From assembly GCF_006345805.1 (NCBI RefSeq), contig NC_042998.1, positions 136,896,001 to 136,960,000 of the forward strand: a DNA stretch of 64,000 nt, given 5' to 3'. The first letter of the stretch is position 1; each line of letters begins with the position of its first letter. This document shows positions 1 through 64,000 of the stretch, one piece after another. A model generated the notes under the pieces. It searched no databases. It was not told the origin of the DNA and was given only the letters and a program-made list of their open reading frames with translations. The DNA is from Octopus sinensis. Its lineage: Eukaryota. The position numbers and the translations under genes were made by a program.

Positions 1-2669
1 CATACGCCACGGAAACAGGGAAGCCGGACCCATGAACCTGGATAGGCATGAAAAGGGTGACGTCTATCGTTTATTTGTCTGGTGGGAATGGTTCAATAAA
101 AAAATGTTCATTTGAATATCTTTATACATTTCTCCAAAATACATTTGTATTTCTGAGATTTACCTATCGGGAAGGTTTTCCAATAAAATTAACAGCCAAG
201 CTAATGGCATTTTTTCCACAACTTTGTACATCTTCAGTTGTAATATGGTGAAAACAATAAAAATAAGTAGCCTATCGGATAAGTGGTTTTCTTGTGGATC
301 TTCAGATGCAATATTACTTGGCTTACTTACAAGGAAAGAAACTTGGAGGACTTCTAGACTACAATTACTTATCAGTTTGAATGATTAAATATATATTCTA
401 TTAGTGGCATAATAGCAACCGTTCTATTTCGTATGTTAATGCAGTATTGTTGTAATCTTGATTAATCATAGAAATGTCTGCTAGATTAATTGTTTGTTAA
501 TATATGCACAAGGGAAATTTAATGAGGAAGAAGTTAGTGGATTACATAGATCAAGTACATGGCTGGTACTTTATTTAATCTCAGACGGACAAAAGGTAAA
601 AGCGATCTCGGTGATATCTTAAGTCAAGATGTAAAAAGCTGGAAAAATGCCATAAGTTTCTGATGCTGTTGTCAATCCACCACCCAACAAATGTAGAGAA
701 CTTGAAAATTAAATCAGATAATTTTCTTTTCCCTATTTTTGTTTACGATGTTTTACACAATTGATATGAGAAATGTTCCCAGCTACTAGATAATCCGATA
801 TCAACGTAATTATTAACTGATGGATTAATGTATAATAATCTGAAGTATTACTGAGATTGGAAGGCACTGATTCGAATCTATTATCCCGTTATATTTGATT
901 TTCCTAATTATTAATTGAATTCTGTGATGATTGGACTTGAACATTCCATAATGCATTCTGTTTAGAGACATAATATCTGGATTGTGTATGTTCAACAATA
1001 TTTTGTTACAAGTGAATGAGTCTGCAAGATGTTTCAGATAATACTTAATATTTATGTAAGTGGCGGAAGTTGAGTTTGCTGTCCCTCAATCTGGAGTCAT
1101 TAAAAGGAGTATGTGTGTGTGTGTGTGTGTGTGTGTGTACACGCACGCACGTCTGTTGTGTAGACATGTGTACCTATATATGTATGTGTGTGTATGCATG
1201 TGTGGAGTGTATATGTGTATATATTCAAGTTTCTGCCTCTTTGTGTGTGTCTACTTTTGTGTATCTGTACGTGCATGACTGTCCGTACTACCTATGTATA
1301 TACTACCTACTTACGTACATATCTATCTATCTTTCTACCTATCTACCTACCTACCTACCTACCTACCTACCTACCTACCTACCTACCTACCAACCAACCT
1401 ACCTACCAGTTAGCTTGCCTGACTCCCAACCTATCTACCTACATAATTTACTAAGTAACTAACAATCTATATAACTGACCTAACTTAACTACCTACCCGT
1501 CTCCCTACCTACCTACCTACCTACCTACCTACCTACCCATTTATCTACTTGACTGCCTACTTACGAATGAACCTATGTATGTTGCGTGAGTGCTATATGT
1601 GGCATTGGCGTATCCTTAACTTCTACGTGTATTTCCTATTTAGTATGGATAATATTTCATTTATGAGGGTGTACTCTTGTATTTGTCTCTTGGGTTTTTG
1701 TACAAAATACGAGTGTCAATTCGGTCCAGCGAGCCACCATGTTGGTCTTTGGTATGTTGATAGAGTATGGACGATTGTTTCTTGTCAGTATACTCGCTCT
1801 AGTACCCGTTTAGCCACTCCATTATACCCTAGAATTCCTCTCAATATATACCGTGTTTCTGTCCTTACAGACTCTTTTCAAGCACCTTATGCTGTAAACT
1901 ACGTTCCTAGTTTTACAGTTAATATTGGGTTTAAATTTACATACTACATAGTTCTCATTAGTGCATATGGTATTTTCGAAGGGGTGTGTTCTATATAATT
2001 GTGACCTGATGGACTTCCCTGGTTTCTAAACGACCTTAACGTTGAGTCTGGTATTCTTCAGAGCTATCCTAAATCTATGGGCTAATCCCCCATGATTTAC
2101 ATTTTATATTTAAATGACTTTTATTGTCAATAGTTTACGTATGCACAGATAAAATTTGAGTTATAGCATAAAATATGGTCATTGGGGTCCAACTGGACTC
2201 CATTGGTCTTCTGTGAAATTATTTCTTTTAGTTCTTTTTTCAGTTCTGATGAAATATAAGTCAATTTACTTCGTATTTGTACTGGTATACATCGGTATAC
2301 TTCTTTGTTTTATTTTATATTTAGTGGTATATTAATAGTTTATAAAACTATAAAAAAAATTGATAAATTTCTTGTTCTGTATCGTGCACTCACACATATA
2401 TACACGATTAAACTAATATTACTTTGTGGATAATGCAGGAATGCGCGAAAGTAAAAGGGAACCCCAATGGCCTTTTGTGTAATTGCAACCCCGCCGGCCC
2501 GCGAAAGGTTAAGAGAATAATCAATAAATAATTAGATGATCAGAAGTAAGCAATAAATGAACGTGTGTTGAACATGTACAATGCTCGTGTATATCTTAAA
2601 CTTTGTTTACTCTGCAAATGGAAATGTGAATTAGGTAAGCATTTTAATAGTATAACAGGTGGGTTTTTT

Positions 2670-2712
2670 TCTCATAGAATTTGAAAAGAAACTAATATAA
2701 AGCCCGAGCAAT
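2670..2712 (+). promoter_or_regulatory. Core promoter of the divergent tachykinin gene
   Basis: CTCATAGAATTTGAAAAGAAACTAATATAAAGCCCGAGCAAT vs CTCACAAAATTTGAGAAGAAAATTCTATAAAACCTGAGAAAT at the 42298 gene; TATA 2696-2701. Confidence 0.7.
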
Positions 2713-2757
2713 GTGTGAGTTTCAATGCAAATAGTGATTGTAATTTCTATCCTAAAC

Positions 2758-2910
2758 ATGTGTAAACTTAATCTGATCCTCTATATTTTCGTCGTTGCTG
2801 GATATTTTGAAACCATTTTTGCTGATCGTATTCCATCCAAAATTAATTTGATTCGTATATCAGAAGCGGATCCACCCTTAGACGACGAATTCATATCAAT
2901 AATGGGGTGA
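2758..2910 (+). CDS. Divergent tachykinin precursor (Oct-TK-III-like; predicted DPPLDDEFISIM-amide)
   Basis: MCKLNLILYIFVVAGYFETIFADRIPSKINLIRISEADPPLDDEFISIMG-stop aligns without gaps to OctTK-I residues 1-50 (G15, E18, A22, NL30-31, SE, PP, EFI, MG). TATAAA 62 nt upstream. TGA occupies the position of the cleavage Arg. Confidence 0.88.
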   Translation: MCKLNLILYIFVVAGYFETIFADRIPSKINLIRISEADPPLDDEFISIMG

Positions 2911-3394
2911 TCTGCAGATTACAAACTTGGTCGGAGACAACTTTCTGATACTTTGGTTGATAAACGCCAGAAAGAAATGAGTTGGCAAGAATTTGCCTGT
3001 TAGAAAATTTTAAAATTTATTGATTTTAGCGATTTAAATATATTTCTATATGTATAATTTCGGGACATGTATTCATATAACTGACCTAAAATTATAAGAT
3101 ATTTTATCGTATCGTGTTACAAATCTCATATAAAAAGTTTAGATGCAGCAATATGATTCACGAAACATACAAATAATCGAATTCTTTGTTGCCGGTTATC
3201 AATATGTAATCCTGCTAATATCTGGGAATAAAATAGAGGACTAAATACACATCAACCTTGAACCATATTCAAGTGAAATTTTAATGTTGCAATTATTATT
3301 ATGATTAAATTTTATCATAAGCTACGGGGTGTTTTTGAAACCATGATATAATGTGAAGCTTCACATTTTGTCACAGTTAGCGTTTCATAAGAAA

Positions 3395-3440
<46 letters not shown>

Positions 3441-6400
3441 GGACAACAAACGTGAAAGCATAACAAGCATCTCAAGTCATATATATTATTATTCTTAAAT
3501 TATTTGAGGTCTTACAGCTGTTTCTGGAATATCCCAAGTGATAGGCGAGTATGCCTGAATATGGGGTTTTCTGTCATCAGAGACAAATAGAAAATATGAC
3601 GGATCTAGATATGGAAATATTCAGATAAGAGATGTAGACAGGAATATTTACAGATAATAAGCATATAAGGAAATAAAGAAATAAAATTCATAGTTCGTTT
3701 TTACGAGGGTATGAATGTTAGTCTGCATGTCCTTAGGTAAAATCCTAGGTAAATCCAGGTATTATTATAGTAAAGTATAATTAGTGTTTTCACAGCATAA
3801 ATATCGAGGCAATATTTTGGCAGGAATGGGAATAGTGTGTTCATATTGATGTGGCTGGTTTGTGAGAGAATGACAGTAGATGTGACTATTGAGCAAAGTA
3901 GAGAAAGAAAGAAAGAGAAAGGGAAAGAGAAACTAATGAAGAGACGGAGAGAAGTAGTAGTAGGGTAGCCTGTGGGGATAGAGAGAGGAGGTGGAAGGTA
4001 ACTGGCAGGTCATTAGCATCGATTGGTCTACGGCAATGGTCAAAAGAATAAAATAAGGAGAGAAATATAAAAATATCGAGTAAAAAAATAAGGAAATAAG
4101 AAAATTAAAATGTTAAGAAGAAATAGAGATATAAAAGGAGTAAATGAGAATTAATTGTAAAATAAGGGTACCGATAACGGAAGAGAGGAGGAAGATAAAG
4201 GGATGGAAAAATAAAAATAAATGGTATTCAAAAAAATGAGGAGAAGAAATAAAGAGAATAATAGATGCCAGCACTACTCCTCAAGTTTAGGGTTGGGACA
4301 TAAGGTCAAGCAGTAAATATTTGCGTCTGTTGAATGGCTATGGTCAGTAGTATGAGAAATATTCCTACCTATGGTGGTATGAGTATATTAAATGATGAAT
4401 GGAGAGGCAGGCATGAATGGAGAAACAAGTTAAATATTTAATTGTTTAGAAATAAAAGTTACAATTTAAGATTTGGGGGTCTAGGAGGCTAAGGTTTCAA
4501 GTTTAGGAGATAAAGGTTACAGTAAAGAATTAACAGGTTTCCTCTAAGGTACTAATGCTGAGGGTGAAGAAAATTAGGGGATAGACATAGGTATATTATA
4601 ACGACCATGGAATTATGCAAGTAAGCGTTATGTATGAGGAATAAGTTTACACTTTGACTTAAGGAAACATTTAAATGTGCGGAAAAATTTGTGTTTACAA
4701 GTTGTGAAGGCTTCGTTTTGTTTGAGTGATTGCGGTGAGTAATGAGTTAATATCCCGAGGGCTTCTTTTCGGCAGGGTCTACATACGGAGCGCTGGGCCT
4801 GATATGGAATGCGGATCTTTGTGCTTTTCGGTACTGTTTACAATTTTGTTCCAATTGCTTTCAAATTTGGTATATGGATTAAGTTTTGTATACTAATTAT
4901 GAAAATGAAATTCATTTTCCCTATGAATCTACAATTAAAAAGTAATTAGCCTTTAAAATTTACAAAATTTTGCTATTTTAGCTAATCAGAAGCGAGAATT
5001 TTAGACTTCAACGTAGTGAAGAAGTCTGTTTCTATAGTAACCAAAGCAAAGAAGCACCATGTGTTCCATAGCTGACTGCAAAGAACCTTGTTTCTATAGT
5101 AACTAAAGGTGCTGTGCATGCGCACAAGGAGTGTAGCTACCACTTGTTCTATAATTGTTTGTTTTCTTAACAGATAGGTCTCACACTCAGCAAATTGAAT
5201 GTACCTGGGCATGGTTGACTCTTATATTTGTGAATTTATGTGGAGAAGGAGATACAAGAAAGATAATTTATTTTATAAAATCCTAGAGTGTATTGCAAAC
5301 TTTCGTTCTTGAATTTTCTTAACTAATAAATGTCTGTTTCAAACAATGTTTAACTGTTATTTCTAGCAACTCCTATTGACTTGTTCGTAGCTTTTAAATA
5401 TTTAATCTGCTCGCGAATGTTTTAATATTAACTTTGCTCGTGTATATTTAATGTTTTGACTGCTATTTCTTGCAACTCCTGTTGGCTTGTTTGTTCGTAG
5501 GTTTTAGATATTTAATTTGCTCGCGTAGCTAGTTTAATGTTTTGACATGCTGATACCTCCACCCCACACCACCTCATCGTTGTTGGAAGAGTCAGTGAAC
5601 TTGCTACTTTCTGATATTCGCTGAAAATTCTGAAAATGATCAAACTTTGAACACCTGTAACATTTTCGCAAAATTTTTCTGGAATAAATGAATAACAAAT
5701 TAGAATGCAACATCAATGATTACATCTACATGATACATTAAAAAAAAATTTTAAAGATAATTGTAAAGAATAACGAAATCTATTATAGCCCAGAATATCT
5801 TATATTGTATTTTCCTATTAATTAGTTAATTGATTAATTTTTGAATGTATAAGGAAGATACGCGCGCATATACACAGACTCTCTTTTATGTGTATGGAAG
5901 TGTCCTTGTCTGTGGCTTTCTCAGTCTCTCACATCCCTTGTGTGTCTATCTCTTTCTTCTCCTCCCTCTTCCCTGATATTAGCCACCCTCATTATGCCAC
6001 ATTTCCTTGAACCTAACACTTTTGCACTCCTCTCATTTTATCATGTAATAGCCCCAACACCTGTAGTCGGTACATTATCGATTTTTATTGAAATCTAATT
6101 AGCCTATAATTGAATTGGATGTTAGTTCAACATGTATACAAAGTTTGGTGAAGATTGGTTCCCTGGTTTGAGCAGGCAAGATCGTAACAGACTGACGAAC
6201 AGACAGAGAGACAGACAGAAATTGCCATTTATATATATATATATATATTGTGTGTGTGCGTGTGTGTATGTGTTGTGTATATATATATATTGTGTGTTGG
6301 GGTGAAACCATCTCTTAGCTACTATTCTTCTGTCCTGGAGTAGTAGCACCTGTCAGGATCCCATCTATGGGTTACCTGGCATATGTGATGACAATCCATC

Positions 6401-6999
6401 TGAACGCGGGGACGCAGTTATAACCTTGATTCATGCCAGGGCATGCAGTAAAGCCACGGCTAGTGAGAGACCCCCTAGACGCTGTCACAGCATTCTTCCA
6501 GAATGGGGATACTGTGATGTAAAAACTGCGTTTTTACGTGATTGATGGTCATCTCCCCTCGACCTGTCACGGGGTACTAATCACAGAGACTCAGAGAGTA
6601 GTTTTCGTATTGTACTAGCTTTTGTAGCTGTTCGTTTACTTTTTTAGTGGCTTCAGTCATAGAACTTTGGCTATATTGGATCACCACTTCAATTTATTTT
6701 CCTTCAGTTTTGTTGTCGCTTAATGGCTGAAAATTGGCCGATGATTGTGTTTGTAGCAACTGACATTCCTTGAGTGATTCCATGAAGGGCTGGCTAGCCC
6801 GGGTATCATCGTTAGGAGTTTATCTAATGTTTTTGCATTTCACAAGGGGTCCCTTTTATATTTCTGCTTTTTTCTTTTATTTTTTATTTTTTAGGTAGGA
6901 AGTTGAACAACTGAGGACATCTAAATATCAGAGTGGTGCACTAGATAGTTTTTGTTCGTGGTTCCGCATTTTGGGGTATTGAAAGCTGACTCTGTCTAC

Positions 7000-9150
7000 C
7001 AGTTCGTGCATTAAAATTCTCTCTGAAGCCGAAGCATGCTCCTTCAGGAATTTCGTATGTATATGACAGTATACTTGTCTCTTCAGCGTTGAGGAGAGTA
7101 GAACTGCAGAGCTTTCAAACGTTCCCAGTAAATAAGACTTTTAAGTGAAGTTAATTTACTAGTGAACTTTCTTTGAAACCCTTTAATATTTTCTATGAGA
7201 CTGGATGAGTCTGGAGTGCAGAGGTGTGAGTAGTAATTTAATCTGCTCAGAACTAAGATTTGCATATTTAGTATAACTACCGGATCTCTTGTTATGAATG
7301 TTCGTAGAGTCTATTTCATGAGATACTTGCATTTAAAGATCCGTTTGGTGAAATAGCTGTTGAAAGATGCATCATTTGAAATGATTACTACCGAGTGCCA
7401 CATATGATTAGCTCTCATAATCATTGTGTTCTCTGGTGTCAAATAATGCGACCTGTGTAATCCCTCCGAAATGCAGAACCTAAAATTTTGATGTATTAAA
7501 TTTCATATTGTTTTTATCTGCCCATTGGTGAGGTTTAACTCATTTTGAAGTGTCACATCTTCTAGAGTTTTGATAGTCATGAATAGCTCGTGAGTTGGCC
7601 GATAAAACTTGTGAGGGTGATGATAAATAAGAATGGTCCTAGAACCGTGCCATGTGGAATACTTTGCGGAGAGAAAAACGCTTGCAACAACAGATTGATT
7701 CTTATTCCATAATAAGCCATTCTCCGAGTTTTCTTGTTATACTAAGATCCCTTAGATATGACAGGTGATTCCATGCTAAGTTATGTCAAACGCTTAAGCA
7801 AAATCGAGGTATGTACAGTCAGTGTTCATTCCTCTCATGAGATAATTGAGGATAGTATCAAGGTAATGTTATAGTTGTGACAGGCAACATCACCATGTTG
7901 TGTGTTATTTATGAGTTTTTTTCCCCGCTAATGTATGTAATTATTCTCTTATCAGAAAATGCGATAAACAATTTTAGAGGTGTAAAATGTAAAAGAAACA
8001 GGTCTGTAATTTTTAGCTTCAGCCTAGCTACCTCCTTTCTATATTGATGTTAGTATTAAGTCTCTCACTAGTTCTGAAAATAAGCCGGTATCTAGAAACT
8101 TTTGAAATAGCATCTTTAATGGTTTGGTGAGGTTGTTTTGTTTTTGCACGTTTTTATTGATATTAATATCTAGACGTTTTCAGTAGTATCAATTTCTAGA
8201 CGTATCTCTGCAGTTGAATTGTGCAGATCAAAGTATTCAGTTGGATTATGTAATATTTTGTTCATTATAGGTTAGGAAAAAGCAGTTACATTTTTCACTC
8301 AAGAATTTGAATATTTGTTATGAATCACTTGTTTTTGATCCATTTTGGTTCATTAGGGTACAAATCTGGTTACGTGTAGATGATTTTTGTTTGGCAAATT
8401 GGAAAAAGGACTCAAGATTCTATTTTATATTCTCCACTGCTCTGTGTCCTTTTAGTGAAGTTTCTGTTTCACAAGATACTTTTTGGTCTATTTCAATGTT
8501 TCCTTGTTTTTTTTTAAATCTCATATGTTGAATTTGTTTAGTTTTTTTTAGTTGTTTTGTCAATTTGTTTCTGTTATACATTAGTATCAGTCAGACTCGT
8601 GGAATCAAGTTCTTTCAGAAATAGGCGAGTTTATATGGGGTATACTTTCGACAAATTTTTATTAATCCTTCATACAGAAACTTCATACCCTCGTTAACAT
8701 TAAGGTTACCGATATGCCGAGACCAGTTTGTTTTTGAGGATTACAGTATCGATTTCTTTCTACCTGGTCATCTTGAAATTCAGAGTCATGAAGAGTGAAT
8801 CATGTTTGAAGTAGTGTGTGTTGCTTTCTATGAACCATATATAAATAAATTGCATAATGTTATGATCGGAGATAGCTGTTGGAATGAGCTGAACATTGTG
8901 AATGAAGTATATATTGTTGGTAAAGACTAGATCAAGTATGTTATTTCCCCTAGCTGGAGAAGTAATCACTTGTTGCTGTAGGCCTTCTTTAGTGGTATTA
9001 GTTGTACTGTTAGATATATTTATGGGCAATCTGGTTTGTAGCTGGTGACTTTGCTATAATTCTATGACACACAAATGTCACTGTATGGTGAACTCATTTT
9101 AATATCCCGTCTAATGAAAGTTCTGTGCCGATAAAAGAGTTGCAAGGTGT
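7000..9150 (-). mobile_element. Degenerate CR1-clade LINE (endonuclease and RT remnants)
   Basis: ORF fragments RGNNILDLVFTN...ISDHNI (EEP endonuclease C-terminus), GIPHGTVLGPFLFII (RT), YWERLKALQFYSPQR. Confidence 0.8.
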
Positions 9151-10251
9151 GTAGACCTGATCAGTTGGAAGCGCACCGAAAGTTACAACTTATGTCTGTC
9201 ACGAATGCTTCAAACCATAGACCTGCATCGGAACTAAATAGTCATCGCAGAGGTAACAGAGGAAAAGTGAGAGATGGCACTGACAACGAAGAATGATAAG
9301 GAGACCAATCATCAGAGAATATGGGGCAATCACACACCCACGTACGCATACAAGCGCGCGCGCACGCACACACACACAAACAGAGGAAATTAATTATATG
9401 GCCAATCATAGAGGGACCAATGATTTCGCATCCGTAAAGCGCATATCCTTATAGACGGATCGTAGGACTCTAACGGCCGCAGGCATATAACCTCGTTTCA
9501 ATTTGAAGATAGAGAAACGTTAAAGTTGGTCAATTTGAACAAAAATATATATCGTTCAAGCCTTAGGTGGGATGGGGTTGTCGCCCTTACATCGGTTGAT
9601 TCGGCAAATTTTTACTGCACTTATGAACGAAGGTAGAGTCCAACGCTTGTGGGAGATAGCAATTAAGATGCGGACAAGGATTAGATCGACGCCAGTACGC
9701 AACTGGTACTTAATTAATTATAGATCCCGAACGGATGAAAGGCAAAGTCGACCTCGGTGGTAAATATCGATATATTAATATATAAAATACTGTTTTTTTA
9801 CTCTAGGCACAAAGCCCGAAATTTTTTGGGAGGAGGCCAGTCGTTCAGATCGACTCCAGTATGCAATTGGTATTTAATTTATTGACTCTGAAAGGATGAA
9901 AGGCAAAGTCGACCTCAGCGGAATTTGAACTTAGAATGTAGTGGCAGACGAAATAGTGCTAAGCATTTCGCCCGGCGAGCCAAAGTTTCTGCCAACTCAC
10001 CGCCTTGCGATGAGAGTAAATTAAAAGGCACTGCATTCATCTGATATTTTATATCGTTGCTTCAATTTTCAAAAATATAAAAGATATACAAATGGAATAG
10101 TTGACAAGTTAAATTTGGTAGTTTGTAATGGGGCACAAAATATATACATTCGCAGTCCGAATAATTTCGGCAACAATATGACACTGTTAAGAATTTATTC
10201 ATTTATATATATAAGGGTTGGACAAAATAATGGAAACACCTTAAAATTTCA

Positions 10252-11110
10252 AACAAATTTATTTTAATATGGGGTAGGACCGTCTTTGACATTAATTACA
10301 GCTTGAATTCTACGAGGCATGGACTCGTACAAAGTTTGAATTATTTCCAAAGGAATTCTTGTCCATTCTTCAACTAAATAGTCACCAGTAATTGTAGCGA
10401 TTACGGTGGAGGATATCGAATCCTTACTTGTTTTTCTAAAATGCACCATAAATCTCTCTATATATAAACGGCAGTTTGTCTGTGTGTGTGTGTGTGTGTC
10501 TGTCAGGTTGTACCCTCACCCTGACCATGGCTTTCAACTGATTCTGATGAAACTTGACTCACACATAGCCCAATGTCATAATTCAAAACTAACGCAGCCA
10601 AAATTTTGAAAAGTTCCCCCAGTTCTGAAAGAAAATCGATAAATTCGACATGGGGTCGAGAATCAGAAACACAAACCACAGACTGTCTAGGGGACGCAAC
10701 TCGACCTTTTTAACTCTCAAAAAAAATTTACCATCATTTTTTTTCCATTTTTTGGCTATAACTCTCTAAAAATGCTTTATAGTTATTTCCCTTACAAACC
10801 CGAGCAACGCCGGGCGATACTGCTAGTGTTCAATAAAATGGAGACCTGGGGACTGTGGTGGCCAGATAAGATGTTCCACTAGAATGTTCCTCGTGCCATT
10901 CAGCAACAACTTTAGCTGTGTGAATTGATGCATTATCATCCTGAAAGATTGCGTTTCCCTCCAGAAACAATTCCGCAAACATAGGATGACTTTGATCAGA
11001 TAAAATGCTTAAATAGTCTTGACTATTAACTCTGCCATGAAGGGAAATCATTGGGCCAGCAGATTTCATTTCATTTCATCAAAGATTCTCCTCCTTGTTT
11101 AACAGTTGGA
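10252..11110 (-). mobile_element. Tc1-like transposon remnant interrupted by a Helitron
   Basis: IFQDDNASIH, HFIEHLW (after removing the insert), YESMPRRIQAVI...GPTPY; terminal AAGGGTTGGACAAAATAATGGAAACACC. Confidence 0.85.
10453..10826 (+). mobile_element. Non-autonomous Helitron-like element
   Basis: 5' TC, 3' CCCGAGCAACGCCGGG hairpin plus CTAG, inserted between A and T without TSD. Confidence 0.85.
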
Positions 11111-12867
11111 AGAAGGCAGTCTGGGTCAAATGCTTCTTTTGGCTGTCTCCACACGTATAATCGGCGAACTTCACCACAACTTTCTCTCACTGTTTCCTCC
11201 TGCATCTAGCAGCTCACCGGCGTCCCATCCAGGTGGGGACCCTATACGCCAAAGAAACCGGGAAACTGGCCCTTATGACTCGAGAAGGAACAAACAACAA
11301 CAACAACAGCAACAATAGCAACAACATATATATGGATGCATGTATTATACATGTGTGTATTTCGATGTGGGAAATAAGAAAATTCACAATTTGTTTAATT
11401 AAAGTATACTAAACACATCTCTACATACCAGTATCAGTTCTGAACGCTGGTGGTTGTTCTTCATTAACAATACACTAAGAAATGATTTAACTGAAGGATT
11501 ATCTACGATTAGAAGTGAAAGCAGCCTGCAATAAGTTTTGAAATGATGTGGTAAATGGCAATAAAAGATCATTGTGGTTTTTACTTTGTATTGTTTTTTT
11601 TTTCTTTACCTCATAATATATGTCTGTGGGATATTCTTTAGTGTCGCTCACGCACACACGGACTGAGTTATATATATATGTGTATATTTATATGCAAAGG
11701 TGGGCAAGTTAACTTCGTTAGCCGTTAATTCGTTAACCAAAAAGTTAACTTCGTTAACCGTTAATCAACTAATCCTGTAAAAATATAGCGGAAGTTATTG
11801 ATAAACCATTAACGTTAATTTTCAATATAGAAAAATAAAAATACAAAAAAACAGTTTTGCTCTAAAATTACCTAAAAACACCTTTTAAAAGTGCCAAAAC
11901 TATAAAATCGGCGTTTTTTGTCTCTTTATGGGCTTTAGAACTCCAAAACTATAGTTTGTTTTTGCTTTAGAGTTTAAAATGCTGATTTTATAGTTTTAAC
12001 TTTCAAATGATCTTAAAAAGGGCTTCTTTTATAGTTTTGGCCCCCTTTTTTTTTTAGATTTTTAAAGACTTTTAGAGCAAGAAAAGTGTAAAAAAGAAAA
12101 GAATAAATAAAACTCAAATGAAACGCAATATTAGTATCAAAGTAAAAAAGTTTATTGATAAAGATGAAAAACACGATATATACATAATTTGATTTTTTCC
12201 TCTTCTTCTCGATCTCTGTGTTTGTCAGACAATAAGATGACACATTGCAAATAACTTTTTAACCTTCAACATAATTTCTGAAACCTCTAAAGAACATTAG
12301 GATCTCATCATCAAATAGAATGCGAACAAATTCCTCTGACCTGTTACTGAAAAACAATCACAATCGGGTATATTATTAATAGGAATAATCTTTTATTTCG
12401 ACTATTGAATCTAAGTTGATACTGCATTCGTTATAATATAAAACGAATTCATCTTCCCTATCTATATGATGTGTAATATTTCCTTACTTAATTACTTGTT
12501 ACTTAAATTTTTTTTCAATGTTACAAACGGCTAAAATCTATCAGAAAGTTTAAAATATCGTATATTTCTTCCAAAATCTTAGTTTCATTCAGGGCAAACT
12601 TTAGGCTGCTGATCCAAAATGGTATGAAAAGCGTTTTCATTCGTCATTTATTTTTTTCATAAATTTTAGAAAAAACGAAAAAGACAGTTTTTATTAATGG
12701 TAAATAAACAAAATTTTAAAACTTTTAATAAAGCGGATAATAGCGAATTTCTCAACCAAGGGAAATAACTATTTCTAAAAGGTTTCGAAGGGAGATAATT
12801 CTAAAACGATACTAGATTTGTTCTCTACGGTATAGTTTCTCCCACTTGCCTTTCGTAAGAAGTGATA

Positions 12868-13373
12868 TCTATATATATAAAACTCTAGTTGTGTGAGTGT
12901 CTGTCCCCTTCGATTTAGATTCCTAACTCCTCCCACATTTTGCGGTGCAGTTTAACCAAATTCGGGTATCTTATAGTCGTGATTCATATCGAGCCCGTCT
13001 GATTATTAGCGCGCGTCAACGATGAGTCTACGATTTTAAAAATAATTTAACATCATTTTTTATTCCATTTTAATGCATAAAATGCATCGTGTGTCGATGG
13101 CGGCGGGGTTGGCGTCCACGCTCACAGCTGTACCTGTTTGCTTTTCCCCCTTCCCTCCCTCGTGAAGCTGTGGGGAAGGGAGTGTAAAGAAATCAACGTC
13201 GTAATGCGTTGTGAAGGAAACCAGCGTTCTTTTAGAACAACGACTTCATGGCTTGAAGACACCAAAACAAAAATGGCTAAGAAAGCCCGAATTTATAAGG
13301 GAAGTAACTCTCTAAAAATGCTTATATAGTTATTTCCCTTACGAACCCGAGCAACGCCGGGCGATACTGCTAG
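12868..13373 (+). mobile_element. Non-autonomous Helitron-like element
   Basis: 5' TCTATATATATAAA, 3' CCCGAGCAACGCCGGGCGATACTGCTAG|T. Confidence 0.8.
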
Positions 13374-13629
13374 TACTGTATGTATTAAGGCGGCGAGCTG
13401 GCAGAGAGGTTAGTACGCCGGGCGAAATTCTAAGATATATTTTGTCTGTCTTTACGTCCTGAGTTCAAATTCCGCCAAGGTCGACTTTTCTTTTCATCCT
13501 TTCGGGGTCGATATATTAAGTACCAGTTGTGTACTGGGGTCGATCTAATCGACTGGCGTATGTGGATTGGAGTCTTACAACAGGAACATAACTTAACTTA
13601 GAATAACTTAGAAAGGTTTTGGCCAGTAT

Positions 13630-13942
13630 TAATTTAATAAAATCAATAAATTTCACCTAGTAGTCTTTCGGTATGGAAAGGACCATATTCGGTAAAAATT
13701 ATATAATTATAATAAAGGGTTTTTTGCAACAAGTTGCTTAAACCACATACCGAAAATATTAGAAATAGCAGTCACATGGGCTACTATTACTATTACTGCA
13801 AATATAAGTCTCCACAAACAAACAATTATTAAGCAATTTGTTGCAAAAAACCCTTTATTATAATTATATAATTTTTACCGAATATGGTCCTTTCCATACC
13901 GAAAGACTACTAGGTGAAATTTATTGATTTTATTAAATTAAT
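13630..13942. repeat. Near-perfect palindrome (about 112-bp arms, about 88-bp spacer)
   Basis: 13630-13741 is the reverse complement of about 13829-13942; the inner part recurs inverted at about 14280-14400. Confidence 0.9.
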
Positions 13943-14398
13943 TATATTTCACCTGTTATATGTATTGAATACTTTAACTCCCTTACAATGAAACTGCATT
14001 CCTGTCTTTTGTAACTCACGTGGTGAGATTTTGGAGGGAGATACGAATTCGCTCGTCTATATAAATGTGGATATGCTAGCGGACTGTTATATCGTTCGAT
14101 GTCGCCTGGTCGAGTATATAATTGGTGAGTTTTTTTCTAGCATTTCTAGATTTATGGGAAATATTATGTTGATAAGGAAATAAATTTACGATTCTAATCC
14201 AGAAACGATCGTCCATAATTAATCCTGTAGACTGTGTGATTTCGTTGTCTTCCTTCTTTTTACCATATATGGTAAATACTGTTGTTTGTGGAAACTTATT
14301 TTTGTAGTAATAGTAATAGTAGCCCATTTGACTGCTATTTCTAATATTTTCGGTATGTGGTTTAAGCAACGTGTTGCAAAAAAACCCTTTATTATAAT

Positions 14399-14477
<79 letters not shown>

Positions 14478-14559
14478 CTATTATACATTAAAAGTCAGTT
14501 TGAATCTTGCTTGCTTGTGACATTCAGTCCTTTCCAATTAACATAAAAGGTTTAATGAG

Positions 14560-14764
14560 CATAATGAAGATGTTTGGATGCGCAATTAAGTAAGGAGTTT
14601 AACATTTTCCTCTTGCAAACTAGAATTTTCTGGTTTCTGAAACTTCAATACTGATAGAGAAATTATTGATCTCATTAATAAATACAAACGATATGATTTA
14701 GTTTTACTGTTTATTTCAGTCGAGGATTGTTAGGATATATTAGATCTGTCGATGTTGAAATAGC
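14560..14764 (-). other. Probable 3'-UTR terminal exon of precursor A (intron 19647-14765)
   Basis: Donor GG|GTAACGTATCCAAT at 19647, same as gene B donor at 45508. Acceptor TTTTTTTTGTTCTTTTCAG|GCTATTTC at 14765; AATAAA at 14715-14710; visibly homologous to the exon at 47272. Distal end approximate. Confidence 0.65.
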
Positions 14765-15284
14765 CTGAAAAGAACAAAAAAAACCGATTAGGTTACTACA
14801 TAAAACAGCGTGCTTAAGAAAGCCTAAAACAATTTACTATAATTAATCTGCAGTTTTAAGCCTTGTGTAAAAAAATAGAAAAAAAAAAGAAAAAGAAAAA
14901 AGACAGATGTAAAAAGACTTATTTTCACATACAGAAAAATAGATTATTCTAGTTGGTATATAGATCTGTTTACCACTCATAATAAAGAAAAATACTCTTT
15001 TTAACACAAAGAGAACATTTAACATCTGCTATGTATTGCAAAAACAAGCTGCAATGTCTAGACTAATTTGCATAAATCGAGATCGTCGGCTGCGAGACTG
15101 AATACTATATATATTTTTATTGTATTGCTTCAGTCATTGGACTGTGGCCATGAAAAGGATATCATGTTGAAGGATTTAGTCTAACAAATCGTCTCCAGTA
15201 ACTATTTTTTAGTTAGGTACTGATTCAACAGGCGGACTTATTGTTGAATATCTAAGTTTCGAGGGGAAACACACACACACACAC

Positions 15285-15359
<75 letters not shown>

Positions 15360-17827
15360 CGTATGTATGTGATGGATTTCCACACAACTTCCGTCTATCA
15401 AATTCACTCACAAGGTTTTGGTCGGCCCGGGTCTATAATCAAGGTACCGTGCAGAGGAACTGGACCTGAAACCGCGTGGTTGCAAAGTAGGCTTCCTAGT
15501 AATGCGGCCATATCTGTGCCTAATAGATATTCATTCACAGTTCAACATGTATTAAATTAAGGCAAGTTTCAAGAAGCTAAGCTACATTTTAATTTTTTTA
15601 CCCTGACACTCTACACATATGTAATTACACGTCGTTATATTTTCGCACTCAAAACAGTAAAGATTTTCTTGACTTGTTTCATGGTTGGTTGACTAGTCGA
15701 GAACACATACATCCTTGACCTTTCTGTCCACGTACAAAGCTTATAACAATCATCATTAAAATGTAACATAATTCCGAATGCAAACCGGGCGTTCGTCGAT
15801 AGTGTGATTAAATAAGTCAGCGTGTAATAGAATTAAATTATATTTACAGTAGCAAAAATGCAGCTTGAAACTCTTGGCTGTGAGATCTTATTTGTTATCC
15901 GAAGAAAAAGGAAAACGTTCCTCATTACTTATAAATGACAAAATCAAAAGATCTACCCACAGCAATATTATTTCATCATGGAATATAGAAGAATCGTAAA
16001 TTGAAAACTCTATCGCTGGGTAGTCACAAAATTTTACTAGCTCTTTTCATAAATTTATAAGATACATTTATGACACAGAACATTTTATATAGACGTTTTA
16101 TCAAAATGCTTAATTCATGGAGTTTAATACTTCCCCTAGCTGTCTTTTCAACAGCCGACTGATGGTATATAAAGCATACGTTCAAACGAATAAGAAACAG
16201 AACTTAAGAATACTAGTGTGCGCTTGTTAATATCAGCCTTTAATCTGTAAATCCATATCAGTCAACCACGGTAGTGGTTGAATATATTCCTAAGTCCACC
16301 ATTTCGTCAATCGCAGCAACTTTCAGGCTTCACCACTTATTCAGTTCTCAACTACATTACAAAGTGTTAACAGTTTTAAAGAGGACACCTCCTCAGCTAC
16401 ACTTTGGCATAAATAGTTTGAGGTTTGGTTCAGTAGAAAAAAAATTACATCAAAATATCTGCGATCTCAAGGCGAGCAGTAAGGCTCCTATTCACCTTCA
16501 ATCAACATAAACTTTTTAATTTTAAATTCAAAGTATACCTTTCTTAGGCTTAAATGATAGAAAAATGCATGCGGAATTCAGAATCACTAGTCGCAATGAA
16601 CGAAATTTAGTAGAAAAACCGTAATGAGTTAAAATGTTACGAAATTTCCTGACAGTAAGTAAGGGAGTAACGCTTCAGCTATAAGAATAAAGAATATATT
16701 TCTAAATTCAATGTTTACTCTCCAAGGCGGCGAGCTGACAGAAACGTTAGCACCCCGGATGAAATGCTTAGCTGTATTTCGTCTGTTTTTACATTTTTTA
16801 GTTCAAATTTCGCCGAGGTCGTCTTTGACGTACATATTATTTCATCAATTTTTTTTTTTAATAAACACTTTCAAACTTCCGATACTGGTAGAATGTGTCA
16901 CATAGAACAGGGTATATTCTTAACGTTTTGGACGAAATTTTGCATTTAGAAGTTATTCTGTTAGAAGTTACAGAGACAATAGACAAATTCGTGTTTTGAT
17001 AAGTGCCAATACACGAAACTCTCAGCTTTTGACTTACTCTCTAACTTCTGCCGATGATATATGTACATATTACACATATGTGTAAAAAAATCTCATCACG
17101 CAATCGAACCAATGAAAGAGCCTCTATCTGGTCGCTCGGCACGCTAAAATAGCAGCCAAAGTATCCCCTTACCAAAATCACATGCACATTGTATGTAATG
17201 TCCTACATTATCCCTAAAAAGACGGTTTCCTGAAGGCTGGAATGTATTTGATGATAGGTTTGCAGTATCAGGGTTGATTTGAGTCTAAATAACAACAACA
17301 TTATGGTCAAGTTCTATATTAACACGCACACGATTTTCACTACGAAAAATATATTATTTTTTGTGTGGAATCAACTACCCTGACCTTCTAATATGCTGCA
17401 AATCTCTTATTTTGATTCGGAAAAAAATTAGGTGGGGTTCCTCCTATCACAGAATCATTGGAAATGTTTTTCGTTGAATGAATTCCTGTGACCTCCTAAT
17501 ATTGCAAAATTAGATTACTTAAGGTAAGCCTGGTAACTGATGGTTTTGGGGTCTTATTGTTTGTAACTTTTCGTGAGCCATGGTGCAACCAACAACGTGG
17601 TAAAAATCACTGCCATTAATTTGGTGTAGATGGGTAATATCAAATAATTCAATCACAACATATATTGAAATTAAACATGAAAAATATTGAAATATTATCA
17701 TCACTTACATGGAAAAATTGAAATAGTATCTTTCAGTATTTTATAAGGTAAATTATCTTTCAGTATTTTATGAGGCTAATTATCTTATAACAGCAATTCC
17801 TGGAAAAAATCATGGATTACATGGAAA

Positions 17828-18292
17828 GATGCGAGTATGAAAAGTATTATTCTTAAGATTATAAACCTAGAAAAGTACAGGACAAGTTAGTACACCTGTA
17901 AAAGTATAGGACAAACTATTACTTCAAGTAAAGTAAAGGATAAGAAACATTTTACTTAAAATATTGCAGCTAAAATTAAAATTTGAATATTAAAACTTAT
18001 TTTATTATAGTTTACAAATAACACTATACTTATTTGATTAGAATTTGGCTAATTTACTATCTTAATACAAAGAAGTGACTAATGAGACAAACAAATTAGC
18101 TGAACAGTTTTGTACAATAAATTTTAAAGATGAGAACTCTAATTAGAAGAACTGCAATATTTTAAGTAAAAAGTTTCTTATTCTTTACTTCACTTGAAGT
18201 AATAGTTTGTCCTATATATTTATCGGTGTAATAAGTTGTCCTGTACTTTTCCAGCTTTATAATCTTAAGAATATTACTTTTCATGCTCGCAT
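17828..18292. mobile_element. MITE with about 65-bp terminal inverted repeats
   Basis: ATGCGAGTATGAAAAGTATTATTCTTAAGATTATAA...GTACAGGACAA vs its reverse complement at about 18225-18292. Confidence 0.75.
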
Positions 18293-18295
18293 TTT

Positions 18296-19606
18296 TCTAT
18301 GTAATACAAAAATGTGTAATGGTGTCTGTCTGTGTGTGTGTTTGGGGTTACTCCTCCCACACCGTCCAACCGATTTTAATGATTTGGGGCACATAGGTAG
18401 ATCACATACCCTGAAGTTCAAATAAGGCCGGAATTTTTCGAAAACTCGATAATGCTTAGTTAGCGTCGATTTTTGTGAGCTCAATCGGACGTTTCAATGG
18501 AAATTTCCATAACGATGTTATTTTTCCTGCAGCTTTTGCATTTTTCCGATTTTGATGAAAATAGATGAGTGAGTGAGGCTCATGGCAGTGTGTTGATGTC
18601 AGTATATGGCGTTGAAAAAAAATCGGTAATTGCGTCTGAGCAGTGGTTTTATGAAATCAATAGGCCGTAACTTTTATATTTTTTATCCGATTTTAATGAA
18701 ATTTGAGCTGTAAGTAAATGTTGTGGTGCAAGAGATGGTAAAAATGTTTATTTAATTGAAAAGGACACAAATGCAAATAAGCATTTCCTTAGAGACATAC
18801 TTTTGTAGAAATTTTGTAGAATTTTGTAGAAATTTTGTAGATTTTGTAGAAATTTTATACGTGATTACGGTTCGTGTCCATTAGTCGATGCCAGCGTGAA
18901 CAGTTGACAAAAAATCGATAATTGCGCGTGAGCGGGGGATTTTAAGAAATCAATAGACCTTTTGTATGCAATTACCCATAGGATTGATATTTTATGCTGT
19001 AACTTTTACAGAATTCATCCGGTTTTTTGATGAAATTTGACATTTAGGTAAAGTTTATGATCGGAGTCATTTAGTAGAATTAAAATTAAACTGGTGAAAG
19101 ACAGAAATTGTCAAAATTCTCTCATAATAAAAATAATGAACTGATTTTGAAGAAAATTGACCTATGAGTAAAATTAAACATCTCGACATATAAAACATCG
19201 ATTATTCGTATAATGAATTGGGATTTAAAAATCAAAAGAATATTTTCATGTGAATGGGTCACATGAATTCTATTTTATAACGCAACCTTAACATTTTTCT
19301 TCGGATTTTGCTGATATTGGACACGCTGATCAATTTTGTACATAGGGTGGAATTAAGGGGAGAGAAATAGACAAACATCACTCTCAACAGGTCGAGCTAC
19401 ACCCAAAAGTTTAACTGCGATTTCAGACGGTCCAGTTAGTAGGAGTTTGTCAAAAGCGTTAACCAGGTAAAATCCCTTGCCGAACCAGATATAAAATCTC
19501 AATGGGTAAAAGATGACACGGGGAACGTAGAAGATTTCAATACAAGGTCAGAGGTGGGCTTAACTTCAACACGGAAAACACGAGCAACACCGGGCCCAAC
19601 AGCTAG
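18296..19606 (+). mobile_element. Helitron-like element in the 3'-UTR intron of gene A
   Basis: 3' end CGAGCAACACCGGGCCCAACAGCTAG|T; 5' end approximate. Confidence 0.6.
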
Positions 19607-19658
19607 TTAATATATAAAGCCATATTTAATTTTATTGGATACGTTACCCTGTAAAGTT

Positions 19659-19928
19659 TCAGCCAGCCACATTGCCAACTTTGATAACTCGACAATTACG
19701 TATTCCATAGCAAGGACTTTTTGTAGTGGTTGGACGATACTTTGGTCTTCGAACAAGACGTTTTTCTCTGTTAGAAAACATAGCACTGCGTTTTTCTAGA
19801 GAGAAAGCATCACGAAGACCTCCAGCTCCAGACAGGTTATCTTCGTACAAAATTTCACTCCTTGCAATGCACGTCTCCAGAAGCCCAACCAGGAGGACTG
19901 CATAAATTAAACTGACAATTTTAACCAT
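19659..19928 (-). CDS. Unrecognised secreted peptide precursor A (DAFSLEKR family); predicted cationic, single-disulfide, amidated C-terminal peptide
   Basis: MVKIVSLIYAVLLVGLLETCIA-RSEILYEDNLSGAGGLRDAFSLE-KR-SAMFSNRE-KR-LVRRPKYRPTTTKSPCYGIRNCRVIKVGNVAG-stop. Hydrophobic signal, two KR sites, terminal Gly; TATAAAA 19970-19964; paralogous to the 44994 gene. Confidence 0.8.
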   Translation of the reverse strand: MVKIVSLIYAVLLVGLLETCIARSEILYEDNLSGAGGLRDAFSLEKRSAMFSNREKRLVRRPKYRPTTTKSPCYGIRNCRVIKVGNVAG

Positions 19929-19963
19929 GTTGAACACGTTTAGTATTGTCTGTTTCAACTCTC

Positions 19964-20330
19964 TTTTATAGCATTGATTCAGTCATTGTTCTGTCGCATA
20001 TTCATTTTTATGCACGTGTTTGGCTGAAATTTTATTGATCCTTTGCTATACCCTCGTGCGCTCAGTAAGCAGTGTTAAAACAGCTTACATTGCAAATATT
20101 GTTGTTTACATCTGTTGCTCACAGATTAAGTGTATTACAACAATCCAATTTATTCTATTATTTTAGATTACAAAAGGCTCTACTACTTAAGAAATCATCA
20201 CTGTAAGTGTGTGTTGGATTATATTGATATCCTTCGCTGTATCTCGCTGTATTAAGGGAAAGCCAGTCGAACACGTTTTTGATGAATAGTTTTCCATTGT
20301 TAAAAGATAATTTAAAAAGTATTTGAAATG
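19964..20330 (-). promoter_or_regulatory. Promoter/upstream region of precursor A
   Basis: TATA at 19970-19964; 19964-20125 aligns with 44775-44943 (gene B promoter) and 20121-20330 aligns with 51111-51290. Confidence 0.65.
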
Positions 20331-20371
20331 CTAATAATTTTGGTAGAAAGGAAACCTAAAATATTGGGTAA

Positions 20372-21190
20372 TATGCAAGGTTCATTCCAGAAGTTTTCAG
20401 ACTTTTCAGGAGAAACATTCATTTTAGAGTAGTACAAAGCTCTTATTTACTTCGAGGCAGGGTCTTCTGACTTCAATGCACTTGCTGTAGCGTTCCAGGT
20501 ATTTCGTGAAGGCCCCATGGATTTTCTTCAAAGTGGAGGTCTTCATGACAAGAGTCCTGGATACCTTCACTTTGGGAGACTTCATCCTCAAAACGACTGC
20601 CATTGGAGTTTTCCTTCAGCTTGGGAAACGTCCAAAAGTCACAGAGAACAAGATCAGGACAGCAGGAAGACTGAGAGACAGTTTTGATGCCCGTCTCTGT
20701 CAAGTAGTTGGTCACCAGGATGCTCATTATCGAACACCTTGGGAACAAACTTTTGAACATGTTCAGATTTTAAAGAAAAAAACCTTTGTCACAATCACTC
20801 CAAAATGTAAGTTTATTGTCTATGCAGACACACGACGGTCTTCATCAAGTAATTTGCGAATTCTTTTCAACAACCTTTGATGCTCTGACATCCGTCTTCC
20901 TCCTACACCTCTTATCGTTACTTTTATCTTTCTACCGTCCTTGAAATTCCTGTGCCAGCGAAAAAAGTTTATTCAAAAGCGACCTGGGAGCATTTCATAA
21001 TGTTCAGTAGTGCTTATACCAAGTTTAACACAAAACTTTATTGCATAACGAACTTCCAAAATGTCCCGACTGCATTCTGCTAACTAACAAACAAGGAATA
21101 TTTAGTAGGTTGTGTTTAAAGTGCTGCTGCAACCGTCTCCTTCAATCTGGAATAACAAAAGCTGGCCGGTTATCTTATGCATCTGATTCA
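20372..21190 (-). mobile_element. Mariner-like remnant
   Basis: CPDLVLCDFWTFPKLK (SPDLAPCDF motif). Confidence 0.7.
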
Positions 21191-24170
21191 TAATATATAG
21201 TAATGATATATTAAAGTTACAATAATAAAGCATAGATATAACTCGCGGTCGGAGGATTGCGATTTCGATTCCCAGACCGGGTGTTGTGTGTGTTTATTGA
21301 GCGAAAACATCTAAAAGTTCACAAGGCTCCGGGAGTGGGTGGGGGTGACCCCTGTTGTACTCTCTCGCCTCAACTTTCTCTCACTCTCTCTTCCTGTTTC
21401 TTGAGTAACTCTGCGATGGACTGGCGTCCCGTCCAGCTGAGGGGATCACATACGCCACAGAAACAGGGAAGCCGGACCCATGAACCTGGCTAGGCATGAA
21501 AAGGGCGACGTTTATCGTTTTTTTTCTCTGGTGGGAATGGTTCAATAAAAAAAATGTTCATTTGAATATCTTTATACATTTCTCCAAACGTACATTTGTA
21601 TTTCTGAGATTTACCTATCGGGAAGGTTTTCCAATAAAATTAACAGCCAAGCTAATGGCATTTTTTCCACAACTTTGTACATCTTCAGTTGTAATATGGT
21701 GAAAACAATAAAAATAAGTAACCTATCGGATATGTGGTTTTCTTGTGGATCTTCAGATGCAATATTACTTGGCTTACTTACAAGGAAAGAAACTTGGAGG
21801 ACTTCTAGACTACAATTACTTATCAGTTTGAATGATTAAATATATATTCTATTAGTGACATGCTAGCAACCGTTCTATTTCGTATGTTAATGCAGTATTG
21901 TTGTAATCTTGATTAATCATAGAAATGTCTGCTAGATTAATTGTTTGTTAATATATGCACAAGGGAAATTTAATGAGGAAGAAGTTAGTTGATTACATAG
22001 ATCAAGTACATGGCTGGTACTTTATTTAATCTCAGACGGACAAAAGGTAAAAGCGATCTCGGTGATATCTTAAGTCAAGATGTAAAAAGCTGGAAAAAAT
22101 GCCATAAGTCTCTGATGCTGTTGTCAATCCACCACCCAACAAATGTAGAGAACTTGAAAATTAAATCAGTTAATTTTCTATTCCCTATTTTTGTTTACGA
22201 TGTTTTACACAATTGATATGAGAAATGTTCCCAGCTACTAGATAATCCGATATCAACGTAATTATTAACTGATGGATTAATGTATAATAATCTGAAGTAT
22301 TACTGAGATTGGAAGGCACTGATTCGAATCTATTATCCTGTTGTATTTGATTTTCCTAATTATTAATTGAATTCTGTGATGATTGGACTTGAACATTCCA
22401 TAATGCATTCTGTTTAGAGACATAATATCTGGATTGTGTATGTTCAACAATATTTTGTTACAAGTGAATGAGTCTGCAAGATGTTTCAGATAATACTTAA
22501 TATTTATGTAAGTGGCGGAAGTTGAGTTTGCTGTCCCTCAATCTGGGGTCATTAAAAGGAGTATTATTCAAGTGCTGAGGTAATTAAAATGCATACATAA
22601 ATTTGTGGCTAACTTAGACATGGAAATCTGCATTTTATCAAATGTAACAATGATTCAAAGGATCAGTAAAGAAAGGGAAGATAACGGTTTCTTCATCTAG
22701 ATCGATGCAGTGTAACAAGTTGTTAGATGCTTTACATTCAGCAGACAATTTTAGTTCTGTCGTGACTACGGAGGATCATTATGCCAATATTATTAACACA
22801 CGCACTGGTTCAATTCCATCCTTTTATTATTGGTCAGTTGGATAAATATCCGACTAACTAATCGATTGTTTGTTAAATTTGGTTGAACAGTAAGTCATTT
22901 GTTTTGGTTTTGTTTGTCAAAGCTCTTTCGTTGCTACCTGCAACCTTTTCAATCACTTTCGACTTCGTCCGCTACAGAGATTCCGTTTGTCTGCTTGCGA
23001 CCTTGTTGCATGCGCGCGCGTGTATACCAGTGTGCGCGTGTGTACATGCATGCGTATATATGTATGAACGTATTCTACTGTGTATTCATGTGTCTGTGGG
23101 TGTGCGTGCTTGTGTGTTTGTTATGTGTGTGTGTGTGTTTATCTGTGTACTTCTGCTTCCTTGTGGGTGCGTGCTTGAGTGTGTCTATGCGTATGAGATT
23201 GTGTGTGTGTGTGTGTGTATGTGTGTGTGTGTGTACACGCACGCACGTCTGTTGTGTAGACATGTGTACCTATATATGTCCGTGTGTATGCCTGTGTGGA
23301 GTGTATATGTCTGTATATTCATGTTTCTGCCTTTTTGTGTGTGTCTGCTATTGCGTATGTGTACGTGCGTGACTGTCCGTACTACCTATGTATCTAACTA
23401 CCTACTTACGTACATATCTATCTCTCTATCTATCGACCTACCTATCTACCTACATAATTTATTAAGTAACTAACAATCTATATAACTAGCTACCCACCTT
23501 CCTTCCTACCTACCTACCAACCTACCTACCTACCTACCTACCTACCTACCCATTTATCTACTTGACTGCCTACTTACGAATGGACCTATGTATGTATGCT
23601 GCATGAGTGGTATATGTGGCATTGGCGTATCCTTAATTTCTACGTGTATTTCCTATTTAGTATGGATAATATTTCATTTGTATTTGTCTCTTGGGTTTTT
23701 GTACAAAATGTGGGTGTCAATTCGGTCCTGCGAGCCACCATGCTGGTCTTTGGTATGTTGATAGAGTACGGACGACTGTTTCTTGTCCGTATACTCTCTC
23801 CAGTATCCGTTTAGCCACTCCATTATACCCTAGAATTCTTCTCAATATATACCGTGTTTCTGTCCTTACAGACTCTTTTCAAGCCCCTTATGCTGTAGAC
23901 TATGTTCCTAGTTTTACAGTTAATATTGGGGTTAAATTTTCATACTACATAGTTCTCATTAATGCATATGGTATTTTCGAAGGGGTGTGTTCTATATAAT
24001 TGTGACCTGATGGACTTCCCTGGCTTCTTAACGACCTTAATGTTGAGTCTGGTATTCTTCAGAGCCATCCTAGATCTATGGGCTAATTCCCCATGATTTA
24101 CATTTTATATTTAAATTACTTTTATTGTCAATAGATTACGTATGCACAGACAAAATTTGAGTTATAGCAT

Positions 24171-25800
24171 GTCACATCTTCTAGAGTTTTGATAGCCACG
24201 AATAATTTTTCGTCAGCGGTGTAGCTCGTGAGTTGGCCGATAAAACTTGTGAGGGTGATGATAAATAAGAATGGTCCTAGAACCGTGCCATGTGGAATAC
24301 CATTTACTACGAGTGACTTTGCGGAGAGAAAAACGCTTGCAACAACAGATTGATTCTTATTCCATAACAAGCCATTCTCCGAGTTTTCTTGTTATACTAA
24401 GATCTTTAGATATGACAGGTGATTCTATGCTAAGTTATGTCAAACGCTTAAGCAAAATCGAGGTATGTACAGTCAGTGTTCATTCCTCTCATGAGATAAT
24501 TGTGGATAGTATCAAGGTGATGTTATAGTTGTGACAGGCAACATCGTCCGGTCCGAAAACCATGCTGTGTGTTATTTATGAGTTTTTTTCCTCGCTATTG
24601 TATGTAAGTATTCTCTTATCAGATAATGTGATAAACAATTTTAGAGGATGTAAAAGAAGCATGTCTGTAAATTTTAGCTTCAGCCCAACTACCTCCTTTG
24701 TATATTGATGTTAGTATTAAGTCTCTCACTAGTTCAGAGAATCAGCTGGCATTTAGCAACTTTCGAAATAGCATCTTTAATGGCTTGGTCAGGCTGGTTT
24801 AGCACGTTTTTACTGATATTAATTTTTAGACGTTTTCAGTAGTATCCATTTCTAGACGTACCTTTGCAGTTGAATTGTGCAGATCAAAGTATTCATTTGG
24901 ATTATATAATATTTTGTTCATTATAGGTTGGGAAAAAGCAGTTATATTTTTTACTCAAGAGTGTGAGTATTTGTGATGAGTCACTTGTTTTTGAGCCATT
25001 TTGGCGCATTAGGGAGACCGATCTGGTCACGTGTAGATGATTTTTGTTTGGCAAATTGGAAAAAGGACTCAAGATTCTATCTTATATTCTTCACTGCTCT
25101 GTGTCCTTTTAGTGAAGTTTCTGTTTCACAAGATACTTTTTGGTCTATTTCAATGTTTCCTTATTTTTTCTTAAAATCTCATCTGCTGAATTTTTTTTTT
25201 AGTTGTTTTGTCAATTTGGTTCTGTTATACATTAGTATCAGTCAGACTCGTGGAATCAAGTTCTTTCAGAAATAGGCGAGTTTCTATGGGGTATAGTTTC
25301 GACAAATTTTTATTAACCTTTCGTACGGAAACTTCATCCCCTCGTTAACATTAAGGTTGCCGATATGCCGAGACCAGTTTGTCTTTGAGGATTACAGTAT
25401 CGATTTCTTTCCACCTGGTCATCTTGAAATTCAGAGTCATGAAGAGTGAATCATGTTTGAAATAGTATGTGTTGCTGTCTATGAACCATATATAAATAAA
25501 TTACATAATGTTATGATCGGAGATAGCTGTTGGAATGAGCTGAACATTGTGAATGAAGTATATATTGTTGGTAAAGACTAGATCAAGTATGTTATTTCCC
25601 TAGCTGGAGAAGTAATCACTTGTTGCTGTAGGCCTTCTTTAGTGGTATTAGTTGTACTGTTAGATATATTTATGGGTAATCTGGTTTGTAGCTGATGACT
25701 TTGCTATAATTTTATGACACACAAATGTCACTGTATGGTGAACTCATTTTAATATCCCGTCTAATGAAAGTTCTGTGCCGATAAAAGAGTTGCAAGGTGT
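24171..25800 (-). mobile_element. CR1-clade LINE remnant (duplicate of 7552-9150)
   Basis: VNGIPHGTVLGPFLFIITL ORF; identity to copy 1. Confidence 0.8.
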
Positions 25801-25967
25801 GTAGACCTGATCAGTTGGAAGCGCACCGTAAGTTAAAACTTATGTCTGTCACGAATGCATCTGAACTAAATAGTCATCTCAGAGGTAACAGAGGAAAAGT
25901 GAGAGATGGCTCTGACAACGAAGAACGATGAAACCAATCATTTGATAAGATGGGGCCAATCACCACA

Positions 25968-26082
<115 letters not shown>

Positions 26083-26741
26083 GAAATTAATTATATGGCC
26101 AATCATAGAGGGACCAATGATTTCGCATCCGTAAAGCGCATAGCCTTATAGACGGATCGTCGGACTCTAACGGCCGCAGGCATATAACCTCGTTTCAATT
26201 TGAAGATAGAGAAACGTTAAAGTTGGTCAATTTGAACAAATATATATATCGTTCAAGCATTGGGTGGGATGGGGTTGTCGCCCTTACATCTGTTGATTCG
26301 GCAAATTTTTACTGCACTTATGAACGAACGTAGAGTCCCACGCTTGTGGGAGGTAGCAATTAAGATGCGGACAAGGATTAGATCGACGCCAGTACGCAAC
26401 TGGTACTTAATTTATTATAGACCCCGAAAGGATGAAAGGCAAAGTCGTGATTTGACAAAACAGTTGGAAGTTTCTCTGGTTTTAATTTCGAAGGTCATCA
26501 CTGGTGACGAAAGCCGGTGCTACGGAATTTGCAGATGTGGAAGAAGCGAAGAAAAAACTGACGGAGCCGTGAAAAGGCATCACTTCGCAAGAGTTCAAAC
26601 ACTGCTTCGAATAGTGGAAAATGTGCCTGGACCGATGCATTGATTCAAATAGAGAATACTTTCAAGGCGATAAAAGTGTAAACGGGAAAATCTAAGCGAA
26701 TAAAATAATATTGCAAAATTCCGGTTTCCTTTGGGTACCCC

Positions 26742-26815
<74 letters not shown>

Positions 26816-26831
26816 ATATATTATATATATA

Positions 26832-26871
<40 letters not shown>

Positions 26872-27940
26872 TTTCTACCCTTTCGTTGCAATTTCGTATC
26901 AAACTAGAAAACCAAAATCAACATAATCAGTAGTATATGTTGACACGCAAAAAATATTGTGAATTAGTTTGATCATTACAAAATATTGTGCTATTCACAC
27001 AATATTTCATGTTGTTGATTAACCTCAACCCCTAATGCTGCAGGCAATTCTCAATTGTATAGAGGTTTCTTTCTATCTCGCGTCGTCTTTTCTTTTTAAT
27101 TGGCAAGATCGTTAGCATACCAGGCAAAATGCTTTGTGGCATATCGTCCGTCTTTACATTCTGAATTCAAATTCCACTGATGTCGATTTGGTCTTTCATC
27201 ATTTCGGGGCTGATAAAATAAGTAACAGTTGAGCTCTTGGTCCATGGAAACGACCTAGCGTCTTCCCTGAATTTGCTGACCTTATGTCAAAATTTGAAAC
27301 CATTATGTTCCGTTGCCTTCTTATAGGTAATTTCTAGTCTTTAGTTGGTAAGATTGCCCCACGTGCTTAACCCAAGTATATTAATAGCCTCCTGTTTACC
27401 TTTGTATAATAACAAAATGTTCACTTTTCTACCATTAACAAAATTTCATTGTAAGTCCTTAGCTATAAACATCCCGTTTGGATGTACTGAAAGGTTTGTC
27501 ATGCAACTCGAAGCATCCAAATGCTCGGATGTTTTTGTAGTCTCCCCTGAGAAGTTTTATGTAATGTGGTTTTGCGTCAGTCATTAACATGGAACCATTT
27601 TCGATCTTTGAAACGTGTTGAATTCCATTGTTTCTCTCATACATACACACACTTCGAAAATTATCGTTCTAGGGGATGAATTCACTGATGAGGTAACAAG
27701 AAAATGAAATTTGCAACGTATGCGATTTATCCTGACACAGTATGATCAGGAATAACATCCACATAGGTTTATGAAACCTAGAAGGAATCTAAATCCTGCT
27801 GATGAAAACTTAATCTAGATGAATGAGCTAATTTGTGTGTCAGAATGAATCAGGGAACTCAGTACAATACTGACACTACCACTATGTTAAGGGAACGTAA
27901 ACAGGCTAACACCAGTTCCGAAGCTGTGGTGGACACAATC

Positions 27941-27975
<35 letters not shown>

Positions 27976-28359
27976 CTACGAGCTTCTGACTCCCAAACTT
28001 ACTCACGGGAGCATGAGTTGTCCATTGCCGCACAATGGAACTGAGTCCGAAACTACATGGCTGCACAGCGAGCTGCTTAACCACCTACCTACGCCTGAAT
28101 CCTTAACTTTTAAAACGAATTCATATTCTCTATCTATATAGTGTGTAATACTTACCCAATATTTCTCCAAATTGTTCAAATAAATAAATATTCATATTTC
28201 TTAGGTTATATTACTTATGGAAAATCTTTGTTTGGTTCAGAGCAAACTTTTGGCTGATGATCTAAAATAGTATGAAAATGTTTTCATATGTTTTTTATTA
28301 TTCATTTTTAGAATCGAGGAAAAAGCAGTATATAAACAAAATATAAAAACCTTTAATAT

Positions 28360-28930
28360 AACCTCAGGTCCGTCGCTAAGCCCCTGCAACCTCTGGGGTC
28401 GTAATGAACCTCCGCGGTTGAGGGTCTCATGTTAAGATCGAAGTACGTGGATGAGTCATGTATTTACTTTGATTAAGATGTTGAACAAGAATTAAACTAT
28501 CTATGTTAACTGAAAATATCAAGAAATAAAATGGTAATACAGTGTACCTCAAAAGTTCTTGTAAAAATATTACATTGTGCCACGAACGTGTACCAGACTT
28601 TGTGGATTGTCTATGATATTTATTGAACAGGAATTTATCTCTCAGCTTGATTATTCTGAACTGATCGATGATTCCGCGAAGCGAAAAGTGCGCCGTGTTT
28701 GTCTCTGAAAGTTGTCTGGTTATAAAAGTGCTTCTTTGTTCATGTCTGGAAGATATACTTATTGAAATTTATAATAAACCTTAATCAAACTTGTACTTTT
28801 AAAGATGTTCTTTAGGATAACGTAAGATATTGAACTTCAGATAGAATAAAGTAAAATACAGCTATGAATAAAAGGTGCGTAGATTATGAATTTTGATTGA
28901 AGGGATGGGGCTGCAGAACAAAAGGTTACT
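28360..28930 (+). mobile_element. hAT-like remnant (C-terminal fragment)
   Basis: FIEQEFISQLDYSELIDDSAKRKVRR resembles the hAT transposase C-terminus. Confidence 0.45.
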
Positions 28931-29091
28931 GGAAGCCTCTAAGAGTAACGCGACGAAGCTGCATAACCTTAAACCGATAACAACGAATTTCTTTCCTAAG
29001 GGAAATAACTACTTCGAAAAAGTTTTCAAGGGACATAACTTTAAAACTATCGTATAGCTTTTCATACTTGCCTTTAGTAGAACGTAATATA

Positions 29092-29922
29092 TACGAGGTG
29101 GTAACAAAAAGTTCCCGGACTAAGTTGCACGCCAACAAATGAAAGCGCACAGTTCCGTGCGCATTGAGAGATAGCAGTAATATTCATGAGGTAGTGTGCC
29201 GAGTGACAGCGCTGTGGTTACTTCGCAAGTTATAAAATCTGTGTTATTTGTTATCACGGTATGCTGCAATCTGCGATTTTTTTCATTGGCAGGAAGTTGG
29301 AACAAAAAGCCAACGAAATGTGTTAAACTTACGAAGTCTACTACAGAGACATTGAGCATGCTTCGGCAAACTTACGGTTACGAGGTAATGAGTCGTACGC
29401 AATGTTTTGAGTGACACGGTCAATTCAAAAGTAGAAGAACGTCCCAGGGCCTGACCGTCAATCGAGAGTTTTATAGTGATGTTTTGAAGTGTTTGAGGGA
29501 GGACATTCGACGAAAGCGGCTGGATCTATGAAGCGCGAAGAATTGGATTCTTGATGACGACAAGCACCCTGTCACTGAGCTCTACTCACATGTGCGTTTC
29601 TTGCCAAAAAAAACATGGTATCACTTCAACACCCACCTTATTCGCCAAACTTTGCACCTGCGGACTTCCATCTCTTCATGAAGAGGAAAATGCAGCGCAC
29701 ATGTCATTTTAACACCGTTGTCAAGATCCAGAGCGAATCACTGAATGTCCTTGACTCGCTTACAGAAAATTACTTCCAGGCCAGATTTCAAAAATGGCAG
29801 GAACGTTGGGACTAGTAAGGTGCAAGGTGACTATTTCGAAGGAGATGATGTTTAAACTCAGGTAAATAGCTTATTTTTCATTCAACATAATTAGTCCGGG
29901 AACCTTTTGATACGACTTCGTA
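29092..29922 (+). mobile_element. Internally deleted mariner with TIRs and TA TSD
   Basis: TA-CGAGGTGGTAACAAAAAGTTCCCGGACTAA ... TTAGTCCGGGAACCTTTTGATACGACTTCG-TA; HPPYSPNFAPADF. Confidence 0.88.
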
Positions 29923-30004
29923 TTTTTTATTTAAAACTCATTTTATCTATAATGTATATTTTATAAATACATTTAGACAAAAGTCTAAATAACTTTTACT
30001 CTTT

Positions 30005-30385
30005 TACTTGTTTCAGTCATTTGACTGCGGTCATGCTGGAGCACCACCTTTAGTCGAGCAAACTGACCCCAGAGTTTATTCTTTGGAAGCCTAGTACTTA
30101 TTCTATCGGCCTCTTTTGCCGAACCGCTAAGCTACGGGAACGTAAACACACCGCCATCGGTTGTCAAGCGATGTTGGGGGGACAAACACAGACAAACATA
30201 TACACACATACATATATATATATATATACATATACGACGGGCTTCTTCCAGTTTCCGTCTACCAAATCCACTCACAAGGCTTTGGCCGGCCCGAGTCTAC
30301 AGTAGAAGACACTTGCCCAAGGTGCCATGCAGTGGGACTGAACCCAGGACCATGTGACTGATAAGCAAGCTACTTACTCCTGCGC
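30005..30385 (+). mobile_element. Second Octopus SINE family
   Basis: TTTCAGTCATTTGACTGCGG...CCAAGGTGCCATGCAGTGGGACTGAACCC; relatives at about 15120-15520, 27980-28100, 31157-31480, 42584-42680 and 61203-61300. Confidence 0.8.
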
Positions 30386-30529
30386 CTTATAAAGAAATTT
30401 TATATCTATTGTTCAATAATAAACTTCAGTCGATATTCTTTCAGTGAAAGAACAAACTATATATTAGTAAATGTTACTGCTGTGAAATGCCAAGTTAGTG
30501 TTATTAACGGATACAGCCTCTTTTAAAAC

Positions 30530-31130
30530 CGGTGAGAAATTGATGTCGTTAACTCGCTACTTTATTTGTGGGACAGACATGTAGGATAGTAGGAAATCCC
30601 AGAAGGTAGACGTTATGAAGAGGAAGTAGTGGGTGAAGTTGCCAATGTGAGATCTGGTGGGTGGGTGGGTGATAGTGGTGGTGGTTGTGGTTGTGGTTGT
30701 CATAAAGATTTGCCAGCAGTTTGCAAATGTTTACACTTCGTTGAGTCTGGTCATAGGTCAGTTCAAGAGAACCTTCACGAAAGTATCTGTTCATAAAGCT
30801 GAGCATATGTAGTAGTTGACTGATGGTACTTTGTGAAGGATAACTTCTGCCGATATTTTATGAGTGCTTCTGCTTGGCTCTTGTTCAACCATTACTAGCA
30901 ATATCTCATCTTCCACAATTGAATTGGTTTGTCTTCGAGACTGGTGTAAATCCCTTGAAACGTCCGTTGTGCCACACGTTCATTGATAATTCCTAGGCCT
31001 TGCCCATCATTAATTTCTTTTGCCACTACCCTTGCATTCAGTCCTTTACCCCAGTAGTTTGGGTAAAATGGCTCTAATTGCAATGTATTTGCTACTCTTT
31101 CTAAAAGTAGTAAAATATATACATGATCAT
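30530..31130 (-). mobile_element. Mariner-like remnant
   Basis: AKEIND..G.GIINERVAQR HTH-like segment; YPPDLTLATS decayed SPDLAPSD motif. Confidence 0.55.
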
Positions 31131-31939
31131 AGTTTATATCTGTTATCTGGTATCATTGACTTGTTTCAGTGATTAGACTGCAGCCATGCAGGCGCACCGC
31201 CTTCAAGAATTTTTAGTCGAATGAATCGATCCCAGTACTTACTTTTGTTAAGCCTGATATCTATCCTATAGGTCTCTATAGCTGGACCGCTTGGTTACGT
31301 GGACATAAACACACCAGCACCGGTTGTCAAGTGGTGAAAATATGCCCGCGCGCACAACACATGCACACGCACACACACACACACACATAAATACGACGGG
31401 CTTCCTTCGGTTTCTCTGTACTAAATCCACTCAGAAAGCTCTGGTCAGCTCGGGACTATAGTAGAAGGCACTTACCCCAGATACCCCTCTAGAGTGAATG
31501 CACAATGTGCCAGAGAGTGGATAATATTAAAGTAGTTTTGATGAGTGTAATATTAAGTTAATCAAGTACTTAAAAGTAAACATAGAACTTTTCCCTGCTT
31601 AAGTTCTACTTAGAGAGCTGATATAGTTGAGAAGTGTTGAGTAAATTGGTGTTATTATTTTGGCAAAGGAACAAGGAACAGAAAAATTAGCTGTAATTTG
31701 AGGACATCACCAGCCAGTAGAATCTAGGAACAGGCTGTGCTCTACAACTACAATATCTCGTCGCCAAAAATGTTATTACGCGAGTTTGTACACGTTAGTT
31801 GTAAGAAGAATAGTACCAAAATAAATATTTGGATATGGTTATCTAGAATAACCTTTCGCAGAATTAATATGTTCACACAGAGTGTACCCCGTACCGCTCC
31901 AAACGTAGTTACGCTATTAAACTAACACAGTAACCAATA

Positions 31940-32240
31940 CCGACGGTCAACTGTCTGACAATTCACATAATTTCTTTAGTTTTTTGAAATGCGTTAGTCC
32001 ACTTTCGGTCATGTGGAGGTGCTCAGGATCTTTCCACAACACCTCCCGTTTGTGAGAATCAACCTCCCATAACGTCTTCCCTTTTACAATTCCGTCGAGA
32101 GTTAAATATCTCTTACGCTTATGGTTTAATCCCAATATTTCCGTTCTTTTCCTTTTTCTAGTACTTGAACGTGCAGTTCCAATTTGTTTGGGTGTTGGTA
32201 CCTCAAACGTGTACCTCAAACTTCCATGGGAATTACATCT
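31940..32240 (-). mobile_element. Possible RTE-clade LINE 3' fragment
   Basis: RKRTEILGLNHKRKRYLTLDGIVKGK...LWKD loosely resembles the RTE ORF2 C-terminus. Confidence 0.35.
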
Positions 32241-32499
32241 CTCGTGACCGTTTCTTCCGTAAATCTTTTTTAAAAATTGGTTTATATGTCTTTTATGTAC
32301 GAATTTTTTACCTTTACCAAGAATAACAGTTTTCCAATTCGTTTAATAATTACACTGTCCTCCCAACTTTCTTTACTATATCTTTACGTTAGAAAAAAAA
32401 CTTTGCCTATTTTGAAGAATTTTGAATTATATTTATTGTTCGTCATTTTTCTTTTTTTCACTCGGTAACAACCTCTCAAAGACGGATCTAATCTTTCTA

Positions 32500-33245
32500 G
32501 CAAACATTAATTTCGCAAGTGACATTCCAGACGGGTTATTTGGATCAGGTGTTACTCGATACACTCTCAGAAATTGTGGAAGTGCTAGAAAGAAAGAAAG
32601 CTACAACAGAACTACAAGTCTCACGCCTACAAACAATACCAGCACCAACACCAGCAGCAACAAAATGCAGTAACTCCAACGCTGCAGCCAGAGATGAGCC
32701 AGAAGTTCCAACTACAGTAGCAGCAACACCAGATACGGGGCAAATGGAAGAAGCACCTAAGGCGATAAGACATCCAACATACACGTTTGTAGATAAATCG
32801 GTTCGGTCGGAACTGTCTTTAAGCAAAAAGGCGCTAGTTCACATTACTGGTTAGCGATGTGTGGTGCCTAAAGGATGAAGGAACCCCATAAACAATTAAA
32901 TGGAAGATCCTTGAACATCTGCGGCCCTATATAACCAGGAGCAGAGGATGCAATGTCTGCATAACAGAGCAGGTAAGGATCATAAAAGACACAATAGACC
33001 GGGGGACAAGTTTAAATTCCATTTCAAATGCTACAAGCGTGGGATTCCTCGTTCGTTAATAATAACCGTAAAAGTTTGCCGACTCGAACCGATATGAGGG
33101 CGATAACCCCCATCCCACCTAAGGCTCGGACAATATATATTTTTGTCTGAAAAATTAACCAGCTTTAACGTTTTTCTCGCTTCAATTTGAGGTTATGCGC
33201 TTCATGGATTCGAAATCATTGGTCACTTTATGACTGGCCATATAA
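32500..33245 (+). mobile_element. Penelope-like 3' fragment (GIY-YIG tail) plus associated repeat
   Basis: Frame reading VWCLKDEGTP*TIKWKILEHLRPY...CNVCITEQ; 33060-33245 is the reverse complement of the repeat at about 9385-9620 and 26080-26310. Confidence 0.6.
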
Positions 33246-33259
33246 TTAATTTAGTATAT

Positions 33260-33319
<60 letters not shown>

Positions 33320-33323
<4 letters not shown>

Positions 33324-33720
33324 TGATTGCCCCATCTTCTCAGATGATAGCTGTCGCCTTATCTTTCTTCGTTGTCAATGTCATCTCTTCCTTTTCATCT
33401 GTTACCTCTGAGATGACCATTTAGCTCCGATGCAGATCTGCGTGGTTTGAAACATTCATGTCGAAAGGAAATGGCCATCAGTCATGTAAAAACGCAGTTT
33501 TTACATCAGAGTATCCCTCTTCTGGAAGAATGCTGTGACGATATCTAGGGGTCCCTCACTCGCAGTGGCTTTATTGCATGCCCTGGTATCAATCAAGGTT
33601 ATAACTGCGTACGCGCGTTCAGATGGATTATCATCACATATGCCAGGTAACTTATAGATGGGATCCTGACAGGTGCTACTACACCAGAACCGAAGAATTG
33701 TAGTTAAGAGATGGCTTCAC
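33320..33720 (+). mobile_element. Interspersed repeat (third family), also at about 6290-6590 in opposite orientation
   Basis: CATATGCCAGGTAAC..ATAGATGGGATCCTGACAGGTGCTACTAC shared in reverse complement with 6340-6385. Confidence 0.7.
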
Positions 33721-35419
33721 ACACTCCAAAAGCCTGGAATTTTATACAAAACAAAATTAACGACGGAAATGATACCTGAAGATTTTTGACGGCTTACAGA
33801 AGACGACGGGACGCCGTAAGAAAAAAAGGACTTATTACAGTATAGCATATATCATAAATTAGCATTTAAGAGGCATAGTAACAATTTTCAAAAATTAGTT
33901 TAACACACACACAGACACACACACACTATACACACATACATACCCCCTGCACACACACAAATTTATATATACTTATATACATACAAACACACACATACAT
34001 ATATACATACGTTCGTACGTACGTACGTATATATGTATGTATGTACGTTTGTATGCATGTATGTATGCATGCATGCATGTATGTATGTATGTATGTATGT
34101 ATGTATGTATGTATGTATGTATGTATTTATGTATGTATGTATGTCAGATAATTTCAGAGTCCTTACTAGAGTATTCTTTCTTTCCTATGAAACTCTAACA
34201 GTAACGATATCTAAAACGGTACGTTATATCATAATTTCAAAAGCACCTTACGATAAAATTAAAGTATAATAACAATCGCTACACTAATATTTTGCCAGAA
34301 TATGGTTCAAGATTGATGTGAATTTAGCCCTGTTATATTTCCAGATATCTGCAGGATTACATTTTAATAACAGGCACCGTTTCGATTATTAGTATGTTTC
34401 GTGATTCATATTGCTGCATCGTAACTTTTCATATGAGATTTCAACTGAAGATGGAGGTTAAGATAAAAGGCAATTTTGTTAATCCGAAATATTGTTTTTA
34501 AGGGATGCTTCATGAAAGTGAAGGGACATTTGTATTCCTTGTTTCCCTACATTCCCTTTCGATATTGTGATAGTTATACTAATATTGATAGATAATTGCA
34601 TTAGCATTATTTAATTAGAAAGTGTAATCAGTGTATATTATGTAGATTATCATAGCCATTATAATTTAGTGAATTATATAACACTATTCTGCTTGTTTCT
34701 TTGTGACGCGAAACGATAAAATATCTTATAATTTTAGCTCGATTATAAATACATATCTCGAAATTATACATAACATAGAAATATATCTAAAACACTAAAA
34801 TCAATAAATTTAACAATTTTCCTACAAATATATTCTTGATAACTCATTCCTATGGTAGGTTTATTAGCCAATATATTAGAAGGTTCTGCAGATCGCACGA
34901 TTAAAGATATGAATTCATCGTCTGGGGATGGATCCGCTTATGATCTACGAATCAAATTAATTTTGGGTGGAATACGATCAGCAAAAACGGTTTCAACAAA
35001 TCCAGCAACGACGAAAATACAGAGGATCAAAGTATTTTTATTTATTGCCCACACAGAGGAGCCAAACAAGGACATACAAGGGGATTAAGTCGGTTACATT
35101 GACCCCAATGATTAACTGGTACTTATTTGATCGACCCAAATATGTTAAGGATTGAAGTTACTTCCACTCTCTCACTGGAACTCGCACATTACTCGGTTTT
35201 TATATTAATTTTTTCTAAAATTCTTTTACCCCACCTGCTATATTATTTGAAAAGATTACCTAATTCCCATTTCCATTTGCTGAGAAAACAAATTTCAAGA
35301 TACACACGAGCATTCAACAATTGTACTTGCGCAACACACGTTCACTTATTCCTTACTTCTGATCATCTAATTATTTATCGATTATTCTCTTAAGTATGCA
35401 TATCTTCAGAACCATTAAC

Positions 35420-36542
35420 TTTTGCTTACAGCTGTTAGTCCAGTGTCAATTTTAACATGGAGTGGAAAAAAGAAAATTTTCACTGTATTTTGCTTTTCTA
35501 TTTCCATAAAGAGAAGGAGGATGCTGAAGCTCACATAGAGATATGTAAAGTTTATGGTGTTGATGCTTAACAGTACGAACATGTCAGAAATGCTTTTAAA
35601 AATTCTGTTCTGGAGATTTTTCGCTCAAAGATGACCAACGTTCTAGTCGACCTACTGAAAGTGATGGTGACCCAATGGAAGCCATAATTGAATCTGATTG
35701 TCATATAACTGTGTGAGACATTTCAAAGAGGTTAAATGTATCACACACAACAATCGAAAAATCACTTAAAATGGCTTGGACTCGTAAAGAGGTTCGATAC
35801 TTGGATTCCACATAAATTGAAAAAGATTCACTTAACGCAGTGAATCAATATTTGCGATATGCATTTCAAACACAATGAAATTCATCTTTTTTTTGCAACG
35901 AATCATCACTGGTGATGAAAAATGGATTGTCTACAATAACATCAATCGAAAAAGATAATGGTCCAAGCATAATGAACCAGCACAAACTACATCGAAAGCT
36001 GAATTGCATCAAAAAAAGGTCATGCCGTCAATTTAGTGGGATTACAAAAGTGTTGTGTATTTTCAGCTGCTTCCAAGGAACCAAACAATCAATTCAGATG
36101 TTTACTGTTAACAACTAATGAAACTGAAGGAAGCAATCAAAGAAAAACGGCCAGAATTAGCAGATGGTAAAGGAATCGTGTTCCACCATGAAAACGCTTA
36201 ATCTACACACGTTTTTGCTAACTCGTCAAAAATTATTGGAGCTTGGTTGGAAAGTGATGTCACATCCACCATATAGCCTTTGCACCATCAGATTATCATT
36301 TATTTCAAAGATTGCAAAATTCTTTAAATGGTAAAACTTTCAATAATGATGACCTGAAATCGACTTTACTTCGGTTTTTGGCTGATAAGAACCAGAAGTT
36401 GAATGAGCGTGGAATCATGAAGTTGCCAAGAAGATAGCAAAAGGTTATCGAACAAAACGAAAAATATATAATTGATTAAAGTTCATTCTTTGTATGAAAA
36501 AAGATGGCTTTTATTTCACACTACTTTCTTGCCAACCCAGTA
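35420..36542 (+). mobile_element. Mariner-like transposon, degenerate near full length
   Basis: ITGDEKWIVYNN, FHHENA, HPPYS, APSDYHLF; 3' TIR CTTTCTTGCCAACCCAG-TA. Confidence 0.85.
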
Positions 36543-36931
36543 AGGAATTTTTTAAATATGAAGTACACGGAATACTGACGGATTGACTATACATTCTGTT
36601 CTTTTGTGGTAGAATTAATATATCGATCCGTTCAATGCCATCGCATGCTATTTAAGATTGTTTAGACGAGTTCTTTTGTTGCAAACTTTACCAGTATACC
36701 TCCAGCCTTAGTACAACTCATAATTTCTTTCACCCTCTGTTTTCACTATCAATTTATGAGACAAGAGGAAACGGTTCTAGGTATTGCCATTCAGCATTTG
36801 ATTTAGTCTATTTAGTCGATATGCTTGCACGTATATATATATATATATATATATACATTTGTGATGGTAGTGGGTTGTCTCTGTATGTATAAATATGTAT
36901 ATATATATGTATTTATTCATATAAATAGATA

Positions 36932-36981
<50 letters not shown>

Positions 36982-37143
36982 CATATATATATATATAAAG
37001 ATGAATTAAATATATATATACTATTGACAATCCCAAAATTTATTTATATTACAATATTACATTAAATTCTGTGAATATAAGAAAATATATTATATAACAT
37101 AAATAATTATAAAAACACATAAAAGCTCAACAAATCGTTTCGA

Positions 37144-37200
<57 letters not shown>

Positions 37201-38299
37201 TGATATACATAATCACATTTCCATTATATATAAAGTCACTTCAGGTTCATGGTTTAGAAAAAGACGAAATTCCGTGTGAAAGGACGGCTGGATTGTATAA
37301 ATTAATTCAAATGTCTGTGTTACGAGCGTGAGCGTTAACTATCCAATCATATATCAATTACAATTTAAAAACAACGGAAACACTTTAACGGACTATACAA
37401 TTAAGTAAGTGCAATCCACAACCATCGAAATTCACTTCGTTATATCTCAAACACATACCAATTGAACACCTTTTATTTCGAAGATAGTCGCTTGTCACCA
37501 CAACATGCAACAATAAGATACGTGTGTGTTTATATATGTATATAATTAAGTATCTAAGTCTGCTCCAATGTATAACTACAACGAAAATATATAAACAATT
37601 ACATTTTCAATGCAACAACTCTTCTGTCTTTTTTACTTAGTTGGTATAAAAAATTATTGTTTACATTAACTAATAATAATCTTCTATATTTATTATTTTC
37701 TCGAAAGAAAATAGTAGATATGAATAGAAACCTAATGAAAATTTCTCTCTTTGTTTACATAGCGACTAAGGGACAAAATACCCGTGTGTACTATCGGTAT
37801 CCGTTACCCGTGTTATCACCGAGCATTGGTGTGTAGGCACACTAAGCACGCGGAGTGCAGGTAACAACAGGATAAACAAGAGTTTATCAGGAAGCAAATA
37901 CAAATAATCAGAAAATGAAGAAAACTTCAGATTAACAAACACATCGATTGAAACACATTTATAGCTTATTTTTTAATACAAAGCCTGACATCACAAATAG
38001 GTGACGTTTCAAATCTTACGGCCATTTCCGCATCCGTTACCAAACGCTGTCTATTAATAATTGCGAAGATAAAATTCTTCACCTTCATAGGTGCTTCATC
38101 AGAGTAAACCACAAGTGAATCCAATATAAACAAAGGGAGAAAGGAATAGGAGAGGAAACATGGCCTAGAAAAGAAGAGCGCAAAATATTAAAATCATCTA
38201 CCAACTTGCGCTATGAGGTCCGTAGCCCCAAGATGGTAGATTATATGCTTTTAATATTTTGGGCTGCTTGACTTTTAGCTCCTTCGTGACATAAAACTG

Positions 38300-38970
38300 C
38301 AGCACTTTATGACAATCATGCACGACATAAGTAATGCGTTTACTCTAGAGAGAATGCCAAACTAATACAAAAAATATAATTCCCGGGAGTATGCGGATTA
38401 TAATGAGACGACCAGTAAAAATCTAAAATTGTCTAAGTAGGCCACTAAATGATAACAAACGATCTTATCTCAAATAACATTTCTCGTGATCAAATGAATT
38501 CAATACTCCTATGAAAAGAAGAGGGCAGAAAAAGAAGCCAGATCTGTCAAAAATATTAAAACATAACCTTCTATAGATGTACAAAAGAATTTGCTTCAGT
38601 ACCGTACAAGATAAGGCCACTGTTCGAAGAAAATGGCTCAAACTTTTCTATCGAGAGCTATACAAGAGACCCCGAAATGGACGTCACTGCACTGTTGCAA
38701 AGTTCCCAACTATCTCATCTAGAGTGAGGACCACGTATTGCAATAGTTTAGAATTCAAGGGCCCACAAATGTTTAATGCCTTGCCAAAATATCTGAGGGA
38801 TCTTCATGGAATAGGGTATATTTTCAAGAAAGAATTGGACATCCCTCTATCCAAGGTCCCAGATGAAATATCAAGTTAGGAGACTCAGCAGAGAGTAACA
38901 GTGCCGAACTCCCTTCTTCACCAAAAGCCAATCAAGTACAATTGACCATTAAAGAAATATTTATACTGGC
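38300..38970 (+). mobile_element. CR1-clade LINE 3' fragment
   Basis: NSLEFKGPQMFNALPKYLRDL...FKKELD...SKVPDE typical of the CR1 ORF2 C-terminus. Confidence 0.75.
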
Positions 38971-39311
38971 GGTGCTTCAGCATGGTAACAGCCTTAGGGC
39001 TGAAAATTGTAAAGGAATAAAAGAATAAAAGAATATATCCACATTTAGACTTTTACCTTTTCATACTCGCTTGGATCAGTCAGATTTTATAGAGTCCGTA
39101 GCTAAACCTCACGTGCTATTAGGTAAGCCATTATTTCACCGTGCCCAATAATGGTTACCAGGAAGATTGGAGACAAAGAACACCTTTCGCATGACAATGG
39201 CATTCACTAAGAATCCCTGGATGATGTCAAGTCAAGGGGACAGCAAAACAAACACACACACACATATTACATATCTACATATCTACGTATATATTTGAAC
39301 ATATGTATGTA

Positions 39312-39370
<59 letters not shown>

Positions 39371-39574
39371 TATATATATATACGTACGTATGCATATATA
39401 TACGGTTGGGTGTATACACTTACCTACCTACCTACACACCTACCTACGTACCTACATACATACATACATACATACATACATACATACATACATACATACA
39501 TACAAGCATACATACATACATACATACATACATACATACATACATACATGCTTACATACATACATATATATTAG

Positions 39575-40680
39575 GTCGTCAAGTATGAAATTTGTAGTAA
39601 GGTATATGGTAAACTTTGTCAGCTGCTCACTTTGTGCCATTATTATATTTTGACCATCTTATTCTTTGTTAGAAAGCACACATCTATTGCTTTATTCTAA
39701 CTTATTTTGCGCTTTATAAAGTATTTATAAATCGTTCTTTGCTATTTTTGTTTAGAAATGGATAAGTCGCAAATTCGTACAGGTTTGAAATATAAGTTCT
39801 TTCTTGTAAATACAATATCACAGACAGTTCGGAATATTAATGGAGTGTCTCATTCTAATGTTATTACACAGCAGACAGTATCAAATTGGCTTGCAATATT
39901 TTGTTCTGCTAACTTTGACCTCACAAAAGAACAACACGGTCGACCAAAAACAAAAGTGGATGATGATGAACTGAAAGTCACCGTCGAGTCAGGTCCATTT
40001 CAATGTGTGCCCGTGAATTATCGCTGTTGTTTGGTGTTGGCAAGCAAACAATATTGACTCATCTAATTCAAATCAGTAAAGTGAAAAAGTTGGATAAGTG
40101 GGACCCACATGAACTCAATGAAAATCAGAAATAGTAACGTTTTGAAGCTTGCATTATGCTACTTTCTTGTCACAAAATGATTCATTTCTGGATCGAACAT
40201 GTGATGAGAAATGGATCCAATACAACATCCGTCAGTCGCTCAGAAACAGGAGAAAAAACATTGTCGGAGCTCTGTACAGACTTCAACGAGGTAAGTACTT
40301 CACAAATATCAACCAGAACTGTTAGAAGAAGGCTTGTAGAGTACGGTCTGAAAGGCTGTAAAACCAGGAAGAAGCCGTGGGTTTCTGAAGCGAATATGGA
40401 AAAATGTCTTCAGCGGGCCACAAAACCACTGAAATTGGAACAGTGAGCAATGGTCAAAAGTTGAGAGAAGACTGGATTCCTAGCACCTGCAAGAAACTAG
40501 CTGATTCAATGCCTAACCGTATAAAAGCGGTTATTGATGCTAAAGAGAAGTCAGCCAGGTATTAAAACTGATGTATATTGTGAAATATACCAGAATCTAC
40601 CATGTGCACGAATTTCATTAACATTGAGATAGCAGAACTCCAAAACACCGGGGTGGCCTAATACTTTTGGCCAAGGCTGT

Positions 40681-40690
<10 letters not shown>
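39575..40690 (+). mobile_element. Fused mariner 5' fragment and Tc1 3' fragment
   Basis: MDKSQIRTGLKYKF..GRPKTKVDDDELK (mariner HTH) joined near 40220 to STRTVRRRLVEYGLKG (Tc1), ending TAATACTTTTGGCCAAGGCTG-TA. Confidence 0.75.
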
Positions 40691-40768
<78 letters not shown>

Positions 40769-42164
40769 CATATATACACGAAGTAGAAAAGTAAGTAGAA
40801 AAGAGAAGGCAAACAGTTTGGCAAAAATTACTTGACAAGGACATTTAATTTAGCTAGATAAAATAAGGCGGTGTTCCAGTATGGCCATTGTCAAATGACT
40901 GAAACAAATAAAAGAATAGTCTCTGACAATTGTTTTCAGGATATCTGAGCTACTGTGACATCGTGTTGAGGAAAATATTCCGTATACTGAGTATTCTGTG
41001 GTTGGAGAGTGATAGGTTAAATATATGTAACAGTGGAAGAACTCATTAGTGATAGTTGACGTGGTTCATTATGTCTAGAAAGGGAGGATAAATCCAGTAA
41101 AATCGGGTATTCCTAAGGTAACTCCATGATCAAAGAGAATGGTTAGATAGTAATCCATGGTGAAGGAAATTGGATGCTAATATTTCCAAAGTTGGACAAA
41201 TATTGTAGTATTTTTCCAACTTTGGAAATGCTAGAATATCTACTGGAACGCCATTGGTCATAGAAATGAATGACCGAGAGTTATTTGAGAATTTCAGCAA
41301 AGAAGTGAGAGATAGTAGAAACCTTTATTATTTGATGTGATCAGGCAAAAGGGAAATACTATTCACTCAGCATCAATTTACTGAACTGATTACGTTAATT
41401 TTAATATTTTTCATTTATATTGGAATTTCAACGAATGTCTATAGACAATCTATTTGACTGATAATTGCTGGAGTTTCAATAAAACCGTAACTGCTTCAGA
41501 TGAAGATTTTCCTTTCCACAAAAATCGTAACTGCTCGAGATCAGGATTTCTAACAACCCATACAAAAATGCTTTTCGTCCTTTTAACTTAACGCACAGAT
41601 GTACATTAAATAGATGGAATACTTGGACACATCGTCAGCGTCGTATTATGTCTGGAATCACTGAGTATTCCGAATTATACAAGCTACGTTCTGTAGGTAA
41701 TCAAGCTTAAGCCGGTGTGCAATCGACATTTTCCTTATCCTACCGATCATCTCTTTACAGCCAAAGCCATATAGGTACTTTCTTAACAGCCTCCTCATTT
41801 ATGTAATTTATAACACTAAGCTTGAAACATGAGATTATGAACAATTTCTTGCATTTTAATTATGAAATGAAAAAAGTAGAAAAAGAGTATCTATGATTGT
41901 GTCCAGATTGCACTCACACACTATTGGTCAACCAGAGATCATCGTGAAAGAGAACTGTGATCGAACTAAGAAACATGAAATTACAAAGTGTAGCTATAAA
42001 CAGTGCTGAATGTTTTGAAATGTTTCCAAATTCTTCGTATCCCTATTAAAATGTTATTATTCAAGAATATAATCAGTAAGACAATAACTTTTAGACATAA
42101 TTAGGGATAAGTGATGTGAACTGTAGAGTGGTCGTGTGCGTCTTTAAAATTGCTGACAGGGCGT

Positions 42165-42242
42165 TTGGAAACGTCAGAACATGTGTATAACCATATGCCA
42201 TGTGACGTATCTCACAAAATTTGAGAAGAAAATTCTATAAAA
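42165..42242 (+). promoter_or_regulatory. Core promoter of the plus-strand tachykinin copy (TATA, CRE-like half sites)
   Basis: TATAAAA 42236-42242, 62 nt before the ATG; CGTCA near 42173 and TGACG near 42203. Confidence 0.65.
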
Positions 42243-42297
42243 CCTGAGAAATCCCTAATATTCCATACAGATTCTGATTGTGATTTCTATATTCAAT

Positions 42298-42525
42298 ATG
42301 ATTAGAGTAGGTTTGATCCTGTGTTGTATCTTCATTGTTGGAGTGTTTGAAGCCAGTTCTGCTGATGACATACTTACAGCACATAATTTGATTAAAAGAT
42401 CTGAAGTTAAACCTCCTTCATCCTCAGAATTCATAGGCTTAATGGGACGTTCTGAAGAGTTGACACGACGATTAATTCAACATCCTGGTTCTATGTCTGA
42501 AACAAGAGAGGTCCACCGAAAAAAG
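42298..42525 (+). CDS. Second tachykinin precursor copy (OctTK-II-like prepro region, encodes KPPSSSEFIGLM-amide), exon 1, with a 4-nt deletion after the mature peptide
   Basis: MIRVGLILCCIFIVGVFEASSADDILTAHNLIKRSEVKPPSSSEFIGLMGRSEELTRRLIQHPGSMSETREVHRKK. Near-identical to the minus-strand copy, but ACAAGTAAGAGAGG has become ACAAGAGAGG. GT donor at 42526. Mature peptide codons 42409-42444. Confidence 0.93.
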
Positions 42526-42689
42526 GTAAAATTTTAAATTACTATTATTAGTTTTACTGTTTACAATTAATTTCTTTGATACAGGCGCAGGAGTGTCTTG
42601 CTTACCAACCACATGGTTCAATGTTCATTCCCACTGCGTGGCACCTTGGGCAAAGTGTATTCTACTATAACCTCGGGCTATATATATAT

Positions 42690-44448
42690 ATATATATCTC
42701 GTTATATTTCGGAATGGTCATTTTGCCAGTTTAGCCAATAAAATCACACGCACTATATATTTAGTGTTACTTTGCTTCAGTGTTATTTATTTTTTACATT
42801 AATCTTCATCTTATTTCGGCCAGAGTTCTTTCGTCACACTCCTGTGACCGCATCAGTGGTCCTTTGTTTTCTTCTTTCTTATTTGTGTCTCTCCTTACTA
42901 ACCGTCAGCCATTTTGTATTTCTATTGTATTTCTTCATTTGCGCATGCTTATATCTCTATGTGCGTCTATGTTTATTTAGTGTGTGTGGGGGGGATGCTT
43001 GTAATATTTGTATCTTCTGTTTATATACGTTCATGTAATTTGTTTTTGTTGTTGTTTTTGTTTATTCTTATTTTGTTCATGTGTTTACATCCCTTTATTA
43101 TTATCATTACATATGCTTGTATGTATGCATGTATGTATAACAACAATGCTAGTAATAATAATAATAAATCAAAAAAATATATATAGTTATTTATTTCTAT
43201 TTGTTTATTTATCGGTGTATTTATTATGTTTTCGGGATCCTGTACCGTCATATGTTGTGGTGTGTACTATTGTTCCATTCTAGTTTTCTATTCAGGCTAG
43301 GTTTTTTTTCTATCATGTGTGTAGCTTCTGTAATTTGTCTGATTGTTGCATCTGTTCTATGTGTGGACAATATTTTAATTTTTATGTTGTTGATTGATCC
43401 CCCGCGTTCCTGTTCGGCGTGTTGGTACAGAATCGATGAACTTTTACCTTCCTTGAGTAGTCTCCAATGTACATTTACCCGCTCTCCTATGCTTCTTGCC
43501 GTTTCCCCTACGTATGTCGTTGTCTTGTTACTGCATCGTCCCTCTATACATCTTATACTATAGACTACATTTCTGGCTTTACAGTTTGTTTGTGGGCTAA
43601 ATCTACATACAGTACAGTACTTATCAGTATAGGGGGTTCTACTAAAAGGATAGGTTCTACCAATTATAGATTTGATAGGGTTGCCTGGCTTTTCAACAAC
43701 CTTAATCCTTAGCTTAAGTTTGTCTAGGGTCCTTTTAAAGCGGTACGCCAGTTCACCTCCAGAGGTGGTGTCAACGAACATGACACTCTGGTATTTATGG
43801 CTATCATACCAAGAGTTGGCCTTCCCTATTTTCTTTTTTGTCCTTTCTATAGTGTTCCATGACTTGTTCCTATAGAGTGGGCAAATCCCATTCCTATCAT
43901 TACATAATATATTATCAAATTTCTTCATGGCTCCTTTGTATACTCTGATCCTTTCTTTATGGCTGTAACCTGAGAACTGCATGCGGTGAATTGTATGTGT
44001 CTCTTTAACTCTGTAGGCTCGCACATGCGTGACACATTTCTCATTATTCTGACGAGGTCTGCCATCAAAATATTGAATTAGGCCTTGTCCGCAATGGCTG
44101 AGTTCCGATGGATCAAGTATTATGAGGCCATAGGTTTGGCATAGTATGAATGAAAGATTTGGGTTTTATTATTCACAATTTCTAGCCAGATTTCAGTGTC
44201 TAGTACTGGTAGTCTATGGTTGGGGTGTTTAGTGGGTTAGTCTATTGTGACCTTAATACTCTGGTGGATGGAGTTAGCTATTTGCTGGATGCTCTCCATA
44301 GTATTAGTTTCTATTACTATATCAACAGTTCTCTCTTGTGTGGGTGCCTTTACCACTATGTTGATATCATCAGCATAGCGAGAGTACACGTTTACGAGTA
44401 TGAAGTTCTGTGTTAGGCGTTCTTTAAGCCTTCTATCACCAGCGATAC
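42690..44448 (-). mobile_element. Penelope-like retroelement remnant in the intron of the plus-strand tachykinin
   Basis: ORF 43248-44024 with GIY-YIG-type motif NVVYSIRC...TYVGETARSIGERVNVH; RT motif YSRYADD. Confidence 0.85.
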
Positions 44449-44774
44449 CAAATATATAAACGTATATATATCTAGCCATATAAGCATCTAGCCATCGTGC
44501 TAACGTTTTTGCCAGCTCACCGCCTTCGACAGACGAAATACCTATTTCTTTACTACCCACAAGGGGCCAAACATAGAGAAGACAATCAAGGACAGATAAA
44601 CGGATTAAATCAATTACATCGACCCCAGTGCGTAACTGGTACTTATTTAATCGACCCCGAAAGGATGAAAGGCAAAGTCGACCTCGGCGGAATTTGAACT
44701 CAGAACGTACGACAGACGAAATACTGCATAGCATTTCGCCCTGCATGCTAACGTTTCTGCCATGCATGCACGCG

Positions 44775-44943
44775 TCTGGGATCAGCAGATGTATCAACAA
44801 TATATGCAATATAAGCTGGTTTGACATTGCTTACTGATGCACGATGGTGTAGCAAAGGATTAATAAAACAGCAGTCAAACACACGTTCGACTTGGGAATG
44901 TTGCAGACGAATGACAGAATCAATGATATAAAATGATATAAAA
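44775..44943 (+). promoter_or_regulatory. Proximal promoter of precursor B (homology to gene A stops abruptly at about 44775)
   Basis: CAGCAGATGTATCAACAATATATGCAATATAAGCTGG...GCTTACTGA...TAGCAAAGGATTAATAAAA...GAATCAATGATATAAAA matches the reverse complement of 19964-20125. Confidence 0.7.
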
Positions 44944-44993
44944 GTGAGATGAAACAGACAACAACAAGTCATTTCTCCATCGAAATGTTTAAC

Positions 44994-45485
44994 ATGAGCA
45001 GAATTGTTTGTTTGATTTATGCAGTCCTCCTGGTTATATTTCTGGAAAGTGGTGGTGATGCGTTCTCTCTAGAAAAACGAAATGACATTGTTGGGAGTGA
45101 TAACGATACTCCGTATGCCGGTGTTGGGAGTGATAACGATACTCCGTATGACGGTGTTGTGAGTTATAACGATACTCCGTATGCCGGTGTTGGGAGTTAT
45201 AACGATACTCCGTATGCCGGTGTTGGGAGTTATAACGATACTCCGTATGCTGGTGTTGAGAGTTATAACGATACTCCGTATGACGGTGTTGTGAGTGATA
45301 ACGATACTCCGCATGCTGGTGTTGTGGATAATATTCAGGATAACGCAGCAGATGATAATTCACTAAACAAATGTATCCAACATAGAATGAGACCTTGCAA
45401 GAAAGGACGTGGTTGTCGAAAAGCAAAGAAATGTGGAAAACGAAAGGAAAATGATAAAAAGCGTTTGAGGGAAAAGAGTTCATGA
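44994..45485 (+). CDS. Unrecognised secreted peptide precursor B (DAFSLEKR family) with 7 acidic 11-aa repeats and a basic 4-Cys C-terminal domain
   Basis: MSRIVCLIYAVLLVIFLESGG-DAFSLE-KR-NDI-(V[G/V/E]S[D/Y]NDTP[Y/H][A/D]G)x7-VVDNIQDNAADDNSLNK-CIQHRMRPCKKGRGCRKAKKC-G-KR-KENDKKRLREKSS. TATAAAA at 44927 and 44937; 3'-UTR intron donor at 45508. An upstream in-frame ATG at 44985 is also possible. Confidence 0.82.
   Translation: MSRIVCLIYAVLLVIFLESGGDAFSLEKRNDIVGSDNDTPYAGVGSDNDTPYDGVVSYNDTPYAGVGSYNDTPYAGVGSYNDTPYAGVESYNDTPYDGVVSDNDTPHAGVVDNIQDNAADDNSLNKCIQHRMRPCKKGRGCRKAKKCGKRKENDKKRLREKSS
45090..45320 (+). repeat. Coding minisatellite, 7 x 33 bp
   Basis: Unit GTTGGGAGT(G/T)ATAACGATACTCCGTATG(C/A)CGGT repeated seven times in frame. 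Confidence 0.95.
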
Positions 45486-46049
45486 GCGTTCTGAAAATCT
45501 TTACCAGGTAACGTATCCAATGAAACGTATTATGACTTTATGTTTTAATTTGAAGATTAGATTCAAAGCTGATATAAATAAGTACACAGAGATTCTTGAA
45601 TTGTCTTTCTAATAATTTGTTATTTGTATTTTACATAAAGGCAGACTACTGTAGAATGTTTTCATCGATTTCTGAATTAAATATACCATTCAACAAATTC
45701 AGAAAGTAATAACCCAAGAGTGTTTTGTTAAGAAGTAGCTATGCATTTTTAATTTGGTTCTTCAGTTATAGAGATCACTTTGGAAAACCTATTAGGAACC
45801 AATATTACTGTAAGTAAATATTCTTCCAAGAAATTAGAACCTCATACACTTTCTTCGAAACGCAGATTTTATAACAGCATTTTTGCTATTTTAAATTTAT
45901 CTTAGATTTTCTGAGAAATGCTGTTTTAGAATCAAAGATATATTTGTTAATCCTTATGAGTCTGCCGATGAACGCTGAACAATTCCTTCTCATTACATCG
46001 GCAACGATGTATGTCATGTGAAGAGCGTTTCTTATGGAAAGATATCTTC

Positions 46050-46700
46050 GCCTGTCTTGTAATGATATATTTACTCTAAAAAAAAACTACATTTCAAAAG
46101 CGTTTCATGTAGGTGTTTCTTCAGATGTAAAATCCGCAATTCTGAGACGTAATTTGCAATTAGGGGAATAAGGTCGTTGTACAGTCGAGCACTGAGTCGC
46201 TGGTGGGTATCCTGTAGGTTTTAGATCCCGTTTCATAACTTCCCAATCATTTAAGGCGATGGTTACAATCCGTCCTTTTAGATCTGCTTATCCATTTGGT
46301 ATTATACTGTCGAGAAACCTAAACTGGTCTACTTTAGAAGCCGCCAGTGGGACAATGTCATTGCTCCATGACAGGATCTGGCACTTCAAGGCGTTTGTAT
46401 CTGTGCCTCATGTTTAACGGCTTCGTGGATATACTGAATTTGTCATAGCAACAACAGTGGATACATGGGTCGTGTCATCCAGATACCTAATACTTTTGGA
46501 GAGTGCATGAGTGAATAAGAAACTTTTTCATGTGACTTTTCGTTCTCTCGGAGTACAAACATTATTATCGAATATCGCTTCTTTTATTTGCACTTGATTG
46601 GGATCCACGGTTATTACTTACATCATCTTCTATAGCGCTTTTCTTTAGATGTTGTCGAATGCAGCATTAAAAACTATGAATTTAAAATACAATGACACCA
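46050..46700 (-). mobile_element. Degenerate RT-bearing retroelement fragment (Penelope-like)
   Basis: Minus strand KSIRYLDDT motif near 46480; otherwise heavily decayed. Confidence 0.4.
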
Positions 46701-47071
46701 CAAATTCTATTGCTTTCAAAATTTTTTTCCCGACTATACAACTATGTCTCCACCGAAACTAAAATATGATTAAATCTCTCTCACCCTTTCCCATCACGGC
46801 GCTTCTTTTGGTTTTGCTTTTCATTCTGTCACCAGGTTTCCCGTTATTGACGAGAAAGAAATTAGCTTGTTTCGAACTTTTGCTTGTCGCCCCTATTATA
46901 TATCGGTGTTACCAACATAGGGATCTAATGTTTCGGCGTCCTTTCTGTCCCTCATATCATTTTAAACATTAACCACTATCTCTCTTCCTTCTTTTATTAC
47001 TCCGGTTTATTATATAAAGAGTTCGGCGCCGGGCTGTGCTATACACTACTATTGTGAATACGTTCACACAA

Positions 47072-47106
<35 letters not shown>

Positions 47107-47271
47107 TACTCACTCACACAAATACACATACACACAAATACACATACACAAGTACACACAAATACACACATACACACATAAACACAAACAGGTCTAAAGA
47201 AAGTTGGGACGGTTGTGAGGGAGAGGAAAACATACAAAATCTTATTGCTTTTGTTTTTTTTTCTTTTTCAG

Positions 47272-47324
47272 GCGATTTTAATCCCAATGAACTGAAACCT
47301 GAATCTAACATTTGTTAAAATAAA
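47272..47324 (+). other. Terminal exon (acceptor 47270-47271): 3'-UTR exon of the 44994 gene and probable co-opted last exon of the plus-strand tachykinin
   Basis: Long polypyrimidine tract TTTTTTTTTCTTTTTCAG|GC GAT TTT AAT CCC...TGT TAA, then AATAAA 47319-47324. In phase 1 it reads GDFNPNELKPESNIC-stop, which I recall as the OctTK-II C-terminus. With the 4-nt deletion the spliced tail is AILIPMN-stop (47293-47295). Homologous to the exon at 14764 (minus). Confidence 0.75.
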
Positions 47325-48226
47325 ATATGAAAGCATATCAAATTTGTTTGTATTTATTTATATGATCGACATTGTTTCTGCCAACATTGTATTTTTATGG
47401 AGAAGTGTAATAACTGTAGCCAAATACCGAACTCCTGTTCAGATTATTATAAGAACGTTTTTCCTTATTACTACTTATTTTCAGGATATAAGTATAAACG
47501 TCATAGAACATCCTTTTATATTCTGTGAGCACAAAACAATATTTAAGTTTAATAATTTCTCAGAGAATGTAGTAATCACAGTTTACTCTGTGTTTTCAAA
47601 AATTATTGAACTAAGAATTCTACTTGGAGGTTTTAGGGTGTAAGAACAAACTGAAAGTGAGATATATATGGACCAAGTTCATTTAAATGATTGGGGATAG
47701 GTCGACTGAGTAAATTTTAATGTAAATTAGGACATTTTATACATTATAAAAATGCAAAATTATTATAAGTATTTATAAAGCCAAGAAGCTAACTTAGGTA
47801 ATTAAATGCGACATTGCTTTCATTGTGCAAAAGATTATTATGAAGATAGCTGTTAAAAATGTAATCCATTGATTTTGCCGCGAGGAAAATGAAATACCTA
47901 ACTTTATTTGGACAGTACCCTTCATCGGAAATGATGTTTCGATAGTACCGAATGAATAGATTGGGCACGCAAGAACATTAAGAAAACAACACTCTTCGGG
48001 GATAAGTACTGCCTTATTTATTCTGTGTCTGCTTTTCATCACCCCTGGCATAATCGAGCGCTCGTGATCTCTAGTCCAACTGTTTGATATACTTTAAGGA
48101 ACAGAAGTCGAAAATAAAGCATCCAGTTTAGTAGAAAGAATAAAAATGACTTGTCAGCACATAATTTGATGAACAGATCTTAAAATAGAAATATAACCGC
48201 TTATCACGAATAATGAGGACAACCAT

Positions 48227-48260
<34 letters not shown>

Positions 48261-48339
48261 TGTATGTATGTATGTATGTATGTATGTATGTATGTATGTA
48301 TGTATATGTATATGTATATAATATACCCTAACGATACAA

Positions 48340-48720
48340 ACGGGACCAGACCACAGGCTAAAATCTACATGTCTATCCTTCTAACTTCTCTTATAAGCAA
48401 AGTCTTTAGACGAATTGTCAGACAACTTTCTTAGAAGAAAATGAAATACCTTTGACTTACTGAACTTCCAGGGGTTTTGATGCAAGTTATTCGATCATTC
48501 AAATGTCGATGTAGTATATCTTGACTTCGCAAGGGCCTTTGACAAGGTGGATCATGACACGAGACACTGGCATAAACGGTAAACTGGGAGTGTGGCTGAA
48601 TCACTTCCTGAAAGACAGAAGTCAGGCAGTTGTAGATAATGTTGCTCTCTCGAAAGACACACATTCTCAGTGGCAATTTCTCACGGTTCTGTTTGTAGAC
48701 TACTGCTGTTTATAACAGGC
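48340..48720 (+). mobile_element. CR1-clade RT fragment
   Basis: LTSLISKVF, GACTTCGCAAGGGCCTTTGACAAGGTGGATCAT (DFARAFDKVDH), GINGKLGVWLNHFLKDRSQAV. Confidence 0.75.
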
Positions 48721-49675
48721 CTTTTAAATATATATATATATACAAAATTACAAAATACAAAGTTATATCTTGAGATCGTTTGTGACAACAACACTCAAAA
48801 TATATAATATCTAAGACTGAAATTGTAGTGCTCAAATGAGCTGTATACACTTATTAATCCGAGGGGAGGCAATGTGAGCAGCAACTAAAGGAACATTACA
48901 AAATCCACAGAAAGATCAAACACATACATATATTCATATATTCATTTATATCTACAGAACAGATTTAAAGTCCGACGTTTAAAAATATAGTAATATATAA
49001 ACATCATATAAAAATATGTAAAAATATATAAGAATCAGTGTTGCATATTTAGCACATTGAATTTGCTCTTAAAATCATAAAACATTCGGTAAAAATTTGT
49101 TAAATTAAAAATTTGGGGTAATACAACATACAATGCCATATTAAAATGATGTATTAAAATTCCAGAGAAAATACAGAAAAGATAAATATACAAAATTACA
49201 AAAATCCCTAAATACAAAAATGTTCATCTACGGGCCGTTTCGGAGACGCGCCAATTAATATGAAACATATATTTGAAATTGACACTCCTCTCGTCAGGAT
49301 GGTTTGAGATTACAGCTGGACCTAAATGTATTGGGTCGGTGCATAATTACTGCGGCTTTTTTAAAACAACTTTTATTCAACAAAAACAATAACAACATTT
49401 AACAAAACATCTTATTATTATTCCGGAGCATATTCACCATCTATTTCAATTAATGCTTGCCATTTGCTTGGCAGATAGTCAGACCGTCATTTAATGTTTT
49501 TGTTAAATATTGATATTGTATTTGGTGAATAAAATTTGTAGAAAACAAGCCGCAATAATTATGCACCAACCCAATAATATACAACTGGGCTGAAGAAAAC
49601 CAAAGTCTCGGTATGAAGTACAGATGCGGGCAGCACTGCCAAATACCAAACGAAAACTCAGCCAAATAAGGTAGC

Positions 49676-49717
<42 letters not shown>

Positions 49718-51010
49718 TAAATTACAAAATTGCTAGTGACAACAACACTCAAAATATATAACACACTGGAATTGTAGTGCTCAAATGAGCTGTATACTCT
49801 TATTAATCCGAGAGGAGGCAATGTGAGCAGCAGCTAAAGGAACATTACAAAATCCACGGAAAGATCAAACACATACATATATTTATATATTCATTTACAT
49901 CTACAGAACAGATATAAAGTCCGACGCTTAAACATATAATAACATTGCCTCCCGAGCACTACAATTCCAGTTTGTTACATATTTTGAGTGTTGTTGTCAC
50001 TAGCGATCTATATATTTGACTCTTTGGAGCGCTACAATACAGATTGGATTTAATGGAGAAGTAATACTTGGGCGTTTCTACCAGGAATATTCCTATTCCA
50101 TCGAGGAACTTATACATGGAATCTCTCCTGAATAAGACCAGTGAAATTATATCTAGACTTATGTGGCGTGCTTTTTATTTTGATAAGTCCAGAAACTTGA
50201 AGTGGAAGGATGAAACCATGAAGACCAGCACTTCTAACCAAACTGAAGATTCGGAATTCTACAAGTCATATAAAAATGCACCACCAAATCCCGACCTTGC
50301 TAAATTTGAAAAGGACATAATATATATGATTACGAACTTTAAATACTGCAAATATACGAATGCTTTCCAAAATCAATTACAACATACAATAGCTAAACTG
50401 AAGGACGATCCCAATCTACACATTCTTTCTGATAAAACAGGGAATATTTACTCAGTGCCTTATGAAACTTATGATAAATTGATATCCAAAGAGCTGCACG
50501 CTAAATACAAAATCGCCAAGAAATCAGCTCTTACCGACATTAATAATAGACATTATGACTTAATTTCAAAATTAGGAATTCGTGACCCCGCATTGCACCC
50601 TAAAGGACCATAAACAAGATTTTCTTGCCAAACCGTCAATACGATTAATTTGCCCAACCAAATCTGACTTGGGTAGGATCAGCAAATCCATATTGGATAG
50701 AATCATTCCGGTGATAAGATAAAGGACGATGTTACCCTTATGGAAATGTTCCAATGATGTTTTATATTGGTTTCACACAATTAAATGTGATGACTCATCT
50801 TCATTTGTACAATTTGATGTTTCCAATTACTACTCCTCAATCTCCCACATCTTACTGAATAAAGCAATCATTTTCGCCAGAAATTTTGTTGAAATATCGA
50901 ATCTAGATGTTGATATTATTCAAGCAGCAAGAATGACCCTGATAAATTATGGAAAGCATCACTGGTCAAAATCAGATTCTTTTAACTTATTCGACATTAC
51001 CATGGGATCT
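48690..51010 (+). mobile_element. Penelope-like retroelement (different subfamily) with tandem/inverted terminal repeats, cut by the gap
   Basis: RT remnants SDKTGNIY, SFVQFDVSNYYSSIS, FDITMGS; direct repeats about 48780-48990 and 49735-49935, followed by an inverted partial copy 49940-50005. Confidence 0.8.
49329..49576. mobile_element. Mariner-derived MITE
   Basis: TATTGGGTCGGTGCATAATTACTGCGGC ... GCCGCAATAATTATGCACCAACCCAATA. Confidence 0.85.
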
Positions 51011-51110
51011 NNNNNNNNNNNNNNNNNNNNNNNNNNNNNNNNNNNNNNNNNNNNNNNNNNNNNNNNNNNNNNNNNNNNNNNNNNNNNNNNNNNNNNNNNN
51101 NNNNNNNNNN
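51011..51110. other. Assembly gap (100 N, true size unknown)
   Basis: Run of 100 N. Confidence 1.
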
Positions 51111-51290
51111 CCAAATTATGTATACGACCAAATCTAATTTAATATATTATTTCGTTCATAGGATGTCATATTTAGATCATAGTGTGTGTTAGATTATATT
51201 GCTATCCTTCGCTGTATCTGTCTATATTAGGAGAAGCCAGTCAAAGAATTTATGATCAATATTTCTCATTCTTAAAAGATATTTAGAAAC
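51111..51290 (-). promoter_or_regulatory. Orphan distal-promoter segment of a DAFSLEKR-family gene, abutting the assembly gap
   Basis: AGTGTGTGTTAGATTATATTGCTATCCTTCGCTGTATCT...AAGCCAGTC matches 20206-20270; homology continues to the gap edge (51111 corresponds to about 20121). Confidence 0.7.
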
Positions 51291-52159
51291 ATATTACACC
51301 CCCACAAAATCATTGCGCGTGTTCTGATGGTTGTGCTCTTTGGCTCATGATCACAATGTGGCGAGCTCGATTTCTGGATAGGACAGACAGTGTTTCCTGG
51401 AGGAAATTACTTCATTTCCCATTGTTCTAGTTTGCTGTACTGACTATCATTTAGGTGCTGGTGCAGCCGTCTTCTCTTCCATCTGTCACACAACTGATGC
51501 AAGACCGAGGGCTTATCTAGGCATGTTTTCAACTATATAATACCTGTAATAATTCGCAAAACCAGAGCATATGCTATTAAGCCTATTCCCATTTGCGAAT
51601 GACGACTAGCTATGCCAGAAATCGCGACGGTAGCTAAATATTTGATAGGGGGAAAACTTTACCTATCATATAGCCAATAGATACTATTAAAAATACGACC
51701 ATTTCAATTGCAGCGATGTCATCATAACCAAAATCAACTATTTAATAAAATGGTACGACAACTAAATATCATATTTTATATCTATATTACATTTATTTTC
51801 TTCTAATTCATTTAAAGTCATTTTACCTTTGGTCTAATTTGAGTGAAATGTAGGGCTTTGGATATGAAATGTTTATACACGTTAATACATCTCCAATACA
51901 AGGTAATAAATATAAAATAAACAAGTAAACTTCCGAGTACGTGGCTTCATGTTGATTCTTAGTTGTAATCATTTTACTTTATTTACTAAGGAGAAGGAAA
52001 GAATTTCAGGTAATTTGTACTAGGTATTAGGTTGGATTATTCATTATATATTCTTGATGCAATTTACCAACAAAGTTCAATCCTGTGTGTTATTGTAATA
52101 TAATTATATTTAACCTTAATTAATGGTACACAGAAACGACTTCTAAGTTAATAACGCTA

Positions 52160-54845
52160 GAGAACAGGGTTACCCGCAGCGGTGCCAAAGTTTTTTTCAA
52201 AACGTATAGAATTCTTTTTCAAAGCGAAGAGAATCTGATCAAAACGTACAGAATTGTACTGAAGCCCCAAATACAGTGAAAGCGAAGATTTTATAATTTT
52301 TTGATTTGGAAAACATTAATGAAACGTCGAATGTTTGGACATCAAAAAGAAAAATCATCTTCGTAGGAAGTTCTCTGTTGTACAAATTTTTTCCAATAAT
52401 GTTTTATAAAATTTTTCATCCGGCTCCCACATCGTACAATCGGTATTTCGTTACAAAGTTTTCGTCTTCTTAAATGCATTAGGCGTAGAAGTTTTCAAGC
52501 AATTTCGATTTTTAGTTTTGATATTGTGGAAACAGCGAAAATTCTTTCTGACGATGCAGAGGAGTGTGGTAAAGAAAGAAGACTGAGCATAAAGGATGAC
52601 AACAGTGAGTAGTGGTACTCATCACCACATTTCTCTTGTGAAACAGCAAATGACATTTTTTCTGGCTCGTTATACGGGATGAAAGAACAACCTTGAACCG
52701 TCAAGTGGTGCCATTCCTGAATAATTTCTTCGAAATCTTTTTCATCACAAAGACTTGGTAATCGCATGATAAGTGATATAATTGACCTTGGCCTTCCTTC
52801 AATTATTTTGTAAGTTCTAACGCCTCTAGTAATCCCAAATTGTTCTGCATATCGCAAGACGAAAATTGCACGAGCATTTGATTTGAAAGACTAACAAAGA
52901 ATCGTAGTATATTCTGTCGGAAAGTCAACAATTCATCAGGGGCAATGGTGGTAGCATTTTCGTATAAATTTCTCTCACCTACAGCGCCAAAGTAGATACA
53001 ACTAATGGTTGGTGTGTCGTTGTATCGTTGGCATTAATGTCACACACATTAATGACAGAAAGTAAGTCAGGTCTGATGAAATTGCTCAAAATTCCCTTCA
53101 TTCTAGCGCTGGTGGCTCTTTTAAGATTATGCATCAGACAGCCTTCAGTCTGGAATTCCAGATTTAGTTTGTTAACGTCGTTTAAAATGAAAGAGAGAAA
53201 TGCTAAATACCTCTTTGTAAGAGGATTCTTCATTTCAGTGAGAATTCGTCGAGCCGTAATCGGACATCCACTTTCTAATGTTGCTTGTGGGAAATACGTC
53301 AGCAGTGTTGGCCACTGCTCTAAAATGTGCTGCACAACTTGCTTGAGAGACAGCCATATAGTGCAAAATGCATGCAGGATTTTGTGATGAACAATTGAAG
53401 CTATTTTCTACTGATCTTTGAATTCATTGATACGCTTAGGACTGTGACTAAAGTATGCATAAATACTTTTTGTAATTCATTGTATGCGTTTGATGAACAT
53501 AAGTGTAAAGAATAACAACACAGGCTTGCACAAAAAGATCTAGCCTATTCTGCTTTAACACATTGTTTGCTTCCCGTCATAACATTTGCATTATCACAGG
53601 CGAAACCAATCAAATTTTCCAGAGGAATAGCCTGTTCGTTTAAATATGACAGTTTTATATACCCGTAATACTGCAATCTTGTATTTCTATAAGTGTAAGA
53701 AAATCGTCGATTGCCTTTTGAATTTCAACGTCAGAATATCTGGAAACTAAGACAAGTTGTTTTAGTGTTGAATCATCAGTTGTTTCATCAATAACAAGAG
53801 AGAATTTTGATGAATGAAGTTTTTTTTTTAATAAAGCGTTGAAGCTGTAGTAGGGGCCAATGGCTTTAAGAAAGATGCATGTGCCTTTCGTTCGAGCACA
53901 CTTTGCATCCTGGATGATTTTAGAACCATGACAGGCGTTTGCAACAAGGCCAGGTAAGTGGTCCAAAATATAAATTGGGATATTATGCTCAGCAACAAAT
54001 GCACATTATTTTAATTCAGCAACTGCTACTTTCTTGGAATGTGAAGAAAACGATGAGGCCTCGAAATAATTGGTCAACTTTTTTGCTTTATTTGCTTCAT
54101 TTGCATTCTTGCGGTGTTTTTTCTGTCTGTTCATGTCGTAAAATTTGGATCAAACTACCGACAATTTCATACTTGCATAATATGCATTTGCGTTTAGCTG
54201 TATCGTTCTTTCTCGCTCCACTCCAACCAACTAGAAAAGTTTTCATCGCACAACAAATCTAGCCTTCTTTTTATCTGGTGCTTCGTTTATTCTCCAAGAA
54301 TGTTCTGTTTTCAAGTTCTATCACTCATATCTTCCTCCAGTTATAGTTCTATAAGATTTATTTGAATTAATCAAATTATTAAACACATTACATACCGTTT
54401 AAAATCTGGGTTAAGAAATCTATATTTGTGTTCAGACTGATACGGCGGGATTGTATAAATAAGCGCTAAAATTGAGCCTAACTTATCAATTTTTTTTAAA
54501 AACAATTACCTTCCTTCATTCTGTGAGAAAACTTCGTGCTATGACATCTATGGCATAGTAAACAGGACGTATATACAGTCACCCAAAATTACAGATGCCC
54601 TTGACGTCATTAGTCAACGCGTGCATGCATGCAGACGCGTTTGCGAAAGCAGACCGGGCGTACTTTTATTTTCATAAAGCTCACAAACACCCATATGTGA
54701 AAAATCAATCAATCAATGCGTCAAAACCTGAATTTTAAAAACCAATGACAAGATCACTAAAACGTACGTTTGCTAAACGTACAGTTCATCAAACTTTTGG
54801 CCAAAACGCACAGATTTGTACGAACGTACAGTCATTGGCATACAG
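52160..54845 (-). mobile_element. Degenerate hAT transposon
   Basis: ORFs with FSLVIDETTD (catalytic D) and LPHSSASSERIF (hAT dimerisation domain); subterminal AAACGTACA repeats at both ends. Confidence 0.85.
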
Positions 54846-55834
54846 GTAGGTAACTTGTCTGTATGCCTAACGGGACATACAAGTAACTTACCTGTATGTC
54901 CAACGGTAACGGTGCGTACAGGTCACTTACCTGTATGTCTAACGGGAGCACTGTTCCAGATATAGTAGCAATACTCCATTGCAATCTTTTCTATAAATCT
55001 TAGTAACTGGAAGAAAAGTATTTCCAGGCTCTGAAGAATGGATAAATGGATAGAATGAGAAGTGTGATTCTGACCAATGTATAGGTAGAAATATAGAATT
55101 TGGCTTGTTAATTATTGATTGCCCAATAACAGGCTGCCTATTAGCGGAAAATGAATTGTTGTTCATGTAGGAATCAGAAATCAGGAGTACCATATTTTTG
55201 TAAAGGACCATAAAGAGCATAATGCATGGCCCTGAGAAGTAAAGTCGCTGGCGACAAGTTTTAGTTATCCATTCTTATTTCATTGCACTTTCAACCTTTC
55301 TGAAACAAACAAGGAAACACAGACCGTTTCCTCATAGATGGAATTCGTGATTGTAGGTTCTTGTGAAATAGAAGTTGAGGGAATGAAATATGATCGGCGA
55401 TGATACAGGCACGGGATTGACGTGCTAGTGTTGAATATAACTATGTTGAAGCTAAATAGTTTTCCACTTTGTGATACTTAATCTTGAAGTTATTGACCTA
55501 AGCACAGGTGTGGAGTGGTTTGAAGAAATATAACTGATCTAGTATGAGTGGAGCCGAACAAGATAAAATAGATGTAGGTGTGAGAATCAGAAAAATACGA
55601 GAAATTGAGAGACTTGTGTGGTAATGCGGAACGGAAAGATATAAGGAAATGAGGAAGGCGTTAGAAAACATGTAGATGTAAATTCTGAGGTAATGAAAGG
55701 AATTTTTGAAGGTATTGAAAGAAGTTAATTAAGCACACATTAGATGACAAGAAATAAATTATAAAACTAAATCTTACATTTCGTTTTTGATTTGGTTTAC
55801 AAGATACATTATGTTAGTTCTTTATTGAAGCATA

Positions 55835-55962
55835 TTCTGTTGTGTCTGGGGAGAGTCATTTTCTGTTTGTGCCTTATAATTTAACACACTCACAGGTAAA
55901 ATTTCTACTTATTTCCACTTATAAGGCACAAAAGAAAATGACTCTCCCCAGACATAACAGAA
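55835..55962. mobile_element. Small foldback element/MITE (about 45-bp arms)
   Basis: TTCTGTTGTGTCTGGGGAGAGTCATTTTCTGTTTGTGCCTTATAA ... TTATAAGGCACAAAAGAAAATGACTCTCCCCAGACATAACAGAA. Confidence 0.8.
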
Positions 55963-56184
55963 CTAAATCTTTTACTTTGTAATTATTATTCACTCACTAA
56001 CAATTCGATACTGTCATGAACAGATAACAGACAGACATATAAACAGATTCATTGCATTTAGGTTACGTAATCTTAGATTAAATAAATGTAAATTACAGAG
56101 ATGGAGATGGGGAAACATCTTGGTGACCAACCCCAACCAAAATAATTATGACGACAACGCTGCTGCATTTGCTTATAGAATTTA

Positions 56185-56237
<53 letters not shown>

Positions 56238-57654
56238 CGTTGCTATTATGTAAATATGTCGTAAGTCAAAACGTTGCTTTTTCAGAAAACGAAAACAGTT
56301 TCACCATTCCAATATTTTTACGTCAGCAACAATTTCAGCTTAGGAATGATACTTTGTTGGGTGCATAAAATCGTAACTTTATGCATTATATTTTCAATCA
56401 GAAAGATTTTGTAAAATTGACGTATGTGGAATTAACTACACTTTTGAAAGTTGCTAGACCGTTGTACTACACTTTGACAATTTTCATATCTTGGCATACT
56501 TCTGAAACGGGAAACCCTCCACCAGACGTGCCTTTATAACACCTGGTCAAGGCAACCAACACCAACCAATACCACCAACAAACCCTGCCCCGACACCAAA
56601 ACGTGTAAAACTCCAAAGGATAACACCAACGAACAAAACCCCTCTCCAACTAGCACAATCACTAACATTAAAACGCAAAACAACCACACAACAGATCAGG
56701 AATTGGAAGAGGTAGCTAAAAACAAAAAGAAGGAAAGAATAAACATGCACCACAGACACACACCACAATACCAGCACACCCCTACACACACACCTGAAGC
56801 TCATACTCCAGAATCTGTCTTCAACATCACGGCAATCAACACAAAGAATACAACAGAACACATAAACGAAAATCCCTGCATATCACATTTCAACGTCCAT
56901 TCTTCAAATTCACAAATTCCTGAACACATCCAATTAATAAAATTTGATTGTCATTCACATACGTAACTAAAAGAACAATATCCCAAAGACACTGGAATAT
57001 TACAATTAAATTTTAGTAAACACATTTACCGGAACTGAATCAACGACGCCCCACAAGCCACGACGAGAGGGGAGGATAAATCTACATCCTCCCATCACCA
57101 AGTAAGTAATTAATTTCATTCATCTTGGTTTCGTTCAAGCTTGTTGGTGTGAATGTACGTGAATGTGGTTGACAAGAGTGAAAGGAATTAAGACGGGCAA
57201 CTTTCTCTCTGGCCAAGGTTTATCAAATATGTCCTTACCATCCCAAAAGATAAATAAGGCTAGAGAGAGAGAGAGAGAGAGAGAGATGTCACCGCCGCGT
57301 GTGTTCAGGACTAGATGGATAGCAGTGGTGCGATCGTTGAGTATGAATGTGGCCAACTTGAACGTACTACTGTAAGTCTCCTTTGTGAGAGCAGTGCTAC
57401 GTCGTGGCTTGTTGGTTATCCATAACCAACATTTCATCTTGTCACATCATGCCTAATTATTATTTTGCTATTTCTTTTCATATTGTTCTTACATCCGCAC
57501 ATTCAACCCCTTTGTAGACTCCTAATTGTTCTTGTCTGTCCTGTATCGTCCATCTAGTGGCGAATAAAGAATTAATTTTTCATATCTTGGCAAATGATAC
57601 AGCTGGAGATACGATAGTTTGACCACGAGAACCAGTTCTTAAAAGCAAAAGTAT

Positions 57655-58298
57655 TCTTTTCTACTCTAGCTACAAAACCCGAAATTTTGGGGGAAGGGGA
57701 CCAGTCGATTAGATCGATCCCAGTACGCAACTGGCACCCGAAAGAATGAAAGGCAAAGTCGACCCCAGTCGAATTTGAACTCAGAACGTAAAGACAGACG
57801 ACATACCGCTAAGCATTTCGCAAGACGTGCTAACGTTTCTTATTTCTTTACTGCCCACACACAGAGCGGACAAACAAGGACAGACAAACGGATTAAGTCG
57901 ATTATATCGACCCCAGTGCATAACTGGTACATATTTAATCGACCTCGAAAGGATGAAAGGCAAAGTTGACCCCGGCGGAATTTGAACTCAGAACGTAGCG
58001 GCAGACGAAATACCGCTCAGCATCTAGCCATCGTGCTAACGTTTTTGCCAGCTCACAGCCTTCGACAGACGAAATACCTATTTCTTTACTACCCACAAGG
58101 GCCAAACATAGAGAGGACAATCAAGGACAGATAACCGGATTAATCAATTACATCGACCCCAGTGCGTAACTGGTACTTATTTAATCGACCCCGAAAGGAT
58201 GAAAGGCAAAGTCGACCTCGGCGGAATTTGAACTCAGAACGTACGGCAGACGAATTACCGCATAGCATTTCGCCCCTGCGTGCTAACGTTTCTGCCAT
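57655..58298 (-). mobile_element. Tandem stack of three partial Octopus SINEs just 3' of OctTK-I
   Basis: Repeated GAAAGGATGAAAGGCAAAGTCGACC..CGGAATTTGAACTCAGAACGT. The same family occurs at about 9660-10000, 13388-13540, 16727-16830, 26340-26447, 27100-27300, 35040-35150 and 44483-44763. Confidence 0.85.
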
Positions 58299-58445
58299 TT
58301 GGCTAAATTTGGACATACGACAGTTTAACATAGGAGCAACGATATACAATGAAACGTGTTTATATATACTCAGAGAAGAGGATTGTAAAAACATGTACAA
58401 TTATTAAACGTAAGAAGTACAATACCTGAAATATTTTGGTAACAT

Positions 58446-58477
58446 TCATTTCTTAAGAATATATGGACGACGAGAAA
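58446..58477 (-). CDS. OctTK-I: OctTK-I precursor, coding exon 2 (V-SRRPYILKK-stop; neurotensin-like hexapeptide RRPYIL)
   Basis: Minus strand reads TTTTTTTCTTACAG|TT TCT CGT CGT CCA TAT ATT CTT AAG AAA TGA. Polypyrimidine tract plus AG acceptor, phase-compatible with exon 1. Spliced ORF is 264 nt = 87 aa, ending ...KRGPPKKVSRRPYILKK. Confidence 0.92.
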
Positions 58478-58668
58478 CTGTAAGAAAAAAATGCTTATGC
58501 TATAGCATATTATATTAAATAGTAACATTTGAAAGTGACTAATTTATTAAGATAAATAATGACAGTGGCCTTGAGTAGATCTTTTCCCAGTCCCTATGAC
58601 GAATTTAAAACTTTACAAATCATAGCCTTCTAAACATGAAGTTAATTACAGTCAAAATTATATATATA

Positions 58669-59032
58669 CTAGCAGTATCGCCCGGCGTTGCTCAGGTTTG
58701 TAAGGGAAATAACTATAAAGCATTTTTAGAGAGTTATAGCCAAAAATAGCAAAAAAATGGAAAAAATAATGGTAAATTTTTTTTTGAGATTTAAAAAGGT
58801 GGAGTTGCGTCCCCTAGACAGTTTGTGGTTGTGTTTCTGATTCTCGACCCCATGTCGAATTTATCGATTTTTTTTCAGAAGTGGGGAAACTTTTCAAAAT
58901 TTTCGCTGCGTTAGTTTTGAATTATGACATTGGGCTATGTGTGTGTCAAGTTTCATCAGAATCGGTTGAAAGCCGTGGTCAGGGTGAGGGTACAGCAAAC
59001 AGACACACAGAAACACGCACAGACAAACTGCC

Positions 59033-59085
<53 letters not shown>
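58669..59085 (-). mobile_element. Non-autonomous Helitron-like element in the OctTK-I intron
   Basis: Reverse complement of the 10453-10826 family (CTAGCAGTATCGCCCGGCGTTGCTC...); 5' end expanded into (TA)n. Confidence 0.8.
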
Positions 59086-59088
<3 letters not shown>

Positions 59089-59119
59089 GTTTATATATTT
59101 GTTGTGCAAGTTTTTTATG

Positions 59120-61200
59120 TGAAGTCGTGTGTTGAAACAGATATTGTTATATTTCGGAATGGTCATTTTGCCAGTTTAGCCAATAAAATCACACGCACTA
59201 TATATTTGGTGTTACTTCGCTTCAGTAGATGTTTAAGAGGTAGACCGCCCACAATTACTTCTATGGCTAGGAAGACCCATATAGAAAGATGGCGCGGATG
59301 GACCAGAGCCATACGGAGCCCCGCAAATGTCCATCAGGTAAAGAAAATGATCGCACATGCACTAGCAGCTAGTATAAGAGTTACCATAAAAGGCCACACG
59401 TTTAAGGTTAACAATAAAATATATGCCCAGAACGAGGGGGCAGCCATAGGCGTTAGTATCGCTGGTGATAGAAGGCTTAAAGAACACCTAACACAGAACT
59501 CCATACTCGTAAACATGTACTCTCGCTATGTTGATGATATCAACATAGTGGTAAAGGCACCCACACAAGAGAGAACTGTTGATATATAGTAATACTAATA
59601 CTATGGCGAGCATCCAGCAAATAGCTAACTCCATCCACCAGAGTATTAAGGTCACAATAGACTAACCCACTAAACAACCCAACCATAGACTATCAGTACT
59701 AGACACTGAACTCTGGCTAGAAATTGTGAATAATAAAACCCAAATCTTTCATTCATACTATGCCAAACCTATGGCCTCAAAATACTTGATCCACCGGAAC
59801 TCAGCCATTGCGGACAATGCCAAATTCAATATTTTGATGGCAGACCTCGTCAGAATAATGAGAAATGTGTCACGCATGTGCGAGCCTACAGAGTTAAAGA
59901 GACACATACAATTCACCGCATGCAGTTCTCAGGTTACAGCCATAAAGAAAGGATCAGAGTATACAAAGGAGCCATGAAGAAATTTGATAATATATTATGT
60001 AATGATAGGAATGGGATTTGCCCACTCTATAGGAACAAGTCATGGAACACTATAGAAAGGACAAAAAGAAAATAGGGAAGGCAAATCTTGGTATGATAGC
60101 CATAAATACCAGAGTGTCATGTTCGTTGACACCACCCCTGGAGGTGAACTGGTGTACCGCTTTAGAAGGACCCTACACAAACTTAAGCTAAGGATTAAGG
60201 TTGTTGAAAAGCCAGGCAACCCTATCAAATCTATAATTGGTAGAACCTATCCTTTTAGTAGAACCCCCTATACTGATAAGTACTGTACTGTATGTAGATT
60301 TAGCCCACAAACTGTAAAGCCAGAAACGTAGTCTATAGTATAAGATGTATAGAGGGACGATGCAGTAACAAGACAACGCAATACGTAGGGAAAACGACAA
60401 GAAGCATAGGAGAGCGGGTAAATGTATATTGGAGACAACTCAAGAAAGGTAAAAGCTCATCGATTCTGTACCAATACGCCGAACAGGAACACGGGGGATC
60501 AATCAACAACATAGAAATTAAAATATTGTCCACACATAGAACAGATGCAACAATCAGGCAAATTACAGAGGCTACACACATAATAGAAAATAAACCTAGC
60601 CTGAATAGAAAACTAGAATGGAACAATAGCACACACACCACACATATGACGTTAGAGGATCCCGAAAACATAATGAATACACAGATAATAAACAAATAGA
60701 AATAAAAAAACTATATTTTATAAAATTTATTATTATTATAACTAGTATTGTTGTTATACATACATACAAGCATATGTAATGATAATAATAAAGGGATGTA
60801 AACACTTGAACAAAATAAGAATAAACAAAAACAACAACAAAAACAAACTACATGAACGTATATAAACAGAAGATACAAATAGTACAAGCATCCCACCCAC
60901 ACACACACTAAATAAACATAGACGCACATAGAGATATAAGCATGCGCAAATGAAGACATACAATAGAAATACAAAATGGCTGACGGTTAGTAAGGAGAGA
61001 CACAAATAAGAAAGAAGAAAACAAAGGACCACTGATGCGGTCACAGGAGTGTGACGAAAGAACTCTGGCCGAAATAAGATGAAGATTAATGTAAAAAATA
61101 AATAACACTGAAGCAAAGTAACACTAAATATATAGTGCGTGTGATTTTATTGGCTAAACTGGCAAAATGACCATTCCGAAATATAACGAGATATATATAT
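59120..61200 (+). mobile_element. Penelope-like retroelement remnant in the OctTK-I intron, with about 90-bp inverted ends
   Basis: GAAIGVSIAG, YSRYVDD, GIY-YIG remnants; 59135-59226 is the reverse complement of about 61087-61190. Confidence 0.85.
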
Positions 61201-61355
61201 ATAGCCGAGGTTATAGTAGAATACACTTTGCCCAAGGTGCCACGCAGTGGGAATGAACATTGAACCATGTGGTTGGTAAGCAAGACACTCCTGCGCCTGT
61301 ATCAAAGAAATTAATTGTAAACAGTAAAACTAATAATAGTAATTTAAAATTTTAC

Positions 61356-61587
61356 CTTTTTTCGGTGGACCTCTCTTACTTGTTTCAGACATAGAACCAG
61401 GATGTTGAATTAATCGTCGTGTCAACTCTTCAGAACGTCCCATTAAGCCTATGAATTCTGAGGATGAAGGAGGTTTAACTTCAGATCTTTTAATCAAATT
61501 ATGTGCTGTAAGCATGTCATCAGCAGAACTGGCTTCAAACACTCCAGCAATGAAGATACAACACAGGATCAAACCTACTCTAATCAT
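61356..61587 (-). CDS. OctTK-I: Octopus tachykinin-I precursor, coding exon 1 (signal peptide, KR-SEV-KPPSSSEFIGLM-G-R, spacer, SKRGPPKK)
   Basis: Translates MIRVGLILCCIFIAGVFEASSADDMLTAHNLIKRSEVKPPSSSEFIGLMGRSEELTRRLIQHPGSMSETSKRGPPKK. FxGLM-G-R tachykinin/amidation signature; TATAAAA 62 nt upstream (61649-61643); phase-1 GT donor AAAG|GTAAAA at 61355. Matches the O. vulgaris salivary OctTK-I precursor as I recall it. Confidence 0.96.
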
Positions 61588-61642
61588 GTTGAATATAGAA
61601 ATCACAATAAGAATCTGTATGGAATATTAGGGATTTCTCAGG

Positions 61643-61720
61643 TTTTATAGAATTTTCTTCTCAAATTTTGTGAGATCTGTCACATGGCATATGGTTATAC
61701 ACATGTTCTGACGTTTCCAA
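61643..61720 (-). promoter_or_regulatory. Core promoter of OctTK-I with TATA box
   Basis: TATAAAA at 61649-61643, 62 nt before the ATG; flanking sequence conserved with the promoters at 42236 and 2696. Confidence 0.7.
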
Positions 61721-63133
61721 ACGCCCTGTCAGCAATTTTAAAGACGCACACGACCACTCTACAGTTCACATCACTTATCCCTAATTATGTCTAAAAGCTA
61801 TTGACTTATTGATTATATTCTTGAATAATAACATTTTAATAGGGATACGAAGAATTTGGAAACATTTCAAAACATTCAGCACTGTTTATAGCTACACTTT
61901 GTAATTTCATGTTTCTAAGTTCGATCACAGTTCTCTTTCACGATGATCTCTGGTTGACCAATAGTGTGTGAGTGCAATCTGGACACAATCATAGATACTC
62001 TTTTTCTACTTTTTTCATTTCATAATTAAAATGCAAGAAATTGTTCATAATCTCATGTTTCAAGCTTAGTGTTATAAATTACATAAATGAGGAGGCTGTT
62101 AAGAAAGTACCTATACGGCTTTGGCTGTAAAGAGATGATCGGTAGGATAAGGAAAATGTCGATTGCACACCGGCTTAAGCTTGATTACCTACAGAACGTA
62201 GCTTGTATAACTCGCAATACTCAGTGATTCCAGACATAATACGACGCTGACGATGTGTCCAAGTATTCCATCTATTTAATGTACATCTGTGCGTTAAGTT
62301 AAAAGGACGAAAAGCATTTTTGTATGGGTTGTTAGAAATCCTGATCTCGAGCAGTTACGATTTTTGTGAAAGGAAATCTTCATCTGAAGCAGTTACGGTT
62401 TTATGAAACCCCAGCATTATCAGTCAATTAGATTGTCTATAGACATTCGTTAAAATTCCAATAAATGAAAAATATTAAAATTAACGTAATCAGTTCAGTA
62501 AATTGATGCTGAGCGAATAGTATTTCCCTTTTGCCTGATCACATCAAATAATAAAGGTTTCTACTATCTCTCACTTCTTTGCTGAAATTCTCAAATAACT
62601 CTCGATCATTCATTTCTTTGACCAATGACGTTCCAGTAGATATTCTAGCATTTCCAAAGTTGGAAAATACTACAATATTTGTCCAACTTTGGAAATATTA
62701 GCATCCAATTTCCTTCACCATGGATTACTATCTAACCATTCTCTCTGATCATGGAGTTACCTTAGGAATACCCGATTTAACTGGATTTATCCTCCCTTTC
62801 TAGACATAATGAACCACGTCAACTATCGCTAATGAGGAACGTTCTTCCACTGTTACCTATATTTAACCTATCACTCTCCAACCACAGAATACTCAGTATA
62901 CGGAATATTTTCCTCAACACGATGTCACAGTAGCTCAGATATCCTGAAAACAATTGTCAGAGACTATTCTTTTATTTGTTTCAGTCATTTGACAATGGCC
63001 ATACTGGAACACCGCCTTATTTTATTTAGTTAAATTAAATGTCCTTGTCAAGTCATTTTTGCTAAACTGTTTGCCTTCTCTTTTCTACTTACTTTTCTAC
63101 TTCGTGTATATATGTATTATATATATATATATG

Positions 63134-63181
<48 letters not shown>

Positions 63182-63597
63182 TGTGTGTGTGTGTGTCTGT
63201 GGTGTGTGTATGTGTGTGTGTTGTGTGTGTGTGTTGTGTGTGGTGTGCGTTTACAGCCTTGGCCAAAAGTATTAGGCCACCCCGATGTTTCGGAGTTCTG
63301 CTATCTCAATGTTAATGAAATTCGTGCACATGGTAGATTCTGGTATATTTCACAATATACATCAGTTTTAATACCTGGCTGACTTCTCTTTAGCATCAAT
63401 AACCGTTTTTATACCGTTAGGCATTGAATCAGCTAGTTTCTTGCAGGTGCTAGGAGCAATTTTACACCAGTCTTCTCTCAACTTTTGACCATTGCGCACC
63501 GTTCCAATTTCAGTGGTTTTGTGGCCCGCTGAAGACATTTTTCCATATTCGTTTCAGAAACCCACAGCTTCTCCCTGGTTTTACAGCCTTTCAGACC

Positions 63598-63825
63598 TAT
63601 TTCTTTATTACCCACAAGGGGCTAAACACAGAGAGGACAAACAAGGACAGACAAACGGATTAAGTCGATTACATCGACCCCAGTGCGTAACTGGTACTTA
63701 ATTTATCGACCCCGAAAGGATGAAAGGCAAAGTCGACCTCGGCAGAATTTGAACTCAGAACGTTGCGGCAGACGAAATACTGCTAAGCATTTCGCCCGGC
63801 GTGCTAACGTCTCTGCCAGCTCGCC
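63598..63825 (-). mobile_element. Full-length Octopus SINE with 12-bp TSD
   Basis: GGCGGCGAGCTGGCAGAG...GGGTAATAAAGAAATA; TSD GCCTTTCAGACC at 63586-63597 and 63826-63837; empty site in the left arm (about 40347). Confidence 0.92.
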
Positions 63826-64000
63826 GCCTTTCAGACCGTACTCTACAAGCCTTCTTCTAACAGTTCTGGTTGATATTTGTGAAGTACTTGCCCTGTTGAA
63901 GTCTGTACAGAGCTCCGACAATGTTTTTTCTCCTGTTTCTGAGCGACTGAAGGATGTTGTATTGGATCCATTTTTCATCACATATTACAATTCGATTCAG

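Follow-up and report, generated by a model that had tools for sequence, protein, structure and literature searches.

A gene of Octopus sinensis very probably encodes the tachykinin-I precursor of the posterior salivary gland, a member of venom superfamily 1 (SF1) and a two-in-one prepropeptide that yields, as its second product, a neurotensin mimic of the kind named octotensin. The gene, here called gene A, lies on the minus strand at 58446..61587 (coding span from ATG to stop, two coding exons) of the window, i.e. the whole 64,000-nucleotide stretch of contig NC_042998.1 that was analysed. Convergent mimics of two unrelated vertebrate hormones are found on this one venom precursor of 87 residues, and the presence of both would imply that part of the octopus's venom is directed at fish.

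That octopus venom contains a neurotensin mimic is already known, and the finding itself brings no new knowledge. Koch et al., in a preprint of 4 February 2026 (bioRxiv 10.64898/2026.02.02.703354; not yet peer reviewed), describe neurotensin mimics, ‘octotensins’, that are co-encoded with octopus tachykinins on SF1 precursors. This answers the question, raised in the initial annotation of the window, whether an octopus neurotensin-like toxin had been reported before. The new element is local detail: a paralogue with a different tail exon, two decayed copies of the gene (one of which still shows a remnant of the octotensin exon), and a transposon-like insert in the intron. Gene structure, exact database identity, the tandem and inverted array and the persistence of the tail exon in paralogues come from the present analysis, while pharmacology, receptor structure, cross-species conservation and venom-gland expression are taken from the preprint.

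Structure of gene A and its product

Coding exon 1 (232 nt; 61356..61587, minus strand; direct reading and translation) starts with the ATG at 61587. It contains, in order, a hydrophobic, signal-like N-terminal segment, a spacer, the tachykinin mimic, a second spacer and a Lys-Arg pair; its 3' end supplies the first five octotensin residues and one further base. The tachykinin-like peptide KPPSSSEFIGLM, together with its Gly amidation donor and the Arg that follows, was located by translation and motif position at 61438..61476 (minus strand). Exon 1 ends in the donor AAAAAG/GTAAAA after 61356. The intron (58478..61355, minus strand) is a phase-1, GT..AG intron of 2878 nt, is missing from the matching database proteins, and closes with the acceptor ..TTTTTTTCTTACAG before 58477. 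The coding part of exon 2 (32 nt; 58446..58477, minus strand) completes a Val codon and then reads SRRPYIL-KK-stop, the stop being a directly read TGA at 58448-58446. A possible splice donor is seen 20 nt beyond this stop. RRPYIL, the conserved neurotensin receptor-binding motif, falls at 58455..58472 (minus strand, from its position in the translation).

Joined as they stand, the exons give a coding sequence of 264 nt and 87 aa with the C-terminal end ...SETS-KR-GPPKKVSRRPYIL-KK-stop. The predicted 13-mer GPPKKVSRRPYIL is encoded by 61371-61356 plus 58477-58455. Unspliced, exon 1 would read through to a stop 8 codons further on. The joined protein is exactly that of UniProt Q8I6S3 (TKN1_OCTVU) and of the O. 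sinensis RefSeq entries XP_029657824.1, XP_029657834.1 and XP_036355521.1, and the splice model is therefore independently supported. The window itself matches O. sinensis chromosome CM016860.1 (GCA_006345805.1) at 100% identity. The initial annotation had spliced exon 1, ending at 61356, to a small exon at 58477-58446 and had read from this a tail of the form KR-peptide-KK-stop that lacks an amidation Gly. All its coordinates proved correct, the tail is borne out by the translation and by the database identities, and RRPYIL is indeed followed by KK-stop and by no Gly.

These features place gene A in SF1. The translation, like TKN1_OCTVU, is a secreted precursor with a tachykinin mimic (FxGLM plus Gly amidation donor). 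The element KR-GPPKKVSRRPYIL-KK-stop corresponds to the C-terminal RRPYIL peptide between (di)basic sites that the preprint gives for the superfamily. According to the same source, SF1 open reading frames mostly comprise two exons, the second contributing 10-20 aa; the second exon of gene A contributes 10 residues plus the split codon. Koch et al. assigned the O. vulgaris tachykinins to this octopod-specific superfamily from venom-gland transcriptomes. They also report that SF1 genes form tandem arrays through local duplication, the array lying between NR-GRF and FABP genes; for synteny they used the O. sinensis genome. The window likewise holds an array, with four exon-1 homologues and an inverted duplication, and a twin and a third gene lie outside it. 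The octopus venom tachykinins are regarded as convergent and unrelated to the endogenous tachykinin gene (bioRxiv 10.64898/2026.02.02.703354, and a review).

Octotensin as a neurotensin mimic

In the preprint, octotensins are described as conserving RRPYIL across species and as lying between (di)basic sites. EC50 values at zebrafish NTSR1 are 90-174 pM, and potency at human NTSR1 is also picomolar, which makes octotensin a potent natural NTSR1 agonist. Cryo-EM of the octotensin-NTSR1 complex revealed neurotensin-like binding, with RRPYIL superimposable on bound human NTS, and octotensin lowered the blood pressure of rats (bioRxiv 10.64898/2026.02.02.703354). The initial annotation had read the tail as a neurotensin mimic on a tachykinin precursor, with all six pharmacophore residues, cleavage at the flanking basic pairs, agonism at NTS receptors and a hypotensive action; the preprint states the same, with experiments. 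The published numbering of OT-Ovu1 (Val6, Ser7, C-terminal RRPYIL) fits the 13-mer GPPKKVSRRPYIL predicted here. From this numbering, and from the identical precursors of O. vulgaris and O. sinensis, we infer that OT-Ovu1 and this 13-mer are the same peptide.

A plausible route to the mature peptide can be proposed. Exon 1 would supply the signal peptide, the vertebrate-type tachykinin mimic (...FIGLM, with Gly-Arg for amidation), the spacer and the Lys-Arg site, and the 32 coding nucleotides of exon 2 would add SRRPYIL-KK-stop. Prohormone convertase would cut after KR and at the terminal KK, and the basic residues would then be trimmed by a carboxypeptidase. The predicted product is octotensin GPPKKVSRRPYIL, 13 residues long and ending in a Leu whose carboxylate is free, and its Ser7 may bear an O-glycan. 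We infer these processing sites, the mature length, the glycosylation and the fish target of octotensin; the 13-mer is a prediction, as are its free carboxylate and its glycan, octotensins being unconfirmed as proteins according to the authors of the preprint.

The 13-mer contains internal KK and RR pairs of its own and might be cut there. A genuine neurotensin-like peptide whose mature form differs from the 13-mer, being the octapeptide VSRRPYIL, exclusively glycosylated, or still extended by Lys at the C-terminus, is considered somewhat unlikely. The internal KK precedes Val, as the octapeptide would need, and the preprint combines a predicted O-glycosylation of the conserved Ser with its authors' own account that octotensins are not confirmed as peptides. 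Against this, the DeepPeptide prediction cited there supports release of the peptide between the basic sites that flank it, and in vitro the 13-mer was equally potent with and without the glycan. The 13-residue form is retained as the predicted product.

As to the target, the initial annotation had named fish prey or predators. Fish prey is also what the authors of the preprint propose; they prefer capture to deterrence. It is quite improbable that the peptide serves instead as an endogenous signal of the octopus salivary gland or gut, or as a defence against vertebrate predators. Such roles gain some room from the fact that the ecological role has not been directly observed, which the authors list as a limitation, and that they derive capture over deterrence from hypotensive activity only. 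However, neurotensin is described as chordate-specific (preprint and review), the second mimic on the precursor is far closer to chordate than to invertebrate tachykinins, and the toxin set of the preprint was drawn from highly expressed, secreted-protein transcripts of the venom gland. A venom peptide that acts on fish prey is the favoured reading.

It is scarcely credible that the tail is a functionless C-terminal spacer or propeptide remnant with a coincidental match to neurotensin: the precursor has no Pfam match at E up to 10, so that the likeness comprises six residues only, UniProt annotates Q8I6S3 by a tachykinin name alone (Tachykinin-1), and an octopus neurotensin mimic is not listed in reviews dated July 2025 and January 2026, but translation of the window in six frames yields a single RRPYIL where 0.003 would be expected per mononucleotide shuffle, the motif stands at the exact C-terminus of a secreted precursor with basic pairs on both sides, its exon is retained in three paralogues with synonymous change only while the intron turns over, and coincidence conflicts with the cross-species conservation and picomolar receptor activation in the preprint (bioRxiv 10.64898/2026.02.02.703354).

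The SF1 array

Four exon-1 homologues are present within the window, gene A included. Gene B (42298..47318, plus strand) is a convergent paralogue: its exon 1 (42298-42525) matches exon 1 of gene A at 98% identity, and its tail exon (47272-47318) is a different one, of the TKN2_OCTVU (P0002) type. Relative to gene A, its exon 1 carries one frameshifting deletion downstream of the tachykinin; as it stands, gene B encodes 83 aa with the tachykinin and neither tail. The two gene regions form an inverted duplication of 4.2 kb at 95.3% identity, with arms at 59453..63597 and 40345-44451. In both genes it takes in the flank upstream of exon 1, exon 1 itself and the initial 1.9 kb of intron. The homology stops within the intron, short of either tail exon, with the result that one tachykinin exon is joined to two tails that are unrelated. 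The idea that both tail exons go back to one ancestor was considered and rejected, as they have only the pre-acceptor pyrimidine tract in common. The TKN2-type tail exon seems to have a homologue in use in a neighbouring secreted-peptide gene that is uncharacterised. The window also includes a gap of 100 N at 51011-51110.

Two further copies are decayed. One (33800..35030, minus strand) combines an exon-1 homologue at 35030-34857, with one in-frame stop, and a relic of an octotensin-type exon near 33.8 kb. This relic retains the SRR codons but has lost the acceptor AG and lacks PYIL-KK. The relic could be a pre-octotensin state or the result of simple decay. If it is ancestral, the window would show step by step how a hormone mimic arose de novo through the evolution of a mini-exon. 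The other copy (2758..2919, plus strand) is a diverged exon-1 homologue (43% identity) whose frame stops directly after ..EFISIMG; at the DNA level it and the 35-kb copy are about 79% identical. A search of the window, including the surroundings of gene B, brought up no second RRPYIL exon; the decayed 33.8-kb relic was the only trace.

The SF1 array extends past the edge of the window. A twin gene (L002), just outside it, encodes the same protein as gene A with the octotensin tail. A third octotensin-tailed paralogue (P0001, locus L003) follows about 70 kb past the window end. Its exon-1 block is 96.7% and its exon-2 block 93.7% identical to gene A, the intron content is different, and its exon 2 differs from that of gene A by a single synonymous base.

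The intron of gene A contains a transposon-like insert of about 2.05 kb (59141..61192), with 86-nt inverted repeats at its ends that are 95% complementary. The intron of L003 has no such insert; in gene B the insert runs as far as the breakpoint of the duplication. Pfam searches with nine open reading frames of the window (eight of at least 130 aa and one of 99 aa at 19.9 kb) gave no match above threshold and two sub-threshold matches, and the insert was for this reason left unclassified.

Tentatively, the locus may be read as a record of how the mimic was assembled and is still being reshuffled as a module, although this reading must be regarded as unlikely. The observations that support modular assembly, namely the duplication breakpoint inside the intron, the relic and the apparent reuse of the TKN2-type tail exon, go unmentioned in the main text and genomics methods of the preprint.

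Relatives in sequence collections

Word-index and exhaustive HMMER searches of protein collections returned no RRPYIL-tailed protein outside the O. sinensis/O. vulgaris cluster, the probable reason being that gene prediction overlooks the mini-exon. P0006 to P0009, which are remoter relatives, are without the RRPYIL tail, and the end letters of P0006 match read-through of the gene A intron. Comparison of the precursor with the sequences of solved structures gave chance-level matches only (best E = 0.38). Together with the Pfam result, this means that homology to the pro-neurotensin/neuromedin N family across the precursor was not found in either search. The C-terminal RRPYIL with its predicted free carboxylate is shared with that family as a functional likeness and is not evidence of membership.

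Comparison with known systems

Vertebrate neurotensin has 13 residues, as is predicted for octotensin. The vertebrate neurotensin/neuromedin N system further resembles the octopus peptide in its C-terminal RRPYIL, in the free carboxylate predicted for octotensin, and in release at basic pairs; the binding pose at NTSR1 is the same, for octotensin according to the preprint. Homology of the precursors, however, is not seen in Pfam at E up to 10. Gene structure differs, octotensins are considered to have arisen de novo (bioRxiv 10.64898/2026.02.02.703354), and the N-terminal halves of the peptides differ.

Two exogenous mimics from other animals are known. A review lists xenopsin, from Xenopus skin, among the exogenous mimics of neurotensin that are directed against other animals, and the likeness is drawn from this description; unlike octotensin, it is a vertebrate skin secretion and not a venom-gland product. 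Contulakin-G of Conus geographus is, like octotensin, a molluscan venom mimic of neurotensin with an O-glycan near the motif, a position predicted for octotensin in the preprint. It differs in its independent origin, as a member of the C-conotoxin superfamily, in a precursor that is dissimilar outside the motif, and in that no tachykinin is co-encoded.

Two further systems are from octopus venom itself. TKN2_OCTVU, the OctTK-II precursor, shares a nearly identical exon 1 and the tachykinin mimic (90% identity), but carries the tail GDFNPNELKPESNIC in place of octotensin, encoded in the window by the gene B exon at 47272-47318. The OT-Ovu1/SF1 precursor of O. vulgaris (Q8I6S3), by comparison, is identical to the product of gene A residue for residue. 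The two also agree in their two exons, in the tachykinin with an RRPYIL tail, in the flanking basic sites and in the tandem-array setting. They differ in nothing of substance, and gene A is the O. sinensis genomic copy of this precursor.

Gene structure and precursor layout

The tachykinin-1/octotensin gene on the minus strand (58446–61587; hereafter gene A) has two coding exons and specifies a secreted prepropeptide with two candidate ligands. When the minus strand of 58300–61700 is read directly, the frame opens with an ATG at 61587 and remains open to 61356, where the first exon ends in AAAAAG, followed by GTAAAA. A pyrimidine tract and CAG lie upstream of 58477; the second exon, taken with the final base of the first, reads Val-Ser-Arg-Arg-Pro-Tyr-Ile-Leu-Lys-Lys-stop and ends at 58446. 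The exon, splice and stop coordinates in the initial annotation are thus all correct. Joined unedited, the predicted exons give a coding sequence of 264 nt and a protein of 87 residues; in the unspliced frame, a stop follows after eight intron codons.

The precursor begins with a hydrophobic N-terminus, followed by the tachykinin part (..KR-SEV-KPPSSSEFIGLM-G-R), a spacer, and the C-terminal octotensin tail, KR-GPPKKVSRRPYIL-KK-stop. Translated in all six frames, the 64-kb window contains a single RRPYIL hexapeptide, compared with 0.003 occurrences expected per shuffle.

Every letter of the product agrees with UniProt Q8I6S3 (TKN1_OCTVU, Tachykinin-1, Octopus vulgaris), and with three RefSeq models for Octopus sinensis (XP_029657824.1, XP_029657834.1 and XP_036355521.1, all "tachykinin-1 isoform X2"). 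These entries provide support for the splice that is independent of exon prediction. A look-up of the encoding contig placed the window, at 100% identity, on chromosome CM016860.1 of GCA_006345805.1, at roughly 136,896,001–136,960,000; the window includes an assembly gap of 100 N (51011–51110).

A candidate splice donor, CAG|GTATTG, lies 20 nt past the exon-2 stop (58420–58430, minus strand). Because it is kept both in a third paralogue beyond the window (L003) and in an exon relic near 33.8 kb, and because AATAAA is absent for 261 nt, the octotensin exon may be an internal exon of 52 nt, with one more intron and then a 3′-UTR exon behind it.

Paralogues and their tail exons

Two further octotensin-tailed genes lie beyond the window. 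A twin (L002) stands head to head just past the window end, encodes the same protein, and is 99.1% identical over 13 kb. The third gene, L003, is found about 70 kb past the window end; its precursor (P0001) is 98% identical, with the same VSRRPYILKK tail. Gene A and L003 share blocks around exon 1 (96.7% identity) and exon 2 (93.7%), while the rest of their intron content is unlike. Since the coding part of exon 2 is nearly unchanged in L003 despite this intron turnover, with one synonymous base difference, the mini-exon is a retained part of the gene rather than an accident of one copy.

Gene B (42298–47318) is read from the plus strand and converges on gene A. Exon 1 (42298–42525) matches its gene A counterpart at 98% identity, and the tail exon (47272–47318), with AATAAA directly after the stop, codes for the GDFNPNELKPESNIC tail known from TKN2_OCTVU. 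An inverted duplication of 4.2 kb (40345–44451 versus 63597–59453; 95.3% identity) links the two genes. It ends within the intron, and one tachykinin exon is therefore paired with two unrelated tail exons. Compared with both gene A and the TKN2_OCTVU protein, exon 1 of gene B carries one frameshifting deletion downstream of the intact tachykinin part; read unedited, the gene yields 83 residues that contain the tachykinin and neither tail, the tail exon falling in another frame. An assembly error could account for the deletion, as could a true polymorphism or the onset of pseudogene formation.

The intron of gene A contains a transposon-like insert of about 2.05 kb (59141–61192), bounded by 86-nt inverted repeats. 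It is also present in gene B (42700–44451), up to the duplication breakpoint, and is missing from L003. The longest open reading frame of the gene B copy (43248–44024, minus strand) gave only a sub-threshold Pfam hit to GIY-YIG (E = 0.005).

Diverged homologues and neighbouring sequences

Two older, diverged homologues of exon 1 of the octopod venom "superfamily 1" (SF1) were also found. In the first (2758–2919, plus strand), the frame stops right after ..DDEFISIMG; its product would end in a Gly amidation donor, and the upstream KR site is lost. It may be a pseudogene or else a short precursor that still functions. The second (35030–34857, minus strand) has one in-frame stop and is followed by the octotensin-type relic near 33.8 kb. 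This relic has kept the pyrimidine tract and SRR codons, but has neither the acceptor AG nor the PYIL-KK part; it could be a product of decay, or could represent a stage before the mimic arose.

An open reading frame of 89 residues (19659–19928, minus strand) starts with a signal-like segment and contains two EKR sites and a CYGIRNC loop; a candidate 3′ exon for it lies near 14690–14765 (minus strand). Its product is conserved: uncharacterised counterparts exist in O. bimaculoides (92% identity) and O. vulgaris, with another in one Logan assembly sequence (P0012). In the O. vulgaris model (P0011), the frame is spliced to a tail matching the window exon near 14.7 kb, and at the DNA level this exon is homologous to gene B's tail exon of the TKN2 type (65% identity, E = 1.6e-9). 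The reading frame may belong to a distant SF1 relative or to a different gene for a venom peptide within this cluster.

Rearrangement of the region has been extensive. A large direct duplication relates 1–2169 and 7584–9750 to 21449–26447 (90–98% identity), and a short repeat family of about 160–280 nt has copies at 9839, 13387, 44483, 57855, 58076 and 63595. In two database models (P0004 and P0007; Octopus vulgaris and other), SF1 exon 1 is fused to a downstream gene with ..DAFSLEKR.. and then many YNDTPHAGVV-like repeats; these are probably annotation run-ons over neighbouring cluster genes.

Proposed processing

As is usual for prohormones, the signal peptide would be removed, and convertase cleavage at basic sites would free the tachykinin, to be amidated via its Gly. 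Cleavage after KR and loss of the terminal KK would yield the predicted 13-mer GPPKKVSRRPYIL, its C-terminal Leu bearing a free carboxylate. In the tail, Arg-Arg directly precedes Pro, which at this place would be expected to hinder convertases. A cut at the KK in front of Val could instead release a predicted 8-mer.

Octotensins and their relation to neurotensin

The initial annotation took the tail to be a neurotensin mimic sharing one precursor with a tachykinin, and proposed a literature search for such octopus toxins. They have been reported before: Koch, Yeung, Safavi-Hemami and colleagues (4 Feb 2026; bioRxiv 10.64898/2026.02.02.703354) describe "superfamily 1" venom-gland transcripts of octopods in which neurotensin mimics, the "octotensins", share precursors with octopus tachykinins. 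The predicted octotensins lie between (di)basic sites, and most SF1 open reading frames have two exons, the second coding for 10–20 residues. The same text presents octotensins as NTSR1 agonists that cause acute hypotension in rats; cryo-EM at 2.1–2.2 Å found their RRPYIL largely superimposable with bound human neurotensin. Fish as a target is argued there from the chordate-specific nature of the ligand. A full-text literature search found the term "octotensin" in no further paper, and reviews of the field from July 2025 and January 2026 name no neurotensin mimics other than contulakin-G and xenopsin, which makes the preprint the earliest report in the literature searched. For gene A, the observation is thus confirmed, its interpretation supported, and the finding already known.

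Gene A has all sequence-level features of the SF1 octotensin–tachykinin genes, namely a tachykinin mimic, an RRPYIL tail between basic sites, a two-exon open reading frame and a tandem array, which continues outside the window. In the preprint, the O. vulgaris octotensin OT-Ovu1 is numbered with Val6, Ser7 (a predicted O-glycosylation site) and RRPYIL at the C-terminus (bioRxiv 10.64898/2026.02.02.703354). By this residue numbering, rather than letter by letter, we infer that OT-Ovu1 corresponds to GPPKKVSRRPYIL; that O. vulgaris and O. sinensis have identical precursors supports this match.

Pfam models gave no match to the gene A precursor at E up to 10, and among solved-structure sequences none was better than E = 0.38. 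The preprint considers octotensin precursors unrelated to vertebrate neurotensin and their origin de novo and convergent. Gene A does not belong to the family of vertebrate neurotensin precursors. Its likeness to vertebrate neurotensin is limited to the active hexapeptide; the predicted peptide resembles neurotensin in action and not in ancestry.
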